Program-made: the position numbers and the translations under genes | Notes under the pieces: model-generated | What the model saw: only the letters and a program-made list of their open reading frames with translations | Database searches by the model: none | Told to the model about the DNA's origin: nothing | Source: Actinomycetes bacterium | GTDB taxonomy: Bacteria > Actinomycetota > Acidimicrobiia > Acidimicrobiales > JAMCPL01 | NCBI GenBank assembly: GCA_021846515.1 | Contig: JAJZWU010000002.1 | Coordinates: forward strand, 40,033-104,032 | Reading direction: 5' to 3' | DNA length: 64,000 nt | In this document: positions 1 through 64,000 of the stretch, piece by piece | How the letters are laid out: each line of letters starts with the position of its first letter | How positions within the stretch are numbered: position 1 is the stretch's first letter

Positions 1-152
1 CGCTGCCTCAGGTGGTCATGCTCATGATGCCGGAGTAGTGGATAAAAACGGTGCTCCAGGTAATGGGTCCGCTCCACACGAAAGCTTTCTTCACAGGTTG
101 ATCAGATCTCTGGAGTTCTGGCGTTAGACGGACCGGTTCCATTACAGATCCT

Positions 153-635
153 ATGGCCGATAAATACCCAGCCGGAAGAGCCTCGGTGCAGGAAATTGCT
201 GATTTGCTTGGCAGGGAGCCACAGGGTGATGCGAGAGTGGTATTGCGATATCGTTCCAATGGTTGTGCTGTCGTATTAGAGAATTACCCACTATTTTATG
301 ACGGTACTCCCATGCCTACTCTCTATTGGCTGGTGGATCGTGAATTGATTCGTAGAGTTTCTAGGCTGGAATCTGAGGGGACTATAAAACTCATGCGAGG
401 CACGGTGGATCAGGATTCACTGGCTGCTTCTCATCGGGCATACGAGGCTGCCAGAGACAGCCTATTGCCGCCAGATTATAGCGGTGTAAGGCCTCATGGG
501 GGAGTAGGAGGAACCAATCGAGGGATAAAGTGCCTACATGCCCATCTAGCCTGGTATTTAATGGGATGGGATGATCCGGTCGGTAATATTGTTACAGATA
601 TGATTGATATATCGAGAGATGAGTTTGTGAAATGA
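153..635 (+). CDS. DUF501 domain protein
   Basis: 160-aa ORF with PTLYWLVD...SRLESEG and KCLHAHLAW motifs typical of DUF501. Its stop overlaps the ppx start in ATGA. DUF501-ppx is a standard actinobacterial gene pair. Confidence 0.75.
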   Translation: MADKYPAGRASVQEIADLLGREPQGDARVVLRYRSNGCAVVLENYPLFYDGTPMPTLYWLVDRELIRRVSRLESEGTIKLMRGTVDQDSLAASHRAYEAARDSLLPPDYSGVRPHGGVGGTNRGIKCLHAHLAWYLMGWDDPVGNIVTDMIDISRDEFVK

Positions 636-1594
636 ATGACAGCAGCGGTAGCATAGTTGCATCAGTAGATATGGGCACAAACTCGACCAGGTTGCTGGTT
701 GTGGATCTGTTCAACGGAGATACACTTGATCGTCTTATGAGGATTACTCGTTTGGGTGAAGGAGTGGATGCTACCGGCAAGCTGTCTGAAGAGGCCATAG
801 ATCGCACGCTAACGGTATTGCGTTCATATAAAGAAGTGATGGACTCCAGGGGAGTGTCCAGGTGTCGTGCAGTTGCTACATCAGCTGCTCGTGATGCATC
901 CAATAGAGACAGGCTATTTGATGGCGTGAGGGATGTATTGGGAGTGTACCCCGAGCTGTTATCCGGCAGCGAAGAGGGCAGACTGTCGTTTATCGGCGCT
1001 GTATCAGGCCTCTATAATTTGCCAGACTCGAGCCCATGTCGATCCATACTGGGAGAAGTGCTGGTTATAGATATCGGAGGTGGCTCTACCGAGGTAATTT
1101 GTGGTGACCCCGTTGACCCCGATTCAGCTCGTGCTGTGTCACTGGACATCGGATGCGTGAGACTGACTGAGAGATATTTTCACCACGATCCACCCACCCA
1201 AGATGAGGTAGCGTCGGCGCGCCAGACTGCCAATGATGCATTACTCACTGCTCGTAGTACGATTGGTCAAAACAATCATGGGGGATGCCTGATAGGGCTT
1301 GCCGGTACCGTGTCTACTCTGGGGTCACTTACTTTACAGCTTGATATGTACAATCGTGACAAGATACACCATTTGGCGATGGAGAGTAGTACTATAAGGG
1401 AGTGGGCTGTTACGCTTTCCAGTGAGACTGCCAACTCAAGGTTGCATCGTCCGGGTATGGTGAAAGGACGCGAAGATGTTATAGCAGGCGGCGCCATTAT
1501 TCTGGATGAAGCGATGTCGGTATTCGATATGAAGTGGTGTTTGATCTCAGAGAGCGACATCCTGGATGGGCTTGCCATGAGCTTAATTTCTTGA
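632..1594 (+). CDS. ppx: Ppx/GppA family exopolyphosphatase
   Basis: 320 aa. ASKHA-fold motifs VDMGTNSTRLLVVD and VIDIGGGSTE. Length and neighbourhood fit Ppx/GppA. Confidence 0.85.
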   Translation: MNDSSGSIVASVDMGTNSTRLLVVDLFNGDTLDRLMRITRLGEGVDATGKLSEEAIDRTLTVLRSYKEVMDSRGVSRCRAVATSAARDASNRDRLFDGVRDVLGVYPELLSGSEEGRLSFIGAVSGLYNLPDSSPCRSILGEVLVIDIGGGSTEVICGDPVDPDSARAVSLDIGCVRLTERYFHHDPPTQDEVASARQTANDALLTARSTIGQNNHGGCLIGLAGTVSTLGSLTLQLDMYNRDKIHHLAMESSTIREWAVTLSSETANSRLHRPGMVKGREDVIAGGAIILDEAMSVFDMKWCLISESDILDGLAMSLIS

Positions 1595-1684
1595 ATCCTG
1601 GCAATGGTTGATAATGGGGCATACGGGTAAACTGACTATGATTAAAAGTCAATTTTACTATGGATGTTCTATGTTGGGCGAGCT

Positions 1685-3631
1685 TCATTTCTTGAGGATA
1701 CGGCGAGCCAATCTGCCTGTAGCTCGTATTGGTTCTGTCAGCTTCCATCCCTTGGATGATTTTATCTGGATTAACTCTGCAGCGAATGCATTTGCGACTT
1801 CCAGCCAGGACGTATAACCGACATGTTCCGGTAGGTCACCTGATGAGGTTTGCCACCGTTCACGCTCTTCCCGCCTGGCATCAAGAGAAGCTGCTGCTGA
1901 TGCGATGAGAGTAGCAGCTTGAGGATCTGCAGGTGCGTTGCCACCGCTGTTGTCTGCGCGCATTCTGGATAGGTCGGCCATTAGGCGTGAGCGCTCTGAA
2001 TGGAGAGACCTGACTACCTGTTCCAAGTCGTTTATCTTGCGTATGTTGTTTGCATATTTGGGAGGAAGCAGTATAGGTAACGAATCTATGGTGGATAGTA
2101 TTTTTTTTCGTGTATCCATCCACTGTTCTGGCGGGTGTATAGAGGTAGATTGATCACCGCTTTCCCAATGACGGTACAGGGCGCATACTTTTGTAGTGTT
2201 GGCAACTCCGCATAGCTGAGTTGCACGAACCAACACGTCCCAATCCTCCAGGACAGGTAAATCTTCACCAAATTGAATTCCGAGGTATTGGAAAAGAGAG
2301 GTTGGATATGCCAGGGCGCATGGCGGAGTCCGGTTTTCGTGTAGATGAGATAACAGGTCAAATTTTTTTGGGTACGGACAGCGCGGCCGGCTGATTGTAT
2401 GGTATGATGAATATTCTCCCGGGCCGGGCTGGTCCTCCAGGTGTTGCACAGCTACACCGAGACGGAGGACTTGCCCCGGCCAATGATTGCCCAGTTTGTG
2501 GAACTCCTCCATCCAGCATCCAAATGCCAGGTCATCGTCGTCGAGGATGATTGTGTATTTACCTTTGGCCAGTCTGGCGCCGACATTAAGTGGTCTACTG
2601 CGTCCGCCACCTGAAACCTGTACTACGTTGACCCGAGAAGAGAAACTCTCTGGGAATGAGTCGACCAGATCATTTATGGTGTCGAAAACGTTTGAAGAAA
2701 CGTTGTGGCACAAAAGCAGTACCTCAAAGTTGCTATCCGTCTGTGCAGCCAGTGACAGTAGGGTATCGTGGAGAGTGCCAAGACGTGACCCGGTGGTACG
2801 TACCAGCACAGAGGCGAATATCTGGTTTGCAAAATATTGTTTGCTTATGACCGGTCTACTATCATTTTTCACCTCGAGTACATCAAGGTTATTTTCAGGG
2901 GCATACACCCTTACAAACTGGTTTACAAACGAAAAGTCATCTATGCTGTCTCGTATGTTGACCAGGAACATCCTTAGGGGAGTGAGTGGGGCAAGGGGAG
3001 CTGCCAAACCAGGAAAACGCTGGTCGGACTCGTACATGATGTAGTCATCTCTGGCTATTTCTTTCCAGCTGGCTGCATTCATGGTAGTGGTCAATCGTTC
3101 ATTGGTGTAGAAAACTACATGTGTTTTATCCAGTAATCCAGTAGGGGTAACGTCGAACCTACCCATAAGCAGCTTGGCGGAAAGTTCGTAGTGTGCTATG
3201 TTCGGTACACTCATGACAATACGTGTATCACCATATTCTCTCGCGAGGGAGGACAGGGCAGTTACCAGCTTGTCCCCATTGACCAGATGCTCTAGAACAT
3301 CCAGCATAAAAAATGCTGCTATTTTGCGGCTGCCTACCTGTTTTTTCAGCGTGTCAACAAAGGTATTTATATCAGATATATCAGCGATCATGGTTTCAAA
3401 TCCACGTTGTTCCAAATTCTTGAGCCCTTCTGGATAGAGATCGCATCCCAGGTATCCAAATCCCAATTCCCTGCACTGCTCCGCTACTGCGCCCCATCCA
3501 CATCCTATGTCGACTATCAGTTCATCGTCAGAGCCGGGCGCTGGAAGAGACGTATTGACTAGGCGCATAACCTGTGCATATAGAGAATCTTCAGTGTATT
3601 GAAATTGATATTTGTAAGCGTCAGTCTGCAT
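1685..3631 (-). CDS. Fusion protein: class I SAM methyltransferase, GT2 glycosyltransferase and C-terminal coiled-coil tail
   Basis: 648 aa. N-terminal VDIGCGWG SAM motif. Central GT2 region (ASVLVRT...LLSLAAQTD...ILDDDD). C-terminal heptad-like region ending in SSKGWKLTEPIR, a tail motif seen in polysaccharide enzymes. Confidence 0.7.
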   Translation of the reverse strand: MQTDAYKYQFQYTEDSLYAQVMRLVNTSLPAPGSDDELIVDIGCGWGAVAEQCRELGFGYLGCDLYPEGLKNLEQRGFETMIADISDINTFVDTLKKQVGSRKIAAFFMLDVLEHLVNGDKLVTALSSLAREYGDTRIVMSVPNIAHYELSAKLLMGRFDVTPTGLLDKTHVVFYTNERLTTTMNAASWKEIARDDYIMYESDQRFPGLAAPLAPLTPLRMFLVNIRDSIDDFSFVNQFVRVYAPENNLDVLEVKNDSRPVISKQYFANQIFASVLVRTTGSRLGTLHDTLLSLAAQTDSNFEVLLLCHNVSSNVFDTINDLVDSFPESFSSRVNVVQVSGGGRSRPLNVGARLAKGKYTIILDDDDLAFGCWMEEFHKLGNHWPGQVLRLGVAVQHLEDQPGPGEYSSYHTISRPRCPYPKKFDLLSHLHENRTPPCALAYPTSLFQYLGIQFGEDLPVLEDWDVLVRATQLCGVANTTKVCALYRHWESGDQSTSIHPPEQWMDTRKKILSTIDSLPILLPPKYANNIRKINDLEQVVRSLHSERSRLMADLSRMRADNSGGNAPADPQAATLIASAAASLDARREERERWQTSSGDLPEHVGYTSWLEVANAFAAELIQIKSSKGWKLTEPIRATGRLARRILKK

Positions 3632-4580
3632 AAGAAAAACGATGTTCAGCGAAGTCGAATCCTATAAATTGCCCTACTTTGTGTTCCGCGTCCAGGCGAT
3701 CTGGAAGCCCTCCATCATGCTTACGCTGTTGGAATGCATCTACCGCTTTGCGATGGAAGCGGGCAGGGGAGTGTAGAAATGTATCTATCATCTTGTCGAC
3801 GATATCATCACGTGAGTATTTGTATGCCAGCAATAAGCTTGATTCCGCAGAATACTCCGGTTCGGTGGCTGCCGGTATGAATACTCCATCCTCATCCAGA
3901 TACTTGTCGTGGAATATCTTTGCGTGAGGCCAGTGGACTACCCGCCAACCCTGTAGTCTAGTACGCCACGATAGATCTACATCTTCGCAGTACAAGAAGA
4001 ATGACTTGTCGTCGAAGCCGCCTATCTCATGCATGATAGATGTACGTATCATAAGACATGCACCAAGCGCCCAGCTGGTATCCATGGTAACGGGGTCATA
4101 AGATTTTGGGTGTTCCAAGGGCAGCTGCTTGGCATCTACTATGCCGATGCTCTGGTCATCAAAGACAGGCGCCATTTCGGTAATCAATTGCGGACTGGAA
4201 TAGGTATCTGGGTTCAGTATAAGGCAAAGGTCTTCTTTTGCTCCCGGCAAGAGCTTGTTATGACCACCGCCAAACCCCAGATTCTTGCCGAAGTGTGTGT
4301 ACTCATACAATTGTATTCCAACTGATGAAGTGTACTCCCTGTATCTTCCCAGCCCGTCTTCGTCTATAATAGGATCTGCGGAGCAGTCGCCAATCACGAT
4401 AGCTGGATCACAAATTATGCTTTTTTCGGCTGCGTTATGCAGGGCTACCGAAATGCTTTCCAGGCAACTGTGCAGTGCGTGTGGATCTGTATCATATAAT
4501 ACGATCTGTACACGTATACTCTTGGGACGGCGACCCTGGACAGAGGTTGCCTCTGGTCTATCCATTGGTTCATCTTGCAC
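3621..4580 (-). CDS. Glycosyltransferase family 2
   Basis: 319 aa with NLGFGGGHN, LNPD and CEDVDLSWR motifs (rhamnosyltransferase-like GT2). GTG start. Overlaps both neighbours by 11 nt. Confidence 0.75.
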   Translation of the reverse strand: MQDEPMDRPEATSVQGRRPKSIRVQIVLYDTDPHALHSCLESISVALHNAAEKSIICDPAIVIGDCSADPIIDEDGLGRYREYTSSVGIQLYEYTHFGKNLGFGGGHNKLLPGAKEDLCLILNPDTYSSPQLITEMAPVFDDQSIGIVDAKQLPLEHPKSYDPVTMDTSWALGACLMIRTSIMHEIGGFDDKSFFLYCEDVDLSWRTRLQGWRVVHWPHAKIFHDKYLDEDGVFIPAATEPEYSAESSLLLAYKYSRDDIVDKMIDTFLHSPARFHRKAVDAFQQRKHDGGLPDRLDAEHKVGQFIGFDFAEHRFSYAD

Positions 4581-5262
4581 GTCTTAGGTATCCTTTCGGG
4601 TTGAATGTCATCATATAGCGTTCCTTCTGGCTATCTATGTAGAAGTCGTTATTGGTGGCGAGGAACTCCTCAAGTGCTTCCATGGGGCCAGGCCCGTGGG
4701 TTCTGTTGACTGGGTGCCCATTTACATTGGAATCCTCCACCACAAGGTAATTTCCGGGAGTTACCAAATCGCAGTAGAGGAGTAACTCTTTTGCCACATG
4801 ATCCCTGGAGTGGTCAGAATCTAATATAACCATTACGCTGCCTGCCCCTTCAGCGATCCGCTGAAGGGTTGCCAAGCTGTCTTCTGAGGTAGATGAGCCG
4901 TTAATGTACGTAATTCTTGGGTGCTGAGGACGACCTGGCACATCCAACACGTCTACAGTTGCCACATGGCCGTGGCCAATTGCATCCATCAATGTAGCAA
5001 AAAATAGTGCGCTTCCACCGTAAGCTGTTCCAGTTTCAATCAGTAGATCCGGCTTTGCATCAAAGATGATCTCCTGGTAAATCCACATGTCAAGGGGGCA
5101 CTTTTGAGTAGGGATCCCCATCCAGTTGGTAGTCAACCATGTCTCTGGAGAGTTGTAGTACACCCAGTGAAACTGGTCTACTACCACCTTGCGGTATGTG
5201 GTGCTACCCAATAGGCGACCACCGACATGATGTAACAGCTCCGATAACTTATTATTGTTCAC
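4570..5262 (-). CDS. CmcI / cephalosporin-hydroxylase family O-methyltransferase
   Basis: 230 aa. WMGIPTQKCPLDMWIYQEII...LIETGTAYGGSALFFA is characteristic of the CmcI family (sugar O-methyltransferases). Confidence 0.75.
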   Translation of the reverse strand: MNNNKLSELLHHVGGRLLGSTTYRKVVVDQFHWVYYNSPETWLTTNWMGIPTQKCPLDMWIYQEIIFDAKPDLLIETGTAYGGSALFFATLMDAIGHGHVATVDVLDVPGRPQHPRITYINGSSTSEDSLATLQRIAEGAGSVMVILDSDHSRDHVAKELLLYCDLVTPGNYLVVEDSNVNGHPVNRTHGPGPMEALEEFLATNNDFYIDSQKERYMMTFNPKGYLRRAR

Positions 5263-5349
5263 ATCTGCAGATTATCGTATCGGAGGTCTGTTTGTCTTGC
5301 ATTTCCATGTAATTATAGGCAATGATCTTTATATGGGTGGAAACAGTAC

Positions 5350-5976
5350 ATGAAATTTACCGGATTCGATACATTGGTGGGCAACCGTCTGTCCCTTAGG
5401 GGAAGAAGGGTATTGCTGAGGCAACTTGTAGACAGTGACTATGAGACTTGGCGTGCAGTTCGTCTCCGATGCAGGGACTGGTTACTTCCATGGGAGCCAA
5501 GACCTTCCGGCACCATGATTCCGGCCGATGATTGGTACAACTATCGTGCGAGGTTGTCGACGAGACAGAGAGAAAGTCAGCAGGGAACGGGATATGGATT
5601 CGGCATCTTCTTGGATGATGTGTTTGCAGGAGAGGTGACTATCTCGTCCATCCAGAGGGGGCCGTTCCAGAGTGGATACATTGGTTATTGGATAGATAGG
5701 GAGTTTGCCGGTCAGGGTTTGGCTCCGGAGGCTGCTTGTGTTGTCATGCAATTTGCATTTGAAGTGCTTGGCTTGCACAGAATAGAGATTGCCATCGTAC
5801 CGCGCAACGCAGCCAGCAGAAGGGTGGCAGAGAAGCTGCTGCTGAGAGATGAAGGGACTGCTGTACGGTTTTTGGAGATAAACGGCATCTGGGAGGATCA
5901 TGTCCGTTATGCCATGACAGCAGAGGAGTGGGTATATTTAAAACAATCTATGATAAGATGGCTTCCGGTCCAGTGA
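5350..5976 (+). CDS. GNAT family N-acetyltransferase (RimJ/RimL-like)
   Basis: 208 aa. YWIDREFAGQGLAPEA...LGLHRIEIAIVPRNAASRRVAEK is a typical RimJ-like GNAT core. Confidence 0.75.
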   Translation: MKFTGFDTLVGNRLSLRGRRVLLRQLVDSDYETWRAVRLRCRDWLLPWEPRPSGTMIPADDWYNYRARLSTRQRESQQGTGYGFGIFLDDVFAGEVTISSIQRGPFQSGYIGYWIDREFAGQGLAPEAACVVMQFAFEVLGLHRIEIAIVPRNAASRRVAEKLLLRDEGTAVRFLEINGIWEDHVRYAMTAEEWVYLKQSMIRWLPVQ

Positions 5977-7406
5977 ACACTCCGTCTGATCCTACTCAAG
6001 ATGGCAGCACAGATATTTTGCCTGATGACAGTGCATTGGGCGACCTACCATACACGGGCAGAGCATCCGATACTACCGTTAATTCTTCCGACGCAGACCG
6101 GCTCGATGAATGGGTAAGTCGTGATGCTGCTGTTGTATGGCATGGTTTTACCCAGATGGCAGCTTACCAGGACAACTCTCCGGTTATAGTGGAGAGAGCT
6201 GAAGGCAGGGAAATAATCGACGTGAACGGTAAACGCTATCTTGATGCCATATCGTCGCTGTGGGTAAATACCCTTGGTCACAGAGTTAAGGAGCTTGACG
6301 AAGCCATCGTGGATCAGCTTTCAAGAGTAGCTCACACCACCATGCTCGGCAACGGCAACACTGAGGTGATAAAGCTGGCGGAGGCTCTCTCAAAGGTAGT
6401 TCCATTGGAGAAGCCCCATTTTCTCTTTGCATCTGATGGTGCGTGTGCGGTAGAGCAGGCTCTGAAGATTGCCTATCAGTATTTCGTCAACTCCGGGCAG
6501 CCAATTCGTAACCAATTTTTGGTATTGGGCAATGCTTACCATGGCGACACTGTAGGTTCTATCTCGCTTGGTGATTCAGGGTTCGAAACCCAGATATTTG
6601 ATCAGCTCAAGTTCGATACCGTGAGGTCACCCGGCTACGATGATAAAAATTGGCTGGATAAGGCTCTCTCTGTATTGCACTCGCAGGGTAGCAGGCTATG
6701 TTGTGCAGTAGTCGAACCGCTTGTGCAGGGTGCATCGGGGGTGTGGGTAGCAGAGCCGGAGCACGTATCTGTCTTTAGAGAGGCGTGCAGGGATGTCGGG
6801 GTGCTGTTTGTTGCCGATGAGGTAGCTACAGGGTTTGGGCGTACAGAGGCTATGTTTGCATCCGAAATTTGCGGCATACAACCAGACATAATGTGTATAG
6901 GTAAGGGGCTTACCGGTGGATATCTCCCTATGTCTGCGACTGTTGTATCGGACGATGTGTTTAGTCAGTTCCTTGGGGAGGATCTTGGCTTTAGAACCTT
7001 TTACCATGGTCATTCTTATGGTGGTAATGCGCTATGTGCAGCAGTTGCCTTGAGGCACCTTGAGCTTATGTCTACATGGCATGTGCTTGACAACGTACGA
7101 GATAGAAGCGACCAGCTGGCATCTTTGCTGGATGAGTATATCAGTGGCCATGAATTGGTACGAGAGATAAGACGTAGGGGACTTATGGCAGGTGTGGAGC
7201 TGGATCCATCAGGAGAGGGTTTGAGATGGGGTCGTAAGGTATGCGCCAAAGCTGTTCAAAGGGGAGTATTGTTGCGTCCCCTGGGCGATGTCGTGGTGCT
7301 GGTCTTGCCTCTTACGATTACAGAAGATGAAGTATTGCGCGTTGTCATGGTATTGAGAGAATCGTTGGATGAGTTGGCAGGAGAGGCTTGGGCGGGCTCG
7401 GGATGA
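5958..7406 (+). CDS. bioA: Adenosylmethionine-8-amino-7-oxononanoate aminotransferase
   Basis: Class III aminotransferase with VWHGFTQM and FVADEVATGFGRTE motifs, followed by bioF and bioD. The start is uncertain: ATG 5958 chosen, the ORF opens at GTG 5928. Confidence 0.85.
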   Translation: MASGPVNTPSDPTQDGSTDILPDDSALGDLPYTGRASDTTVNSSDADRLDEWVSRDAAVVWHGFTQMAAYQDNSPVIVERAEGREIIDVNGKRYLDAISSLWVNTLGHRVKELDEAIVDQLSRVAHTTMLGNGNTEVIKLAEALSKVVPLEKPHFLFASDGACAVEQALKIAYQYFVNSGQPIRNQFLVLGNAYHGDTVGSISLGDSGFETQIFDQLKFDTVRSPGYDDKNWLDKALSVLHSQGSRLCCAVVEPLVQGASGVWVAEPEHVSVFREACRDVGVLFVADEVATGFGRTEAMFASEICGIQPDIMCIGKGLTGGYLPMSATVVSDDVFSQFLGEDLGFRTFYHGHSYGGNALCAAVALRHLELMSTWHVLDNVRDRSDQLASLLDEYISGHELVREIRRRGLMAGVELDPSGEGLRWGRKVCAKAVQRGVLLRPLGDVVVLVLPLTITEDEVLRVVMVLRESLDELAGEAWAGSG

Positions 7407-7432
7407 ATGAGAGTTCGGTGAGGACGGGATGA
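7403..7432 (+). CDS. Candidate bridging sORF (9 aa, MNESSVRTG) between bioA and bioF
   Basis: The ATG overlaps the bioA TGA (ATGA at 7403-7406). Its TGA overlaps the bioF ATG (ATGA at 7429-7432). The sequence is a decayed copy of the bioF 5' end. Confidence 0.3.
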   Translation: MNESSVRTG

Positions 7433-8556
7433 GTGAGGCTTGGGATGAGAGGACAGGACAGAGACTCTCTCAAATCGCTGATGCGTGCCGTAACCGTGCA
7501 CCGAGAGTGTTTGAGGCTGTGGGACAGGTAGGTTACCTGGAGGGCTGTACTCAGCCGGTATGTGCATTTGCTTCAAATGATTATCTTGGTTTGAGCCATC
7601 ATCCGGCAGTAGTCTCCGCTGCAATTGAGGCTGCTGAACGTATGGGTGTAGGAGCTGGAGCATCACGATTGGTTACCGGCAGCCGGCTGGTGCATAAACA
7701 GCTTGAGGATGAGATAGCCGAATGGAAGGGTACCGAGAGGTCAGTACTCTTTCCCACCGGGTACCAGGCAAACATCGGCCTTCTGGGATCACTTGGTGAA
7801 AAAGATGTATTGATCTGTTCCGATGAGCTAAATCACGCATCTATTATTGACGGCTGCAGGTTGTCACGTGCCCGTATCGAAGTGTACCGCCACCTGGATA
7901 TGGGCCATCTGGACTCGATCCTTTCCGGATGGCATGGCATGGCTATGATAGTAAGTGACCTTGTGTTTTCAATGGATGGCGATACTGCACGGGTGGCGGG
8001 ACTTGCTGAGCTGTGCAGGCGTTATGATGCTCTTTTGGTGTTGGATGAGGCGCATCATGTCGTAGGGGATGATCCCAGGGAATTTTTGGATGGGGTAACC
8101 GTGTTGCGTGTGGGCACCCTTTCAAAGACTTTGGGATCTCAAGGTGGGGTAGTAGCAGGTCCATCCAGATTTGTGGAACTCTTGGAGAATGTTGCACGAT
8201 CATATATCTTTTCTACGGCACTTTCTCCAGTGGCGGCAGCTGCAGCGTTGGCAGCGTTAAAAACATACAGGTCTGCCGAGGGAGAGAGACTGCGGAGCGC
8301 CCTAATTCGCAATATAGGAGAGCTGGGAGGGGATAGCCAGATAATTCCTATTGTAATTGGCTCTGAAGAGGATGCATTAAGAGCCTCATCTGAATTGCTT
8401 GCCATGGGAATGTGGGTTCCCGCAATCAGGCCACCTACGGTACCTGTAGGAACCTCCCGACTCAGGGTATCGCTCTCTGCCGATCACACCATAGATCAGG
8501 TAAGGGCATTGCGCGATGCGTTGGAGGCTCAGCGAATAAGAAGGTTGAACAGGTGA
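7429..8556 (+). CDS. bioF: 8-amino-7-oxononanoate synthase
   Basis: 375 aa PLP-dependent acyltransferase (SNDYLGL, LSKTLGSQGG lysine motif) in a bio operon context. Confidence 0.85.
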   Translation: MSEAWDERTGQRLSQIADACRNRAPRVFEAVGQVGYLEGCTQPVCAFASNDYLGLSHHPAVVSAAIEAAERMGVGAGASRLVTGSRLVHKQLEDEIAEWKGTERSVLFPTGYQANIGLLGSLGEKDVLICSDELNHASIIDGCRLSRARIEVYRHLDMGHLDSILSGWHGMAMIVSDLVFSMDGDTARVAGLAELCRRYDALLVLDEAHHVVGDDPREFLDGVTVLRVGTLSKTLGSQGGVVAGPSRFVELLENVARSYIFSTALSPVAAAAALAALKTYRSAEGERLRSALIRNIGELGGDSQIIPIVIGSEEDALRASSELLAMGMWVPAIRPPTVPVGTSRLRVSLSADHTIDQVRALRDALEAQRIRRLNR

Positions 8557-8704
8557 GACACCTACTGGGCATTTCCTATGGACAGATAGTTTTAGCAACG
8601 GTTTGAACAGGCGATAGGGTTGTTGTGCTAAGTGCATGCCTGAATTATCCGGTGCATCTGACCTGTTTGGAGCAGCCCATAGGGACATGCTAAGGTAAAC
8701 TATT

Positions 8705-9388
8705 ATGATTATGCCCAGCCGTCCGAGGAAAGTAGTCTTTGTCGTAGGGACGGATACCGAAATTGGAAAGACATGGGTAGCACGTCAGATGTTGGAGACA
8801 TGGAAATTGCTTGGACTCAAGGTATCTGCAAGAAAACTGGCCCAATCGTATGCGGAGGGAGCTTGGCCTACCGATGCTGATGTGCTGGCTGCAGCAAGTG
8901 GTGAGCCTGCAAAAGAGGTCTGTTCACCGGAATACTGGTACCCGGTAGAAATGGCTCCTCCTATGGCAGCTATAGCGCTGGGTACGGATCCACCCACTCT
9001 GACAGAGTTGGCCTTTTCTGTAGGGTGGCCTGCCGGTGCAGACATAGGAGTAGTGGAAGCTGCCGGCGGTGTACGTTCACCTCAGGCTTTGGATGGAGAT
9101 TGTGTAGATTTGGCTCGCCTGCTGAACCCCGAGGTAATTGTCCTTGTAGCCAACGCCGGTCTTGGTACTATCAACTCTACTCGTATGTCGCATGAGGCAT
9201 TAAACAGCATCAGAGGAGCGGACGACCCAGATATCCCAATTCATGTTGTATTGAATCACTTTGATGTACGCAGTGAGCTACACCGTTATAACCTCGAGTG
9301 GCTCCGGGATAAATACTCCATTGACGCATGTAGCGGGATTGTGGATGACGTGGTCAAACTTGCCAAGCAGCTGGCATCAGATATGTAA
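8705..9388 (+). CDS. bioD: Dethiobiotin synthetase
   Basis: 227 aa with P-loop VVGTDTEIGKT and a VEAAGG motif. Lies downstream of bioA and bioF. Confidence 0.8.
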   Translation: MIMPSRPRKVVFVVGTDTEIGKTWVARQMLETWKLLGLKVSARKLAQSYAEGAWPTDADVLAAASGEPAKEVCSPEYWYPVEMAPPMAAIALGTDPPTLTELAFSVGWPAGADIGVVEAAGGVRSPQALDGDCVDLARLLNPEVIVLVANAGLGTINSTRMSHEALNSIRGADDPDIPIHVVLNHFDVRSELHRYNLEWLRDKYSIDACSGIVDDVVKLAKQLASDM

Positions 9389-9467
9389 CAGCACTTAGTG
9401 GATTACCAGGTCTGAAGCAGCTCAAACTTCTGGTTTTGCTCCCACCTATGACGATACTGCTTGTTGC

Positions 9468-10691
9468 TTAGGCCAGTTTCGGTTCTTTGGGCAGTCCAAG
9501 TACCCTTTCCCCGACTATATTGTGCATCACCTCATCTGTTCCTCCTGCAATACGCATGCCGGGTACAGAGAGTAAAAACTCCGACCATGCATATGTACCC
9601 CATTCCCCGCTGTCGGCTGTTATCTTCATGCCAAGCACTTCTGAGAGAAGATTACAGATACGGACGAAGTTCTGAGTGAGGGACAGTTTTGCTATGGACA
9701 TTTCCGGTCCCGGTAGTTGGTTTGCCGCCAGTTTCGACATGGCACGTATGTTCGTATACGATGCTATCTTAAGGTTTATAATAACCTGAGCCAGGTCCTG
9801 CCTTATTAGCGGGTCGGACGATTTACCCATCTGCCTCACCAGCTCCATTAGCCTCCACGTTCCAAGCGAACCCAGTCCTGAGCCACCTCCACCTCCACCT
9901 ATGGCTGCCCTCTCGTTCATCAATGTAGTCAAGGCCACCGTCCATCCGGCGTTCACGTCGCCCAGCCGGTGACTGTCGGGTATGCGGACATCGGTAAAGA
10001 AAACCTCGTTGAAAGATGCGCCACCTGTAATCTGGCGTAATGGCCTTACCTCCACCCCGGGAGCATGCATATCGACCACGAAGCCTGTCAGCCCTCTGTG
10101 CTTTTCTACGTTGGGATCAGTACGGCAGATTATTTCACCTATATCTGACAGATGTGCCCCCGATGTCCAGACCTTCTGTCCATTTATTACCCATTCATCA
10201 CCGTCCTTGATTGCTTTGGTCTGCAAACTGGCCAGATCGCTCCCGGAACTCGGCTCGCTGAATAGCTGGCATGCAACAATATCGCCCCGGTAGAGACTGC
10301 GCAGATATTTTTTCTTCACTTCCTCTGTTGCATGGGCGAGTATGGTAGGTGCAATCATCCCAAGACCTATACCGAATACAGCTTGTGATGGTATGTTGAA
10401 CCCAGTTTCGAGATGGTCATAGATGCGCTGATATGAGCGTGGGAGGTTTCTGCCGCCGTATTCCTCCGGTCCGGTTATCCACCCGAAACCGGCATCGAAA
10501 CGCAGTTTGGACCATGATTGAGCTTCCTTCAGATCGGCTTGATCTTCTTCAGGAGTGCGCTCTGGGAATAGGCTGACCTTGTCGGATCCCTCTCCCCATT
10601 GACGGGTTATCTCCACTCTAGGTTCAGCGTTTGACTGGAGAAAGTCGAGAGCCTCTTTCTCGAATGCTTCTTCGGAAATTACTTCTACCAT
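9468..10691 (-). CDS. Acyl-CoA dehydrogenase
   Basis: 407 aa with LFSEPSSGSD and GGTDEVMHNIVGERVLGLP motifs of the ACAD family. Confidence 0.85.
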   Translation of the reverse strand: MVEVISEEAFEKEALDFLQSNAEPRVEITRQWGEGSDKVSLFPERTPEEDQADLKEAQSWSKLRFDAGFGWITGPEEYGGRNLPRSYQRIYDHLETGFNIPSQAVFGIGLGMIAPTILAHATEEVKKKYLRSLYRGDIVACQLFSEPSSGSDLASLQTKAIKDGDEWVINGQKVWTSGAHLSDIGEIICRTDPNVEKHRGLTGFVVDMHAPGVEVRPLRQITGGASFNEVFFTDVRIPDSHRLGDVNAGWTVALTTLMNERAAIGGGGGGSGLGSLGTWRLMELVRQMGKSSDPLIRQDLAQVIINLKIASYTNIRAMSKLAANQLPGPEMSIAKLSLTQNFVRICNLLSEVLGMKITADSGEWGTYAWSEFLLSVPGMRIAGGTDEVMHNIVGERVLGLPKEPKLA

Positions 10692-10825
10692 TTACTCACC
10701 TCATTTCAATCCTGTGGCGACATTGTATGTTAACCACTTTATTCATAGTTACACTCTATAGCTATTATTCTCCCAATAGGAGAGTGCGCGACCACAAATT
10801 ATACTATCAACCACTGACATATAAA

Positions 10826-11578
10826 TCAAAGTTGGACGGAATAGATGACCCATATGCGTTCTGACATCCAAGGGGAGAGGACAACGGCGCCTTTTTCTCC
10901 GCTCAGTTCCATGGTGCCGTCATCTTTATGGCTGATAACAGTAAATAGAGCTCCCGGTAGAATTCCATCACGGTTTGCCAGTTCAAGAGATTCCCAGCTC
11001 ATTTCCATCTCTTCAGTCACCCGCTCTATGGTTATTTTGTCGCCTATAGAAGTTTCAGATAATGGGACAGGGTATGACTTATCCTCAAGTGATATTTTCC
11101 TGGGATTTCCAGCTGTGTCGCTATCGTGCTGTCCTGTCCGTCTTGCAGCTTTTCTGCTCGTTTTTATATCGGACATACTTGGTATGGGGTTTCCATGAGG
11201 ACATGTAGAAGGGTTGCCAAGTAGTGTTACCAGGTATTGCTCCACCTCGTCGGATATAACGTGTTCCCAGCGTCCTGCTTCAGCATGAGCTTTATGCCAG
11301 GGAAGACCTATGACATCGACCAGCAGTCTTTCCGCCAGGCGGTGTTTACGTACCACGCTTATAGCACGTGTACGCCCTTTTGTGGTGAGAATAATGCGTC
11401 GCGGTTTTCGATGAAGATACCCGTCAGATTCCAGGCGTTCCAGCATGGCCGATACTGTAGGTACCGACCTGCCAAGGCGTTTAGCTACGCGTGCCTGTAT
11501 AACAGGTGCTCCCTCTTCTTCCAGAGACCATATTGTTTCAAGATATTCTTCAACTGGTGGATGTACCTCTTCAGTCAT
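10826..11578 (-). CDS. DtxR/IdeR/MntR family metal-dependent transcriptional regulator
   Basis: 250 aa. N-terminal winged HTH plus the metal-site region RKHRLAERLL...WHKAHAEA...CPHGNPIP. C-terminal SH3/FeoA-like domain after an inserted linker of about 40 aa. Confidence 0.8.
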   Translation of the reverse strand: MTEEVHPPVEEYLETIWSLEEEGAPVIQARVAKRLGRSVPTVSAMLERLESDGYLHRKPRRIILTTKGRTRAISVVRKHRLAERLLVDVIGLPWHKAHAEAGRWEHVISDEVEQYLVTLLGNPSTCPHGNPIPSMSDIKTSRKAARRTGQHDSDTAGNPRKISLEDKSYPVPLSETSIGDKITIERVTEEMEMSWESLELANRDGILPGALFTVISHKDDGTMELSGEKGAVVLSPWMSERIWVIYSVQL

Positions 11579-11608
11579 GATGTCTTACCAATCCTAGCGT
11601 ATACAGCT

Positions 11609-12853
11609 ATGATGGGTGAGATGGGTCTTCCGGAGGCACTTCTTATTCTAGCTGCTTGCCTGATAGGTGGATATATCCTTCAGGCTGTCGGTCTGGCTAT
11701 AGCCATAGTGGCTGCCCGCAGACATGCGGCGCCGGTTCTGCGCGGTGGATTAAGCCATATTAAGGGGCCATTACGTATTCTTGTCCCGTTCATTGCTATG
11801 GCTGCCGGCCTCCCTGAGGTGCATCTCGTCGGGCACTTGAGAGATTGGTTCGATCATGGTGTCGGCATAGTGGTTATCCTTGCTGTAGCCTGGCTTGCGA
11901 TACGGCTGGTCTCGGTAGTGGAGGATGCCATCCTCGGTAAGTATACGCTGGCAACTACCGGTACGGTTGTTGGTACAGTTGCAGGCCAAACTACCGGTGT
12001 GGTTGCAGGCCAAAGCCAACTCGATCAGGAACAACTGGATAAGGCTCAGCGTATCCATACCCAGGTAAGGCTTTTGCGCAGGATAATAGCAATAGTTGTC
12101 TTGATCATAGCGGCCGGAGCCATTCTTATGAGCTTCGGAAAGGTAAGGGCATACGGGGCTTCTCTCCTGGCATCTGCAGGAATAGTCGGCATAGTGGTTG
12201 GCTTGGCGGCGCAGCCAATTATGACGAACCTCCTGGCCGGAGCGCAGATAGGGATTGCCCAGCCCTTCAGAGTGGATGATGTCGTAGTGATAGACGGCCA
12301 CTGGGGGCGCATAGAGGAGATCAGTCTCACCTATGTGGTCGTCAGGATATGGGATCTTCGTCGTCTGGTACTGCCGATCTCTTGGTTTGTACAGAATCCA
12401 TTTGAGAATTGGACGAGATCAGGTGCGGATCTTCTCGGGTACGTACATATTGAAGTAGATTACACTACTCCGATAGACAGGATGCGTGAAGAACTGCACC
12501 GTATATTGCAGGCATCTCCACGATGGAGTGGATCGGTTTGGAATCTTCAAGTGACTGGCGCCGGTCCTTCTACACTGCAGGTAAGGGCACTCATGAGTGC
12601 ACGTAATTCACAGGATTCTTGGGATTTACAGTGTGAAGTAAGGGAGAAGCTGGTGGCATTCCTGCGGGACAATTACCCGAATGCGTTACCCAGGATAAGA
12701 TTGGAAGGTGATAGGTTGGAGAGCTGCAATTCTGCGAATATGGAAGCTGACTCGAACACGGAAGCCAAATACTCCAATGCGCCAGGTGAGGATAATACAG
12801 GCAGGAACGAGGACAGTCCCACCACAGTTATGAGAAAAGACACTTTTGACTAA
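11609..12853 (+). CDS. Mechanosensitive ion channel (MscS family)
   Basis: Multi-TM N-terminus and MscS core (LLAGAQIGIAQPFRVDDVVVIDGHWGRIEEISLTYVVV). The track ORF opens at 11237, but that part is antisense to the DtxR gene, so ATG 11609 was chosen. Confidence 0.75.
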   Translation: MMGEMGLPEALLILAACLIGGYILQAVGLAIAIVAARRHAAPVLRGGLSHIKGPLRILVPFIAMAAGLPEVHLVGHLRDWFDHGVGIVVILAVAWLAIRLVSVVEDAILGKYTLATTGTVVGTVAGQTTGVVAGQSQLDQEQLDKAQRIHTQVRLLRRIIAIVVLIIAAGAILMSFGKVRAYGASLLASAGIVGIVVGLAAQPIMTNLLAGAQIGIAQPFRVDDVVVIDGHWGRIEEISLTYVVVRIWDLRRLVLPISWFVQNPFENWTRSGADLLGYVHIEVDYTTPIDRMREELHRILQASPRWSGSVWNLQVTGAGPSTLQVRALMSARNSQDSWDLQCEVREKLVAFLRDNYPNALPRIRLEGDRLESCNSANMEADSNTEAKYSNAPGEDNTGRNEDSPTTVMRKDTFD

Positions 12854-12859
12854 TTGATT

Positions 12860-12888
12860 TTGACTGGTTGGTCAAGAAGATTTAATAT
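12860..12888 (+). promoter_or_regulatory. Candidate sigma-70-type promoter for the acyl-CoA dehydrogenase gene
   Basis: TTGACT (12860-12865), a 17-nt spacer, then TAATAT (12883-12888). The -35 lies within the TTGAC-N6-GTCAA palindrome. Confidence 0.4.
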
Positions 12889-12975
12889 CTGATATAGTTG
12901 GAGTTTGATCCGGATGAGCCGTAGTGTAGTATGGCTAAGACCGGAATATTAGCTGAGTTAAGGAGAGACAGGTTT

Positions 12976-14091
12976 ATGAATTTTACCTTCACTGAAGAGC
13001 AGGAAGAGTTGAGGCGGCAGGTACGTCGATTTCTGGAAGAGAAGTCTCCCACTACTGAGGTGAGGCGCCTCATGGAGACGGACGAAGGCTATGACAAAGC
13101 GGTATGGGAACAGCTGGCAGGCCAACTGGGGCTGACTGCCCTCATCATACCTGAAGAGTACGGCGGCGCCGGCTTTGGGTATGTAGAGCTAACCGTAGTA
13201 CTTGAAGAGATGGGAGCCGCACTTCTGTGTGCGCCATTTTATTCGACCGTGGCGCTGGCTACCAATGCACTACTTCTTTCCGGTGACGAGCAGGCTAAGA
13301 AGGATCTGTTGCCTGGGATAGCATCAGGAGAGACGATAGCCACCTTGGCCTACACGGAGGACTCGGGTCGTTGGGACATAGACGGAGTTCAGCTTGCCGC
13401 CACCAACGGTCCCAATGGTTGGACGCTTAATGGGTCAAAGATGTTTGTAGTCGATGGCAATCTAGCCTCATTGATTATAGTTGCCGCCAGGACGCCCAGG
13501 GGAGTTAGTCTCTTTGCCGTGAATGGCGATGCCGATGGACTTACCAGAACCAGGCTGACCACGATGGACATGACACGCAAGCAATCGAGATTGGAGTTTG
13601 CCGGTACATCGGCTCGCCTGTTGGGTGAAGATGGGGCAGCAGAGGAGGTAATATCAAAGACCCTTGATCGTGCTGCTATTGCATTGGCGGCAGAGCAGGT
13701 AGGTGGTGCACAAAAGTGCCTGGATATGGCGGTAGAGTACGCCAAGAACCGTATACAGTTTGGTAGGCCAATCGGTTCATTCCAGGCCATAAAGCATAAG
13801 TGTGCAGACATGTTGATGGAGGTTGAGTCTGCAAGATCTGCTGCATATTATGGAGGCTGGGCTTTGGATGACGACTCTGATGAGGTTCCCGTGGTAGCCA
13901 GCCTTGCCAAATCGTACTGCTCGGAGGCTTATTTTCATGCTGCTGCCGAGAATATCCAGATTCATGGAGGTATAGGCTTTACTTGGGAGCATGATGCTCA
14001 TCTGTACTTCAAAAGGGCGAAGACTTCCGAGTTGCTTTTGGGTGACCCGAGCTACCATAGAGAGCTGTTGGCCACCAGAATAGGAATCTGA
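12976..14091 (+). CDS. Acyl-CoA dehydrogenase
   Basis: ACAD family (MNFTFTEEQEELR start typical; GGIGFTWEHDAHLYFKRA C-terminus). The ORF opens at 12931; ATG 12976 is preferred. Confidence 0.85.
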   Translation: MNFTFTEEQEELRRQVRRFLEEKSPTTEVRRLMETDEGYDKAVWEQLAGQLGLTALIIPEEYGGAGFGYVELTVVLEEMGAALLCAPFYSTVALATNALLLSGDEQAKKDLLPGIASGETIATLAYTEDSGRWDIDGVQLAATNGPNGWTLNGSKMFVVDGNLASLIIVAARTPRGVSLFAVNGDADGLTRTRLTTMDMTRKQSRLEFAGTSARLLGEDGAAEEVISKTLDRAAIALAAEQVGGAQKCLDMAVEYAKNRIQFGRPIGSFQAIKHKCADMLMEVESARSAAYYGGWALDDDSDEVPVVASLAKSYCSEAYFHAAAENIQIHGGIGFTWEHDAHLYFKRAKTSELLLGDPSYHRELLATRIGI

Positions 14092-14125
14092 AGCGATTAA
14101 CCGATCTCCCGGCAGATCGCTTAGG

Positions 14126-15778
14126 GTGGATGTTCGCTCTGCACGCGCGGCGGCTGGAGCTGCGATAGAAACTGCACGTGACCAGGTTGGTAAGCTTGAT
14201 TTTATAGGTATCCTTGTCGGCACTGATGACTTGAATGTGGCGGATCAAGTATCATCCGAGATCATCTCGTTTGAAGAGATGGTAGCTGCTGCAAGATCCG
14301 ATCTCAGAGATTTTTCTGCAAAGTCTGGTACATCTCTGCTTTTATCACGGGGGGTAGGTGAGTCTCTGGTGGTGCTACTCGGAACCGGCAATCCCATAGA
14401 GGCGGAGGAGTCTGCATGGCTGGAGTCTCTCCGCCTGGCCGGTGCTGAGTTTTCCCGGACGTTATCGAAAAGAGATACTAAGCGTACCGGATCGGGTGGC
14501 GCCTGTATGATAATTGATCAGCCGACCGCCAGTGCGAGCGCATTACAGGCACTTACAGAGGGAATCCTGCTTGGTTCTTATTGTTTCGATTTATACAAGC
14601 GGGCGGAAGCTGTCCCTGATGGCAAGTACCCGGTTGTGCTTGTAGTATTAGAGGGTGAAGAAGGGGCGCCTGCTGCAGATACAACCCAGGCTGCAGCGCC
14701 GGGAGCCGGAGGACATGTAGAGACGAATGCAGCCCGGGGTGCAGAGAAATGGGATGGGGTAGAGAAGGGAATTATCCTTGCCAAATATACGGCATTTGCC
14801 CGCGATCTGGTTAATACGCCTGCACGTGATATGACTCCAGAGATTTTCTGCGAGCGTGTCAGGGAGGTCGTAGCACAGGCTGGAACTGATAGCAATATTG
14901 GGGTGGGTATTGAGATATGGGATGAAGGGCGCATAGCTGCAGAGCGTATGGGTGGCCTTATTGGGGTTTCAAGTGGTTCTACTCATCCACCAAGGTTGCT
15001 GAAGGCAACTTATGATCCGTACAGTGTTTCTTCTACCGGGGAACAGGATGCTGGAGCGCATATAGTATTGGTAGGTAAGGGAGTGACGTTTGATTCCGGT
15101 GGGCTTTCGTTAAAATCGGCCGATTCTATGGTTACGATGAAGACCGATATGAGCGGTGCCGCGATAGTATGTGCTTCCTTGCTTGCCTGCGCGGAATATG
15201 GCGTGCGTAGCAAAATAACTGCGATTGCGCCATTGACCGAGAATATGCCAGGAGAGGATGCTATAGCACCCGGGGATGTCCTGACTATTCGTAATGGTAG
15301 CACGGTAGAAGTTCTCAATACTGATGCTGAAGGTAGGCTCATTTTGGCAGATGCATTATCTTTGGCGACCGAGTTATCTCCTGATGTGATTATAGATGTG
15401 GCTACTCTGACTGGGGCTTGTGTAATAGCATTGGGGAAGAGGGTGGCTGGAGTGTTTACCAACAGGGATAACCTGTTTGGTGCCCTGGATAGTGCTGCAT
15501 TGATTGCCGGAGAGCCTATCTGGAGGCTACCCCTTGTGGACAAGTATCGTGATCATATAGACTCGGAAATTGCGGATATGAAAAATATTGGCAAGCCTGG
15601 TCAGGCCGGGTCTATTGTTGCTGCACTCATGTTGGAGAGGTTTGTAAATGATATGCCCTGGGCACACTTGGATATTGCCGGTCCTGCCAGATCCGACGAA
15701 GACTCGGGTTATATGCAAAAGGGCGCTACCGCATTTGGCATAAGGCTACTTGGCGAGTATATCTGCAGAAATATTTAG
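14126..15778 (+). CDS. pepA: Leucyl aminopeptidase (M17)
   Basis: 550 aa with the NTDAEGRLILAD signature and VGKGVTFDSGG. GTG start; start uncertain. Confidence 0.85.
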   Translation: MDVRSARAAAGAAIETARDQVGKLDFIGILVGTDDLNVADQVSSEIISFEEMVAAARSDLRDFSAKSGTSLLLSRGVGESLVVLLGTGNPIEAEESAWLESLRLAGAEFSRTLSKRDTKRTGSGGACMIIDQPTASASALQALTEGILLGSYCFDLYKRAEAVPDGKYPVVLVVLEGEEGAPAADTTQAAAPGAGGHVETNAARGAEKWDGVEKGIILAKYTAFARDLVNTPARDMTPEIFCERVREVVAQAGTDSNIGVGIEIWDEGRIAAERMGGLIGVSSGSTHPPRLLKATYDPYSVSSTGEQDAGAHIVLVGKGVTFDSGGLSLKSADSMVTMKTDMSGAAIVCASLLACAEYGVRSKITAIAPLTENMPGEDAIAPGDVLTIRNGSTVEVLNTDAEGRLILADALSLATELSPDVIIDVATLTGACVIALGKRVAGVFTNRDNLFGALDSAALIAGEPIWRLPLVDKYRDHIDSEIADMKNIGKPGQAGSIVAALMLERFVNDMPWAHLDIAGPARSDEDSGYMQKGATAFGIRLLGEYICRNI

Positions 15779-15850
15779 ACGCTTAGGCTTGACTATGGCC
15801 AACTGTGCCTATCGGTTGCGAGCCTCTATCTGGACTATGATATAAATGCG

Positions 15851-17803
15851 ATGATAGAGAAGCCGTCGCCAGATAGCATCCCAGACACTCCGGGATCCTA
15901 CCAGTTTTTTGACCAGGATGGTAGGGTTATTTATGTAGGCAAGGCGAAGTCCCTGCGCAACCGCGTGATGAGCTATTTTGCCTCTCCTGATGCTCTATCG
16001 CCCAAGACCGCTCAGATGATGTCACAGGCCGTCAGGGTGGAATGGGTACAGGTGGCTACCGAGGTGGAATCTCTTTTATTGGAGTATTCCCTTATAAAGA
16101 CCTACAAACCCCGGTTCAATATAAGGCTGATAGACGATAAGAGCTACCCATGGTTGGCGATCAGTCTTTCGGAGAGATGGCCAGGCGTCTATGTCACCAG
16201 AGGTAAGTTAAGGCGTGGGACGAGGTATTACGGTCCGTATACAAACGTGAAAGCTGTGCGTGAAACGCTGTCATTACTGATAAAGACATATCCAGTGAGG
16301 ACATGCTCAGACACAAAGATGACCAGACATGCCAGAATGGGGAGGCCATGCCTTTTATATCATATCGGGAGGTGCTCTGGTCCTTGTATCGCTGGAGTGG
16401 ATGAAGTGGAGTATGTCGGCTACGTTAAGGGATTGATGACCTTTCTATCCGGTGACACGAAACCAATTATCAAGCGCATGGAACGCGAGATGAAGGACGC
16501 GGCTATAAGGATGGACTTTGAGACTGCTGCCAGGATCAGGGATGGCATTACGGCTATCCGGAAGACCCTCGAAGAGCAGATGATTTATACAGGGGGAAAT
16601 GACAACGCTGATGTGATAGGAATAGCCTGGGATGAGCTCGAATCATCTGTGTTTGTCCTCCATGTACGCCACGGTGCAATAGTGGGTCGTAGGGCATTTG
16701 TTATTGAGGTGGGTGAGAACGATTGGAACGAGCATAACGTGGTGGAGAAAGCACTGGAGAGGCTCTATGCTATAGAATCAGATTACCGGCTAACTCTTCT
16801 GGATGGTATAGGCCGTCCGCGCGAAGTGATTGTACCCATGCTACCAGGAGATGTGGACATGTATCAAGACCTCATACGGTTTTCCGGTTTAGTCCATGAA
16901 CCTGCAGGTGTTAAAGGCGATGAGATTGCCCCATCTGCAGTGGCGATAAAGGTTCCCCAACGTGGTAGGAAGAGGGCACTGCTTGACAGGGCAGGAGAGA
17001 ATGCCGCGCATCACCTGGCTCAGCATAAATTGAAACGTTCGCAGGATCCGGCCTCGATGGCTCGTGCACTGGAAGAGCTCCAGAGGTACCTGGAACTGGA
17101 TAGGGCGCCTCTTAGAATTGAGTGTTACGATACAAGCCACTTGCAGGGGACCAATTATGTCGCATCTATGGTGGTCATTGAAGATGGCCTTCCGCGCCCT
17201 TCAGAGTATCGTCGTTTCAGGCTTAAAGAGGTTCCGTCAAATAATGATTTTGCCGCGATGGAAGAGGTTTTGAGGCGCAGGTTATCTAAATTGACCGATC
17301 TGGCCAAAGGTACGAAGTCCGAGTCCACCAAGAACACGAAATTCACTTATCCGCCTCACCTGATACTGCTTGATGGAGGCAAGGGGCAACTGGGTGTCGG
17401 CGTTAGGGTGCTTGAAGAGATGGGATTGCAAAACCGGATAGCTATTGCTTCACTTGCTAAGCGGCTGGAGGAGGTGTACCTGCCTGGCAGGGGGGATCCG
17501 GTGCCTATCCCAATGGGCTCTGAGGCTCTTTATATACTGCAGCGCGCCAGAGACGAGTCTCATAGAACGGCTATTTCCTACCATAGAAAACTGAGGTCCA
17601 ACTCTATGACAGATAGCATTCTCGATGGTATTAAGGGACTTGGAGAAAAGCGCCAGGCACGCCTTATCGGAGAAGCCGGAGGTGTAAAGAGATTGCGGTC
17701 GATGACGCGTGATCAACTGTCTGCGTTTAGTTGGCTTCCCAAAGATGTAAGTGAGCGTGTCTATGATGCAATGCATCCCGCCAGGCGGCACTATCAGCAG
17801 TGA
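15851..17803 (+). CDS. uvrC: Excinuclease ABC subunit C
   Basis: 650 aa. GIY-YIG N-terminus (GSYQFFD...VIYVGKA), UVR domain and C-terminal (HhH)2. Confidence 0.95.
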   Translation: MIEKPSPDSIPDTPGSYQFFDQDGRVIYVGKAKSLRNRVMSYFASPDALSPKTAQMMSQAVRVEWVQVATEVESLLLEYSLIKTYKPRFNIRLIDDKSYPWLAISLSERWPGVYVTRGKLRRGTRYYGPYTNVKAVRETLSLLIKTYPVRTCSDTKMTRHARMGRPCLLYHIGRCSGPCIAGVDEVEYVGYVKGLMTFLSGDTKPIIKRMEREMKDAAIRMDFETAARIRDGITAIRKTLEEQMIYTGGNDNADVIGIAWDELESSVFVLHVRHGAIVGRRAFVIEVGENDWNEHNVVEKALERLYAIESDYRLTLLDGIGRPREVIVPMLPGDVDMYQDLIRFSGLVHEPAGVKGDEIAPSAVAIKVPQRGRKRALLDRAGENAAHHLAQHKLKRSQDPASMARALEELQRYLELDRAPLRIECYDTSHLQGTNYVASMVVIEDGLPRPSEYRRFRLKEVPSNNDFAAMEEVLRRRLSKLTDLAKGTKSESTKNTKFTYPPHLILLDGGKGQLGVGVRVLEEMGLQNRIAIASLAKRLEEVYLPGRGDPVPIPMGSEALYILQRARDESHRTAISYHRKLRSNSMTDSILDGIKGLGEKRQARLIGEAGGVKRLRSMTRDQLSAFSWLPKDVSERVYDAMHPARRHYQQ

Positions 17804-17874
17804 TTACCGGATTTAATGGCAGTAACCATCCTTCCAATCGTCATATAGTTATTCGGCGATGTACACTGTGAGAG

Positions 17875-18780
17875 ATGGATTCGAAGATGATAGACGCACC
17901 GACCGCAGATACACGTAAGGCAGAGTACCTTATTATTACCGGAATGTCAGGGGCAGGTAGGTCAACTGTTGCTGATGCCCTTGAAGATGCAGGTTGGTAT
18001 GTAATAGATAATATGCCTCCATCACTTTTGGCGGAATCGCCATCCGCTCTCGGTGCGGTAGGTGTACCACCATATAGAGTAGCGTTGGTGGTTGGGCGTG
18101 GGGGAGGCACCAGGGTCGATGACCTGCTTAATTCATTGCAGTTGTTGCGCTCCTCGGGACACTCGGTCAAGTTGCTTTACCTGGATGCTCCCGATGAGAT
18201 ATTGATTAGGCGATTTGAGGGTACTCGTAGACGGCATCCGATGTCTGGTGTGGAGCCGGGCATGAAGATACAGGAGGCAATTGCAGACGAGCGTAGAATG
18301 CTCGAACCGGTAAAGGATATAGCTGATATTGTAATCGAATCTGGTGAGCTGAATGTAAATCAACTCCGTAGCAGGATTATAGAAAGCTTTCGATCCGGCA
18401 TTGGCGGAGCTCTCCAGGTGACCGTTATGTCCTTCGGGTTCAAATATGGAGTACCGCTCGATGCTGATATGTTGTTTGACTGCAGGTTCTTGCCCAATCC
18501 CTACTGGGTAGAGGAGTTAAAGAATCTAACTGGATTGGATGATCCGGTGAAGGATTACGTCCTTGAAGGCGGGGATGCACAAGACCTCCTCGGCAGGATT
18601 GATGACTTATTTCGTTTTGTGCTTCCGTTGTACATAAGAGAGGGTAAGTCTTACATCACTCTGGCTATCGGTTGTACGGGGGGTAAGCATCGATCGGTGG
18701 TTATTGCTCAGGAACTGTCCAGCAGGATCAGTGACCTGGGGGTGGATATAAGTGTATTGCACAGGGACGTTGAACACTAA
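17875..18780 (+). CDS. rapZ: RNase adapter / nucleotide-binding protein RapZ (YvcJ)
   Basis: 301 aa with P-loop ITGMSGAGRST and a CTGGKHRS motif. Part of the uvrC-rapZ-yvcK synteny. Confidence 0.9.
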   Translation: MDSKMIDAPTADTRKAEYLIITGMSGAGRSTVADALEDAGWYVIDNMPPSLLAESPSALGAVGVPPYRVALVVGRGGGTRVDDLLNSLQLLRSSGHSVKLLYLDAPDEILIRRFEGTRRRHPMSGVEPGMKIQEAIADERRMLEPVKDIADIVIESGELNVNQLRSRIIESFRSGIGGALQVTVMSFGFKYGVPLDADMLFDCRFLPNPYWVEELKNLTGLDDPVKDYVLEGGDAQDLLGRIDDLFRFVLPLYIREGKSYITLAIGCTGGKHRSVVIAQELSSRISDLGVDISVLHRDVEH

Positions 18781-19718
18781 TGACCGAAGAACTGAGCGCG
18801 CAAGCTCCTGTCTTTGGGTCGAGGGATAATCTTAGAGGGAGTGGCGAGCGTCCTGCCGTGGTGGCCATTGGCGGTGGTCATGGCCTCTCGGTCACCCTGC
18901 GAGCATTGACGAGTTATGCAGGTGATATAAGCGGCATTGTCTCTGTTGCCGACGACGGTGGATCATCGGGCAGGCTTCGTAAGATACTTGGTACTGTTCC
19001 ACCTGGAGACCTTCGTAAATGCCTGGTTGCGTTGGCTCCTAAGGATTCGTTGCTGGCAACGCTTTTCGAGTACCGTTTCCATGATGGGGAGCTTAATGGT
19101 CATGCACTTGGCAACCTCATATTGACAGCGTTGTTTGAGCATTGTGGAGATTTGCAGACTGCTCTCAATGAGGCAGGAAAGCTGCTGTCTGCCAAGGGAA
19201 GGGTACTCCCAGCGGCTGTGCATCCTGTGGTTCTGGAGGCTGACACAGACAATGGCAAGGTAAAAGGCCAGACGGCGGTGATGAACTCAGGCTCAATCAT
19301 CCACCTGGGAATGCAGCCTACCGACCCACAGGTATCAGATGAGGTGCTGTCGGCAATACGCAACGCCGATCAGATCGTGATAGGTCCTGGATCGCTGTTT
19401 ACCAGTGTAATAGCAGCATCAGGTATACCGGCGGTGGCAAGAGAGATTGCTCAGGCTTGCTGTCCCCGTGTATATGTAGCCAATTTAAGGGAACAACCGG
19501 GGGAGACAAGCGGTTATGACATGGCCGATCATCTCCTTGCACTCCGAGAGCACGGGATTGTGGTGGATGTCGTCCTTACCGACCCGCAGGGGTTATCGTT
19601 GGGGGAGATTGAGATGTCCGGCATAGTAATAGAGAAGAGGAACATCTCGGATGCTCGCGGGCTACTGCACGATCCGGTAAAGCTGGGTGAAGCCCTCAGT
19701 GGATTAGTGCATCTATAA
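18780..19718 (+). CDS. yvcK: YvcK / CofD-like gluconeogenesis-morphogenesis factor
   Basis: 312 aa with AIGGGHGLS and GPGSLFTS motifs. The start overlaps the rapZ stop (TAATG). Confidence 0.9.
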   Translation: MTEELSAQAPVFGSRDNLRGSGERPAVVAIGGGHGLSVTLRALTSYAGDISGIVSVADDGGSSGRLRKILGTVPPGDLRKCLVALAPKDSLLATLFEYRFHDGELNGHALGNLILTALFEHCGDLQTALNEAGKLLSAKGRVLPAAVHPVVLEADTDNGKVKGQTAVMNSGSIIHLGMQPTDPQVSDEVLSAIRNADQIVIGPGSLFTSVIAASGIPAVAREIAQACCPRVYVANLREQPGETSGYDMADHLLALREHGIVVDVVLTDPQGLSLGEIEMSGIVIEKRNISDARGLLHDPVKLGEALSGLVHL

Positions 19719-19796
19719 TGATTCGAGCGACCTGGATGCGCCTTATTTATCAAGGCCGGCGAAAGTTCGTACCAAATTAATGCATCTATAATAATT
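19703..19796. repeat. Direct repeat of the yvcK 3' end including the stop codon (19/21 nt, period 73)
   Basis: ATTAGTGCATCTATAATGATT (19703-19723) versus ATTAATGCATCTATAATAATT (19776-19796). Confidence 0.85.
19718..19780 (+). CDS. Candidate sORF (20 aa, MIRATWMRLIYQGRRKFVPN) coupled to the yvcK stop
   Basis: The ATG overlaps the yvcK TAA (TAATG). The ORF ends in a second TAATG that lies inside the duplicated copy of the yvcK 3' end. Confidence 0.2.
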   Translation: MIRATWMRLIYQGRRKFVPN

Positions 19797-19873
19797 GCAA
19801 CAATCATAGACTGACAGGGACAAAGGTGCGAGCCTGTGGTTTCGATAGTGAAAGGATGTCATAGGAGGCAGAG

Positions 19874-20872
19874 TTGACAGATGAGATAATAATAGATTTT
19901 GGAACGAAGAATGTAGTTGCCCTGAGTGCCAAGAAGGGTCTGGTAGTCAATGAGCCGTCAGTAGTTGCAAGAGATATATCTACAGGAAAAGTATTGGCTA
20001 TGGGGAAGAGAGCGTTGGCTATGCAGGAGGATGTCCCGGGATCGTTGGTCCTGGTGAGGCCAGTTGTGAACGCTTCAATCGTCGACCTGGCTGCATTGCA
20101 ATCAATGGGGGAGACGGTTGTCAGGCGATGCAGGAGCTCAAGACTGCAAAGGCCAAGGGTGATTGTATGCGTGTCGCCAGCCACATCTTCGCTGGAGAAA
20201 CAGTCTATAAGGGATGCGTTGAGGCGTGGGGGTGCTTCCAGGGTGTACTTTATTTTACAGAGTGTGGCTGCATCCACTTATGCGGGGGTATCACCGACAG
20301 ATGCCGCCGGTGCACTTGTTGTAGATGTGGGTGCCGGAAAGACATGTGTATCTGCAGTATCTCTTGGAGGGATTATAGATTACGCGACCAGCAAAGATGG
20401 AGGTGACGGTATGGATACAGCCATCAGAAACCTGTTGCGACATGAGCGTGGTGTAGTAGTTAGCCTGGATGCTGCTGAGGAGATAAGGTTCTTGTTGGGT
20501 GCGGTCAACGTTTCTCCCAGGCACGAGGCTGTTGAGGTGTCCGGCCATAACGCATTGGACGGAAAGAAAGAAAATATCGTAGTGAGTGTAGAAGAGGTAA
20601 GGATGGCCTGCCAGCCTATACTGGAAGCTATCTTTGAAGTGGTGTCAGACTGTCTGAGCAAGATTCCTCCCGAGATTACCTATGATCTGGCATTGAGGGG
20701 GGTACTGCTTACAGGTGGTTTGGCCATGATGAATGGCCTCGCTGAATGGCTGAGTGAAAAAGTTGGACTCCTTGTGTCTGTCCCTGATGAGCCTCAGACC
20801 TGTGCTGTCAGGGGCGCTTATAGGCTGGCCCATATGGATAGTAATACGAGAGGAATTATAGAGGAGGTCTAA
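19874..20872 (+). CDS. mreB: Divergent MreB-like actin-fold protein
   Basis: 332 aa. IIIDFGTKNV...VVNEPSVVA, VVDVGAGKT and VLLTGGLAMMNGL align by eye to the MreB phosphate-1, phosphate-2 and adenosine motifs. TTG start 5 nt after AGGAGG. Confidence 0.65.
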   Translation: MTDEIIIDFGTKNVVALSAKKGLVVNEPSVVARDISTGKVLAMGKRALAMQEDVPGSLVLVRPVVNASIVDLAALQSMGETVVRRCRSSRLQRPRVIVCVSPATSSLEKQSIRDALRRGGASRVYFILQSVAASTYAGVSPTDAAGALVVDVGAGKTCVSAVSLGGIIDYATSKDGGDGMDTAIRNLLRHERGVVVSLDAAEEIRFLLGAVNVSPRHEAVEVSGHNALDGKKENIVVSVEEVRMACQPILEAIFEVVSDCLSKIPPEITYDLALRGVLLTGGLAMMNGLAEWLSEKVGLLVSVPDEPQTCAVRGAYRLAHMDSNTRGIIEEV

Positions 20873-20957
20873 TTATAGTGGTCGACGATGGAGAAGCAGG
20901 TATGCAAAACGACCCCAGCTCTTCTGTAGACGAGGGAAATGATACGAGGTAAATGAT

Positions 20958-22208
20958 ATGAGCGACATTCGGCATGCCGATGGAAACGAGGCGTATGAGC
21001 ATACGGAAGCCACCGGAAACAGCAAGCATACAAAAAACACAGGGAGCGGCCAGCAGCCGGGCATCTGGCATCAGATAGGTCATGGTATGTTTATCTCTGG
21101 GGCTATCATCCTTGTTCTGGCTCTCTTGGTAGTGGCTGCCTCTATGGTCAGTATGCCTTATTACAGTCTCTCACCGGGCAATGCACTGCCTGTTTCTCGG
21201 ATGCTTGCAATTCCCCGGGAAAAATTGCATCCCTTACATGGACAGGTGCTTATGACAGATGTAGAAGTGGCTCAAGTGAACTTACTCGGTTACATCGTGG
21301 ATCAGTTCAAGCCGCATATCGCTCTGGTGAAGTCAGACGAATTGATCGGACCAGGACCGGCAAGCGAACTCAATGGCGAGGCTATGGTCGAGATGGTGGA
21401 ATCCAAGCTGACTGCACGAGTGGAAGCGTTACGTCAGATGGGTTACTCCGTACCTGAGAGAAACTCAGGAGCTGTTATCTGGATGGTATTGAAGCCATCG
21501 CCTTCGTGGGGGAAACTTGTACCCGGAGACGTGGTTACGGCAGTAAATGGCAGGAGCGTATCTACTGCTAATGAACTGGCTGGCATTATATCGGCAGAGA
21601 AGCCCGGTAGCATAGCGACGCTGACATTCACCACTATTAACCAGTTGATTGAGCCAGATGGAAAGGCTTTGCCCAACCCGCATTACAGTCAAGTGAAAAT
21701 TGTCATTGGAAAGAGGCCGGCCACATCTGGCGGAGCCGGTGATGCAGGTTTTCTGGGGGTGGTTCCTTTTACTCAGGGAGTGTACTCGTTGCCGTTTGGC
21801 ATCCAGTTGTCGACCGGGGAAATAGGAGGGCCATCTGCCGGCCTGGCGTTTACGCTTGGTATCCTGAATGAATTGAATGGCGGTGATATTACCGGTGGCA
21901 GGATAGTAGCAGCTACTGGTACCATCAGACCCAACGGTGCGGTAGGGCCGGTGGGTGGCGTCCGGGAGAAAACTATCGCTGTAGAGCGTGCCGGAGCTAC
22001 GGTATTTATTGTTCCAAGGGAGGAGTATAAAAGTGCCATATCTGTAGCATCAAAGAGCCTCAAGGTAGTGTCAGTGACCTCACTTAAGCAGGCATTGTCT
22101 GTTTTGCATGAGTCGGGAGGCAGGCTGGGCAACGCTGCCCACGGTCCCGTATCGGGAGCTGGGGGAGATAGTGTTCCGCCTGGATTCGAGTATGCTCCCT
22201 GGTCTTGA
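20958..22208 (+). CDS. PDZ domain protein with Lon-type S16 protease domain (YlbL/SdrC-like)
   Basis: 416 aa with an N-terminal TM helix, a PDZ domain (GDVVTAVNG) and Lon catalytic motifs GPSAGLAF and GGVREK. Confidence 0.8.
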   Translation: MSDIRHADGNEAYEHTEATGNSKHTKNTGSGQQPGIWHQIGHGMFISGAIILVLALLVVAASMVSMPYYSLSPGNALPVSRMLAIPREKLHPLHGQVLMTDVEVAQVNLLGYIVDQFKPHIALVKSDELIGPGPASELNGEAMVEMVESKLTARVEALRQMGYSVPERNSGAVIWMVLKPSPSWGKLVPGDVVTAVNGRSVSTANELAGIISAEKPGSIATLTFTTINQLIEPDGKALPNPHYSQVKIVIGKRPATSGGAGDAGFLGVVPFTQGVYSLPFGIQLSTGEIGGPSAGLAFTLGILNELNGGDITGGRIVAATGTIRPNGAVGPVGGVREKTIAVERAGATVFIVPREEYKSAISVASKSLKVVSVTSLKQALSVLHESGGRLGNAAHGPVSGAGGDSVPPGFEYAPWS

Positions 22209-22393
22209 AAGTCCTCTCGTAGTCTCTCTGCAACCTACCTGGTAGCTCTACCTGCAGATGGTTTGTACCGCCGCTCGTATCCCTGCTTTTACCGCCGTTC
22301 ATATCTCTCTCTGGTTGTGGGCTACTCCTAACCTGCTTGGCGCCACACACCGTCAGTGTCGATTCGTCAGGAGCCTGTGCCAGGAAGCCTTAT

Positions 22394-23143
22394 TCAGGAA
22401 GGAAGTGGCCGGTATGGGGATATGCCAAGCAGTTTGTCTACGGTGGTAAAACCATAGCCTGCATTACCCAGGCGTTCGATAGTTATCCTGACAGCCTCTA
22501 CGGTACTTGATCGGTTGCCGCCCTTTGCATCAAATCCATCGTGGAATAATATGAAAGCGCCTGGTTTTGCCTTGGACACAGCGCCCCTGGCTATCCGTGA
22601 AGGATCTGGTTGGAATACCTCCAGTGAATGGCAGAACTCCCCAGATACAGGCTGCAGTGAATGGCTTCTTATCGCGGCCAGGCTACCGGGTGTTCTCAGC
22701 AGCCATGGGGGACGATAGAGGGCAGGCAGGATGCCCAGGTGCCTTGCAAAGACATCGTCAGCTTGTTTGATCTCTCTATGTATGCTTTGCAGACTGAGGT
22801 ATTTGCCGAACTGATGCGAGTAGGCGTGGCTGCCAATAACATGTCCTGCATTGAATAGCGCTTGCGAGACCTCGGGGTAATGCTCTACGCAAGCACCGGG
22901 CTGGAAGAAAGTCGCTTTTATATCGTAATCAGCAAGTATACCGGCTATTTGCGAAGTGTACGGTTCGTTTGGCCCGTCGTCAAAGGTAATGGCTACGAGC
23001 TTTTCTCCGCTATCTCCACTATATGGGAAATCCCCCTGTAACTGGGAATAGGGCGACATACAAAGCCAATAGAGAGATCCTATAAATGCTGCAGTACCGG
23101 CAAACGGGATAAGCATCTTTCTGTATATATGTCTTTGCTCCAT
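22394..23143 (-). CDS. Polysaccharide deacetylase (NodB homology domain)
   Basis: 249 aa with an N-terminal TM anchor, ITFDDGPNEPYT, and HAYSH / LFHD motifs. Confidence 0.85.
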   Translation of the reverse strand: MEQRHIYRKMLIPFAGTAAFIGSLYWLCMSPYSQLQGDFPYSGDSGEKLVAITFDDGPNEPYTSQIAGILADYDIKATFFQPGACVEHYPEVSQALFNAGHVIGSHAYSHQFGKYLSLQSIHREIKQADDVFARHLGILPALYRPPWLLRTPGSLAAIRSHSLQPVSGEFCHSLEVFQPDPSRIARGAVSKAKPGAFILFHDGFDAKGGNRSSTVEAVRITIERLGNAGYGFTTVDKLLGISPYRPLPS

Positions 23144-23207
23144 CAGTTTAATATTGCAACAAGATATATATTAATAGTATCTTACGATATATATTATGAA
23201 TGCTATC

Positions 23208-23404
23208 CATGGGGATTGTGCATAGATGCCCATGCTGGTACGGATTACGGTGCGTCACCAGTGCACCGTCCTGCAAACAATCAGCGCGCTCTCGCTGACC
23301 AGATGACGCCCCCGGCTGCGTTGTCGTCCTCAACGTAGTCCCTGCTACGCAAAGGCAATGCGCTTCGCCTTTTCCTGTCCTTGGAAGTCCACCGGACTCC
23401 CAAG
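23208..23404 (-). promoter_or_regulatory. Candidate structured RNA leader upstream of the deacetylase gene
   Basis: Six consecutive hairpins in a GC-rich island inside a 327-nt spacer. The 11-bp hairpin at 23380-23404 is fully paired only on the minus strand (G-U there, A-C on plus). Confidence 0.3.
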
Positions 23405-23470
23405 CCTTCGCCTTGCCGGCTGACGCCCCTGACCAGGTGAATACCATCACATTATTTACGAGACACTGCA

Positions 23471-24382
23471 CTAGAACAGACGGGTTACAGCATCGAATAG
23501 TGGTTCGACGACATAGCCATAACCGAAACCAAGAACCGGGCGTCCGGGAAAGGCCATGAACAGAAGGGTAGCGGTTGCGATGGCTATCCTGCTGGGCCAG
23601 TAGTAAGGCGAACGATGTACCAGGCTGTCCCTGAACGCCGGTGCATTTTTTAACAGGCAGCGTCCAGCCAAGCGATTTACCCAGTAGGTAATAAGGTAAT
23701 AATAGCCGAAGGAGATGAATAGATTATAGAACAAGCCACGGCTGAGGCGCCTTGATGAACTGAAACTTGGGTTGCTCAGACTAAATATTACCCTCCCCTT
23801 TGAGCGCAGTTTCCTGAGAAGGTCGATCTCGTCGCCCCCTTGGGTCATGTTGGTATTGTAGCCAGACCACGCGTCTTTGCGAAAAGCAATGTTGGTCGCA
23901 CTTATATAATATACGTACCCAGTTATCAAATACACCAGGTAGACTGTGCCGAATAATATCTTTGGATATATGGCACTCCACCACGGACCGTCGACAAAAC
24001 GGCACGGACCGGCAACGGCTACACAATCAGGGTTCTTGGAGAATGTCTCGTCTATCGTAGCAAGCCATGAACTGCCGTATATGGTATCAGCATCTGCCGA
24101 TATTACTATCTCCCCTCGCGCCTCTTCGGTGCCTCGCTGGCGTGCCGGGCAGACTCCTATATGGGTGGCTTCGACGACGGTGGCGCCAAGGGAGGCGGCA
24201 ACCGATGCAGTATTGTCGGTACTGTTGTTGTCTGCTACCACGATTTCATAATTACCGGTAAAGTCCTGATTGGCCAATGATTGCAGGCAGTCTCCAATGT
24301 ATCGTTCTTCATTGAATGCCGGTATGACTATGCTGTATTTGGGGCTAGCATCTTTGGGTTCGAAAGCTGTCCTGTCTGGCAC
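23471..24382 (-). CDS. Glycosyltransferase family 2 with C-terminal membrane segments
   Basis: 303 aa with YSIVIPAFNEERYIGDCLQSL...VVADNNSTDNT and a SADAD (DxD) motif. Hydrophobic C-terminal half. Confidence 0.8.
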   Translation of the reverse strand: MPDRTAFEPKDASPKYSIVIPAFNEERYIGDCLQSLANQDFTGNYEIVVADNNSTDNTASVAASLGATVVEATHIGVCPARQRGTEEARGEIVISADADTIYGSSWLATIDETFSKNPDCVAVAGPCRFVDGPWWSAIYPKILFGTVYLVYLITGYVYYISATNIAFRKDAWSGYNTNMTQGGDEIDLLRKLRSKGRVIFSLSNPSFSSSRRLSRGLFYNLFISFGYYYLITYWVNRLAGRCLLKNAPAFRDSLVHRSPYYWPSRIAIATATLLFMAFPGRPVLGFGYGYVVEPLFDAVTRLF

Positions 24383-24485
24383 GTCTTCAGCCTAACACAC
24401 TGGATGCATGATGCGATGGCAGGAGGCAAAATATTAGTTGGTTACGATTTGTCATGCATGCGCATGAGCGGCTAATATCTTACCT

Positions 24486-25253
24486 ATGGAAATAAAAGAT
24501 TGTTCAGCAATAGTAACAGGTGGAGGATCTGGTCTCGGCGAGGCTACCGTGCGCAAGCTTACTGCCATGGGAGCGCGCTGTACCATATTCGACATAAAGG
24601 AAGAGCCAGCCAAGAAGCTGGCAGACGAGCTTGGCAACGGAACCAATTATGTGGTGGGAGATGTCTCTAATCCGGATGATTGTCAGCGTGCCGTCGACCA
24701 GGCGGCAGAGGGTGGCAAGCTCAGGATAGCTGTCAACTGTGCCGGTATAGGGTGGATTGGGCGTGTGATCAATCGCGACAATTCTCCCCACGATCTCAAG
24801 TCCTTCCAGTTCATCCAGAACGTCAATCTAATTGGTACATTCAACGTGATGACCCGTGCCAGTTCCGCTATAGCTCAGACCGAGCCACAGGAGGATGGCA
24901 GCAGGGGAGTGGTCGTCAATACTGCATCGGTGGCGGCGTTTGAAGGCCAGATTGGCCAGCTTGCATACTCAGCGTCCAAGGGAGCTATTGTAGGTATGAC
25001 GGTTCCTGCTTCCAGGGATCTTGCGGTTAGCGGCATAAGGGTATGCGCGATCGCTCCGGGGTTGTTTGATACGCCGTTGCTCGGCCTTCTGCCCGAACCC
25101 CAAAAAGAGGCATTGGGACAGTCTGTCCTCTTCCCGAAGAGACTTGGCAGGCCGTCCGAATACGCTGATCTTGTAGCTTTTATTGTGTCTTGCGGCTACC
25201 TGAATGGTGAGGTTATAAGGCTGGACGGTGGGATAAGGATGCCGCCCAAGTAA
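24486..25253 (+). CDS. SDR family oxidoreductase (3-hydroxyacyl-CoA dehydrogenase type 2-like)
   Basis: 255 aa with TGGGSGLG and YSASKGAIVGMT (YxxxK). Confidence 0.8.
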   Translation: MEIKDCSAIVTGGGSGLGEATVRKLTAMGARCTIFDIKEEPAKKLADELGNGTNYVVGDVSNPDDCQRAVDQAAEGGKLRIAVNCAGIGWIGRVINRDNSPHDLKSFQFIQNVNLIGTFNVMTRASSAIAQTEPQEDGSRGVVVNTASVAAFEGQIGQLAYSASKGAIVGMTVPASRDLAVSGIRVCAIAPGLFDTPLLGLLPEPQKEALGQSVLFPKRLGRPSEYADLVAFIVSCGYLNGEVIRLDGGIRMPPK

Positions 25254-25273
25254 GTGGGCTAACTGGCGGTACT

Positions 25274-26290
25274 ATGCGTTATGTAGATGTCCATGGAGTC
25301 AAGCTATCTGCTATTGGTTTGGGTACCTGGCAATTTGGCTCCAAGGAGTGGAACTATGGAAGCAGCTACGAGGAGAAGGAATCGGCTGCTATAGTGCATA
25401 AGGCTTTGGACCTGGGTGTCAACGTAATAGATACTGCTGAGGCTTACGGCTGGGGTCGGTCGGAAAGGGCGGTCGGTAGGGCGATTGTATCTCGCAGGGA
25501 TGAAGCCTTTATTGCTACAAAAGTATTTCCCGTTATGCCGGTGGAGCCTGTAATTAAGGATAGAGCCAGGCGTAGTGCCTCCAGGCTTGGTGTGCAGAGT
25601 ATAGATCTGTATCAGATACATTGGCCGAACCCTGTAATCCCTTTGAACCTGACTATGAGGGCAATGGCATCGCTCCAGAGGAGCGATTTGGTCAAGAACA
25701 TAGGGGTATCAAACTTTTCACTGGCTTTGTGGCAGCAGGCTGAGCGTTTTTTATCAGGCAAGGTGCTGAGCAACCAGGTGCGCTACAATTTGCTCGACAG
25801 AAGGATAGAGAACAACGTACTTCCCTGGGCGGAAGAAACAGGGCATGTGGTGATAGCTTACAGTCCACTTGCACAGGGGGTTTTATCCGGCAGGTATTCC
25901 AGAGGTAATATTCCCACCGGTCTAAGGGCTTATACGGCAGCCTTCCAGCCTGAAAATCTTGATAAGGCGATACCGGTAATAGATGCCTTGAAACGTATAG
26001 CCTTGGAACACGGCGCCACGCCTACGCAGGTGGCCTTGGCATGGCTTATAAGCAAACCTAATGTAGTGGTGATACCAGGCGCCAGTTCCATATCTCAGCT
26101 GCAGGCTAATGTTGAGTCGGCGCAGCTGGATTTGACTGATGAAGATATAAGTGAATTGAACGACGTTTCCAGTATCTATAAATTGTCGTCCGGTTTGACC
26201 GATCAGCTTACACGTGCCGCCAGGGCTGGTCAGCTACTGGCGTCAAGAACGCTAAAAAGATATATTCGGCCGGTTAAATCAGCCTGGTAA
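25274..26290 (+). CDS. Aldo/keto reductase
   Basis: 338 aa with LGTWQFG, IDTAEAYG, DLYQIHWP and IPGASS motifs. Confidence 0.85.
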   Translation: MRYVDVHGVKLSAIGLGTWQFGSKEWNYGSSYEEKESAAIVHKALDLGVNVIDTAEAYGWGRSERAVGRAIVSRRDEAFIATKVFPVMPVEPVIKDRARRSASRLGVQSIDLYQIHWPNPVIPLNLTMRAMASLQRSDLVKNIGVSNFSLALWQQAERFLSGKVLSNQVRYNLLDRRIENNVLPWAEETGHVVIAYSPLAQGVLSGRYSRGNIPTGLRAYTAAFQPENLDKAIPVIDALKRIALEHGATPTQVALAWLISKPNVVVIPGASSISQLQANVESAQLDLTDEDISELNDVSSIYKLSSGLTDQLTRAARAGQLLASRTLKRYIRPVKSAW

Positions 26291-26310
26291 CGATCAAATC
26301 AGCCTGGTAA
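26276..26310. repeat. Exact 15-nt direct repeat containing the aldo/keto reductase stop codon (period 20)
   Basis: AAATCAGCCTGGTAA occurs at 26276-26290 and again at 26296-26310. Confidence 0.9.
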
Positions 26311-26328
26311 AATCACCAGCTGGTCTCG

Positions 26329-26337
26329 TGCTATAAT
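26329..26337 (+). promoter_or_regulatory. Candidate extended -10 promoter element
   Basis: TGcTATAAT lies about 110 nt upstream of ATG 26446. There is no good -35. Confidence 0.3.
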
Positions 26338-26445
26338 GATCTCATGGTACGAGGTATGGCGGTGCGACTTATGGTAGCTGACGTAGTAAATAGTCTCTAT
26401 AATTTTTTCAATCATGCTATACACCAAGGTGAGCATGTGTTGCAT

Positions 26446-27159
26446 ATGAGTGAGTTGGAGCTGGTACTCACGGTTATCGCTGTTCTTTTTGTCCTACTTC
26501 TCCTGGTTGTATGGTGGAAACGTAGGGTAGATAGGTACAATGAGGCTGTTTGGAAAGCAGGGCGTTATACCGCAAATGACCCCTACAAAGAGCGAGACAT
26601 GCTAAAGGTGGTTCAGCCAAAGGATCCATGGATCGTAGCTGATCCTATAGGAGGATCAGAGGTGGGAGAGGCCATGGAAGTGGAAAGCCTGACCGATTTC
26701 ATGAAGAAAGCTACCCCCATCCAATCGTCCACCGAGCCGGATAATGGTGCTGTCACCGTAATCAAGAGTACGTTATCTGCACAGTCATCTGGGATAGATG
26801 AACCTCTGTCGTCACAGATAGAAGTGCCTGTTTTTCATGAATCTAGAACGGGAGTACGTCCGGTGCCTGATCATGGTCTTGCTACCTTACAGCAAGAGAC
26901 GGACATGCCAGCTGGATGGTACCCTGAACCATCGGGAATGGCAGGCTTCTTCCGGTACTGGGATGGCAACAGGTGGACAGGCTCTATTTCAAAGAGAGAG
27001 GGGCATCAGAGCTCGGGCTCTTCAGATCTGGCTTCCCCTGCCGTAGGTGCCGTAGGTGCTACAGACCCCAGTTATGCCAAAACTGCATCTGGTAGCACCG
27101 ATACATCACGGGGAGCATCACCGTCAACAGATGATGGCAATCGAGAGGTGATAATCTGA
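26446..27159 (+). CDS. Membrane-anchored protein with a DUF2510-like motif
   Basis: One TM helix (LVLTVIAVLFVLLLLVVWW) and GWYPEPSG...FRYWDGNRWTG, typical of DUF2510. The ORF opens at 26344; ATG 26446 is preferred. Confidence 0.55.
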   Translation: MSELELVLTVIAVLFVLLLLVVWWKRRVDRYNEAVWKAGRYTANDPYKERDMLKVVQPKDPWIVADPIGGSEVGEAMEVESLTDFMKKATPIQSSTEPDNGAVTVIKSTLSAQSSGIDEPLSSQIEVPVFHESRTGVRPVPDHGLATLQQETDMPAGWYPEPSGMAGFFRYWDGNRWTGSISKREGHQSSGSSDLASPAVGAVGATDPSYAKTASGSTDTSRGASPSTDDGNREVII

Positions 27160-27179
27160 TTGGCGCGCCTATTTGGCAT

Positions 27180-29732
27180 TTATCGGCGTTTACTGTGGGC
27201 GCCATGCCTGCGCTTTTGATTGAAAAATACGCCCAATATGATGAGGGATACTACTCCAATAATTGCTGCAGCAATCCCCGCTGTAAAAGTAGATGGCCAG
27301 TAGGTGAACTCTACCGTACTCTTACCGGGAGGTAACCTGACCGAGAGCATGGTATATGCTGCTTTGTGTACCGTAGCCCCATGACCGTTTATTGTGGCGT
27401 GCCATCCAGGTACATAAGTTATCCGTGCGAGCAGGGCCGCCTTCTTGTGGGCATCTACATGGAGTTGTAGACTGTTGTTACTTATCCAACGTGAGGATGT
27501 TACTCTGCCATATCCGCTGGGTGGGTTCTCGGCCTCCTTTACAGTGCTTGATGTATGCGATATAGCTTTCGGGGATATCAAGCTGTATCGCTGGGAGTCA
27601 GGCACTTTATATATAGAAAAGTTCTTTTCTGCCAGAGATAGGGTAGTGCCTGTCGGAGGGCTGGCTCCCGGTAGTGCTAAAAGGTACTTGACACCATAGA
27701 GTCGAGCTAGGGATGCGCTGGAGAACCACGGATTGAAGACCCCAGGAGAGACTGACAAGCCAGATTTTTTGGAGTTGGTGACGTATTCCCACAGTGATAT
27801 GTAATTTTTTGGAATCATCGGGTCGTGAGCTCCAAGTAAATCCACCCCATAGGCGATGTTAGTTTCAGGTTCGAATCCGGTTCCGGGTATTGGGGTTGTG
27901 GGGTACCAGGTGGCTGCCATGCTTGGTGGCGGTGCTGCTGCAGCCATAAGGCTTCCACCGACCAGTTGTTTGACTTCCTTGGTGGAGGTACCTGAGGGGA
28001 AGAAGCGATGTGAATAGCTTGTCGATTGTATGGCTGTAGGCATCAGCACTATGCATTGTGCGAGCAGAACTGCGAAGAACATAGCGATTTGCCACAGATG
28101 CCCGACTGACGATAGACGACGTTTGTTCGCTGGGACCATGTATCGGCGATCACTTGAGACCATGTTCAGATCGTATGATCCTGCTCTATGAGACAGCACA
28201 AGCCATGCCAGTATAAATGTTGCTCCTATGGTCAGTGAGCCAAGCGACCATCCAAGCGAAGTCAGTCTGATATGGCGTTCCTGTGTGGTAAGGTTATTGG
28301 CCGCCTCTGCAGATATTATAAGGTAAGCAAACGCTCCAAGCATTATTCCTGCAGAGACAATAAATGCGCGCATCTCACTTTTTCCTGAATCTGGGGCAGT
28401 TATACGACTAAAGCCTATAGCTGCAAGAATAGCCAGCAAAAAGTCCAACGGCATCAGCAGCCGAGAAAATATGATGGCTCCGGATACGTGTAACATGTTT
28501 ATAAGTGCCTGTACCGGACCGTTTCTAAAGATAATCAGCCATAAGATCAATGCGGTGGTTGCAATTCCTCCTACAACAGGTCGTTTCCCCATTCTTATAA
28601 TAGCCACCAGAGCAAGTGCAATTGCCAGCGGACCCACCACAGCGCTCACCTCGTAGTAGTCCAGTGGTCCAAACCAATGGCTACCGGTTACCGGAAGTCC
28701 ATAATATCCGTTGGTCAACAGACCAGCGCTGGATGCGATAGGGAGCCCCCCGAATGCTCCTTTTATCAGGGACCGAGTAGAGGAAAATATGAGTTGCGTG
28801 GAGGGTAGTAGCATAGGCATCGCCAACATCACCCCTATTATCCCCCCTACCGCTATCTTGATGAGAGATGATTTTAGACGAGTATAGTCTATTTCGCCGG
28901 TGAATATCGAGAATCCGATAATCAGTATGGCCATTACTATGATAGTGAAGGCATCCAGAGCGTATGACTCAGGATGTCCTGCATAGGCAGCAAATGCTAT
29001 GGATACGGCAAGGCCTGATATGCTAAGCATGGGGCGTTTTGATTTATTTATCAGAACAATGAAACAGATGATCCAGCCCAACCAGGCATTGACATCTCCC
29101 TGCGGCCAGGCGATCCAATTTATAAGCGATCCAGAGAATTCATAGGTTACAGCTCCCACCAGCGCGCCTGCGCTATTAGCGCCAAGTGCTCTGGCTGCGC
29201 TGTATGCTCCGGTACCTGCTATAAGGAGGGAGATACTATTTGATACCGTATAACCCCATGAGGCTGGATATAAGTATGAGATGAGATGCGGCAGCGATAG
29301 TACCCCTGACTGAAAGTTAAACATCTGCGGCAGGCCAAGTAGGGAATATTGGTTCCAAAGCGGTAGCTGACCGATGTGGATTGTCTTCCAGTTTAGCAGT
29401 AGCCACGGGCTAATCTGTTGGAGATTATCGGTGCTCACCGAGTTGTGTATAGTTTTGAATAACCCGCTGGTCAGAGGGAATAGTGAAAGATCGCTCATTG
29501 AGCCATAGACAATTCCATGGCTAAGTGCCGGGTAAAAAAATATTAGTGTAATGACTGCAAGTATCGTTATTGCGAATACATCCCCCCCCATCCCGTCAGA
29601 TCGTCCACCTGCTTCAACCTTTACTTGGGTACGCCCTCTTGCTTGGGCGCTTCGAGCTAATGCAGTGCTTGAATAGGGATGAGCGGGATAGTATATATAT
29701 TGTTCTTTAACTGGCGTACTCCTATCCGGCAC
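27180..29732 (-). CDS. Large polytopic membrane protein, YfhO-like (putative glycan/lipid-linked sugar transferase)
   Basis: 850 aa with more than 10 predicted TM helices, a GQLPLWNQYSLLGLPQ motif reminiscent of the YfhO family, and a C-terminal extracytoplasmic domain plus a final TM. GTG start. Confidence 0.5.
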   Translation of the reverse strand: MPDRSTPVKEQYIYYPAHPYSSTALARSAQARGRTQVKVEAGGRSDGMGGDVFAITILAVITLIFFYPALSHGIVYGSMSDLSLFPLTSGLFKTIHNSVSTDNLQQISPWLLLNWKTIHIGQLPLWNQYSLLGLPQMFNFQSGVLSLPHLISYLYPASWGYTVSNSISLLIAGTGAYSAARALGANSAGALVGAVTYEFSGSLINWIAWPQGDVNAWLGWIICFIVLINKSKRPMLSISGLAVSIAFAAYAGHPESYALDAFTIIVMAILIIGFSIFTGEIDYTRLKSSLIKIAVGGIIGVMLAMPMLLPSTQLIFSSTRSLIKGAFGGLPIASSAGLLTNGYYGLPVTGSHWFGPLDYYEVSAVVGPLAIALALVAIIRMGKRPVVGGIATTALILWLIIFRNGPVQALINMLHVSGAIIFSRLLMPLDFLLAILAAIGFSRITAPDSGKSEMRAFIVSAGIMLGAFAYLIISAEAANNLTTQERHIRLTSLGWSLGSLTIGATFILAWLVLSHRAGSYDLNMVSSDRRYMVPANKRRLSSVGHLWQIAMFFAVLLAQCIVLMPTAIQSTSYSHRFFPSGTSTKEVKQLVGGSLMAAAAPPPSMAATWYPTTPIPGTGFEPETNIAYGVDLLGAHDPMIPKNYISLWEYVTNSKKSGLSVSPGVFNPWFSSASLARLYGVKYLLALPGASPPTGTTLSLAEKNFSIYKVPDSQRYSLISPKAISHTSSTVKEAENPPSGYGRVTSSRWISNNSLQLHVDAHKKAALLARITYVPGWHATINGHGATVHKAAYTMLSVRLPPGKSTVEFTYWPSTFTAGIAAAIIGVVSLIILGVFFNQKRRHGAHSKRR

Positions 29733-29804
29733 ATAATCATACTACTACTGCTCAGTTTGTTATAGAGGTATATTGATTTGGCTTGCAACTACCTAAGCTA
29801 TGTC

Positions 29805-31523
29805 CTATTGACCGACCTGTATGTATGGTGTATGTGGTTGCACTGGGAACATAGTGTCCATGGCTGTGCGTGCGTGGTAGCTTGACCTGGTAAGTGGTGA
29901 TGCTTGGACATAGGAGAAGCCAATTTCATTGGCGATTGATTCCAATCGTGAAAATTCGTCTGGTGTCCACCATCGTTGTACGGGTAGTTTATCTGGAGAT
30001 GGCCTTAAATACTGCCCTACAGTAAGTACCATGGTTCCAACAGATTTCAGGTCATACATGGTTTGTATGAGTTCATCCTCAGTTTCCCCAAGTCCTACCA
30101 TAATGCCGGATTTTACCGCCAGATGCGCTTGAGCCGCTTTGGCCAATACAGCCAGGCTGCGGGCATATCCGGCTTGAGGGCGTACCAATCTCTGCAACCT
30201 TGCTACGGTTTCTATATTATGGTTCAGCACATCCGGTTGGGCATCGAATATTGTATCGAGAGAGCTGGCATCTCCTTTGCAGTCGGAGATGAGAAGTTCT
30301 ATTGTAGTCCCGGGCGATATGCCGCGTATTTTCTTTACCGTACTTGCCAATGCATGGCTTCCTCCGTCACCCAGATCGTCTCTGGCTACTGTAGTGATTA
30401 CGGCATGTGCCAGTTGCATGCGTATGACAGCCTGCGCGATCCTGTCCGGTTCATCGGGGTCAAGAGAGTATGGCTTGCTGGTGTCGATCAGGCAGAATCC
30501 ACAATTTCTCGTACAGCGTTCGCCGTTTATCATAAAGGTTGCAGTGGAATTGGCATAGCACTCAAATATATTGGGGCATCCTGCCTCTTCGCATACCGTC
30601 ACCAGTTGAAGGTCCCTGATAGTTCTGCGGGTTGCATGAAAGCCGATACCCATTCTCATCTGTGGCCTGATCCACTCTGGCTTACGCTGCACGGGAATCT
30701 TCATTCGTTCCACTCTGCTTCTTGGAAGAGCTGTGGTAATAGTAGCATCGGTGCGCTGTTGTGATGTATCAGTGGTCCGGTGTGGCATCGCAGTGAGTTG
30801 TTGCAATGCTCCAACATGTCTTAGTGCGGAAAAGTCAGTGTGTGTGTCTGAGATGCCGGCAAAGTCTATTGTCGATATGTATCCAGGGTATAGCTCTTTT
30901 GCATGAGCAGTTGCCAGTTCCAGCACGTCACTTATTTCTACCCGGATACCCTCTTCGGCAAGCGAAGTCATGGTGACATCATTTATGCCACACGGGACAA
31001 TCCTATCAAAATAGGATAGATCAGTTGTCACGTTCAGGGCCAGACCATGCATGGTTCGCCCTCGAGATACCCTTACTCCTATGGAGCATATTTTACGTGG
31101 GGCATTCCCAGATTTTACCCAGACGCCAGGGTAGCCATCCATGGTGGTAGCGTCGAGCCCAAGGTCGTGAAGGACAGAAATTATATATTGTTCTATCTTC
31201 CTTACATGAGCCGGTCCCGCTCCCGGTCCAGCCAGAGAGAGTATTGGATAGACAATCAGCTGCCCGGGCCCATGGTAGGTGATGTCTCCGCCTCTGTCTG
31301 TCCTGACCAGAGCTGCCCCCAGATCGTCTGTCGACCCAAGTATATTTGAGATCTTTCCATGCGCTCCCATGGTGTATATGTGTGGATGCTCCATCATTAG
31401 AAGATATTGTTCTGAAGATCCGCGCGCTATAGCTCTTTGAAGCCATAAGCCCTGCTCGAATGGGACACGTCCCAGCCAGCGCAGACGTAGCACGCTTGGA
31501 TTAGATTTCTGTGATGAAATCAT
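29805..31523 (-). CDS. lipB/lipA: Fused octanoyltransferase LipB / lipoyl synthase LipA
   Basis: Single 572-aa ORF. The N-terminal half carries LipB motifs (DRGGDITYHGPGQLIVYPIL, KICSIGV). The C-terminal half carries the LipA radical-SAM motifs (CEEAGCPN, CTRNCGFC). Confidence 0.8.
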   Translation of the reverse strand: MISSQKSNPSVLRLRWLGRVPFEQGLWLQRAIARGSSEQYLLMMEHPHIYTMGAHGKISNILGSTDDLGAALVRTDRGGDITYHGPGQLIVYPILSLAGPGAGPAHVRKIEQYIISVLHDLGLDATTMDGYPGVWVKSGNAPRKICSIGVRVSRGRTMHGLALNVTTDLSYFDRIVPCGINDVTMTSLAEEGIRVEISDVLELATAHAKELYPGYISTIDFAGISDTHTDFSALRHVGALQQLTAMPHRTTDTSQQRTDATITTALPRSRVERMKIPVQRKPEWIRPQMRMGIGFHATRRTIRDLQLVTVCEEAGCPNIFECYANSTATFMINGERCTRNCGFCLIDTSKPYSLDPDEPDRIAQAVIRMQLAHAVITTVARDDLGDGGSHALASTVKKIRGISPGTTIELLISDCKGDASSLDTIFDAQPDVLNHNIETVARLQRLVRPQAGYARSLAVLAKAAQAHLAVKSGIMVGLGETEDELIQTMYDLKSVGTMVLTVGQYLRPSPDKLPVQRWWTPDEFSRLESIANEIGFSYVQASPLTRSSYHARTAMDTMFPVQPHTPYIQVGQ

Positions 31524-33024
31524 GGGTTGCCAGGATTGATGCCATAGTAGACAGGAATGCCGCTACGTATGCTCCGTCTACTGCACGATGATCAAACGAC
31601 ATGGCGAGTACGCCCACCGAATGTATTGCTATGCTCTCAGCTCCGAATGAGTCTGTGACGACGACCGGTTTGCGTTTTACTCCGTCGGTTGACAGTATGG
31701 CAACTTGGGGTTGGTTGATGATAGCTACGGTCATTAAGGTTCCGTAATGCCCTGCGTTGGTAATTGAAAAAGTTCCTCCGCTGATATCGTCTGCAGCCAA
31801 CTGTCGTGTACGTGCCCTCGTCGCCAGGTCGTGTATGCGTCTGGCCATGCCGCGCAGTGTGAGGTCATCTGCTCTGTGCACTACCGGCACAATGAGACCC
31901 TCATGGTTTATATCTACCGCAATACCGAGATTGATTTTATGATGAACTACCAGAGAATCATCTACAACTGATGCATTAAGTCTCGGCCATTGTTTCAGTG
32001 CTTCTACTGCTGCACGGGCAGCAAATGGCAGATAGGAAAGAGTGTATCCCTCCTCGGCGCGGAAACGCTCCCCATATAGATGCCTTACCTGCTCAACGGC
32101 TTCATAGTCCGCTTCCATGGAGATCAGCGTATGGGGCGAGGTTGCCTTTGACATAACCATATGCTCTGCCGTCCTACGCCTGATGTTGTCGAATGGTATT
32201 ATCTCGTCAGATCCTGCCAAGGGGGTCACTGTTTCCTGCGACCTCAGTGATAGAGGTTCTGTCTGTAGCTGTTGTGTACGTAGGGTCTGTGGCTGCGTGT
32301 ACTCTGGCAGGCCTTGTTGCTTTTCTGGGCTTGGCGGTTCTGCCTGCCATGCCTGTAGGCGGCTATCCTGCCCTGCTTGCCCTGGTAGACCTTCCGGCAG
32401 ATGGCCCTTCTGCCTTACTTGCGCCTTGGAGGCGAGGACATCTTCTCGCGTAATCCTCCCACCGGTACCGGTAGGGATAACCTTAGAGGGATCTATCCCT
32501 TGTTCGGCTATCATGCGACGCACCAATGGAGAGGTGAGCGTGCCATTTAATGTAGCGCTGCCACTCTCTGGGTCGTTGTTACTGCTTAAGCTGGCATCGA
32601 GAGAACTCGAAGTCTGGCTGATCGAATCATTTACTCCCACTGCAGGTCTGTCGATTTGTGGCGGTACTGGGCTGTCGGATCGTGGAATTATGGGGGTATT
32701 GACTTGCAGTGCGATAGGGTCAGGAGTTTCGATTTGTGGCGGTAGGGGGCTGCTAGATTGCAGTGGAGCAGAACTGGCATCTTGTGATGATAGTGGCACC
32801 ACTCCGTCTACAGAGATAACTGCCAGCTGAGTTCCTACGAAAACAGTATCTCCTTCCTGCACGAGGATCTGGGTAAGAATGCCAGAAGCTGGCGACGGCA
32901 CCTCAGAGTCAACTTTATCGGTAGATATTTCGAATAAGGGCTCATCCCTGATTACCTCTTCGCCGACCGACTTGAGCCAACGAGTAATAGTTCCTTCAGT
33001 GACTGTCTCACCAAGTTGTGGCAT
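31501..33024 (-). CDS. Dihydrolipoamide acyltransferase (E2 of a 2-oxoacid dehydrogenase complex)
   Basis: Lipoyl domain (MPQLGETVTEGTI...ISTDKVDSEV), long P/S/Q-rich linkers, PSBD (SPLVRRMIAEQGID) and catalytic DHRAVDG. ATG 33024 is preferred over TTG 33048. Confidence 0.85.
   Translation of the reverse strand: MPQLGETVTEGTITRWLKSVGEEVIRDEPLFEISTDKVDSEVPSPASGILTQILVQEGDTVFVGTQLAVISVDGVVPLSSQDASSAPLQSSSPLPPQIETPDPIALQVNTPIIPRSDSPVPPQIDRPAVGVNDSISQTSSSLDASLSSNNDPESGSATLNGTLTSPLVRRMIAEQGIDPSKVIPTGTGGRITREDVLASKAQVRQKGHLPEGLPGQAGQDSRLQAWQAEPPSPEKQQGLPEYTQPQTLRTQQLQTEPLSLRSQETVTPLAGSDEIIPFDNIRRRTAEHMVMSKATSPHTLISMEADYEAVEQVRHLYGERFRAEEGYTLSYLPFAARAAVEALKQWPRLNASVVDDSLVVHHKINLGIAVDINHEGLIVPVVHRADDLTLRGMARRIHDLATRARTRQLAADDISGGTFSITNAGHYGTLMTVAIINQPQVAILSTDGVKRKPVVVTDSFGAESIAIHSVGVLAMSFDHRAVDGAYVAAFLSTMASILATHDFITEI
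32651..32744. repeat. In-frame 78-nt (26-codon) duplication in the E2 linker
   Basis: TCGATTTGTGGCGGTA is exact at 32651-32666 and 32729-32744. It encodes PLPPQIE / PVPPQID on the minus strand. Confidence 0.8.
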
Positions 33025-33040
33025 TTCAACATTAATAGTA

Positions 33041-34495
33041 CTAGGCAACGTGTAGACTCCTTCCTGTTAGTGCAATTGCTACTTCTCCAAATGCTTCACT
33101 CAGTGTGGGGTGTGGTTGGATCAATCCGGCAAAATCATCTGGCGTTGCCTCCCAGTTCACGGCCAGATACCCAGGTGACAAGAGTTCGGTAGCCCAAGGG
33201 CCAATAATATGGACACCAAGAATCCTGCCTGCATGCCCATTGCTGTCAACCTCAGCAATTACCTTTACCATTCCCTCCGTTTCGCCCAGCACCCTGGCTC
33301 TGGAGTTACCGCCAAATGGGTCCTTACGCACTATTACGTTATAGCCAGCTTGTTTGGCTTGCTCTTCGGTCATACCCGCAAAGGCGACCTCCGGGTGAGT
33401 GTATATACCCCACGGTACTTTGCCGTACTCCAGGGAAAGTGGATTCTCACCCAGTATGTGCTTGATTACCTGTATGCCTTCTGAAAAACCGACATGAGCC
33501 AGTTGGGGGGTATTAATTACATCTCCTATTGCCCATATACCGTCAGCGGTTGTCTGGAGCTTATCATTGACTACGATAAATCCTCTTTCGTCGATCTTTA
33601 CGTTCGCTTCCTCGGATAGGGCGTCTCCTGCCAGTGGCCTGCGCCCGACTGACACTACAACCATCTCTACAGATATGGATTCGCCGTTTCCAAGTAGTAA
33701 TGTGACTTCATTTTCACGAACCTCATGGCCGGTTATCTGCATATCGGTATGCACCTTGATGCCTTTTTTCTTGAAGGATCTGGTCAGTGCACTCGATATA
33801 TCGTCATCACACCCGGCAAGCAACCTGGGTAATGCTTCCAGCACCGTTACCTGTGCCCCTATGTCATGAAAAAACGACGCGAATTCACATCCAATAGCCC
33901 CTCCTCCCACAACTGCTACCGATGTCGGCACATGATCCAGATTAAGTACTTCATCGGATGTGACTATAGTTTTACCATTTATTTTCATATTTGGCAGAGT
34001 CTTGGGTGCAGAGCCGGTCGCCAGGATAACGTTGTCTGCAGAGATAACCCTCTCCTCGCCGGTATCTGTATGTACCTGTAGTCGTTTTCCGGAGATCAGC
34101 TTGCCGGTACCGTTTACTACAGAGACATGTCTCCCCTTCATGAGCCCTGACAGCCCTTTGTGGAGCTGGTCTATCACGCTGGACTTGCGTTGTTGCATGG
34201 CGATCATATCCAAAGTGGGAGAGTTGTTCGTCAGTACGCCAAATTCTACGGCGGATTTGCAGGTTCTCAGTATCGTAGCCGTCTCCAGTAACTCTTTTGC
34301 CGGGACACACCCCTGATGAAGGCAGGTGCCACCAACTTTATTACGTTCTACGACTGTAATGTTTAGCCCACATGATGCACCGTAAAGTGCAGCTGCATAA
34401 CCTGCGGGTCCGCCTCCCAATATGGCTATATCTACATGGGTGTTGCCTGAATATGTCGAGTATTGTTCGGTTTCGTGCCTGGTGTTATCGCTCAT
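33041..34495 (-). CDS. lpd: Dihydrolipoyl dehydrogenase (E3)
   Basis: 484 aa with GGGPAGY, the redox-active GGTCLHQGCVPAK motif, and the C-terminal HPTLSE. Confidence 0.9.
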   Translation of the reverse strand: MSDNTRHETEQYSTYSGNTHVDIAILGGGPAGYAAALYGASCGLNITVVERNKVGGTCLHQGCVPAKELLETATILRTCKSAVEFGVLTNNSPTLDMIAMQQRKSSVIDQLHKGLSGLMKGRHVSVVNGTGKLISGKRLQVHTDTGEERVISADNVILATGSAPKTLPNMKINGKTIVTSDEVLNLDHVPTSVAVVGGGAIGCEFASFFHDIGAQVTVLEALPRLLAGCDDDISSALTRSFKKKGIKVHTDMQITGHEVRENEVTLLLGNGESISVEMVVVSVGRRPLAGDALSEEANVKIDERGFIVVNDKLQTTADGIWAIGDVINTPQLAHVGFSEGIQVIKHILGENPLSLEYGKVPWGIYTHPEVAFAGMTEEQAKQAGYNVIVRKDPFGGNSRARVLGETEGMVKVIAEVDSNGHAGRILGVHIIGPWATELLSPGYLAVNWEATPDDFAGLIQPHPTLSEAFGEVAIALTGRSLHVA

Positions 34496-34585
34496 TCAAT
34501 ACAGTCTAGTCTAATCGGCTAAGCGGCAGTCATGACAAATGTCGGTGTACATTATTTTGGGGACGTACGGGAGACGTCGGGAGGC

Positions 34586-37500
34586 TTAGGCAATAAAGTA
34601 TTTTGCTTGAGGATGATGGCATACGATGGCAACGGTGGTCTGTTCTGGATGGAGTTGGTCAGACTCACTTATGGATACTCCGATCCTCTGTCCACCCAAT
34701 AGCGAAACTGCCTTGGCGTTGTCTTCTAAATTGGGGCACGCAGGATACCCCCAGGAGTACCTGCCACCACGATATTGTTGTTTGAACAGGCCGGCCAAGG
34801 TGGGGCCATCTTCATCTCCAAATCCCCATTCGTCTCTAATGCGTTTATGCCACAACTCTGCCATCGCTTCAGTGAGTTCTACTCCCAGCCCATGTAGCCT
34901 TACGTAGTCATTGTAATTATTGCCGGCGAAGAGATCTGCCGTCTCTTCTGAGACAACCGGCCCCATAGTAACCAGTTGAAAGGCAGCATAGTCCAGATCT
35001 CCGGAGTCTACGGAGCGGAAGAAATCGGCTATACATAAGTAGGGCTCCTTCTTCTGCCTGGGGAATTCAAATCGGGTAAGTTCCTTATTGCATGATTCAT
35101 CACTATAAATTATAAGGGTGTTTCCCTCTGAATTGGCTGGGAGGTACCCCCAAGCAGCCTGGGGTAAAAGGATGTCTTTTAGCCTGATCTTTTGTATTTC
35201 TTCGCGTAGTATGGCATCTACTCTTTTCTTGAACTCCTGATCGTTCTCTCCATCCTCTGGGCGGAAGCCCCACTGGTTACGATATAGAGAGGTTTTGTTC
35301 AAATAGGGCAAGAAATCATCCAAGGGAACTCCCTTGGCTATCCTAGTTCCAATGAATGGCGGCTTGAACACCCGTTCTTCTGGAGATACATTGGATTTAC
35401 CGGAGTTGGTAGACGATACGCCGCTATCTGCATCTCCTTTTAGTGAACTTTTTCTGGTCGGCATTCGTCTGGTCGATATCTTCCTCCCAAAGTCATCGCC
35501 TAAATCATCTTCTGGAGTTCCGTCTCGTAGCGATGCCAATTTATCCATTACATGTAAGCCCTCGAATGCATCCTTCCCGTAAAACACGCGTCCCTTGTAG
35601 ACCTGTCGCAAGTCAGATTCCACATATGTCCGAGTCAGGGCAGCCCCTCCAAGTATGACTGGTATATGTTCGAGATTTCTGGAGTTCAACTCTTCCAAAT
35701 TATCTCGCATAACGAGTGTAGATTTTACAAGCAGGCCGCTCATGCCAATGGCATCTGCATTATGCTCGTTATACGCATTGATCATTTCTGATGCAGATAC
35801 TTTGGTCCCCAGGTTTATCACCTTGTATCCATTGTTCGACAGGATGATGTCTACCAGGTTCTTTCCTATGTCATGTACGTCGCCCTTCACTGTGGCAAGT
35901 ACGATCCTGCCTTTGCCTGATTCTCCGATGCGGGGCATCTTCGGTTCCAGGTGGGTAACTGCACGCTTCATCGTTTCAGCTGATTGCAGGACAAACGGCA
36001 ACTGCATCTTTCCGGCGCCAAATAGATCGCCCACCTCTTTCATGCCCGCCAATAGGTGGTCGTTTATTATTTCAAGGGGTTGCAGCCCTTCTGCCATAGC
36101 TCGTTCCAGATCATTTTCCAGGCCGTCTTTATCGCCCTCTATGATCCTCATGCGTAACAATTCTGTCACAGGCCAGTCTGATCGGTCTTCTTTCTGGGCA
36201 TTGCTGGCAGTAACGTTTTCAAACATCTGGATAAGGGTTGGCAGTGGATCGTAGTCCTCTCTGCGGCGGTCATATATGAGATCCAGGCAGACCTGTTGCG
36301 CCTTTTCATCTATCCTCGACAAAGGGAGTATATTGCCTGCATGTACTATGGCTGCGTCCAGTCCCGCCTTCAGGCATTCATCCAGGAAGATCGAGTTCAG
36401 GATATGGCGAGACGCAGGATTGAGCCCAAAGGATATATTGGATAGGCCAATAATCGTATATACTTCGGGGATACGTTCCTTGATTAGCTTTATTGCATCT
36501 ATGGTTTCCAGGCCATCCCTATAGGATTCTTCCATGCCGGTACTGATAGGCATTGTAAGGGGATCTATCATGATATCGGACGGATGTATTCCGTAGCGAT
36601 TTTTGGCCAATGAGACGATCTGCTCTGCCGCATCCAGTTTCCACTCAGCTGTTCTGGCCTGCCCTCTTTGATCGATACAGGTGGCAACTATAGCGGTACC
36701 ATATTCTCTGGATAAGTTCAGAAACTTGTCCAGCCTGGTACCCGGTCCATCACCGTCTTCCAAATTGACGGAGTTCAGGATTGCCTTCCCCCCCAGCCAC
36801 TCGAGAGCAGTGCGTGCTACGTCCGCTTCGGTAGTATCCACCATGATTGGGACGGTGCATTGAGTGGCAAGCCTGCTTATGACCTCTTCCATGTCTATGG
36901 TACCGTCCCTACCGGTGTAATCAACGCATACATCTATGACATGAGCTCCACTGGTTACCTGTTCGCTCGCCATGGCCGTGACGGCATCCCAGTTGGAATC
37001 CACCATTGCCTCCCGGAACTTTTTGGATCCGTTTGCATTGGTGCGTTCCCCTACGCTCAAAAATGAGGTTTCCTGATGAAATGTCGTGTGAGAATAGAGA
37101 GAGGATGCGCCGGGTTCTGCTACCGGGCGCCTTGTGGCTGGAGATATGTTGCGACACGTTTTGACTACTTCTGCAAGATGGTCAAAGGTAGTGCCACAAC
37201 AGCCACCTATTATAGATATTCCCAATTCCTGTACGAAATATAGGTGATGTGATGCCAGCTGCTCGGGAGTTAGATCGTAGTGCATTTTTCCGTCCACGAT
37301 GCTTGGGAGCCCTGCGTTTGGCTGCACGGAAATAGGCACTGTACTATGTTGCGATAGGTATCTCAAATGTTCCCCCATCTCTTCTGGGCCTGTCGCGCAG
37401 TTCATCCCTATGACATCCGGCCTTAGCGCCTCCAGTGAATTGAGCGCTGCTGATATCTCGGTCCCTGCCAACATCCTCCCGGTTGATTCAACGGTAACCT

Positions 37501-38152
37501 GTACCTGGATAGGCAGTCGTTTCTCTGCTACGACCATTGCCCTTTTTGCTCCATTTATTGCAGCTTTGGCCTGGAGGATGTCGTAAACTGTCTCTATCAA
37601 GATTAAATCGACCCCACCCTCGATCAACGCTTCTGCCTGCGACTGGTAGAGGTCGCGTAAGGTTGCATATTGCACCTGGCCGAGTGTGGGTGATTTCGTG
37701 GTAGGGCCCATACCTCCTGCCACGTAGCGGTAGCGACCATCGGCGGATGCATTGTCTGCTACCTTTCTCGCGATTGTAGCTGAAGCAATGTTGATCTCTC
37801 TGGACTTGGATTCTATGGAGTATTCCGAGAGTACTATCTCATTTGCCCCAAAGGTGTTTGTCTCTATCACGTCTACGCCGACTTCGAGAAATCCCCTGTG
37901 TATCTCAGCGATTGCCTCGGGGTGGTAGAGAGAAATGGCCTCGTTGCATCCATCTAGTTGTCTACCTCCAAAGTCGGATGCGCTGAGACCTGCGAGCTGC
38001 AAATTGGTTCCCATCGCTCCGTCGTAAATAATAAGAGAATTGTGGGCAGATTCCATGTAGCTGCCGCCGCTTTTGCTCATTGGCAGCCGATCAAATGCAA
38101 GTATTGGGTTTTCCGGTATGTTTGATATTGAGATGTCGTTCTTGTCGTCCAT
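34586..38152 (-). CDS. metH: Cobalamin-dependent methionine synthase
   Basis: 1188 aa covering the Hcy-binding, pterin-binding, B12-binding (GDVHDIGKN) and AdoMet-activation domains. Confidence 0.95.
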   Translation of the reverse strand: MDDKNDISISNIPENPILAFDRLPMSKSGGSYMESAHNSLIIYDGAMGTNLQLAGLSASDFGGRQLDGCNEAISLYHPEAIAEIHRGFLEVGVDVIETNTFGANEIVLSEYSIESKSREINIASATIARKVADNASADGRYRYVAGGMGPTTKSPTLGQVQYATLRDLYQSQAEALIEGGVDLILIETVYDILQAKAAINGAKRAMVVAEKRLPIQVQVTVESTGRMLAGTEISAALNSLEALRPDVIGMNCATGPEEMGEHLRYLSQHSTVPISVQPNAGLPSIVDGKMHYDLTPEQLASHHLYFVQELGISIIGGCCGTTFDHLAEVVKTCRNISPATRRPVAEPGASSLYSHTTFHQETSFLSVGERTNANGSKKFREAMVDSNWDAVTAMASEQVTSGAHVIDVCVDYTGRDGTIDMEEVISRLATQCTVPIMVDTTEADVARTALEWLGGKAILNSVNLEDGDGPGTRLDKFLNLSREYGTAIVATCIDQRGQARTAEWKLDAAEQIVSLAKNRYGIHPSDIMIDPLTMPISTGMEESYRDGLETIDAIKLIKERIPEVYTIIGLSNISFGLNPASRHILNSIFLDECLKAGLDAAIVHAGNILPLSRIDEKAQQVCLDLIYDRRREDYDPLPTLIQMFENVTASNAQKEDRSDWPVTELLRMRIIEGDKDGLENDLERAMAEGLQPLEIINDHLLAGMKEVGDLFGAGKMQLPFVLQSAETMKRAVTHLEPKMPRIGESGKGRIVLATVKGDVHDIGKNLVDIILSNNGYKVINLGTKVSASEMINAYNEHNADAIGMSGLLVKSTLVMRDNLEELNSRNLEHIPVILGGAALTRTYVESDLRQVYKGRVFYGKDAFEGLHVMDKLASLRDGTPEDDLGDDFGRKISTRRMPTRKSSLKGDADSGVSSTNSGKSNVSPEERVFKPPFIGTRIAKGVPLDDFLPYLNKTSLYRNQWGFRPEDGENDQEFKKRVDAILREEIQKIRLKDILLPQAAWGYLPANSEGNTLIIYSDESCNKELTRFEFPRQKKEPYLCIADFFRSVDSGDLDYAAFQLVTMGPVVSEETADLFAGNNYNDYVRLHGLGVELTEAMAELWHKRIRDEWGFGDEDGPTLAGLFKQQYRGGRYSWGYPACPNLEDNAKAVSLLGGQRIGVSISESDQLHPEQTTVAIVCHHPQAKYFIA

Positions 38153-38376
38153 TACAATATATCATTGTAGTGTCCGGCGAGCAGCTATGCGGCAAGAAGG
38201 TATTCGTGGTTGTACGTTCTTAATATTCTCGTATAATCGAGTATAGTTTGTCGTACTTGCGGATTTGGCTTTGTAGCTGATGTGTTGCCATGTGTGACAG
38301 GAGCATGGCGGTAGGTAAAATGAGATTCGCCGAGTTTGTGTCAAGCGGACGCTGTGCTGGGCTAACATCATAGATA

Positions 38377-39087
38377 GTGAAAGAAGATAATCTTCAGGAT
38401 CCAGATGAGATGAAAGTCAAGTTTAGTAGCCTCCCCGACTCGAGTGGTGGCGCGCGTAATGTTGCAAGTATTACTACCAAGACCGGTGATGATGGGAGCA
38501 CGGGACTACTTTTTGGAGGTCGCGTACGCAAAGATGATCCCGTGATTGAGGCGGTCGGGGCATTGGATGAGGCTCAAGCCGCTATAGGGATGGCACGTGC
38601 ATATGGCAGGTCGATCGATAACAGTTCCGTTGAAGGCTCGGCGAATAATAGCCTGCTTGAAGGATCGGCGGATAAGGACAATAGGATGATCTCAGAGAAA
38701 TCGATAGATTCGATATTGGGGGAACTGGAGAGTGACCTGTGGATATTAATGGCTGAAGTTTCAGGGTCTCATAAGGGTACTGAGAAGTTGGTACCGGGAA
38801 AGACATGCGTTACTTACGAGATGGTTGATTGTCTGGGCAAGACAGGGGAGCACTTGTCTATGAAGCTGGATATGCCAAAGGGATTTGTCGTGCCAGGTGA
38901 AACCATGGAGGGTTCCCTGCTGGACAATGCCAGGGTGGTCGTCAGGCGAGCAGAACGAAGAGTTGCCGCACTATCTATGCCGGAATCCTCCTATGCAGGT
39001 CAGTACCTCAATCGCCTCTCTGATCTTCTGTGGATAATGGCCAGGTTGGCTGACGGCGAACCGCGCATGGTTCGTGGCGACCGGTGA
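38377..39087 (+). CDS. PduO-type ATP:cob(I)alamin adenosyltransferase
   Basis: TKTGDDGSTGL...DDPVIEAVGALDE motif with a GTG start. Carries an internal insertion built from a 27-nt in-frame duplication. Confidence 0.75.
   Translation: MKEDNLQDPDEMKVKFSSLPDSSGGARNVASITTKTGDDGSTGLLFGGRVRKDDPVIEAVGALDEAQAAIGMARAYGRSIDNSSVEGSANNSLLEGSADKDNRMISEKSIDSILGELESDLWILMAEVSGSHKGTEKLVPGKTCVTYEMVDCLGKTGEHLSMKLDMPKGFVVPGETMEGSLLDNARVVVRRAERRVAALSMPESSYAGQYLNRLSDLLWIMARLADGEPRMVRGDR
38629..38675. repeat. In-frame 27-nt duplication inside the adenosyltransferase gene
   Basis: GTTGAAGGCTCGGCGAATAA versus CTTGAAGGATCGGCGGATAA (17/20 nt). Encodes VEGSANN / LEGSADK. Confidence 0.7.
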
Positions 39088-39167
39088 GTTGGGCTGGAAA
39101 CGGTTGTGATGCCGAGTAGGTTTGGTTGCGACGGTGGCGCGATACAGGGCAGATTTTCAGGTAGACA

Positions 39168-39458
39168 ATGAGTCCGGCACGCGCATCTGATGAGGAACGC
39201 CAGTGGTTTGTCGAACTGCTGGAGCGCCATTTTGTAGAGGGGAGGCTTGACCATGAAGAACTTACTTCGCGACTCGAGCGAGCAGTAAATGCACAGACTC
39301 TTGAAGAGTTGTATGCGCTCATATCTGACCTTCCTCATTTATCTACAGTAGCTATGCCGTACGATACGAGCAGTAGCCGATCTCCTCATTCTATGACTCT
39401 TACGGTAGGGCGCTGGATAACTTGGTGGCGGCGGAGATCCGGCAGGCATTCGTCATGA
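39168..39458 (+). CDS. DUF1707 domain protein
   Basis: 96 aa. RASDEERQWFVELLERHFVEGRLDHEELTSRLERAVNAQTLEELYALISDLP matches the DUF1707 pattern. Confidence 0.7.
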   Translation: MSPARASDEERQWFVELLERHFVEGRLDHEELTSRLERAVNAQTLEELYALISDLPHLSTVAMPYDTSSSRSPHSMTLTVGRWITWWRRRSGRHSS

Positions 39459-40255
39459 ACACTGAGTTAGCAGGTATAACTGAATCTGCACATTCGCGGC
39501 GAGCTTTACTGTTGTGCGGGCTGGATTCAAGTATAGCCGTGCTCAATGCACTTGCTGTTACATTGGGCAACGAGCCGGGATGGGTTGTTACATCGGCCGG
39601 TGTAAGCTTACAGAGTAATAGCTATCAAGAGTTCGCCTTTCCGGTAGATGATGCTGCACCTACCGATTTTGACATAGCGTTGCAGGGTTGTATCAATACT
39701 GTTCCGAGTTTGGTAGAGAACCTGGCAGCATCTTCGGGGTGCCGTAATGTATGGATATGCGGATTTGGCATCATGGCAACTGCCGTTATGCTTGCCCTGT
39801 CAGGTGGTTCATTGGGCATCTTTGGTTCTTCTTTGGATACGTCGAAAGATGGCGTGGAGGTTGCCGGACTTGCATGTGTGGGAATGGAGGTACCGGTCGG
39901 TAACGGAGAAGTTCCCGAGAAAGCGTATGGGGCAGTATCAGAGGAAGCGGCCAACGATCGCGGAAAACCAGGACTTAGTCATGAGGGGACAGGTAAACTA
40001 GAGGGGTATAATTTGTCACTGGGAGACTATATTATAGAGGCTGTTGAGTCGATCAATGCCTTAAGTTCCCTGATGGTTATTCATGGCCTGGAAGATAAGA
40101 TTACCCCTCCCAATTATGCCCGTAGAGCAGTAAGTTCCTGCAGATCAGCTAAGGCCGATTCGCTCAGATTGCTGGGTGGCGCCGGACATGATCTCTATGC
40201 AGATCCCAGGGTAGTTGCATTACTGATAGGTTGGATGGACAGGACTCCGCTATGA
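39455..40255 (+). CDS. Alpha/beta-hydrolase-fold-like protein, nucleophile apparently missing
   Basis: C-terminal VIHGLEDKITP and GAGHDLY look like the Asp and His motifs. The expected GxSxG position reads GFGIM. The ATG overlaps the upstream stop (ATGA). Confidence 0.45.
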   Translation: MNTELAGITESAHSRRALLLCGLDSSIAVLNALAVTLGNEPGWVVTSAGVSLQSNSYQEFAFPVDDAAPTDFDIALQGCINTVPSLVENLAASSGCRNVWICGFGIMATAVMLALSGGSLGIFGSSLDTSKDGVEVAGLACVGMEVPVGNGEVPEKAYGAVSEEAANDRGKPGLSHEGTGKLEGYNLSLGDYIIEAVESINALSSLMVIHGLEDKITPPNYARRAVSSCRSAKADSLRLLGGAGHDLYADPRVVALLIGWMDRTPL

Positions 40256-41418
40256 GGAAACTGAGGGTTTCTTTTGATGCCGGTGCAATTCCACCTCAGC
40301 CTACCGGCGTTGGCAGATACGCGTTTAGTATTGCCAATGCTTTGTCCGGAAGGGATGATATTGAATTGTCTATATTATGCCGGAATGGTGACTACTCGCG
40401 GTGGAAGGATGCGGTTCCTGTGTCTTCGGTGAGGCGGATGTTTCCAGATTCCAGACCAGGGAGGGTCGTAGTTGAGCAACTTTTGCTTGGAAAGAAACTG
40501 GGTAAAATGGGAGTCAATTTACATCATGGTCCTCATTACACGATGCCCGCTCGTGCTGCAGTACCTGTAGTTGTGACAATACATGACTTGACTTTCATAG
40601 AGAATCCACAGTGGCACGAGCCATTCAAAGTGCCCTTTTTCCGTATGGCGATAAAAAAAGCCGTGAGCGCAGCAAGCGCCATTATTTGTGTAAGTGAAAG
40701 AACAGCTGTCAGTTTGAATACTCATTTTACACCGCAGTGCCCTGTAGTTGTGGCGCATCACGGTATAGATGGGACGCTGTTCAATGACATAGAGCCGAGT
40801 GTGGGCTACGATGACCTGGTGCTTGATTCTTTCGGTATATCGCGTCCATATATAGTATTTCTGGGTACATTGGAACCCCGTAAGTCTGTCCCTATGCTGA
40901 TTGAGGCGTTTAATATTCTAGCCAGGGAGGATTCCGAGCTGCGTCTGGTTATAGCCGGCAGGCAGGGCTGGGCGATGAGTTCGGTTATGGATGCCCTTGA
41001 TAGTTCGGTTGACCCATCAAGGATTCATATGCTTGGGTACGTACCGGACGAGAAACTGCCATCTCTGCTCAGACAGGCAGCGGTATGTGCCTATCCCGCG
41101 CTGGAGGAGGGTTTTGGCCTCCCCGCACTGGAGGCTATGGCGTGCGGTACTGCTCTGGTGACCACGCCTAATGTACCTGCCATAGAACTTGCTCCTGAGG
41201 TGCCCTGGATCGTAGATAGTAGAGACGATGCGTCGGTAGGGGAGGGAGAGAGGCTTGCAGCTGCTGTTCGTAATGCTCTGAGCGACAGCGAGCAGAGGAC
41301 GGGCAAAATCAAGAAAGGACTTGTCAGCGCACAGGAATGGACATGGGAGCAGAGCGCTTCGAAGCATGTGAGTGCATACAGAATGGCTCTTGGACTTGCT
41401 GGAGAGAGAACACAATGA
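40252..41418 (+). CDS. Glycosyltransferase family 4 (GT-B, PimB-like)
   Basis: EGFGLPALEAMACGTALVTT motif. ATGA overlap with the upstream gene. Confidence 0.8.
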   Translation: MRKLRVSFDAGAIPPQPTGVGRYAFSIANALSGRDDIELSILCRNGDYSRWKDAVPVSSVRRMFPDSRPGRVVVEQLLLGKKLGKMGVNLHHGPHYTMPARAAVPVVVTIHDLTFIENPQWHEPFKVPFFRMAIKKAVSAASAIICVSERTAVSLNTHFTPQCPVVVAHHGIDGTLFNDIEPSVGYDDLVLDSFGISRPYIVFLGTLEPRKSVPMLIEAFNILAREDSELRLVIAGRQGWAMSSVMDALDSSVDPSRIHMLGYVPDEKLPSLLRQAAVCAYPALEEGFGLPALEAMACGTALVTTPNVPAIELAPEVPWIVDSRDDASVGEGERLAAAVRNALSDSEQRTGKIKKGLVSAQEWTWEQSASKHVSAYRMALGLAGERTQ

Positions 41419-42308
41419 GATCATTTATAACTGGCGGATACGGATTTGTCGGTCGATGGATGGTATCGCTTTTGGAGAGCCAGGGCGATGATGTGCGCTT
41501 GCTAAGTAAGGGTACAGACATAAGGGACTTTGATTCACTCGCCGGCGAATTGATCGCCCATGAGCCAGATGTGATATATCATTTCGCTGGCTTTACTCAT
41601 GTGGGACTCTCATGGGAACAGCCGAGAGATGCTATCGAGATCAATGCTATTGGCGCCTTGAATGTTCTGGAGGCTGCCCGTAAATGCAATAATTCGCCGA
41701 GAATACTACTGCCGAGTTCTGCGGAGATTTATGGTACAGTCGACGAAGCGGATCTGCCCCTTGGCGAAAGTTCAGCAATAAGACCAATGACCCCGTATGC
41801 TGTAAGCAAGGTAACAGTAGAGTACCTTGGCCTTCAGTCATATATGGCTTACGGGTTGGACGTCGTTATGGCCAGACCATTTAACCATATAGGCCCCGGA
41901 CAACCGTCATCGTTTTTTGTACCGGCACTGGCAGAGAGGATTTTGAATGCACAAAAGGTGGGTGGGCACTCAGTATCGGTAGGCAATTTATCCAGCAGGA
42001 GGGATCTTACTGACGTAAGAGACGTTGTAAGGGCATACAGGATGCTTGCCGGTAGCGGAAAAGCAGGTGAAATATATAATGTTTGCACCGGAGAGGATGT
42101 ATCTATGGCCCAGGTGGCTGAGTCGATGGCGGAGATTGCCAATGTGGAGATAGAGTTCGTGCCGGATCCGTCACTTATGAGACCGGTGGACATCCCTGTT
42201 CTTAGAGGAGATCCTCAGAAGTTAAAAATGGCAACAGATTGGGCTCCGCAGTACAGCTTGAGAGAGACGTTGGCAGACGTGCTGGACGAACGAAGATCGA
42301 TTTTATGA
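41415..42308 (+). CDS. NAD-dependent sugar epimerase/dehydratase/reductase (GDP-sugar reductase-like)
   Basis: ITGGYGFVGRW Rossmann motif and YAVSK (YxxxK). ATGA overlap with the upstream gene. Confidence 0.8.
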   Translation: MRSFITGGYGFVGRWMVSLLESQGDDVRLLSKGTDIRDFDSLAGELIAHEPDVIYHFAGFTHVGLSWEQPRDAIEINAIGALNVLEAARKCNNSPRILLPSSAEIYGTVDEADLPLGESSAIRPMTPYAVSKVTVEYLGLQSYMAYGLDVVMARPFNHIGPGQPSSFFVPALAERILNAQKVGGHSVSVGNLSSRRDLTDVRDVVRAYRMLAGSGKAGEIYNVCTGEDVSMAQVAESMAEIANVEIEFVPDPSLMRPVDIPVLRGDPQKLKMATDWAPQYSLRETLADVLDERRSIL

Positions 42309-42348
42309 AATGCCATAAACTGTTGCCGGTCGAGCGGGATGGCGTTCA

Positions 42349-42768
42349 ATGAGCGTAGATGTCAATGGGCAGTCTGGTAGTACCGTTAATCGGACATTAT
42401 TGGGGAAACTTGGAGAGCGCCAGACAGTACTTGCGTACAGGCGCAAGGGTTACAGCATTCTCTCTACAAATTGGCGAAGCAATAGAAGCGGTGTACGTGG
42501 CGAGATAGACATTGTTGCGTCCAAGGGTGACACTCTTGTCTTCTGTGAGGTAAAGACGCGTGCTCAGGATAGGTACGGGGAGCCGGAAGAGGCAGTTACG
42601 GCAGTCAAGCAGGCAAGGCTGAGGAGACTTGCGGGCGAGTGGCTCAATGAGCATCGTACAGATGGCTCTTTGGATGGCCATTTGAGGGAAATTCGCTTCG
42701 ATGTATCTGCGGTTGTGCTTGGAGAAGACGGCCACCTGTCTGCTCGGCTCATCAGGGATGCCTTTTGA
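42349..42768 (+). CDS. yraN: YraN family (UPF0102) endonuclease-like protein
   Basis: 139 aa. GEIDIVASKGDTLVFCEVKTR is typical of the family. Confidence 0.8.
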   Translation: MSVDVNGQSGSTVNRTLLGKLGERQTVLAYRRKGYSILSTNWRSNRSGVRGEIDIVASKGDTLVFCEVKTRAQDRYGEPEEAVTAVKQARLRRLAGEWLNEHRTDGSLDGHLREIRFDVSAVVLGEDGHLSARLIRDAF

Positions 42769-42840
42769 TTCTGCGGTAGCCGAGTATCAGCTCCAATCAA
42801 CCATATTCGACTGGTCCATGTCTCCCATTGCCTCTCATTG

Positions 42841-42869
42841 TGCACAAAACGTGTGCCTGCTATTATAAT
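42841..42869 (+). promoter_or_regulatory. Candidate promoter giving a leaderless or near-leaderless def transcript
   Basis: TGCACA (42841-42846), a 17-nt spacer, then TATAAT (42864-42869). The first ATG lies at 42879, about 10 nt after the -10 element. Confidence 0.4.
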
Positions 42870-42878
42870 TTTAAGTAT

Positions 42879-43436
42879 ATGGACACTATGACGATTAGAA
42901 CTTACGGAGACGCAGTGCTCCGTAAGAGGGCAACGGAGGTATCTGATATCAATGGACGTTTGGCGGAATTGGTCAACGTTATGTTCGATACGATGCATAA
43001 CGCTCCGGGCGTAGGGCTTGCCGCTCCGCAGGTTGGTATATCAAAGCGGTTGTTTACTTATGATATAGGTGATGCTTCCGATGGCGACGTTGTTCCTGGT
43101 GATGCGATTCAGGGCGTCATTATAAACCCAACTATCGTAGAGTCACGGGGTGAATGGATATACGAAGAAGGATGCCTCTCTGTTCCCGGATTTTCATGGC
43201 AGATTACTCGCCCAAAGGAGGTTCACCTGAAGGGATACAACCTGGATGGTGAGGAGATATACATTGAGGCGGATGAACTGTTTGCCAGAGTATTGTTGCA
43301 TGAGATTGATCATCTTGATGGAGTGCTACTCGTAGATCGCCTCGATAAAGATGAGCGCAAGCAAGCGTTAAAGGCTCTACGGGAGAGTGCGTTTCCCTCA
43401 GGCAACCTCAATAAAAGCACGACTCCAGAGCTGTAA
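42879..43436 (+). CDS. def: Peptide deformylase
   Basis: GVGLAAPQ, EGCLSVPG and HEIDHLDG motifs. The start is ATG 42879 or 42888; the track ORF opens at 42828. Confidence 0.9.
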   Translation: MDTMTIRTYGDAVLRKRATEVSDINGRLAELVNVMFDTMHNAPGVGLAAPQVGISKRLFTYDIGDASDGDVVPGDAIQGVIINPTIVESRGEWIYEEGCLSVPGFSWQITRPKEVHLKGYNLDGEEIYIEADELFARVLLHEIDHLDGVLLVDRLDKDERKQALKALRESAFPSGNLNKSTTPEL

Positions 43437-43527
43437 CCTTGGAAAGTATGTAGCGGTTCCTTTGGATAGAATCGGATATATTATACTTATATTTGGCGAA
43501 AGCGGCCGAAGTGGACGTGTTGGTTGG

Positions 43528-43740
43528 TTAGGCTCTTTTTCTCTTGGAATGTACAAATAGCCGTAGCACAAGCGCTACCAGAGCGACTACGACAAGCACC
43601 TTCACACCAAAGAGGAGAATACCTGCCAGAGCATTTACTATCCAGAGTACCGCTGCCACCGCTACGATTACCCCACCTCCAATCAGGACGACATCTAAGG
43701 CTGCATGTTTTTTTGCCGGTTGTATTTCGTTGGTCGACAT
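43528..43740 (-). CDS. Small two-TM membrane protein (hypothetical)
   Basis: 70 aa with two clear hydrophobic helices and a KRKRA tail. Fills the def-fmt spacer on the opposite strand. Confidence 0.45.
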   Translation of the reverse strand: MSTNEIQPAKKHAALDVVLIGGGVIVAVAAVLWIVNALAGILLFGVKVLVVVALVALVLRLFVHSKRKRA

Positions 43741-43885
43741 ATTGACTCCTTTTCTTTGTCCACCCCTATTCTACACCGCGGCTCACATAAGATGGTGGCG
43801 CGGAACTTGCAACTTGGACGAGATGCCTACGTGAGTCGATCCTGCTGTCGAAATACGCATAATATAGTGAGACGAGAGATGAAGT

Positions 43886-44941
43886 ATGACTAAGAAAAGA
43901 GAGGTACCCCCGAACCCTGGCGCTGGAGGGGGTGTCACGCGTATTGCATTCCTGGGAAGTCCCGAAGCTGCCGTACCATCTCTCAATGCCCTGGTAGAGG
44001 CGGGTCATGAGGTTGCTCTGGTAGTTACCCGCGAAGATAAACGCCGCGGACGAGGAAATTCAGTAGCCCCCACTCCCGTCAAGTCCGCTGCGGTAGAGTT
44101 TGGGATACCCGTGAGCCATTCGTTGGGTGACGTCATGAAGGCAAGGGCGGATCTGGCTGTAGTTGTGGCTTACGGTCGTATTATCCCAGCAGCGCTATTA
44201 ACCGATATCCCCTTTTTAAACATTCATTTTTCATTGCTTCCCCGTTGGCGAGGTGCTGCCCCGGTAGAGAGAGCCATTCTTGCAGGAGATACTGTTACTG
44301 GAGTATGCGTTATGAAGCTGGACGAAGGTCTTGACACTGGACCTGTATATGCCTGTAGGCAAATATCTCTAAATGATACGATTACTCGTTCTGAGCTTAC
44401 AGATCAGCTTGCTCAGGTGGGAGCACAGCTGCTGGTGGATCTTCTGGCTGGGGGGGTAGGGGGATTACCGGAGCCGGTAGGGCAGACAGGAGAACCTGTC
44501 TATGCCGCCAAGATTGAATCTGATGATTTGAGGATAGATTGGGGTAGTGGGATTGAAGAGATAAAAAGGAAAGTACGTTTAGAGCGGGCATGGACGATGT
44601 TTCGAGGTAAGAGACTCATCATAGGAGAGGTTGCGAATAGCATTGATCAGCCTGCAGGAGACAGGTTGTCCGATCAGGTCGGAACGGGCCAGGTAGATAT
44701 AGATCAGGTTGGAACTACGTCCGGCGACAACAATGGCAAGAGACATGCAAACATGCTACGGAGCGCTCCTCCAGTGGAAACCGCTGGGGCACTAACTATA
44801 ATTGGCCATACTCCTGTAGTACGTTGTGGCGATGGTGCAATAGCAATACGAACGGTGCAGCCTGAGGGCCATACTAAGATGACAGGTGAGGAATGGGCAA
44901 GAGGAGTAAGGATAAGAGAGGCTGAGAAATTTGATCAGTAA
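43886..44941 (+). CDS. fmt: Methionyl-tRNA formyltransferase
   Basis: HFSLLPRWRGAAPVERAI motif. A C-terminal-domain insertion of about 50 aa contains a 30-nt in-frame repeat. Confidence 0.9.
   Translation: MTKKREVPPNPGAGGGVTRIAFLGSPEAAVPSLNALVEAGHEVALVVTREDKRRGRGNSVAPTPVKSAAVEFGIPVSHSLGDVMKARADLAVVVAYGRIIPAALLTDIPFLNIHFSLLPRWRGAAPVERAILAGDTVTGVCVMKLDEGLDTGPVYACRQISLNDTITRSELTDQLAQVGAQLLVDLLAGGVGGLPEPVGQTGEPVYAAKIESDDLRIDWGSGIEEIKRKVRLERAWTMFRGKRLIIGEVANSIDQPAGDRLSDQVGTGQVDIDQVGTTSGDNNGKRHANMLRSAPPVETAGALTIIGHTPVVRCGDGAIAIRTVQPEGHTKMTGEEWARGVRIREAEKFDQ
44672..44715. repeat. In-frame 30-nt duplication inside fmt
   Basis: GATCAGGTCGGAAC (44672-44685) versus GATCAGGTTGGAAC (44702-44715). Encodes DQVGT twice. 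Confidence 0.75.
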
Positions 44942-44998
44942 AGCACGTAATACGAGTTATTGCCTCAATTATAGCAGAAGAGTGAGGGGAGTCTATAG

Positions 44999-45670
44999 AT
45001 GAGAGAGCTACAGCTTGCTCCCTCTGTGCTATCTGCCGACTTTGCCTCTCTCGGTGACGCCGTACGTTCGGTACAGGAGCAGGCCAGTTGGATTCACGCC
45101 GATATCATGGATGGTCATTTTGTCCCCACTCTTACCATGGGTCCCCTCACGGTCAAAGCGCTGGCTGCAGTTACTGACGTTCCTGTTGAATGCCACTTAA
45201 TGGTCACCAATCCGTGGGATTTAATCGAGCAGTTTGTGCAGTCTGGGGCTGCTCGCTGTACCGTACATGTCGAAGTTGGCCGTGTCACAGAGATTATCGA
45301 GAGGGCCAGATATCTTGGTATTGGAATCGGTGTGGCATTAAACCCAGAGACCCCTGTATCAGAAGTATTGCCCTACCTGGAGCTAGTCGATGTAATACTT
45401 GTTATGACTGTTCATCCTGGTTTTGGCGGTCAGAAATTTATTTCCGAGGTAGTTCCCAAGATAACTGAGATATCGGAGTATATTCGCAAGAACTCCCTGA
45501 GTGTGGATATAGAGGCAGATGGGGGTATCGGACCTGAAACAGTTGCTCAGGTGGTAGATGCGGGCGCCAACGTGCTTGTAGCCGGATCGGCCATCTTCTC
45601 TGCTGGCGCCTCTCCCCCAGATGCTAGTAAAAAATTGCTTCAAGTAGCCGGTGAAGTATTTTTAAGCTAG
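44999..45670 (+). CDS. rpe: Ribulose-phosphate 3-epimerase
   Basis: 223 aa with APSVLSADF, HADIMDGHFVP and MTVHPGFGGQKF motifs. Confidence 0.95.
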   Translation: MRELQLAPSVLSADFASLGDAVRSVQEQASWIHADIMDGHFVPTLTMGPLTVKALAAVTDVPVECHLMVTNPWDLIEQFVQSGAARCTVHVEVGRVTEIIERARYLGIGIGVALNPETPVSEVLPYLELVDVILVMTVHPGFGGQKFISEVVPKITEISEYIRKNSLSVDIEADGGIGPETVAQVVDAGANVLVAGSAIFSAGASPPDASKKLLQVAGEVFLS

Positions 45671-45680
45671 ACTGAGGCCT

Positions 45681-46067
45681 ATGGAAACCCCCGAAAATTT
45701 ACGTTATACCAATGAACATGAATGGGTGTACCTTGATGGTATGTCCGTCAAAGTAGGGATTACCGACTACGCTCAAGATGCGCTCGGCGATGTCGTATAT
45801 GTGGATCTACCCGATCTGGGAAAGATATTCTCGCCTGGAGATGTATTTGGCGAGATTGAATCGACCAAGTCTGTTTCTGAATTGTATGCTCCAATGAGCG
45901 GTAAGGTAGTGGAGATTAATACAGAATTGGAAGATCATCCCGAACTTGTCAATAGTGACCCTTATGGCCAGGGGTGGTTGTGTGTCTTTGAGGCAACTAA
46001 TCCATCTGACTATGATAGTCTTTTGGATGCCGCCGGGTATCGGGCTGCAATCTCAACCGAGCAATGA
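45681..46067 (+). CDS. gcvH: Glycine cleavage system H protein
   Basis: 128 aa with YTNEHEW and the lipoyl-lysine motif EIESTKSVSELYAP. Confidence 0.95.
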   Translation: METPENLRYTNEHEWVYLDGMSVKVGITDYAQDALGDVVYVDLPDLGKIFSPGDVFGEIESTKSVSELYAPMSGKVVEINTELEDHPELVNSDPYGQGWLCVFEATNPSDYDSLLDAAGYRAAISTEQ

Positions 46068-46165
46068 CATCGGTTATGTTGCCTACGCCTCCAGGACCCA
46101 CTGCTGCAATCTCAACGGAGCAATGCAATGATATTGATTGCATAGTAGTAGGATTGAGATCATGA
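46064..46165 (+). CDS. Candidate bridging sORF (33 aa) between gcvH and the FHA gene
   Basis: The ATG overlaps the gcvH TGA (ATGA at 46064-46067). Its TGA overlaps ATG 46162 (ATGA). It re-encodes the gcvH C-terminus AAISTEQ from a 22/23-nt repeat (46044-46066 and 46103-46125). Confidence 0.3.
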   Translation: MTSVMLPTPPGPTAAISTEQCNDIDCIVVGLRS

Positions 46166-46653
46166 ACGTGTACTGTCCCAGTTGTGGCCATCGAAATCCA
46201 AGAGGTTCAAGTTTTTGCGCTTCGTGCGGCTCCGCACTTGTTGAGGAGTCCAGTGAAGCTACTATTGCAATTGTACCGGTAGAGGGACTCGGTGACGATC
46301 AGGGAGATGTTCGTGACGACGACCTGGGTAGAGATAGATCGGGACACGCTATGCTCGTGGTTCGCCGTGGTCCCAACGCGGGTGCACACTACACACTCGA
46401 GAAAGATGTAGTTAAATTGGGCAGGCATCCCGAGAGTGAGATATTCTTGGATGATATTACCGTGTCAAGGAGGCATGCGGAGGTAAGGAAGGAGGGTTCC
46501 GGATTGCACGTAGTCAGAGATGTAGGTTCACTGAATGGTACTTATGTAAACAGAGAGAGGGTAGATGAAGCTGTTTTGGATTCGGGTGATGAGCTCCAGA
46601 TAGGGAAGTTCAGGCTTGTGTATATTTCGGGTGTTGCCGATGAAGGGGAGTGA
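46162..46653 (+). CDS. FHA domain protein with N-terminal zinc ribbon (GarA/OdhI position)
   Basis: CPSCGHRNPRGSSFCASCG zinc ribbon followed by an FHA core (LGRHPESEIFLDDITVSRRHAEV...SLNGTYVN). TTG 46138 is an alternative start. Confidence 0.85.
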   Translation: MNVYCPSCGHRNPRGSSFCASCGSALVEESSEATIAIVPVEGLGDDQGDVRDDDLGRDRSGHAMLVVRRGPNAGAHYTLEKDVVKLGRHPESEIFLDDITVSRRHAEVRKEGSGLHVVRDVGSLNGTYVNRERVDEAVLDSGDELQIGKFRLVYISGVADEGE

Positions 46654-47678
46654 TGGGTCGTATGGAACATGAGCCACAGAGAAGCGTGGAAGAACGTCCG
46701 TATCTGTCTATAGGTGATGTCCTGGATATTTTAAGAGACGAATTCCCGGAGATCACCATATCAAAGATTCGATTTCTTGAAAGCCAGGGATTGATAAATC
46801 CTGAGCGAACTCCTTCGGGCTATAGGAAGTTCTTTGAGGAAGACATAGAACGCTTGAAATGGGTGCTTCGCCAGCAGCGTGAGCATTACCTTCCACTGAA
46901 GGTTATCAAAGGTAAGCTGGAAGGTCGCATACCCCATGGAAACGGTGATACCAGGAACGTCGTAGACGAGCAACCTGCCCAGTCTGTACAGGTACTGCAC
47001 AAGAAAGAGGATAGCCAGAATGCCCAGGCGAGTGTCCATCCCGCCTCATCTGAGAGTAGCCGTGAAAAAGCAGATATCGACGAAACATACACCAGGCCAG
47101 GCAGTAGAGTAGAGCAGAATGCTGTTTGGTCGAGTAATGATGGATTGACCAGAGTCCAGAGGATGGGAGCCGAGAGAGGTGGAGCTGGGCAGAACAGGAT
47201 AAAACAGGCCGGTGGTATGTCTGGTGCTGCTTACAGCTCAGTAAGAGCAGAGATAGGTAGGGTTGGAATGGTTGGATCCGCACCAGAGCATAGTGCCGGG
47301 CAATCTGAGCAGGAGCCGGTGGCAGGCGAGGGTGCTTCCTCTTCTGTGCTCAAAGAATTGGAGAGCTACGGACTAATATCGGGAGAGCGTATAGGTGGAG
47401 TAATCACCTATGGCACTTCCGATGCTGAGATCAGCAGCATTGCTTCAAGCATCATGGAGTATGGGTTTGAAGCGCGTCACCTCAAGGTATTCAAGCACGC
47501 GGTAGACAGGGAGGTATCTATAATCGAGCAGGCCGTTGTGCCATTGCTAAAGCAGCGTAATCCAAAATCGCTCGAAAAGGCCAGAGATAGCGCAAAAGAG
47601 CTTTTGCATTTGTCTGAAAAATTGCACAGTGCACTTATGAGAGCGGAACTGAACAGGATGTTCCCGCCGGGCGACTGA
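46650..47678 (+). CDS. MerR family transcriptional regulator (FtsR/Rv1828-like)
   Basis: MerR HTH (LSIGDVLDIL...ISKIRFLESQGLINPERTPSGYRKF), a low-complexity linker and a conserved C-terminal domain. GTGA overlap with the FHA gene. Confidence 0.8.
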   Translation: MMGRMEHEPQRSVEERPYLSIGDVLDILRDEFPEITISKIRFLESQGLINPERTPSGYRKFFEEDIERLKWVLRQQREHYLPLKVIKGKLEGRIPHGNGDTRNVVDEQPAQSVQVLHKKEDSQNAQASVHPASSESSREKADIDETYTRPGSRVEQNAVWSSNDGLTRVQRMGAERGGAGQNRIKQAGGMSGAAYSSVRAEIGRVGMVGSAPEHSAGQSEQEPVAGEGASSSVLKELESYGLISGERIGGVITYGTSDAEISSIASSIMEYGFEARHLKVFKHAVDREVSIIEQAVVPLLKQRNPKSLEKARDSAKELLHLSEKLHSALMRAELNRMFPPGD

Positions 47679-47761
47679 TCGTTATTAGGTAGCGCCATAT
47701 TTACAAGACGCTACACTGTGCTGCACTAGCATATTGCTTCATAAAGCGCTATTCTAAAATT

Positions 47762-48280
47762 ATGGTCGAAGTTAAATTGAGCGCCGTGAGAGTGGACTTG
47801 CAGTCCAGTACTCCCGTATTGCTCCTTACCGAAACTGAGGGAATTGGCAGGACGCTGCCCGTTTTCGTCGGAGCTCCCGAAGCGACGTCTATAGCTTTGG
47901 CAATCCAGGGCATTGATCCACCTCGACCCCTTACCCACGATCTCATGATCGACATAATGGAAAGTACCGGCTCACGTCTCGAGAGGGTAGTCATCACCGA
48001 GATGCGATCGGCTACTTACTTTGCAGAGTTGCATATACGCCATCGTGGTGAGATAGTTACGGTGTCGTCGCGACCGTCGGATGCAATAGCATTGGCTGTG
48101 AGGGAGCACTGTCCCATATTTGTCTCTGACGAGTTGATGGATGCTGAAGGTCTTGTCGTGGCATTTGATGTGGACGATGAGGGTGACCCATTGACTGGAG
48201 AGAGCACCGAGGAGGTGGTCGACCAATTTAAAGAGTTTCTTGATACGGTAAAGCCGGAGGATTTCGGCAGCTCGTCTTGA
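47762..48280 (+). CDS. Bifunctional nuclease family protein (DUF151/BFN)
   Basis: LLLTETEGIGRTLPVFVGAPEATSIALAIQGIDPPRPLTHDL motif. Matches the actinobacterial gcvH-garA-merR-BFN synteny. Confidence 0.8.
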   Translation: MVEVKLSAVRVDLQSSTPVLLLTETEGIGRTLPVFVGAPEATSIALAIQGIDPPRPLTHDLMIDIMESTGSRLERVVITEMRSATYFAELHIRHRGEIVTVSSRPSDAIALAVREHCPIFVSDELMDAEGLVVAFDVDDEGDPLTGESTEEVVDQFKEFLDTVKPEDFGSSS

Positions 48281-48335
48281 GGACATGTCGAGGGATTGAA
48301 GCCAGTTTGAGCGCAGTATAGAGTATTATGTAACT

Positions 48336-49778
48336 GTGACTTCCAACGCTATAAGTAAATTTGTAAGGGGCGCCCGGTATCGGTATGCATCGTTATCTTC
48401 TGAACTGCGTGATGCATTGGTGTACGGCTTATCGGCAATGTTTGCGTTGCTTACCATCTTGGTGTCATCCATACCTCTGTATAGGCAGTGGGGGGAGATA
48501 GCTATTGGTGCGTACATCGCCGGCACTGTATGGTGTATCGGGGTAGCATTCCGTCATAAGATATCTGGCGCCAATAATAAAGATAGCTTTGAAGACCATA
48601 CCCTTGAATCCTTTGCGGGAGATATGCAATACGGACGGGACAGCCAACAACAGGGCGCCTGGAAGCGTGGCTGGAGCAGGCCAAGAATGATTGTTATGGG
48701 TATAGTAATGTGTGGATCTACGCTATTGCCTCTTGCACTGGAATCGTACTGGCAGTATAACCCTGTTGCCTACTCTACTACTACGAGGCACGCGCAACCA
48801 GAGGTGCTGGTCGTTGACAAAGCAGGGCAGAACATCTTGAAGGGGCGTGATCCCTATACTGTTACGAACGCCAAACAGGTATCAAACCACCAACAGGTGC
48901 CGGCAGGGCAGCCTTCTTACGATGCATTCTTTCCCTACCTACCGGCAATGGCTGTATTTGGTATGGGTAGCGGAACCAAACTACCAGGGCCGCTGGGCAA
49001 TGCACGGGTGATGTTCTTGTTGGTTACAGCTGCCGCTGTTCTGCTTGCTATTTATATAAATGGCGTTGTGGATGATAATTCAATACTCGGCTTACAAGCC
49101 ATGTTGGTACTTCCATCAGCGGCGTTGCCGCTTTCCACAGGAGGGGATGATATACCTGTAATCGCTCTGATGTTGCTTGGTCTCGTGCTCATGCGAAAAC
49201 ATAAACTGCTGGCTGCCGGCGTTGTCTTGGGGATGGCGGCTTCACTGAAGTTTACTTCATGGCCACTTGTGATGCTGGCGCTCCTTGTAACTTATGTTGT
49301 ATTTTCCCTGAAAGACATACTAAAGATGATAGCTGGAGCGGGGATTATCATAATCCCGTCTGTGGTACCTGTGGCAATGGAAAATGTAAGGGCATTTGTA
49401 GTAAACGTTATACTATATCCGCTCGGTCTTGCAGGGATAAGATCCCCTGCTGCAAGTCCTATGCCTGGACATATACTTACGTCTACAATGCCATCTATCC
49501 ATAGTACCTATTCACTTGTAATCATTCTGGCCGGGGGGGTGGTGTTTCTGGCTGCCCTCAGAAGATGGTTTCCGCGCAGCTCCTCTTCATTGGCCAGTTT
49601 TGTAGGATGGGCGTTTATTGTTGCAGTGATGCTTGCTCCGGCTACCAGATTTGGTTATCTGGTGTATCCATTTGATTTGATTATATGGTCGAAGATGTTG
49701 CAATTGGAGTCGACGAATATATCGTCAGGTAACGAGCTGCCATCAGCGGCTTCCAGTCGGCTACCGGCTACGGTTTGA
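48336..49778 (+). CDS. Polytopic membrane protein, DUF2029/GT87-like putative glycosyltransferase
   Basis: 480 aa with many TM helices and a GRDPY...FFPYLPAMAVF motif reminiscent of DUF2029. Confidence 0.4.
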   Translation: MTSNAISKFVRGARYRYASLSSELRDALVYGLSAMFALLTILVSSIPLYRQWGEIAIGAYIAGTVWCIGVAFRHKISGANNKDSFEDHTLESFAGDMQYGRDSQQQGAWKRGWSRPRMIVMGIVMCGSTLLPLALESYWQYNPVAYSTTTRHAQPEVLVVDKAGQNILKGRDPYTVTNAKQVSNHQQVPAGQPSYDAFFPYLPAMAVFGMGSGTKLPGPLGNARVMFLLVTAAAVLLAIYINGVVDDNSILGLQAMLVLPSAALPLSTGGDDIPVIALMLLGLVLMRKHKLLAAGVVLGMAASLKFTSWPLVMLALLVTYVVFSLKDILKMIAGAGIIIIPSVVPVAMENVRAFVVNVILYPLGLAGIRSPAASPMPGHILTSTMPSIHSTYSLVIILAGGVVFLAALRRWFPRSSSSLASFVGWAFIVAVMLAPATRFGYLVYPFDLIIWSKMLQLESTNISSGNELPSAASSRLPATV

Positions 49779-49791
49779 ACCACTGGTACAC

Positions 49792-49809
49792 AGTTTCGGT
49801 AGTTTCGGC
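49792..49809. repeat. 9-nt tandem repeat in the loop of a 7-bp inverted repeat
   Basis: AGTTTCGGT followed by AGTTTCGGC, flanked by CCACTGG (49780-49786) and CCAGTGG (49809-49815). Lies in a convergent intergenic spacer. Confidence 0.7.
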
Positions 49810-49929
49810 CAGTGGGGAGGCAGTTGTTATTCGGCTCAGCTGCCCCTGTAGCTTTTGACCAAAACCATACCGGGCCGGTTCGAACTGATTGTTTATTGAA
49901 CTGTACCGTACAGTGCTTCCAGCGGAGGT

Positions 49930-50658
49930 TCAAGAGGCTGCTTCGCTCGATATGGGGAACATGTGGAAGGTGTATTTGGTATAGTCCTTGTCGCTGTGTA
50001 TGCCTTTCGGCAATCGCTTTGAAGAGATTGGGGAGGTAGCGTGCATCGCAGCAGTGTGGGAGGGGACAGTATCAGTGAATGTAGTTGGGGAGATAGTAAT
50101 ACCAAGTTCCCAAAATTGGCCGTCTTCGCCATTTATCCTTGCGATGAACTCGTATGAATGCGACTTACCGGTCGCGCCCTTCGAGATTATCGACCAGTGA
50201 TGGGCGGGTAACTGTTGACTGTAGAAGTTGATTACCTGCTGCTGGCTGGCATTTGAGATGAAAGCTATAGCCTTGTCATAGGAGATCGCAAGTCCGGGTG
50301 TCACTACAGTACCATCCGTTACCGTACCCTGAGGAATTGTCAGCGAGTATATGACATTTAGGGGTGGCTGGCCATCGGCTTCTATTGCTGTAAGATACCT
50401 TTTTGCAGGTATGGCAGTTATGCCGTTGACGGCAGGTCTTTCGTTGCTTGGTGGCGGGGGCGTATATCCACTTCCGCCGAACAGTCCCATTGCTACCGCC
50501 CCAATGATGAAAATACCAGCCGCAAGGCCGACTACCCACATTGCAGGCTTGAGACTGGGACCGGGAGTGTAGCGAAATGTGTTGTCACCATTGCCAATGT
50601 CGTCGCTGCCCGATGTGCTGCTTGCTTCATTTTCTCCGTCCATATATGCAAGATACAT
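49930..50658 (-). CDS. Hypothetical single-pass membrane protein
   Basis: 242 aa with an acidic N-terminus, one TM helix (AMWVVGLAAGIFIIGAVAMGLFG), a PPPP linker and an extracytoplasmic domain. No recognisable family. Confidence 0.5.
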   Translation of the reverse strand: MYLAYMDGENEASSTSGSDDIGNGDNTFRYTPGPSLKPAMWVVGLAAGIFIIGAVAMGLFGGSGYTPPPPSNERPAVNGITAIPAKRYLTAIEADGQPPLNVIYSLTIPQGTVTDGTVVTPGLAISYDKAIAFISNASQQQVINFYSQQLPAHHWSIISKGATGKSHSYEFIARINGEDGQFWELGITISPTTFTDTVPSHTAAMHATSPISSKRLPKGIHSDKDYTKYTFHMFPISSEAAS

Positions 50659-50838
50659 TATACTCGCTTGGGTCGATATGGAGTAGTTGGGCTATCCGGC
50701 TTCCATCGGTTAACAGCTGAGAGTCCAAATAGCTCAGATCAGAGTGCTGCTTAGCGCAGTATTGTTGTACAAGCGTAGTTGGATTGCTGCACTATGTGGC
50801 CGTTACATAGACGTATTCACAATTTTTTGACTTTTATG

Positions 50839-50867
50839 TAGACAAGTACAAATTAATCTGTTAATAT
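50839..50867 (+). promoter_or_regulatory. Candidate promoter for the phosphoesterase gene
   Basis: TAGACA (50839-50844), a 17-nt spacer, then TGtTAATAT with an extended -10 (50859-50867). Confidence 0.45.
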
Positions 50868-50888
50868 GTACGTAGTTGATGGCAATGT

Positions 50889-50917
50889 CAATTGTAAGGT
50901 ATGCAATTGTAAGTATG
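50889..50917. repeat. Tandem repeat CAATTGTAAGGTATG / CAATTGTAAGTATG
   Basis: Two adjacent copies at 50889-50903 and 50904-17 in the leader of the phosphoesterase gene. Confidence 0.8.
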
Positions 50918-51032
50918 TCTTTAGTTGGCATGCCCCATCAGTTGGTACAGTTGCTCGGTTGTTTGGAGTACAGGTTGCCGGGTAGTTGGTTAAGTAGGTA
51001 AACGATATTTGATTACAGGGGAAGAATTAACA

Positions 51033-52421
51033 ATGAAAACATTGGACATGAAAGCAATATCAGAAGTACTGGTCTCGCGCAGGCAGGTTCTGGGTGGTGC
51101 CGTTGTGGGAGCAGCAGGAATTACTCTAGCTGGTTGTTCGTTTTTGGGGGGAGGTTCCTCCGGTAGTGGCATATCAGGAACGTTGCCCAATCCGTCGCTG
51201 CCCGAGGGTACCGATACCATTCCCCAGATAGACAATATTGTCATCGTGGTGATGGAGAACCGCTCATATGACACGATACTTGGCATGCTTGGACGCGGTG
51301 ATGGTTATACGCTCAACTCCCAGGGACAGCCCACCAATACCAATCCAAACGGTAATGGCCAGTACATAGAGGCCTTTCATCTTCCGACAGAATGCCGTTC
51401 ATATACGACACCGAACAACACATGGAACCCAACCCATGAAGCATACGACGGGGGCAAGATGGACGGTTTTGTCACCAATGGCAATGGGGCAGCTGCTATG
51501 GGGTACTACACTTCTACGGACATACCATTCACCAATAGCCTTGCTTCGGTATTCCCGATAAACGACCGTTATTTCTGTTCTCTGCTAGGCCCGACATTTC
51601 CGAATCGCCGGTACCTGATTTCGGGTACATCCGACGGATTGGTAGATGACTTTACTACGTTTTATGATATACCCAGTGATGTGCAGAGTCATCCGGCAAA
51701 TGGAACCATATTCGACCACTTGAACAAACATTCAATATCGTGGAAAAATTATTTCTCGGTCTTCCCCACAATTGCACTCTATCCTTACCTGCTAACTCAA
51801 AACGTAGGTAAGTACGTTCCAATAGAAGAATTCTTTTCCGACGCGTCATCAGGTAATTTACCATCAGTATCTCTGGTGGATCCTGATTACCTTACCAACA
51901 GTGAGGGAGAGGGTCAGGATATTCAGTTTGGTGATAATTTCCTTGCATCAATTGTCAACGCCGTGATGAAAGGGCCAAAATGGTCAAGTACTTTACTGGT
52001 ATGGACTTACGATGAGGCTGGTGGGTATTACGATCATGTGTTACCTCCACCCGCCCCGATACCCGACAATGTGGCGCCTCAGTTATCGTCGAGTGACATA
52101 CAAGCAACATTCGACCGTTACGGTATTCGGGTGCCGATGGGGCTGGTATCGCCTTATGCAAAGCAGAATTACGTCTCCAGCAATGTATCCGACCATACCT
52201 CTATCTTAAGGCTGATCGAGACCAAGTGGAATTTACCTGCTCTCACCAATAGGGATGCAGCGGCAAACAACCTTATGGACATGGTGGACTTCCAGTCATC
52301 TCCTGCTTTTGCTACCCCGCCAAAACTGGCTGCGCCTGCGGACTGGTCAGCTCATCTGTGCATACCGGGGACTACCGGAACAATTCCTCCACCATCTGCC
52401 GTGCTGTCACAGCCTGCATAG
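51033..52421 (+). CDS. Phosphoesterase family protein (phospholipase C / AcpA acid phosphatase family), Tat signal and lipobox
   Basis: SRRQVLGGAVVGAAGITLAGC signal and the family motif IVIVVMENRSYDTILG. The ORF opens at 51009; ATG 51033 is preferred. Confidence 0.8.
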   Translation: MKTLDMKAISEVLVSRRQVLGGAVVGAAGITLAGCSFLGGGSSGSGISGTLPNPSLPEGTDTIPQIDNIVIVVMENRSYDTILGMLGRGDGYTLNSQGQPTNTNPNGNGQYIEAFHLPTECRSYTTPNNTWNPTHEAYDGGKMDGFVTNGNGAAAMGYYTSTDIPFTNSLASVFPINDRYFCSLLGPTFPNRRYLISGTSDGLVDDFTTFYDIPSDVQSHPANGTIFDHLNKHSISWKNYFSVFPTIALYPYLLTQNVGKYVPIEEFFSDASSGNLPSVSLVDPDYLTNSEGEGQDIQFGDNFLASIVNAVMKGPKWSSTLLVWTYDEAGGYYDHVLPPPAPIPDNVAPQLSSSDIQATFDRYGIRVPMGLVSPYAKQNYVSSNVSDHTSILRLIETKWNLPALTNRDAAANNLMDMVDFQSSPAFATPPKLAAPADWSAHLCIPGTTGTIPPPSAVLSQPA

Positions 52422-52559
52422 ATGCATTAGCTTGGCTGGCTGAGTTCTTCAGGAGCATGCCTGGCAGCTGTTGGGTGGCTTGGTGCGGCGATCATACTTG
52501 ATGGATTGTCGATTGAGCATCCACCATGAGACGTTCATTGTGAGCTAATCTCAAATTGT

Positions 52560-53117
52560 ATGTTTGTCTTAGGCGTAGACCCTGGTTTAACTCGTTGTGG
52601 ATATGGTCTTATTAGGCAGGAAGCCAGGCATGCAAGTGTCCGTAGCCCTGCGGTGGCAGTTAGTGGTGGAATTATCGCGACAGATCAAAGACTCGACATC
52701 CCTAGAAGACTAAGTATGCTCATGGAAGAGCTTAAGCTGCTGATAGAAGAGAGTCGCCCTGACGTAGTGGTTGTGGAAAGGGTGTTTTTTCAGGCAAATG
52801 CCAAGACTGCTGTCGGTATCGGGCAAGCTGGTGGACTTGCGTTGGCTCTGGCGGATTCTGCCGGTTGCGAGATTGCTCAGTACAGCTCCAATGAAGTTAA
52901 GCTGGCGGTTACCGGATATGGAGGTGCTACCAAGCTGCAGGTGCAGCGTATGATCTCGTCATTGCTGGGTCTTAATGGACTTCCATCGCCCCCCGATGTG
53001 GCAGACGCGCTTGGGCTTGCACTATGTTACCTCCTCAACCTGCCAATGCGAGAGGCTTTGATTGCATCTGGTGAGCCATTATCGGGTGTCGCGGCTATGA
53101 GGTCAGGTGACGGATGA
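52560..53117 (+). CDS. ruvC: Crossover junction endodeoxyribonuclease RuvC
   Basis: 185 aa with VLGVDPGLTRCGYG, VVVERVFF and ADALGLALC motifs. Confidence 0.9.
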   Translation: MFVLGVDPGLTRCGYGLIRQEARHASVRSPAVAVSGGIIATDQRLDIPRRLSMLMEELKLLIEESRPDVVVVERVFFQANAKTAVGIGQAGGLALALADSAGCEIAQYSSNEVKLAVTGYGGATKLQVQRMISSLLGLNGLPSPPDVADALGLALCYLLNLPMREALIASGEPLSGVAAMRSGDG

Positions 53118-53188
53118 TCGGTTGGTTAATAGTCAATGTATGCGGTATGCTCACCGGGAGGTTGCGGAAAGTGCAGAGTAGCCGATGA
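53114..53188 (+). CDS. Candidate bridging sORF (24 aa, [24 protein letters not shown]) between ruvC and ruvA
   Basis: ATGA overlap with the ruvC stop and ATGA overlap with the ruvA start. Its 5' end is a decayed copy of the ruvA 5' end (first 12 nt identical). Confidence 0.3.
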   Translation: MIGWLIVNVCGMLTGRLRKVQSSR

Positions 53189-54015
53189 TCGGTTGGCTGA
53201 AGGGTAATGTACGTGCCGTCGATCCGGGAGGATTTCTTATACTCGACGTAGGAGGTGTCGGTTATAAGGTAAATGTTCCCCAATTTATGGTAGACATTCC
53301 AGCCGGTGGAGAGTTGGAACTTTTTGTACATACCCATGTCAGGGAGGACGCTATTACCCTTTACGGGTTTGCTACCGATGCAGAGAGGCTGGCTTTTGAG
53401 AAGCTGATTGGAGCTCACGGCGTGGGCCCTTCGTTGGGATTGGCCATACTGTCTGTTCTCGGGATCGGAGACCTGTATGACGTTGTTGTCAGCGAGAATA
53501 TAGATTTGCTCTGTACCGTGCCAGGGATTGGCCGAAAAACTGCCGCTAAATTGGCAATAGATCTGAAATCCAGTATTGATGCGCTGGCTGCCGCTCAAGA
53601 TTCCATGAGTGTTGCCTTGACCGGAGATGCATTGAATCATAGTTCCTTGAGCAATTCCCGGGTCGGCGAAGAAGGAGGAGACGATGGCAATAGCAGAGGG
53701 GTAAGTGGCGGTGGTGGAGATGGTGGCAACTACGCCAGGGGCGACTATGCCATGGCTGACAATGCCGGCGGTGGCAGTGAAAGCGATTCCCTCGAAAATA
53801 GAAGCAGCAGCAATGGTCGTAGTGGGAGCAGGAAGGTTGGCAGTAACAGTATGGATAGTGCCCGCGCGCGATCAGAAGCCAGGTCTGCACTGTTGTCTCT
53901 CGGATACAGCTTGGAAGAGATCCGGGTTGCAATGAGAGATGCGGGTAGCGGTCAGGCGACAGAGGATATATTGAGAAATGCGTTAAAGCAATTAAACAGG
54001 AATCGAGGCGAGTAG
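53185..54015 (+). CDS. ruvA: Holliday junction branch migration protein RuvA with an expanded linker
   Basis: MIGWLKGNV start, OB and HhH domains ([12 protein letters not shown]), and C-terminal domain III ([15 protein letters not shown]). A G/S/N/D-rich insert of about 85 aa separates domains II and III. Confidence 0.9.
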
Positions 54016-54017
54016 CT

Positions 54018-55100
54018 ATGGGTGCCAGGAAAGAGGTTATAAACAGGGACTCATCGGAGTATGATGATGTGTTACTGGTTGATTCCCGCCAGACAGCCCC
54101 TGGAGCGATATCTGGTGAGTATGCCGAAGAAGCCAAACTGAGGCCCAGGGCGCTTGCTGATTTTACCGGACAGAGGGATCTAGTCGAACACCTCAGTATA
54201 GTCATTGAGGCAGCAAGAAAGCGAGGAGGATGTGCCGATCATATACTGTTTGCAGGGCCTCCCGGCCTTGGCAAGACATCGCTGGCAGGTATAGTGGCGG
54301 CAGAGATGGGGGTAGGTATGAGGATCACCTCCGGGCCGGCACTTACCAGGGCGGGAGACCTAGCTGCCATACTTACCGATATGCAAGAGGGGGATGTGCT
54401 CTTCATAGACGAGATTCATCGTATGGTTGTGGCAACTGGCGAAATACTCTATCCCGCGATGGAGGACTTCAAGATAGATATAGTAATAGGTAAAGGTCCT
54501 GCAGCCAAGTCTATAAGGTTGGATATTCCGAGATTTACCCTGGTGGGGGCTACAACCAGGATGGGTATGCTCGCTGGGCCGCTTCGTGACAGGTTTGGTT
54601 TTGTGGGCAGGCTTGATCTGTACCCCGTAGAAGATCTGGCTGAAATTGTGTTGCGTTCTGCCGGCATACTTGAAATAGAGATAAATGCTGATGCAGCATT
54701 GGAGATTGCCAAACGTTCAAGGGGTACGCCCAGGATAGCCAATAGGCTACTGCGCAGGGTGCGTGATTTTGTGGAGGTGCGTTCTGACGGAATCATTACT
54801 CCTGCTTCAGCCATTGCCGGGCTGGATACATTTGGAGTGGACGAACTTGGGCTCGATAAGGTGGACAGATCTATACTTGATGTGCTGTGCGTACGGTTTG
54901 ACGGCAACCCGGTAGGGCTGACCACTCTTGCACAATCTGTCGGAGAAGATCCGGATACCATTGAAGATGCCTACGAACCGTACTTACTCCAGATTGGGCT
55001 AATGCAGCGTACTCCCAGGGGACGGATAGCAAGTGCACGGGCATTTGCGCATCTGCGCATAGAACACCCCGTGATGGGAAGGTTCGACGTTTCACGCTAG
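54018..55100 (+). CDS. ruvB: Holliday junction DNA helicase RuvB
   Basis: 360 aa with [11 protein letters not shown] (Walker A), LFIDEIHR and [15 protein letters not shown] motifs. Confidence 0.95.
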
Positions 55101-55191
55101 TGCCATTTTTCTCGGCAAATTATCGGCTATTGTATGTAGAGCATGGCTCTACAGAGGGCATCAATCCATTTACAAGTGAGGAAAGATTATA

Positions 55192-55752
55192 GTGTTTGAT
55201 ACAATATTTAATAGTGGTAACATAATTATGGCAGGCGTTATTCATCTTGCTGCGGCTGTTTCGCACTCGAAAACCGCATCTTCGAGTTCGTCTTCTTCCG
55301 GTAGCATAATATATCTGCTTTTCATGGTGCTTATCGTGTATGTGGGCTGGAGACTCATCTTCAGGCCGCAGTCTCAACGAGCCAAGCAGCAGCGACAGGC
55401 CATGTCAGCGTTGAGTGAGGGGGATGATGTCATTACTACGGCCGGAATATATGGCACTATCCTCGAAATAGATGGTGACAAGGTTCATGTGCGCGTGAGC
55501 GACAACTGTGTCCTTACTATGGCAAGGGGCAGTATTGCGCAGAGATTGACCATGTCTGCGTCGGAGGACGATTCTTATGAATCGGAATCAGGGCTTAACG
55601 AGTCACCTGAGGAGTCGACCGATGACTATGGCGCAGAGGAGGAAGGTGCTTACGATCATGATGATCAAGATGATGATGATGATGATGATGAATCTGAGGA
55701 TATCGTTGCAGGAGGTGCCGATGATGAGTATGATAATCGTAACAGAATGTAG
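55192..55752 (+). CDS. yajC: Preprotein translocase subunit YajC with an acidic C-terminal tail
   Basis: TM helix followed by RPQSQRAKQQRQAMSALSEGDDVITTAGIYGTI. GTG start 8 nt after GAGGAAAG. The tail contains (GAT)7 at 55669-55689. Confidence 0.8.
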   Translation: MFDTIFNSGNIIMAGVIHLAAAVSHSKTASSSSSSSGSIIYLLFMVLIVYVGWRLIFRPQSQRAKQQRQAMSALSEGDDVITTAGIYGTILEIDGDKVHVRVSDNCVLTMARGSIAQRLTMSASEDDSYESESGLNESPEESTDDYGAEEEGAYDHDDQDDDDDDDESEDIVAGGADDEYDNRNRM

Positions 55753-55791
55753 AAATAGTCGTGTGTATAGTGATATGATGCCTGTAACATT

Positions 55792-57324
55792 ATGAAACGT
55801 TCTTATCTTCTCTCATTGTTTGGAGCCATTATTGTGGCATTGGTTGCATTTGGTGCAGTCCTTTCTGCCGGGTGGTCGCCGAAGCTTGGGCTGGACCTTG
55901 CCGGTGGCGAGGAAGTCGTATATCGTCCTGCTCATGCAGTTCCTCCAAACTATATGACCGAGTCAGTCGATATTATCAATAGCCGTATAAATGGCCTTGG
56001 ACTATCGGGGGCAAATGTCGGTACGCAGGGGGGCGATATTATTGTCCAGCTTCCTGGAGTAAAGAATCCGCAGCAGGTAATAAACACCATAGGTGAGACG
56101 GCACAGCTTTATTTCAGGCCTGCACTCTGTGAGGCGCCACCGTATACTCCCCCTACCGCCAGCAAGGGCAGTAAAGCTCCTACTTCTCCGGGACCGTTGC
56201 CCACGTCATGCCCGTCGGCCAACCAGCTTACCGCTACAAATCTTGGTGTAAAAGCCAGCTCGTCTTCGACGACAGGTTTTACAGAGAACCCTGTACCGGC
56301 AGACAGTGCATTGGCCAGCTACCCCAGCACTCCTGCAAGCAAAGATAATCCATCCTCTGTTGTGCTGCTGCCAGCGTCCAAGTCGTCAGGGCAGGCTGGA
56401 GTGCGTTACCTACTGGGTCCTGCGCAGGTGACAGGTAAGGCACTTTCAGGCGCCTCTTCGACGTTTATCCCGGGTACAGGGTGGGTGGTCAACTACACTC
56501 TTAACTCGGCAGGTGCAGTAGCATGGGATAAACTTGCTCAAGCCCAGTTCCACGCTATTGTAGCCATAGATATGGATGCCCAAGTTGTATCTGCCCCTAT
56601 TATACAGCCGTCACAGTCTGCCTTTACTTCCTTTGGTGGTAGCGGCCAGATAAGTGGCAACTTTACCCATACAAGTGCGTCCAGTCTGGCGCTGGTACTC
56701 CAGTATGGTTCTTTGCCTGTGCCGCTTCACAGGATAACAACAGAGACTGTATCGGCCACGCTCGGACATTCATCATTGAGAGCCGGGCTATTGGCGGGAA
56801 TCATAGGGTTGGCAATTGTCTTGCTCTATATGCTGTTCTATTACCGTGTACTTGGGCTGGTAGTTTTAACTGGGTTACTGCTCACCGCTGCGTTGCTGTG
56901 GGCAATCGTCTCTATTTTCAGCCATGTAAGTGGGCTCACCCTGGACCTCGCAGGGGTTACCGGATTGATCGTATCTGTAGGGATTACCGTTGATTCGTAT
57001 GTAGTGTATTTCGAACGCCTGAAAGATGAAGCCAGATCAGGTCGCTCGATAAGGACAGGAGTCGAGAGGGGCTTCAAGAACGCCTTTCGAACTGTTCTGG
57101 CTGCTGACCTTGTGTCACTGCTGGCTGCCGTGCTGTTGTGGTTCCTAGCTATTGGAACCGTAAAAGGTTTTGCCTTTTTCTTGGGACTCTCTACCCTGCT
57201 TGACATCTTTACCACCTACTTCTTTACCCGGCCATTGGTAATTATGCTTGGGCAGAATAGAGAGGTTACAGAAGCTCGTCATATTGGAGTGTCGAGTGGT
57301 TTGGCTGCGGAGGCGCATTCATGA
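55792..57324 (+). CDS. secD: Protein translocase subunit SecD
   Basis: 510 aa with LGLDLAGG, the periplasmic domain and C-terminal TM bundle (GITVDSYVVYFERLKDE). Confidence 0.9.
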   Translation: MKRSYLLSLFGAIIVALVAFGAVLSAGWSPKLGLDLAGGEEVVYRPAHAVPPNYMTESVDIINSRINGLGLSGANVGTQGGDIIVQLPGVKNPQQVINTIGETAQLYFRPALCEAPPYTPPTASKGSKAPTSPGPLPTSCPSANQLTATNLGVKASSSSTTGFTENPVPADSALASYPSTPASKDNPSSVVLLPASKSSGQAGVRYLLGPAQVTGKALSGASSTFIPGTGWVVNYTLNSAGAVAWDKLAQAQFHAIVAIDMDAQVVSAPIIQPSQSAFTSFGGSGQISGNFTHTSASSLALVLQYGSLPVPLHRITTETVSATLGHSSLRAGLLAGIIGLAIVLLYMLFYYRVLGLVVLTGLLLTAALLWAIVSIFSHVSGLTLDLAGVTGLIVSVGITVDSYVVYFERLKDEARSGRSIRTGVERGFKNAFRTVLAADLVSLLAAVLLWFLAIGTVKGFAFFLGLSTLLDIFTTYFFTRPLVIMLGQNREVTEARHIGVSSGLAAEAHS

Positions 57325-57371
57325 GATATGGATTAGTGTGTCGAGGAGTTTCTATGGAGTTGGCTGAATGA
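57321..57371 (+). CDS. Candidate bridging sORF (16 aa, MRYGLVCRGVSMELAE) between secD and secF
   Basis: ATGA overlap with the secD stop (57321-57324) and ATGA overlap with the secF start (57368-57371). TTGGCTG is repeated upstream of both junctions. Confidence 0.3.
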   Translation: MRYGLVCRGVSMELAE

Positions 57372-58945
57372 CTACCACTGAGACTGTTGTTACGCAAGAT
57401 ACGATTGATGGTGCGGAGCCGGGAGCACCCAAGAGGAAGAACGCCCTTGTAAGGCTATATCGCGGCGATACTCATTTTGACTTCGTAGGGCGTAGAAGGT
57501 GGTGGTATCTGATCTCTGCGTTGGTGATTGTTGCCGGACTTATATCGCTTGGTGTGCAGGGTCTGAACTTTGGGATAGAGTTTCGCGGTGGCACATCCTG
57601 GGAGGTGATAGCCCCGGGTGCTACCGTTCCTCAGGTGCAAAAAGCTATGACGGCTGCAGGACTGACTCAATCTACGATAGAGATTCTCGGTGGTAGGACT
57701 GTTGAGGTTCAGGCGGATTTACTCTCTATGGCTCCGGCTCGTGCTGCAAACATAAAGACGGCAGTTCAAGATGCCATGGCCAGGATAGGGCACATATCTC
57801 CGTCGGCAGTAACTATAAACGACGTTGGACCGACATGGGGAAGCCAGGTAACCCAGAAGGCATTGATTGCATTGATTGCGTTCTTTGTTTGTGTGGTGAT
57901 ATACATATCATTTAGGTTCGAGTGGAAGATGGCCGTAGCTGCACTTATTGCGGTTATACATGACTTGCTCGTAGTGGTGGGAATATATTCACTTACCGGA
58001 TTTCAGGTGACCCCCGATACGGCCATTGCAGTACTGACTATACTTGGTTACTCGCTTTACGATACAGTAGTGGTATTCGACAGGATAGGAGAGAACACTA
58101 AGGGACTTGGGGCGTCGGGGAAGATGACCTACGAAGGGGTAGTAAACCTCTCTATGAACCAGGTGCTCGCCAGGTCTATCAACACTTCGCTGGTAGCTAT
58201 ACTGCCTGTACTGTCTGTGCTGGTTATAGGTGCACAGTTACTTGGAGCTACTACCCTTCAGAGCTTTGGTCTTGCTTTGGTTATCGGTCTTACCTCGGGT
58301 GCTTATTCGTCTATTTTTATAGCATCTCCAGTGCTCTCCTCCCTGAAAGAGAGGGAGCCCAGATACAAGTCGATCAGATCCAGGCTTATCAGCCGTTCGG
58401 ACTATATAGATTTATTAACTCCAAAGCAGGCAGCGCTCATGCAAGCCTCCGGAGGTTCGGGGCAGGGTAGAGGACAATCGGGGCAGGCGACGACACGAAG
58501 GAGCAAGCCTCCTGCCAGAACAGCCGCAGGAAGCAGATCAGCGGCTGGCTCTCGGGATATTATCCGCCCGGCAGGTGGAGCACGCCAATCTGCCACCGGC
58601 GATACTGCACTCGAGGAAGAGAATGCCCGGTTACGTGCCGAGCTTGAAGCCTTACGTGCAAGTGCAGCTCCCAAAAGCGCATCCGGCAGTAGCGGCGCCG
58701 GTAATACAAGCGCTGCCAAGACTGGTGCTGATGATACTGGAGATGTAGATGCAGCCAGCAGTAACGGTGCAACCGGCGCAGTTAATGTCGGTGCCGGCGG
58801 CAATGGTGCAGCAGTAGAAGGCACTGGCGGCTCTGCTGCTTCCAAGGTTGCTGGACACCAAACAGCTGCGCCTTCTCAGGGCGCCCGTACCAATAGAGAT
58901 GCAAATCGTAACAGGTCAAGGAAGAAAGGTACCCGCAAGCGATAG
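57368..58945 (+). CDS. secF: Protein translocase subunit SecF with a long low-complexity C-terminal tail
   Basis: The SecF core spans about aa 30-340 (LNFGIEFRGGT, GYSLYDTVVVFDRI). An A/G/S/R-rich tail of about 170 aa follows. Confidence 0.9.
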   Translation: MTTTETVVTQDTIDGAEPGAPKRKNALVRLYRGDTHFDFVGRRRWWYLISALVIVAGLISLGVQGLNFGIEFRGGTSWEVIAPGATVPQVQKAMTAAGLTQSTIEILGGRTVEVQADLLSMAPARAANIKTAVQDAMARIGHISPSAVTINDVGPTWGSQVTQKALIALIAFFVCVVIYISFRFEWKMAVAALIAVIHDLLVVVGIYSLTGFQVTPDTAIAVLTILGYSLYDTVVVFDRIGENTKGLGASGKMTYEGVVNLSMNQVLARSINTSLVAILPVLSVLVIGAQLLGATTLQSFGLALVIGLTSGAYSSIFIASPVLSSLKEREPRYKSIRSRLISRSDYIDLLTPKQAALMQASGGSGQGRGQSGQATTRRSKPPARTAAGSRSAAGSRDIIRPAGGARQSATGDTALEEENARLRAELEALRASAAPKSASGSSGAGNTSAAKTGADDTGDVDAASSNGATGAVNVGAGGNGAAVEGTGGSAASKVAGHQTAAPSQGARTNRDANRNRSRKKGTRKR

Positions 58946-58953
58946 TATCCAAG

Positions 58954-58974
58954 GTGCATGGCCAGGCCGTGCAC
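58954..58974 (+). terminator. Candidate stem-loop downstream of secF
   Basis: GTGCATGGCC-A-GGCCGTGCAC, a GC-rich hairpin of about 8-10 bp, 9 nt after the secF stop. There is no clear U-tract. Confidence 0.35.
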
Positions 58975-59229
58975 TGTTCAACCCCAAGTAGATGTCGAGC
59001 TGTCCTGATGGATTTTGACGGCGCTGGAAACGGTGACAACTCTCCTGAGACTGACGCCCCTGACAACTTTTGGTAGCTGGGCTTGCACTTTTTTTGGTCA
59101 CCCGTCTTTAGTCGTTCAGCTTTATAGAGGTTGGACGAACACGCATACAACAAACTGTCCATCTGTATAATGGTTGAGTGAATGTGCATCGTCATATGAT
59201 GCCGTTGTTCCTGGTATTCTTTATATTAT

Positions 59230-61560
59230 ATGGAAGCATCGCTCTTAGCGAATCAGGATAATTTATCTGAGACGGTCAACGGCAGATCGCCTTATGGTAT
59301 ATTCACGCAGGGAGATAAAGCGGGTTCCGAGCACCCCGTAGTGCAAATGCTCGTAGCTGAGATGGAATCACATTTCCAAAATCCAGTCGGGGCAGATGAT
59401 ATTCGGTTGATTGCCGGAGCATATGCTATAGCGGCCAGGGCTCATCAGGGACAGTTCAGGAAGTCTGGAGAGCCATTCATCTACCATCCCGTTGAGGTTG
59501 CGAGAATCGCTATCCAGATGGGTATGGATCCGGAATCTATAGCAGCTGCATTGCTCCACGATGTGGTAGAAGATTCTCAGATGTCGGTGGAGGAATTGGC
59601 TGCCCAGGTGGGGGATGCGGTGTCGTTTCTGGTAGATGGTGTCACCAAGCTTGATCGCCTCAAATTCGATTCTTATGAAGCCCGCCAGGCTGCAACCTTC
59701 CGTAAAATGATTGTTGCTATGGCCAGTGATTGGAGGGTCATTGTCCTGAAGCTTGCAGACCGCCTTCACAACCTCCGTACGGTCGCAGTGATGCCGGCGG
59801 ATAGCCAGAAGAGAACTGCCCAGGAGACCTTGGACGTTTACGCCCCTCTGGCGCATAGATTGGGCATGCAGGAGATCAAGTGGCAATTGGAGGATCTTGC
59901 TTTTGCCACGCTCCACCCCAGACGTTACGCTGAGATATCCCAGATGGTCACTGCTCGTGCCCCAGAGAGAGAGGTGTACCTAGGTAAAGTAATAGAAGAT
60001 ATATCGGGCATGCTCTCCAATGCAGGAATAGCTGGGGAGGTGCATGGTAGGCAGAAACATCTTTGGTCGATATATGAGAAGATGGTGGTACGAGGAAAAC
60101 AGTTTGAGGATATATACGATCTGGTGGGGATCCGGATAATCGTAGAATCGGAGAGGGACTGCTGGGCATCACTGGGGTGCCTGCATTCTGCGTGGACTCC
60201 CATACCGGGCAGATTCAAGGATTATGTAAACGTTCCCAAGTTCAACCTTTACCAATCATTGCATACTACGTTGGTCGGCCCCGAAGGTAAGCCTATAGAG
60301 GTGCAGATACGTACATATGATATGCATAGGCGTGCAGAACGAGGGATTGCCGCTCATTGGGAATACAAGGAGGGCGGCTCACAGAGAGGTTTGCAAACCG
60401 AGGACAGCCGTGCCAGCAAATCGGCCTGGATGCGTCGCCTGTCATACCTGGAGAAGGATGATGTCGATCCCGCTGAGTTTATGGAGACTCTCAGGATGGA
60501 CCTGTCCAGTGACGAAGTATATGTGTTCACCCCGAAGGGAAAGGTCGTAGAATTGCCCGCAGGCTCGACTCCGGTCGACTTTGCTTACGCTATCCATACC
60601 GAGGTAGGCCATAGATGTATAGGCGCCAAGGTGAACGGCAGGCTCGTTCCTCTGGATACCAAATTGAGGTCTGCAGATACTGTAGAGGTAGTTGTCTCTA
60701 AGATCCCATCGGCAGGCCCATCGCAGGACTGGACCAAGTTCGTAGTCTCTTCAAAAGCAAGAAACAAGATTCGTCAGTGGTTCAGCAAGGAAAGAAGGGA
60801 AGACGCCATAGAGCTGGGGAGGGAGGACATAAACAAGGCGTTTAGACGTGAAAATATATCTTTATACGATTCAGCTACGTCAGATGCCCTGGATTATGTC
60901 GCCGAAGGCTACGGCTACTGCAATGTCGAGATGCTTTATGCATCTATAGGGGATGGACATCAATCGTCATGGGCTGTCGCGCATAAGGTTGCGCGCCGCC
61001 TAAAGGGTGAAGATGCAGTCGAAGAAAATGTTGCTACAACCCTGACCAATGCTGAGACATCGCGAGGATATCATGATCTGCCGGATAAAAAACCAGTTGC
61101 CGGCATATATGTGGAGGGATTGGATGATGTCATGGTGCATCTTGCGAGGTGCTGCTCTCCGCTTCCCGGTGATCATCTGGTCGGTTTCGTCACCAGGGGT
61201 AGGGGAGTGAGTGTACACAGATCCGGATGTTCTAACCTGGTCGCCATGCAAGCTACTGAAGGTGAGAGGCTAATTGAGGTGGAGTGGAGTGACGCAGGCA
61301 TACACAGTAATGCATTTACCGTTTCGGTTGAGCTTTTGGCATTTGATAGAGCTCATTTGCTGGCAGATGTAGCCAGGCTGGCAGGCGAGCACCATATCGA
61401 TATACTGTCTTCGCATACGAGCACGCGTCGTGATAGGGTAAGCAAGATGAACTTTGAAGTCGTGGTAACAGAGCCCTCCCAGTTGACTACCCTGATAGCG
61501 TCGCTAAAGCGTCTTGACGGTATTTTTGATGTTTACCGTACAATGCCGAGCAAGAAGTAG
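59230..61560 (+). CDS. rel: Bifunctional (p)ppGpp synthetase/hydrolase Rel
   Basis: 776 aa with the HD hydrolase domain (HDVVEDS), the synthetase domain (RQKHLWSIYEKM, DLVGIRII), and TGS and ACT domains. Confidence 0.95.
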   Translation: MEASLLANQDNLSETVNGRSPYGIFTQGDKAGSEHPVVQMLVAEMESHFQNPVGADDIRLIAGAYAIAARAHQGQFRKSGEPFIYHPVEVARIAIQMGMDPESIAAALLHDVVEDSQMSVEELAAQVGDAVSFLVDGVTKLDRLKFDSYEARQAATFRKMIVAMASDWRVIVLKLADRLHNLRTVAVMPADSQKRTAQETLDVYAPLAHRLGMQEIKWQLEDLAFATLHPRRYAEISQMVTARAPEREVYLGKVIEDISGMLSNAGIAGEVHGRQKHLWSIYEKMVVRGKQFEDIYDLVGIRIIVESERDCWASLGCLHSAWTPIPGRFKDYVNVPKFNLYQSLHTTLVGPEGKPIEVQIRTYDMHRRAERGIAAHWEYKEGGSQRGLQTEDSRASKSAWMRRLSYLEKDDVDPAEFMETLRMDLSSDEVYVFTPKGKVVELPAGSTPVDFAYAIHTEVGHRCIGAKVNGRLVPLDTKLRSADTVEVVVSKIPSAGPSQDWTKFVVSSKARNKIRQWFSKERREDAIELGREDINKAFRRENISLYDSATSDALDYVAEGYGYCNVEMLYASIGDGHQSSWAVAHKVARRLKGEDAVEENVATTLTNAETSRGYHDLPDKKPVAGIYVEGLDDVMVHLARCCSPLPGDHLVGFVTRGRGVSVHRSGCSNLVAMQATEGERLIEVEWSDAGIHSNAFTVSVELLAFDRAHLLADVARLAGEHHIDILSSHTSTRRDRVSKMNFEVVVTEPSQLTTLIASLKRLDGIFDVYRTMPSKK

Positions 61561-61611
61561 CAGTATGTATGGTAGGCATATTGTAGGAACCCTACGAATT
61601 GTACGCTGCAA

Positions 61612-62889
61612 ATGACTTTTGAACCGTTACGTTCGCCGGCCGGTACTCACGACGTACTATGGCCACAGTCAGCCAGATGGGAGAGGATAATTGGCGATTT
61701 TGCCGATCGTGCGAGGCTGTATGGGTATAAGCTGCTTATTACGCCGGTCATAGAGGATGCGCGGCTTTTTTCACGCGGCTTTGGCGATGCCAGTGATGTG
61801 GTGGGTAAGGAGATGTATGTCTTTGAAGACAGGGGAGGGCGTACCCTTGCGCTCCGGCCGGAGGGGACAGCCTCTGTGGTGAGGGCATATATACAGCATA
61901 GACCTGCTACTCCGTGGAAAGTGTGGTACCTGACACCGGCGTTTCGCTATGAAAGACCTCAGGCTGGGAGGTATCGCCAGCACCACCAGATTGGGGTAGA
62001 AGCCCTGGGAGTGGATTCCCCCGAGCAGGATGCCGAGATCATTGATCTGGCCATGGGAACGATCCGTGCTGCAGGCCTGAGCGATATTGAGTTGCTCGTC
62101 AATTCGATGGGCTGCGAGGTGTGCAGACCCGTCTATGAGGGGGTATTAAGAGCATTTCTGGCGGAGAATGTACATGCTATGTGCGACTACCATCGTGAGC
62201 ACTGGAGCGAAGTACCGTTACGTGTACTTGACTGCAAGACCGGTGAGTGCAGGGCTGTAACTGATTCAGCGCCGAGAATATCTGAACACCTCTGTGATGC
62301 CTGCATGACGGCATTCGATACTGTCCAGACCGAACTTCAGGTACTTGGTATTACATATACTCTGGAGCATCGTTTGGTACGCGGTTTCGACTACTATACA
62401 CGTACGACATTTGAGATTATATCACATTCACTTAATGCTTCACAGAATGCGGTAGGTGGAGGGGGTCGCTACAATGGTTTATCGGAGATTCTTTCAGGTC
62501 CACCTACCCCAGGTATCGGTTTTGGTATAGGCTTGGAGAGATTGCTGGTGGCATGCGATTCCGAAGGAGCAGTGGAGTGGCACGATCCGGGTGTGGATGT
62601 GTACATAGCTGAGCTTGGACGTGACACTGAAGTAAGTCTCTTGGCGCACCAATTAAGGAACGCCGGCTACTCGGTTGAGAGGTCTTACGAGAACAAGTCT
62701 CTAAAAGCACAGCTACGATATGCAGGCAGGCTTGGGGCGCGTATAGCTCTTATAATTGGCGACAGGGAAATTGCGGAACGTGAGGTTATATTAAAGCCGC
62801 TTGTATCGAAAGACGAACAGTTCACGGTTGGCTGGGATCGTGTAATACAGGAAACAGGTAGATGGTTGGAGAAATGGAAAAAACAATAG
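61612..62889 (+). CDS. hisS: Histidine--tRNA ligase
   Basis: 425 aa with class II motifs (LRPEGTASVVRAY, FRYERPQAGRYRQHHQ, GGGRY). Confidence 0.95.
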   Translation: MTFEPLRSPAGTHDVLWPQSARWERIIGDFADRARLYGYKLLITPVIEDARLFSRGFGDASDVVGKEMYVFEDRGGRTLALRPEGTASVVRAYIQHRPATPWKVWYLTPAFRYERPQAGRYRQHHQIGVEALGVDSPEQDAEIIDLAMGTIRAAGLSDIELLVNSMGCEVCRPVYEGVLRAFLAENVHAMCDYHREHWSEVPLRVLDCKTGECRAVTDSAPRISEHLCDACMTAFDTVQTELQVLGITYTLEHRLVRGFDYYTRTTFEIISHSLNASQNAVGGGGRYNGLSEILSGPPTPGIGFGIGLERLLVACDSEGAVEWHDPGVDVYIAELGRDTEVSLLAHQLRNAGYSVERSYENKSLKAQLRYAGRLGARIALIIGDREIAEREVILKPLVSKDEQFTVGWDRVIQETGRWLEKWKKQ

Positions 62890-62903
62890 CGAATTTGTCC
62901 TCT

Positions 62904-64000
62904 ATGCGTACTCATTATTGTGGCCACCTTGGAGAGGATGATATCGGAAAGCGAGTATCGGTCTGTGGCTGGGTGGCTCATCGCAGGGAGCACGGTGAGT
63001 ACCTGGCATTTGTTGATTTAAGAGACTATACGGGCATTATACAATGCGTCGTGGAAGGGTCTATCGATGTTCGTCCTGAGTGGGTACTATGTATAACGGG
63101 TACACTGAGGCATCGACCCGTCGGCACTGAGAACGAATATCTGAGTACTGGAATGGTAGAGATAACCGACTGCGAATTGGAAGTACTTTCAAAGGCTTCC
63201 CCACCACCGTTTCCGGTAGAGGATCGAATTGAAGCTGATGAGTCGCTGCGCATGCGCTACAGGTTCGTAGATCTTAGGCGCCCCAAGATGCAATCGAACT
63301 TGAGATTGCGTTCAGCGCTCTTGCAGTCATTACGCCGAGGCATGGTGGACAGAGGGTTTTGTGAAGTGGATACTCCGCTACTCTGGACACCCACCCCTGA
63401 AGGTGCGAGGGAGTTTGTAGTACCGTCCAGACTGAGAAGGGGAGAGTTCTACGTATTACCTCAGAGCCCCCAGATTGCAAAGCAACTTCTTATGGTTTCG
63501 GGCATAGACAGGTACTTCCAGATTGCCAAGTGCCTGCGTGATGAGGACTTGAGGGCAGACAGGCAGTTTGAATTCACCCAGTTGGATATCGAGGCATCTT
63601 TCGTGGAGGCTGAGGATATACGTAATATTGTCGCAGATGTCGTACTTGAAGCAATTGAGGCTGTAACCGGTTCTGATATAGGACCTGTGGGTGTGCTCAC
63701 ATGGAAAGAGGCAATTGATCGTTTTGGTACGGATAAGCCTGATACCAGGGGTGGGATGGAGCTGACAGACCTGACAAGTTGCTTTGCCGGCACTTCGGCA
63801 CGTGCATTGAGCGCACCGTGCGTGAAGGCCATAGTTGTACCTGCAAATCATGGTGACAGCCCGCTTAGTCGTAACATGCTGGATGGTTTGGTGGAGCATG
63901 CAAAGAGCCTCGGCGGAAAGGGATTGGCTTGGTTCAGGGTGACCAGAGGTGAGGACGGTAGCTTGCAGCTGGAATCTCCACTGGTAAAGTTTTTGGATGA
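62904..64000 (+). CDS. aspS: Aspartate--tRNA ligase (partial, runs off the window end)
   Basis: Not in the ORF track because no stop lies in the window. My translation from ATG 62904 gives MRTHYCGHLGEDDIGKRVSVCGWVAHRREHGEYLAFVDLRDYTGIIQCV, then FELPQSPQ-type class II motifs in frame. ATG 62874 is an alternative start. Confidence 0.85.
   Translation, partial: MRTHYCGHLGEDDIGKRVSVCGWVAHRREHGEYLAFVDLRDYTGIIQCVVEGSIDVRPEWVLCITGTLRHRPVGTENEYLSTGMVEITDCELEVLSKASPPPFPVEDRIEADESLRMRYRFVDLRRPKMQSNLRLRSALLQSLRRGMVDRGFCEVDTPLLWTPTPEGAREFVVPSRLRRGEFYVLPQSPQIAKQLLMVSGIDRYFQIAKCLRDEDLRADRQFEFTQLDIEASFVEAEDIRNIVADVVLEAIEAVTGSDIGPVGVLTWKEAIDRFGTDKPDTRGGMELTDLTSCFAGTSARALSAPCVKAIVVPANHGDSPLSRNMLDGLVEHAKSLGGKGLAWFRVTRGEDGSLQLESPLVKFLD

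Follow-up and report, generated by a model that had tools for sequence, protein, structure and literature searches.

What is the origin and the significance of the spacer between gcvH and the downstream gene for a zinc-ribbon and FHA protein (the FHA gene) in the 64-kb stretch of DNA analysed here (the window)? The spacer contains a second copy of the 3' end of gcvH, and it is crossed by a short open reading frame, here called the bridge ORF, that extends from the stop codon of gcvH to the start codon of the FHA gene. Such an ORF may be a small gene, a device that couples the translation of the two genes, or the by-product of a mutation in the spacer.

Gene context and start site of the FHA gene

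The window has a GC content of about 50%, and its nearest genomes are MAGs of Acidimicrobiia. The runs that contain the locus consist of DNA only and were obtained from mine-drainage metagenomes, and the locus is absent from the metatranscriptome contigs of the same study. Homologs to GcvH were detected, and gcvH is called as a gene in all contigs of the species. The genes are arranged in the order rpe, gcvH, the zinc-ribbon and FHA protein gene, a gene for a MerR protein with an Rv1828_C domain and a gene for a BFN-domain protein, an order that we take to match the Rv1826-Rv1829 neighbourhood of M. tuberculosis. The FHA gene is thus the positional counterpart of garA (garA/odhI).

The initial annotation placed the start of the FHA gene at ATG 46162 and considered TTG 46138 as an alternative, and the comparison with the relatives supports the former. 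The N-terminal sequence MNVYCPSCGH is conserved, and stop codons are located upstream of it in the relatives, such as an in-frame TAG upstream of the start in a sister of the L091 type and a TAA immediately 5' of the start in L096 and L098. A later start is excluded in L096, since this genome contains GCG rather than GTG two codons past the start. The gene callers positioned the start at ATG 46162 in all contigs of the species, and the Shine-Dalgarno motif AGGA is placed 8 nt before this ATG. The coordinates of all features are listed in Table 1.

Anatomy of the repeat

A re-reading of the sequence agrees with the earlier observation that the 3' end of gcvH has been copied 59 nt downstream with a single mismatch. 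The 23-mer GCTGCAATCTCAACCGAGCAATG at positions 46044-46066 recurs at positions 46103-46125, with the mismatch at C46058, which corresponds to G46117. The repeat is unique in the window, in that no further match to the 23-mer was found in the 64 kb with up to three mismatches allowed, and no such repeat arose in 100 dinucleotide shuffles. It becomes longer than 23 nt once an indel of 5 nt is permitted. Copy 1 then covers 32 nt (46044-46075) and ends with ...GAGCAATG followed by ACATCGGTT, a tail that is the same in the sister species L088. Copy 2 covers 37 nt (46103-46139) and ends with ...GAGCAATG, CAATG and ATATTGATT, the last of which differs from copy 1 by three transitions. The insert in the window amounts to 64 nt (46076-46139) and consists of a filler, Y, of 27 nt and the second copy, X', including the 5-nt micro-duplication CAATG.

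The filler has no second copy in the window with up to three mismatches and shares no seeds of 12 nt or longer with the rest of it, and it matches neither the clade loci examined nor the viral contigs. Only 6-7 of its 27 positions are identical to the flanks in a comparison made by eye. The single match to Y is a 21-mer in metagenome contigs, located in the region encoding the Walker-A motif of an unrelated guanylate kinase gene (gmk); we attribute this match to chance or to motif conservation because the organism with this gmk gene is missing from the mine-drainage runs. A simple tandem duplication at gcvH was considered and rejected, as Y resembles neither flank. Copy 2 contains two changes in 23 nt, as compared to 0.56% genome-wide, and clusters of substitutions are also found elsewhere.

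Table 1. Features at the gcvH-FHA junction, other short-range repeats and open bridges, and gcvH-FHA spacer lengths in the relatives. Coordinates are those of the window or of the contig that is named.
Feature	Coordinates	Strand	Length or period	Remarks
gcvH, glycine cleavage H protein	45681..46067	+	128 aa	stop TGA 46065-46067; Pfam GCV_H, E 8e-41
Repeat copy 1 (X)	46044..46075	+	32 nt	21 nt of gcvH 3' coding sequence, TGA and 8 nt of ancestral spacer (CATCGGTT)
Filler Y, ATGTTGCCTACGCCTCCAGGACCCACT	46076..46102	+	27 nt	unique; absent from sister species
Repeat copy 2 (X')	46103..46139	+	37 nt	23-mer with 1 mismatch, extra CAATG 46126-46130, then ATATTGATT
Ancestral proximal spacer, GCATAGTAGTAGGATTGAGATC	46140..46161	+		Shine-Dalgarno AGGA 46150-46153; conserved in L088, L091, L102, L095
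Zinc-ribbon and FHA protein gene	46162..46653	+	163 aa	Pfam FHA, Zn_Ribbon_1; conserved N-terminus
Bridge ORF	46064..46165	+	33 codons	ATGA at both ends; no Shine-Dalgarno of its own; no Pfam family; never gene-called
ruvA start region GATGATCGGTTGG..., duplicated 71 nt upstream at ruvC end	53113..53211	+		analogous case
Repeat 19703/19776			period 73	spans stop of yvcK-like gene
Repeat 26271/26291	26271-26310		20 nt	pure tandem copy of the preceding gene's 3' end and stop
Repeat 32643/32721			period 78	in frame within E2 acyltransferase gene
Repeat in L103	14575/14641		period 66	100% identical; spans start codon; window lacks this 66-nt X-Y-X' insertion
Repeat in L103	14701/14770		period 69	
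Repeat in L103	19116/19186		period 70	spans ruvB stop
Repeat in L103	8188/8254		period 66	
Repeat in L105	2001/2074		period 73	
Open bridge	7403-7432		9 codons	
Open bridge	42305-42352		15 codons	
Open bridge	55100-55192		30 codons	ruvB-yajC; TAGTG to TAGTG
Open bridge	57321-57371		16 codons	secD-secF
Open bridge in L108	15806-15901		31 codons	TTGA to TAA abutting ATG
gcvH-FHA spacer, window, 5 identical metagenome contigs, strain L086/L104			94 nt	
gcvH-FHA spacer, L088/L089			30 nt	
gcvH-FHA spacer, L091/L092/L101/L102			28 nt	
gcvH-FHA spacer, L095			127 nt	
gcvH-FHA spacer, L096-L100			74 nt	outgroup

Origin of the insertion

To place the repeat in an evolutionary context, contigs from relatives were chosen via GcvH homologs at graded levels of identity. 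The strain L086/L104 is 99.3% identical to the window over 20 kb, and the neighbor-joining tree inferred from the flanking coding DNA has the topology ((((window, L086), L088), L091 group), L095), with L096 and L098 as the outgroup. The sister species lack the insertion and have an intact FHA gene behind a spacer of 28-30 nt. If positions 46076-46139 are removed from the window, the remaining spacer, CATCGGTT joined to GCATAGTAGTAGGATTGAGATC, is the same as the spacer of L088 except for two substitutions, which indicates that it is the window lineage that bears a 64-nt insertion. The mismatch in the 23-mer is located at a different position in L086, suggesting that the repeat was perfect in the common ancestor of the window and L086. 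That it was perfect in this ancestor, although the 3' ends of gcvH vary between species, argues for a recent copy.

Alternatively, the long form of the spacer, including the second gcvH end, could be ancestral, in which case L088 and the L091 group would represent two repeat-mediated deletions and the near-identity of the two copies in the window would reflect a recent gene conversion. Direct repeats promote precise deletions, and parsimony based on spacer length alone is tied, with two events each way, the spacers of L095 (127 nt) and L096/L098 (74 nt) also being long. A weak collinear similarity was moreover observed between the window insert and the spacer of L095 (P 0.04) and between the spacers of L095 and L098 (P 0.011). 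However, a significant similarity to the 3' end of gcvH was obtained for the window spacer only, and no significant copy was found in the spacers of L095, L096 and L098 (P 0.09-0.9). The best match to copy 2 in the window is the end of the window's own gcvH (42 as compared to 13.6 expected), and the gcvH ends of the other species fit far worse. Two independent deletions with identical end points, plus a gene conversion, would be required, and because of these additional assumptions we consider an ancestral long spacer to be improbable. An ancient duplication that the window would share with L095, L096 and L098 was also considered and found no support at the P values given above, although the weak similarity persists.

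As read from these alignments, the window species, a member of the Acidimicrobiia from acid mine drainage, gained a 64-nt insertion in an ancestral spacer of 30 nt after the split from its nearest sister. The insertion is seen to have the form X-Y-X', with the micro-duplication CAATG and a few substitutions added to copy 2 later. We regard this part of the explanation, an insertion scar, as very probable.

Exact-pattern scans for the repeat and the locus in genome and metagenome collections retrieved nothing or the sister species alone. Among contigs from the same samples, sister species with the 28-nt spacer co-occur with the window species, and no variant was seen within the species, bearing in mind that contigs drop rare variants. 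The same applies to the seven contigs in which copy number could be compared (the window, five identical contigs and L086, which has the same structure), where no variation was seen. The expectation that the spacer is normally short in related Actinobacteria did not hold, as lengths between 27 and 185 nt were found among 53 distinct loci, and only the nearest sisters have spacers of 28-30 nt. In several of the distant loci, the frame of the FHA gene is open back to a GTG that overlaps with the stop codon of gcvH.

Structure of the bridge ORF

The bridge ORF at positions 46064-46165 is translated into MTSVMLPTPPGPTAAISTEQCNDIDCIVVGLRS. Its ATG overlaps with the TGA of gcvH (46065-46067), and its own TGA (46163-46165) overlaps with the ATG of the FHA gene at 46162, which results in ATGA overlaps at 46064-46067 and 46162-46165 with an open frame between them. 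Re-reading and translation thus bear out the double-ATGA bridge of 33 codons that had been described from the stop of gcvH to the FHA start. Copy 2 was also said to re-encode the C-terminal peptide AAISTEQ of GcvH, and this is correct: the shift between the copies (59 nt, 2 mod 3) places copy 2 in the gcvH frame for a reading that begins at the bridge ATG. If the additional CAATG were lacking, this reading would end at the TGA of copy 2 itself, 31 nt short of the FHA start. The extra CAATG takes this TGA out of frame, and the next stop is hence the TGA that overlaps with ATG 46162.

The ATGA at the gcvH stop is derived from a Gln-stop sequence (CAATGA) and the ATGA at the FHA start from a Met-Asn sequence (ATGAAC), and both motifs are by-products of conserved coding sequence. 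A shuffled spacer of equal composition is open in the bridge frame with a probability of 0.16-0.18, and the open frame follows largely by arithmetic once the end of gcvH is duplicated with a shift of 2 mod 3.

We also considered that the ORF could encode a functional small protein, or that the spacer could be a structured cis-regulatory RNA. The 33 open codons and the re-encoded heptapeptide from the C-terminal end of GcvH would be consistent with a protein. However, the peptide has no match in Pfam, the ORF is absent from the sister species and called by no gene caller in any contig of the species, and there is no Shine-Dalgarno motif upstream of ATG 46064. Two differences separate copy 2 in the window from that in L086, one of them synonymous and the other non-synonymous. 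The relatives L095, L096 and L098 have bridge peptides of unrelated sequence, and those of L096 and L098 have 10 of 25 residues in common at a nucleotide identity of 69%, as counted by eye. As for an RNA, there are no Rfam matches in the whole window, the spacer and the ORF fold no more stably than shuffled sequences (z +1.03 and +0.66), and a scan for sigma-70 promoters and intrinsic terminators revealed no consensus in the spacer. We therefore consider both possibilities to be exceedingly improbable.

Taken together, the bridge ORF does not appear to be a protein-coding gene in the usual sense, and its annotation would not be warranted. The initial annotation had implied that the arrangement is a coupling device or a small gene. 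The duplication, the double ATGA and the FHA start stand, but a designed device or a gene cannot be read from this ORF on its own, as the sisters lack the insertion and the peptide has neither conservation nor a family.

Related insertions at other gene boundaries

The junction of ruvC and ruvA presents an analogous case. The sequence GATGATCGGTTGG… is found at positions 53113 and 53184, 71 nt apart and thus again shifted by 2 mod 3, and the bridge ORF at 53114-53188 reads MIGWLIVNV..., a degenerated version of MIGWLKGNV... at the N-terminus of RuvA. The two genes are separated by 67 nt in the window and L104, whereas L103 and L105 have spacers of only 3 and 4 nt, respectively. The junction is duplicated in this species only, and the ruvC/ruvA bridge is a lineage-specific duplication of the same kind as the one at gcvH.

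Further examples were collected with a scan for short-range direct repeats (Table 1). In the X-Y-X' pattern, X is about 21-43 nt and Y about 27-52 nt, and the periods are 59-78 nt. The fillers of nine events are mutually unrelated, and no source for them was found in the clade loci or viral contigs searched. Relative to the sister genomes, each event is a clean insertion of X plus Y. These observations suggest that such insertions recur at gene boundaries in the clade.

Candidate mechanisms for the insertions are template switching, end-joining with filler DNA and off-target integration by Cas1-Cas2. According to the last of these, or to a model with another staggered-cut integrase, X-Y-X' would be the scar of an off-target integration of a CRISPR spacer. 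The geometry fits, with a duplication of the size of a repeat (X, 32 nt at gcvH) and an insert of the size of a spacer (Y, 27 nt). The period also fits, in that a value of 59-78 nt is found for 9 of the 10 short-range repeats that are not in tandem when the clade loci are pooled by hand, as compared to 11 of 54 repeats in 490 kb from distant Actinobacteria. Each event has a Y of its own that bears no relation to the other fillers, the events are clean X plus Y insertions, and off-target integration has been described as a source of new repeat-spacer units (Nivala et al. 2018). However, the length of X varies between events, which leaves no constant ruler, and neither cas genes nor CRISPR arrays are present in the window and the loci examined. 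The Y sequences have exact matches neither in viral contigs nor in the other loci examined, and an identical picture would result from template switching or from end-joining with filler DNA. An origin by Cas1-Cas2 or a similar integrase is thus highly unlikely.

In-phase bridges across other spacers

The initial annotation suggested a genome-wide test for bridges of this kind, and a positive signal was obtained in 83 kb, namely the window and about 19 kb of flanks from the same contig. This region contains 33 gene pairs on the same strand with spacers of 20-200 nt. Pairs with a start that overlaps with the upstream stop, and with a stop that overlaps with or abuts the downstream start, were defined as eligible, which resulted in 11 pairs. 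Although this is a small sample, 10 of the 11 pairs have the phase required for bridging (P 2.4e-4 with a null of 1/3 and P 0.008 with a conservative null of 1/2). The true null for the phase lies between these values, since start rules such as those for the longest ORF or in Prodigal hide cases that are open in frame. Seven of the ten in-phase frames are open, as compared to 2.4 expected from shuffles (P 0.0012), keeping in mind that openness is partly automatic in spacers made of duplicated coding DNA. With the two discovery cases, gcvH and ruvC/A, removed, 8 of 9 pairs are in phase (P 0.0018 with a null of 1/3 or 0.027 with 1/2) and 5 of 8 frames are open (P 0.016). The pairs that are not eligible show no mod-3 bias.

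Several of the bridged spacers contain a diverged copy of the 3' end of the upstream gene. All four long gcvH-FHA spacers in the clade are open from an overlapping start to the FHA gene, with 33 codons in the window, 44 in L095 and 25 in each of L096 and L098, and there is no bridge in the sister spacers, where the frame stops after 6 codons in L088 and after 9 in L091. The bridge in L108 (Table 1) was identified in sequence that was looked at only once the hypothesis had been set. However, L103 and L105, a sister and an outgroup, are at the level of chance, with two of five eligible pairs in phase and one open, and no enrichment of bridges was observed in 53 distant actinobacterial gcvH-FHA loci (14 observed and 16.9 expected).

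The fractions in phase (10/11) and open (7/10) suggest that insertions survive when a ribosome relay is kept. As a tendency at the level of the genome, bridging is partly supported, and the evidence may be described as suggestive rather than as proof.

A possible ribosome relay

How could the insertion affect translation? The 64 nt entered the 30-nt spacer between gcvH and the FHA gene with X copied around the filler Y, and the spacer thereby tripled to 94 nt. Ribosomes that end at the UGA of gcvH could reinitiate at the overlapping AUG (46064) and translate the bridge, and after termination at the second AUGA they could start anew on the FHA gene. Such a relay would keep coupling and translation across the longer spacer, and insertions would persist in operons mainly if they are phased for the relay and open. 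Since the FHA gene retains its own AGGA, the relay would be an aid and not a requirement. If used at all, the bridge would serve as a sequence-independent relay for ribosomes, with no role for the peptide. Whether such a relay is used or selected is, on present sequence evidence, a finely balanced question, and our tentative answer leans slightly towards no.

According to the opposite view, the insertion is a neutral scar with a bridge that is never meaningfully translated, the FHA gene relies for its translation on its own AGGA or on a separate transcript, and the excess of bridges is an effect of small samples or ascertainment. The insertion is indeed recent and confined to the lineage, and the bridge peptide is not conserved, as judged from the differences between the window and L086 and the 10 of 25 residues common to L096 and L098. 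Openness is automatic for coding DNA that is duplicated at an offset of 2 mod 3, and the excess was seen neither in the 53 distant loci nor in L103/L105. Coupling may also be irrelevant, given that the bridge ATG has no Shine-Dalgarno motif and the FHA gene has one. However, the bias in phase (10/11, P 0.008 even with a null of 1/2) and the excess of open frames (7/10 as compared to 2.4 expected) are both found within one and the same genome, and the later examination of L108 added a further bridge of 31 codons. In addition, owing to the CAATG micro-duplication, a frame that had ended 31 nt too early now overlaps exactly with the FHA start in an ATGA. A purely neutral scar is on this evidence somewhat unlikely. 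The combined statement, a young insertion scar with an ORF that would at most serve as a ribosome relay across the spacer, is in our estimate fairly probable.

According to a broader proposal, insertions of about 60-75 nt, each made of a copy of the target and a unique filler, would be actively generated at the gene boundaries of this lineage, and the only survivors in operons would be those that make sequence-independent relay ORFs. Expanded spacers would then be systematically bridged, in a manner that is MIRU-like but without a MIRU sequence family. We consider this proposal to be doubtful.

Comparison with known systems

The bridge resembles the MIRUs in that it is an actinobacterial insertion of 50-100 nt in an operon, with a short ORF that overlaps with the flanking stop and start codons by 4 nt. 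Common MIRU units have lengths of 53 and 77 nt, which are 2 mod 3, like the offsets of 59 and 71 nt in the window. MIRUs have been described in intercistronic regions, for example in senX3-regX3 (Supply et al. 1997, as summarised in PMC12548453), and according to the latter account their ORFs are coupled at -4 nt and thought to spare the expression of downstream genes (PMC12548453). However, the MIRUs are a dispersed family with a common consensus and a variable number of tandem copies, whereas the insertions described here combine a local copy of the target with a unique filler. A repeat family of the MIRU or MITE type was rejected, because the fillers are unrelated and no second copy of a filler is present in the 64 kb.

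The uPPE2-PPE2 pair in M. tuberculosis contains a relay uORF with termination and reinitiation at an AUGA, and NUGA overlaps are common in Actinobacteria (PMC11260477). As at the gcvH-FHA junction, the UGA of a short ORF overlaps with the downstream AUG and could hand over ribosomes. However, PPE2 lacks a Shine-Dalgarno motif and depends on the uORF, which has its own Shine-Dalgarno motif and is controlled by a riboswitch. The FHA gene, in contrast, retains its AGGA, and the bridge, which lacks such a motif, would depend for its own start on reinitiation at the stop of gcvH, which makes the overlap a double one.

In off-target, or non-canonical, integration by Cas1-Cas2, neo-CRISPR units are generated according to the report of Nivala, Shipman and Church (2018). 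The insertions in the clade are similar in that a segment of the target is duplicated on either side of a short unique insert, with about 60-75 nt added, and differ in that the duplicated length is not constant, cas genes and arrays are absent from the sequence examined, and no insert matches a mobile element. A fourth comparison is offered by slipped-strand tandem duplication. The 20-nt copy at 26271-26310 is exactly of this kind, but the structure at gcvH is X-Y-X' rather than (XY)(XY), as X is present twice and the DNA between its copies only once.

Implications

Considered in isolation, the repeat at gcvH is a young mutational scar. It shows how a double stop-start overlap can arise when a single event duplicates a gene junction with a shift of 2 mod 3, which offers relay ORFs, and possibly also MIRU-like minisatellites, a simple route of origin. 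Short ORFs that act as ribosome carriers have been discussed in the literature on translational coupling, with few natural examples to our knowledge. Should the excess of in-phase and open bridges hold genome-wide, it would be natural evidence that coupling by termination and reinitiation limits which insertions operons tolerate, and that a short ORF, whatever its sequence, can have the sole function of carrying ribosomes across a long spacer.

Open frames between gcvH and the FHA gene

Besides the window, the clade has further long spacers between gcvH and the FHA gene, in L095, L096 and L098, and these too are open from a start codon that overlaps the stop of gcvH through to the start of the FHA gene (table). 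L096 and L098, whose spacers are both 74 nt long, have different bases at 31% of spacer positions, as counted by eye, with no indels between them. In several distantly related high-GC lineages (L001, L003, L006, L016, L028, L039 and L080), the FHA frame itself extends upstream without interruption as far as a GTG or TTG overlapping the stop codon of gcvH (GTGA). Judged from these frames, their FHA proteins may start at the gcvH overlap and carry an extension of 15-30 residues. In most relatives from the Acidimicrobiia, the protein begins directly at (M/V)-F/Y-C.

The FHA protein in the window (46162-46653), which is encoded at the garA/odhI position, contains a zinc ribbon at its N-terminus (CPSCGH...CASCG). 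In this respect it differs from GarA, which has a threonine-rich phospho-motif at the corresponding site.

The insertion in the window consists of a second copy of the gcvH end, preceded by a filler at 46076-46102. On the minus strand, the reverse complement of the filler would encode VGPGGVGN, which is similar to a Walker-A motif, and a 21-nt core of the filler is identical to a stretch within the P-loop region of the guanylate kinase gene on an unrelated metagenome contig (L106, 3695-3715). The filler could have been templated from a P-loop gene, or the match could be due to chance.

Bridging frames and repeats at other sites

Short frames that join neighboring genes were also identified at other junctions, in the window and in its flanking sequence on the same contig (L108). 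Two of these spacers, that of secD-secF and the one in L108, each contain a copy, now diverged, of the 3' end of the upstream gene. At the ruvC-ruvA junction, the bridging frame represents a decayed RuvA N-terminus, and the ruvC stop region is now formed by the copied ATGA. The spacer at this junction is 3-4 nt in the sister and outgroup species (L103 and L105). The ruvB-yajC frame begins on a GTG whose first base is also the last base of the ruvB TAG, and its closing TAG in turn supplies the first base of the yajC GTG (TAGTG in both cases); the corresponding spacer in L105 is 129 nt and unbridged.

Coordinates of bridging frames and short-range repeats (window positions unless a locus is named; bridge ORFs start on the upstream stop, and their stop overlaps or abuts the downstream start)
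Feature	Position	Description
Open gcvH-FHA frame	L095 1206-1340	44 codons, ATGA...ATGA
Open gcvH-FHA frame	L096 and L098 2887-2964	25 codons, TTGA...TAA|TTG
Bridge ORF	7403-7432	9 codons
Bridge ORF	42305-42352	15 codons
Bridge ORF, ruvC-ruvA	53114-53188	24 codons
Bridge ORF, ruvB-yajC	55100-55192	30 codons, spans the whole 91-nt spacer
Bridge ORF, secD-secF	57321-57371	16 codons
Bridge ORF	L108 15806-15901	31 codons
ruvA start region, duplicated	53113-53211	copy 71 nt upstream, at ruvC end
Repeat at yvcK-like gene end	19703-19723 and 19776-19796	90% identity, 73 nt apart
Tandem duplication	26271-26310	20 nt, pure, CGGTTAAATCAGCCTGGTAA / CGATCAAATCAGCCTGGTAA
Repeat in E2 acyltransferase gene	32643-32674 and 32721-32752	32 nt, minus strand, 78-nt spacing, in frame, intragenic
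Repeat across start codon	L103 14575-14678	38 nt, minus-strand gene, 100% identity, 66 nt apart, 28-nt unique filler

The unit repeated at the yvcK-like gene comprises its final 21 nt, including the TAA and the overlapping ATG, and both copies contain a perfect TATAAT. Their offset equals 1 mod 3, and the short ORF opened by the TAATG ends before reaching the next gene, 155 nt away. The tandemly duplicated unit corresponds to the 3' end of an aldo/keto-reductase-like gene, with its TAA stop. Shortly downstream, a TATAAT is located 7 nt 5' of ATG 26344, which looks like a leaderless-type promoter. The repeat in the E2 acyltransferase gene is probably a duplicated linker segment, and its period falls within the range of the junction insertions.

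The repeat in the sister species L103 has no counterpart in the window and its filler was not found in the species-representative genomes searched, which argues that it is probably a strain-level event. Since its period is 0 mod 3, it could provide an in-frame N-terminal extension.

Co-occurrence in mine-drainage samples

Three mine-drainage metagenome runs (X1, X3 and X4) contain the window species at a depth of about 5-10x (45600-46700), a sister species with a 28-nt spacer at 50-60x, and a relative of the L098 type at 16-64x. The presence of all three in one sample set indicates that the long- and short-spacer forms share one community.

Follow-up and report, generated by a model that had tools for sequence, protein, structure and literature searches.

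The window, by which we mean the whole 64-kb stretch of DNA that was analyzed, comes from a mine-drainage actinobacterium and carries ruvC and ruvA separated by a spacer of 67 nt (Table 1). RuvA_N, HHH_5 and RuvA_C domains were found in homologs of the ruvA product, and the ATG at 53185 is the first possible ruvA start, because an in-frame TAG lies two codons upstream. The spacer is spanned by a mini-ORF whose ATG overlaps the ruvC stop (TGA 53115–53117, within ATGA 53114–53117) and whose own stop (TGA 53186–53188) lies within the ATGA of the ruvA start (53185–53188); a 4-nt stop/start overlap of the NUGA type is thus present at both junctions. The positions assigned to ruvC, the mini-ORF and ruvA in a first-pass annotation of this DNA all agree with the sequence and the ORF list. 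None of the public assemblies annotates the mini-ORF as a gene, and a second reading frame is also open across most of the spacer. Consensus scans of the + strand revealed no promoter- or terminator-like site in the spacer, and an Rfam search of 52300–53600 at a permissive E-value returned no RNA family. The sequencing runs which contain this sequence are of DNA only, no RNA run having been found.

Table 1. Features of the ruvC/ruvA junction and of the other bridged junctions in the window
Feature	Position	Strand	Basis
ruvC CDS, 185 aa	52560..53117	+	ORF list; Pfam RuvC 9e-38
Shine-Dalgarno-like GAGGTCAGGTGA in ruvC tail, 3 nt 5' of mini-ORF ATG	53099..53110	+	anti-SD duplex energy
Bridging mini-ORF, 24 codons, ATGA at both ends	53114..53188	+	ORF list, sequence
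Repeat copy 1 core, probable relic of ruvA start region	53113..53140	+	79% identity to 53184–53211, spacing 71
CCGGGAGG, second in-register block of probable ruvA relic	53154..53161	+	partner 53224–53231, lag 70
Probable decayed copy of ruvC 3' tail, holding weakened ruvA ribosome-binding region	53162..53184	+	MAFFT against relatives' ruvC tails
Repeat copy 2 core, functional ruvA start region	53184..53211	+	direct-repeat search
ruvA CDS, 276 aa	53185..54015	+	ORF list
bioA/bioF bridging mini-ORF MNESSVRTG*	7403..7432	+	lag 26 = ATGA spacing, P=0.007
Epimerase/UPF0102 bridging mini-ORF MKCHKLLPVERDGVQ*	42305..42352	+	double-ATGA scan
gcvH/FHA bridging mini-ORF, 33 codons	46064..46165	+	repeat 46044–46066 / 46103–46125
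secD/secF bridging mini-ORF MRYGLVCRGVSMELAE*	57321..57371	+	secD-tail repeat, lag 49, P=0.017

The first-pass annotation had proposed that the spacer originated from the 5' end of ruvA as a copy which has since decayed, and several comparisons bear this out. A repeat search paired two stretches of 28 nt at a spacing of 71, and the local alignment of the two copies scored 29, against a mean of 15 (sd 2.3) for shuffled sequences, a score which was reached by none of 2000 shuffles. The 12 nt which follow both ATGs are identical and 23 of 32 positions match (22 had been counted by eye). Further downstream the 8-mer CCGGGAGG recurs in register (P=0.0032 for a run of at least 8 at lags 69–73). Identity between the copies is uneven, being complete over the first 13 nt, about 63% thereafter, and near random in the part corresponding to the ruvC tail. 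Tandem Repeats Finder reported no repeat in 52900–53400, since the copies are too decayed for this pair to be recognized. Homology extends from about -23 to +48 relative to the ATG, giving a unit of approximately 71 nt, and the tetranucleotide CGGG at 53083, 53155 and 53225 may represent microhomology at the breakpoints. With two local copies lying head to tail at a fixed lag, the view that the ruvC-ruvA spacer derives from a tandem copy of the junction, now decayed, is well supported by these comparisons.

As the source is a metagenome-assembled genome one might suspect an assembly or sequencing artefact. The junction is, however, identical from -130 to +80 in at least five independent assemblies (ENA, NCBI GCA_027388175.1, two Logan runs), and the contigs of four runs from two studies carry it without variants, indels or joints. 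MEGAHIT-type, NCBI MAG and Logan contigs from several samples therefore agree, and the copies are too diverged to have been collapsed or expanded during assembly; the duplication is almost certainly not artefactual.

Alignment of orthologous junctions indicates that the duplication arose after the split from the known relatives. It is missing from six related lineages, and is therefore derived; these possess spacers of 3–8 nt or a 1-nt overlap, with one copy of the junction in L001/L171, L002/L174/L180, L179, L166–L170 and L182. Four lineages have the arrangement TAA-ccg-ATG, the GCA_021799845 group has TGATG or TAG plus 8 nt, and L182 has TGA-tttc-GTG. The ancestral junction was therefore not an ATGA overlap, contrary to the first-pass annotation, which suggested that such an overlap of ruvC and ruvA had been duplicated. 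Searches with RuvA and RuvB found no diverged relative which carries the duplication: scans of genomes and metagenome contigs with RuvA gave nothing between 72% and 100% identity, and a RuvB look-up gave no divergent strain. Strain L176, which is 99% identical, has the same sequence at bioA/bioF, the sole locus compared.

Based upon its position, the ancestral ruvC stop appears to have been located in the ruvA frame, just upstream of the start codon, and to survive as the relic TAG at 53179–53181, which lies in the ruvA frame inside the putative ruvC-tail copy. The sequence GTAGCCG-ATG at the 3' end of the spacer matches GTAACCG-ATG and GTAGCTG-ATG in the relatives, and the ruvA start region is 88% identical to theirs over 52 nt. 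The ruvC tail is fast-evolving, and in the window its length and frame are unlike those of the relatives. The present overlap between ruvC and the mini-ORF would appear to be secondary, an indel in the ruvC tail having presumably thrown an older TGA (53108–53110) out of frame; the equivalent TGA serves as the ruvC stop in L182. A 5-nt insertion in the ruvC tail of the window was set aside as a candidate, for L166 and L182 share those alignment columns and its polarity is uncertain.

The Shine-Dalgarno (SD) sequence GAGGTCAGGTGA appears to be the ancestral ribosome-binding site of ruvA, retained within the ruvC tail, and the anti-SD duplex energy before the mini-ORF (-10.1 kcal/mol) is the second strongest among 32 starts in the window. 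Before ruvA the energy is -4.7 kcal/mol, where six relatives range from -7.3 to -11.4, such that ruvA, measured by its orthologs, is a downstream start without an adequate SD, as would be expected in a coupled chain. SD use in this genome is weak (median -4.85, background -3.9); the contrast for ruvA therefore holds against the orthologs and not against the genome, and ruvA may not need an SD at all. A predicted helix which would mask the ruvA start is not significant (fold of 53085–53225, z=-1.57, with 15 of 200 shuffles as good) and is given no weight here; the predicted minimum free energy structure of this segment pairs codons 2–4 of the mini-ORF with the ruvA start region.

The best explanation, to which we give somewhat better than even credence, combines a junction duplication of 3n+2 nt, an inferred relay of ribosomes through the mini-ORF, and a filter on reading phase. 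It is well supported that, after the species split from its known relatives, a tandem duplication took in about 71 nt, of which ~23 nt are the end of ruvC and ~48 nt the beginning of ruvA. Neither gene was broken by it, since the stop of ruvC lies in copy 1 and the start of ruvA in copy 2. The 67-nt spacer thus begins with a dead ruvA start (ribosome-binding site, ATG and about 16 codons) and continues into a dead ruvC tail. With a unit of 3n+2 nt, the ORF that opens at the dead start ends on the TGA which overlaps the ATG of ruvA itself; any 3n+2 tandem duplication across the junction would yield such an ORF at birth. A later indel in the ruvC tail would then have moved the ruvC stop onto the mini-ORF ATG. 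Ribosomes would load at the strong SD of copy 1, or arrive from ruvC by termination-reinitiation, translate 24 codons, terminate at the ATGA and reinitiate on ruvA, whose own SD has decayed. Only in-phase events would be tolerated, because coupling by termination-reinitiation has to be kept; after duplications in the other phases ribosomes would cross the ruvA start out of frame, or coupling would break, and such events would be lost.

The peptide encoded by the mini-ORF would presumably be a by-product. A functional micropeptide, such as a small membrane or regulatory peptide, might be proposed on the strength of the SD and ATG and of the hydrophobic N-terminal half of the product, yet its sequence reads as a decay product of the frame-shifted RuvA N-terminus followed by out-of-frame ruvC tail. 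By construction it has no homologs outside the species, and it is missing from all relatives; we consider such a function very improbable.

The same double-ATGA architecture had been reported in the first-pass annotation at bioA/bioF, gcvH/FHA and secD/secF. This recurrence holds, and a fifth case can be added at epimerase/UPF0102. In the bioA/bioF mini-ORF the N-terminus of BioF (MSEAWDERTG) is repeated in decayed form, and the tail of BioA (GEAWAGSG*) is a third copy of the unit, lag 52 scoring as well. At gcvH/FHA, where the repeat has 96% identity at a spacing of 59, the mini-ORF runs through a second copy of the gcvH tail (AAISTEQ), read in the gcvH frame; L171, a relative, lacks this copy, and its spacer is 28 nt long. 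The closest relatives do not share the secD/secF bridge, L182 having a 6-codon bridge (ATGA..TTGA) and L179–L181 an internal uORF ending on the secF ATGA. No local repeat was detected at the epimerase/UPF0102 bridge (repeat test, P about 0.99). Four of the five bridging junctions thus carry repeats whose lag matches, exactly or nearly, the distance between the two ATGAs. Half of the eight short-range direct repeats of the window lie at gene ends, and the 3'-end duplicates of gcvH and of an aldo-keto reductase gene are missing in syntenic relatives. Junction duplication would seem to account for the majority of the remaining double-ATGA junctions as well. An additional 20 kb of flanking contig held no further bridging ORF or junction repeat, and so provided no independent replicate.

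Each of the window's five A-TGA...ATG-A junctions is open and has phase 2 (given the ATGA contexts, joint P 1.4e-5), and a strict scan found five double-ATGA mini-ORFs in these 64 kb versus four in 767 kb of unrelated loci, in keeping with the earlier estimate that they are more frequent than chance would allow. In unrelated genomes four of eight such junctions bridge too. For ruvC/ruvA alone the probability of an open frame is 0.25 and that of the right phase 1/3, which is unremarkable. The first-pass annotation had laid weight on the frame having stayed open and landing exactly on the second ATGA; the geometry is as described, but with these probabilities and a second open frame it makes a weak argument by itself. 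The idea that an A precedes TGA stops only at overlaps or bridges was refuted, 10 of 32 TGA stops having an A, which is near base composition.

These figures bear on a simpler view, namely that the duplication is real but the mini-ORF is a neutral relic without a role, ruvA initiating from its weak site or independently of an SD, and phase and open frame being due to a 3n+2 duplication plus chance. We regard this as possible, if somewhat doubtful. Besides the birth of an ORF with any such duplication and the 0.25 probability that it is open, the weak SD use of the genome, the lack of a secD/secF bridge in the closest relatives and the absence of further cases in the 20-kb flanks are in its favor. 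The SD pattern is furthermore not uniform across the five junctions: at three of them (bioF, UPF0102 and FHA) the real gene has a stronger SD than the mini-ORF which precedes it. It is difficult, however, to reconcile neutrality with five of five junctions being in phase, for which P=0.004 even if all are duplications. The ruvA SD is kept in all six relatives and lost here, while that of the relic is kept and the relic's initiation region is perfectly conserved; and a gap of 67 nt should abolish coupling in an operon for the RuvAB complex (PMC10666635). The in-phase geometry is best read as a filter.

Coupling by termination-reinitiation collapses at spacers of about 20 nt (PMC10666635), and short ORFs, including those of the mycobacterial MIRU elements, are thought to deliver ribosomes via -4 overlaps (PMC12548453; bioRxiv 10.1101/2022.06.01.494293). 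A ribosome relay from ruvC through the mini-ORF to ruvA is plausible, and is favored because of the shift of the SD to the mini-ORF, the five-of-five phase bias and the ~20-nt limit on coupling (PMC10666635). Termination-reinitiation has been described at ATGA/NUGA overlaps, including those of uORF-ORF and uORF-uORF chains, in M. tuberculosis (PMC6728339; PMC10666635; bioRxiv 10.1101/2022.06.01.494293). The ruvC/ruvA junction, where coupling is inferred from the sequence, resembles these in its shared ATGA stop/start, in a downstream start without a good SD, and in the chain of gene, short ORF and gene. The M. tuberculosis uORFs are situated in 5' leaders or have no known origin; the short ORF described here, by contrast, is placed between two operon genes and can be recognized as a duplicated gene start. 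A further parallel is provided by synthetic bicistronic designs, mentioned in PMC12548453, where ribosomes are delivered by a short leader ORF that ends on the target start. There too translation of the short ORF is driven by a strong SD, and its stop overlaps the start codon of the target; those designs are engineered, whereas the ruvC/ruvA arrangement is natural and came from duplication.

MIRUs are mycobacterial units of 46–101 bp situated between operon genes (Supply et al. 1997, as summarized in PMC12548453); according to the same summary the ends of the MIRU ORF overlap the flanking stop and start at -4, an arrangement believed to preserve translational coupling of the downstream gene. 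The likeness to a 71-nt unit lying intergenically in an actinobacterial operon, with an ORF overlapping both neighbors, might suggest that a MIRU-like mobile repeat bearing its own coupled ORF was inserted at the ruvA start codon. MIRUs are, however, dispersed, apparently mobile and share a consensus, while here each spacer copies the ends of its own genes. For the ruvC/ruvA spacer, matches were confined to its own flanks and to orthologous ruvA starts in relatives, and neither the window nor its flanks nor the relatives contain dispersed copies. Again in contrast to MIRUs, whose tandem copy number is variable, the junction is the same in five assemblies and four runs. A dispersed family was also looked for by blastn with all spacers against the window, flanks and relatives, and was rejected when only self and orthologous matches were obtained. 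An insertion of this kind is hardly credible. What is known already is the principle of coupling, with precedent for a relay in MIRU ORFs and NUGA-overlapping uORFs; what is new is the origin by local duplication.

The clade as a whole shows an excess of insertion-duplications of about 71 nt at gene ends. Ten of its 28 local repeats have a spacing of 66–78 nt, eight of them 70–74 (P=2e-7), as against 6 of 118 in controls. In the youngest of these ~70-nt events identical direct repeats of 32–38 nt flank 28–38 nt of DNA largely unlike the flanks, and clean before/after pairs are available (L179 versus L171/L174/L180; L174 versus L180/L002). One might accordingly ask whether ruvC/ruvA arose by a ruler-based event of the form A-x-A, a target duplication (A) of ~32–38 nt flanking ~28–38 nt of new DNA (x), through off-target spacer integration by Cas1-Cas2 or some other integrase making staggered cuts. 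Off-target Cas1-Cas2 integration has been reported (Nivala, Shipman and Church 2018, cited in PMC7054753 and PMC6698737), and would leave a target duplication of repeat length around a foreign spacer. The clade's youngest ~70-nt events, in relatives, match this geometry. At ruvC/ruvA, however, the middle segment is homologous in register with ruvA (P=0.003) and with the ruvC tail, and the duplicated stretch is therefore about 60–70 nt rather than 32–38. Furthermore, A varies from 32 to 38 nt at a constant sum, which a fixed repeat ruler does not fit. Three x sequences had no exact match in IMG/VR, and those x segments tested by blastn had none in 250 kb of clade sequence. For the ruvC/ruvA junction we consider this origin improbable.

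As regards the clade, which consists of mine-drainage actinobacteria, it may be suggested, very tentatively and as something we think unlikely on balance, that a length-gauged mutational process, Cas1-Cas2-like or an undescribed one involving staggered cuts or template switching, produces insertions of ~70 nt at gene boundaries which are then selected for phase. The insert would comprise an exact target duplication of 32–38 nt and 28–38 nt of non-local sequence; insertions would survive mainly at gene boundaries, and selection would keep the in-phase relic ORFs. If true, junction duplications would continually create intergenic DNA together with mini-ORFs that relay ribosomes. The clade-wide preference for a length of ~71 nt points to a mutational mechanism behind it.

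To return to the tandem duplication with relay and phase filter, the ruvC/ruvA junction may be regarded as a natural experiment, in which an insertion of 67 nt in the RuvABC operon was apparently made harmless by a relic ORF that joins two -4 overlaps. If confirmed, duplications of gene boundaries would supply operons with internal short ORFs and give rise to intergenic DNA, and reading phase would filter the structural mutations which an operon tolerates. A rule for annotation would follow as well, namely that mini-ORFs of this kind are coupling devices rather than peptides.

Repeat copies of about 28 nt lie at the two ATGs that flank the ruvC/ruvA spacer (53113–53140 and 53184–53211, 79% identity, spacing 71); their first 13 nt are unchanged and the remainder is about 63% identical or less. 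The local alignment of the pair scored above 2000 of 2000 shuffles, and a second in-register block, CCGGGAGG, occurs at 53154–53161 and 53224–53231 with a lag (the distance between copies) of 70, a run of this kind at lags of 69–73 having P = 0.003. Since a TAG stands in the ruvA frame two codons upstream of ATG 53185, this is the earliest possible ruvA start. Tandem Repeats Finder missed the pair, the spacer matched no Rfam family, and no promoter or terminator was predicted within it.

The window derives from an uncultured actinobacterium of mine drainage and mine tailings (NCBI entry GCA_027388175.1). As the junction has the same bases throughout in five independent assemblies, and junction contigs from four runs in two studies showed no variants and no joints, an artefact is excluded, and the sampled population is fixed for the junction. 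In run X4 (mine drainage) a 197-nt contig over 53223–53417, 87% identical to ruvA, was covered roughly tenfold more deeply than the window organism, which points to a more abundant co-occurring relative in that sample.

Alignment of the ruvC–ruvA junctions of relatives, a check proposed in the first-pass annotation, found a single copy in all six related lineages (RuvA 49–72% identical, SecF 66–79%), and the duplication is thus derived and species-specific. The annotation was correct in describing a 24-codon ORF joined by ATGA at both ends, with matching nucleotides after both ATGs, and in reading the spacer as a decayed tandem duplicate. Its proposal that an ancestral ATGA overlap was duplicated does not hold: judging from the relatives, very few nucleotides separated the ancestral ruvC and ruvA, the ruvC stop lay in frame with ruvA, and there was no ATGA overlap. 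The GTAGCCG-ATG before the real ruvA start (TAG 53179–53181) is the relic of that stop and spacer, and the 3' part of the spacer aligns with the relatives' ruvC tails (MAFFT). The present ruvC stop is secondary; the TGA that the relative L182 uses as its stop (53108–53110) lies out of frame here, and ruvC therefore runs three extra codons, to the ATGA.

RuvA itself, at 276 aa, is longer than its Acidimicrobiales homologues (about 200 aa); a low-complexity G/S/D/N-rich insert of about 80 residues (about 150–240; 53640–53900) lies between the HhH domain and domain III, is common to close relatives and differs in length among them. Two antisense ORFs cross ruvA (53095–53640 and 53546–54205, both on the minus strand, 181 and 219 aa); both are probably spurious, though unusually long, given the genome's GC content of about 50%. 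YajC (55192–55752; 3175–3726 in L162/L187) has a C-terminal tail that is long, acidic and D/E-rich, and the protein differs by 3 residues in length between same-species assemblies (186 versus 183 aa).

The junction is best explained by tandem duplication of a unit of about 71 nt that reaches from roughly −23 to +48, counted from the ATG. Spanning the gene boundary, such a duplication would keep both genes whole and leave between them first a dead copy of the downstream gene's start and then a dead copy of the upstream gene's tail. With a unit of 3n+2 (71 = 3 × 23 + 2) the dead ATG would read in the frame holding the TGA of the next ATGA, and the bridging ORF would be present from the moment of duplication, for which reason an open frame by itself is no evidence of selection. 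The weight originally placed on the open frame is further reduced by the spacer shuffles, 25% of which are open, and by a second frame open across most of the ruvC/ruvA spacer.

Coordinates of the junction features, bridging ORFs, duplications and clade repeats
Feature	Location	Strand	Details
ruvC	52560–53117	+	185 aa, Pfam RuvC; stop TGA 53115–53117 inside ATGA
Bridging ORF ruvC/ruvA	53114–53188	+	24 codons, ATG 53114 to TGA 53186–53188 inside ATGA of ruvA start; repeat lag 71
ruvA	53185–54015	+	start within ATGA
Bridging ORF bioA/bioF	7403–7432	+	repeat lag 26 and 52
Bridging ORF epimerase/UPF0102	42305–42352	+	double ATGA
Bridging ORF gcvH/FHA	46064–46165	+	repeat lag 59
Bridging ORF secD/secF	57321–57371	+	repeat lag 49
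Non-bridging gene-end duplication	19703–19723 / 19776–19796
Non-bridging gene-end duplication	26271–26290 / 26291–26310		20-nt tandem, perfect register
Relative ruvC/ruvA junction	L001/L171, L002/L174/L180, L179		AGG TAA ccg ATGATCGG
Relative ruvC/ruvA junction	L166–L170		GGTAGCTGATGATT (1-nt overlap), or TAG + 8 nt
Relative ruvC/ruvA junction	L182		TGA tttc GTG
Clade repeats, 66–78 nt	window 53113, 19708, 32651
Clade repeats, 66–78 nt	L171 7332, 7482, 12029
Clade repeats, 66–78 nt	L179 1008
Clade repeats, 66–78 nt	L183 3679/3695, 9664
Clade repeats, 66–78 nt	L174 8170
secF uORF	window 57354–57371
secF uORF	L179 about 9974–10004
secF uORF	L181 about 3345–3368

A mechanical scan of the window for double-ATGA ORFs between long ORFs returned five, all on the plus strand: besides ruvC/ruvA, the three already recorded at bioA/bioF, gcvH/FHA and secD/secF, and a new one at epimerase/UPF0102. 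The recurrence is thus confirmed and is largely traced to junction duplications, four of the five junctions holding a significant local repeat whose lag equals or lies close to the ATGA spacing. At bioA/bioF the mini-ORF (MNESSVRTG-stop) is a duplicate, now decayed, of the N-terminus of BioF (MSEAWDERTG); a third copy is the BioA tail (GEAWAGSG-stop). At gcvH/FHA the mini-ORF runs, in the frame of gcvH, through a copy of the gcvH tail that is 96% identical; a 5-nt GCAAT microduplication (GAGCAATGCAATGA, spacer 46103–46131) has knocked out the copied stop, and the mini-ORF therefore continues to the FHA ATGA. The spacer of the syntenic relative L171 is 28 nt long and lacks the copy; a 9-codon ORF runs there from the gcvH ATGA to a TAA that precedes the FHA ATG by 2 nt.

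Half of the window's eight short-range direct repeats fall at gene ends. The 3' end of gene 18780–19718 (ending TAATGATT) recurs 73 nt downstream, and the last 17 nt plus TAA of an aldo-keto reductase gene (25274–26290) are duplicated in the window and single in the relative L172. A TAATG at the stop of the former gene opens a 20-codon ORF itself ending in TAATG in the second copy, a chain of 1-nt overlaps that stops short of the next gene (TTG 19874, with its own GGAGG). Direct overlaps occur at 632 (ATGA, 4 nt), 46650 (GTGA, 4 nt) and 18780 (TAATG, 1 nt); the in-frame ATGs 40252 and 41415, if true starts, would give two more ATGA overlaps. In public gene calls aspS begins 28 nt within the hisS 3' end (62862–62889).

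All five window junctions that combine an A-TGA stop, a spacer and an ATG-A start are open and in phase 2, the spacing at which a relic ORF stops on the next gene's start; a phase-0 pair at 11195 was left out because its upstream ORF is antisense to a likely real gene. Given the ATGA contexts, which are ordinary (A before 10/32 TGA stops and after 25/49 ATG starts), the joint probability of phase and open frame is 1.4e-5, or 0.004 for phase if every case is taken as a duplication and openness is counted free. Counted strictly, the 767 kb of 158 unrelated ruvA-centred loci held eight such junctions, four of them bridging, against five in the 64 kb of the window; a looser definition gave 22 in the control and a smaller contrast (P = 0.04). 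Extra contig flanks (20 kb) held no further case. The excess is real, though the pattern was spotted post hoc.

Local direct repeats were surveyed in about 179 kb of non-redundant clade sequence. Ten of 28 are spaced by 66–78 nt, eight of these by 70–74 (P = 2e-7 versus a uniform spread), whereas control repeats from unrelated loci have no such peak (6/118 between 60 and 80). Nearly all of the ~70-nt repeats lie at gene ends. In the youngest events the arrangement is A-x-A, a target duplicate A, identical over 32–38 nt, on both sides of a segment x of 28–38 nt largely unlike either flank. Two comparisons show cleanly the states before and after an event. One 66-nt event is found in L171, L174 and L180 and is single-copy in L179. 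Within one species, L174 (8170–8271) carries 70 extra nt at the 3' end of ruvB, consisting of a 32-nt duplicate including the ruvB stop plus 38 nt, only about 13 nt of which resemble the right flank; the insertion is missing from L180 (5600–5660) and L002 (3890–3950). A separate event of 71 nt, within the 3' end of bioA in L183 (GCA_027331745.1, 9664–9770; 36 nt identical), replaces the BioA C-terminus, which now reads ...LDELAVHLENRLSHESVTRC-stop in place of the relic ...LDELAVHFANS-stop. Off-target Cas1-Cas2 spacer integration is one candidate for such events, whose geometry it would resemble, although the length of A varies, x sometimes starts like the flank, and x segments found no match in IMG/VR (0/3) or by blast against clade sequence (0/7). 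For ruvC/ruvA plain tandem duplication seems preferable, since in-register homology continues through the middle segment. A MIRU-like mobile repeat was rejected, since blastn of the spacers against the window, its flanks and the relatives gave no matches beyond each spacer's own flanks and the orthologous sites.

It is plausible, and to us about an even call, that the mini-ORF relays ribosomes from ruvC to ruvA. Before the mini-ORF, GAGGTCAGGTGA (53099–53110) pairs with the anti-Shine-Dalgarno (anti-SD) at −10.1 kcal/mol, the second-strongest of 32 window starts; the real ruvA start has −4.7 versus −7.3 to −11.4 before ruvA in the six relatives, so the ribosome-binding site has stayed with the relic, and ruvA has lost it. 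The unchanged first 13 nt of the relic, set against its decayed remainder, would also argue for a relay. In E. coli and Haloferax a spacer of about 20 nt nearly abolishes termination-reinitiation coupling, and short overlaps are enriched among complex subunits (Huber et al. 2023, PMC10666635); RuvA/RuvB and SecD/SecF are such complexes. Against a relay, SD use is weak overall genome-wide, three of the five bridging cases show a better SD before the real gene than before the mini-ORF, and the secD/secF bridge, which the window shares with the distant relative L182 (there as ATGA..TTGA), is missing in the closest relatives, where an internal uORF (ME..E-stop) ends on the secF ATGA instead. The helix predicted between the two ruvC/ruvA start regions was not significant. 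The secF uORF, ATG GAG ... GCT/ACT GAA TGA (MELAE-stop, MEGTEITE-stop, MEIAE-stop), is conserved in four lineages, and its GGAG could be no more than the SD site of secF.

Short ORFs coupled at −4 on both sides are known from MIRUs and termination-reinitiation work, and their delivery of ribosomes has been discussed for mycobacterial uORFs and MIRUs with −4 overlaps (PMC12548453; bioRxiv 10.1101/2022.06.01.494293). The ruvC/ruvA case is a new variant, in its origin by local junction duplication and in the migration of the ribosome-binding site to the relic.
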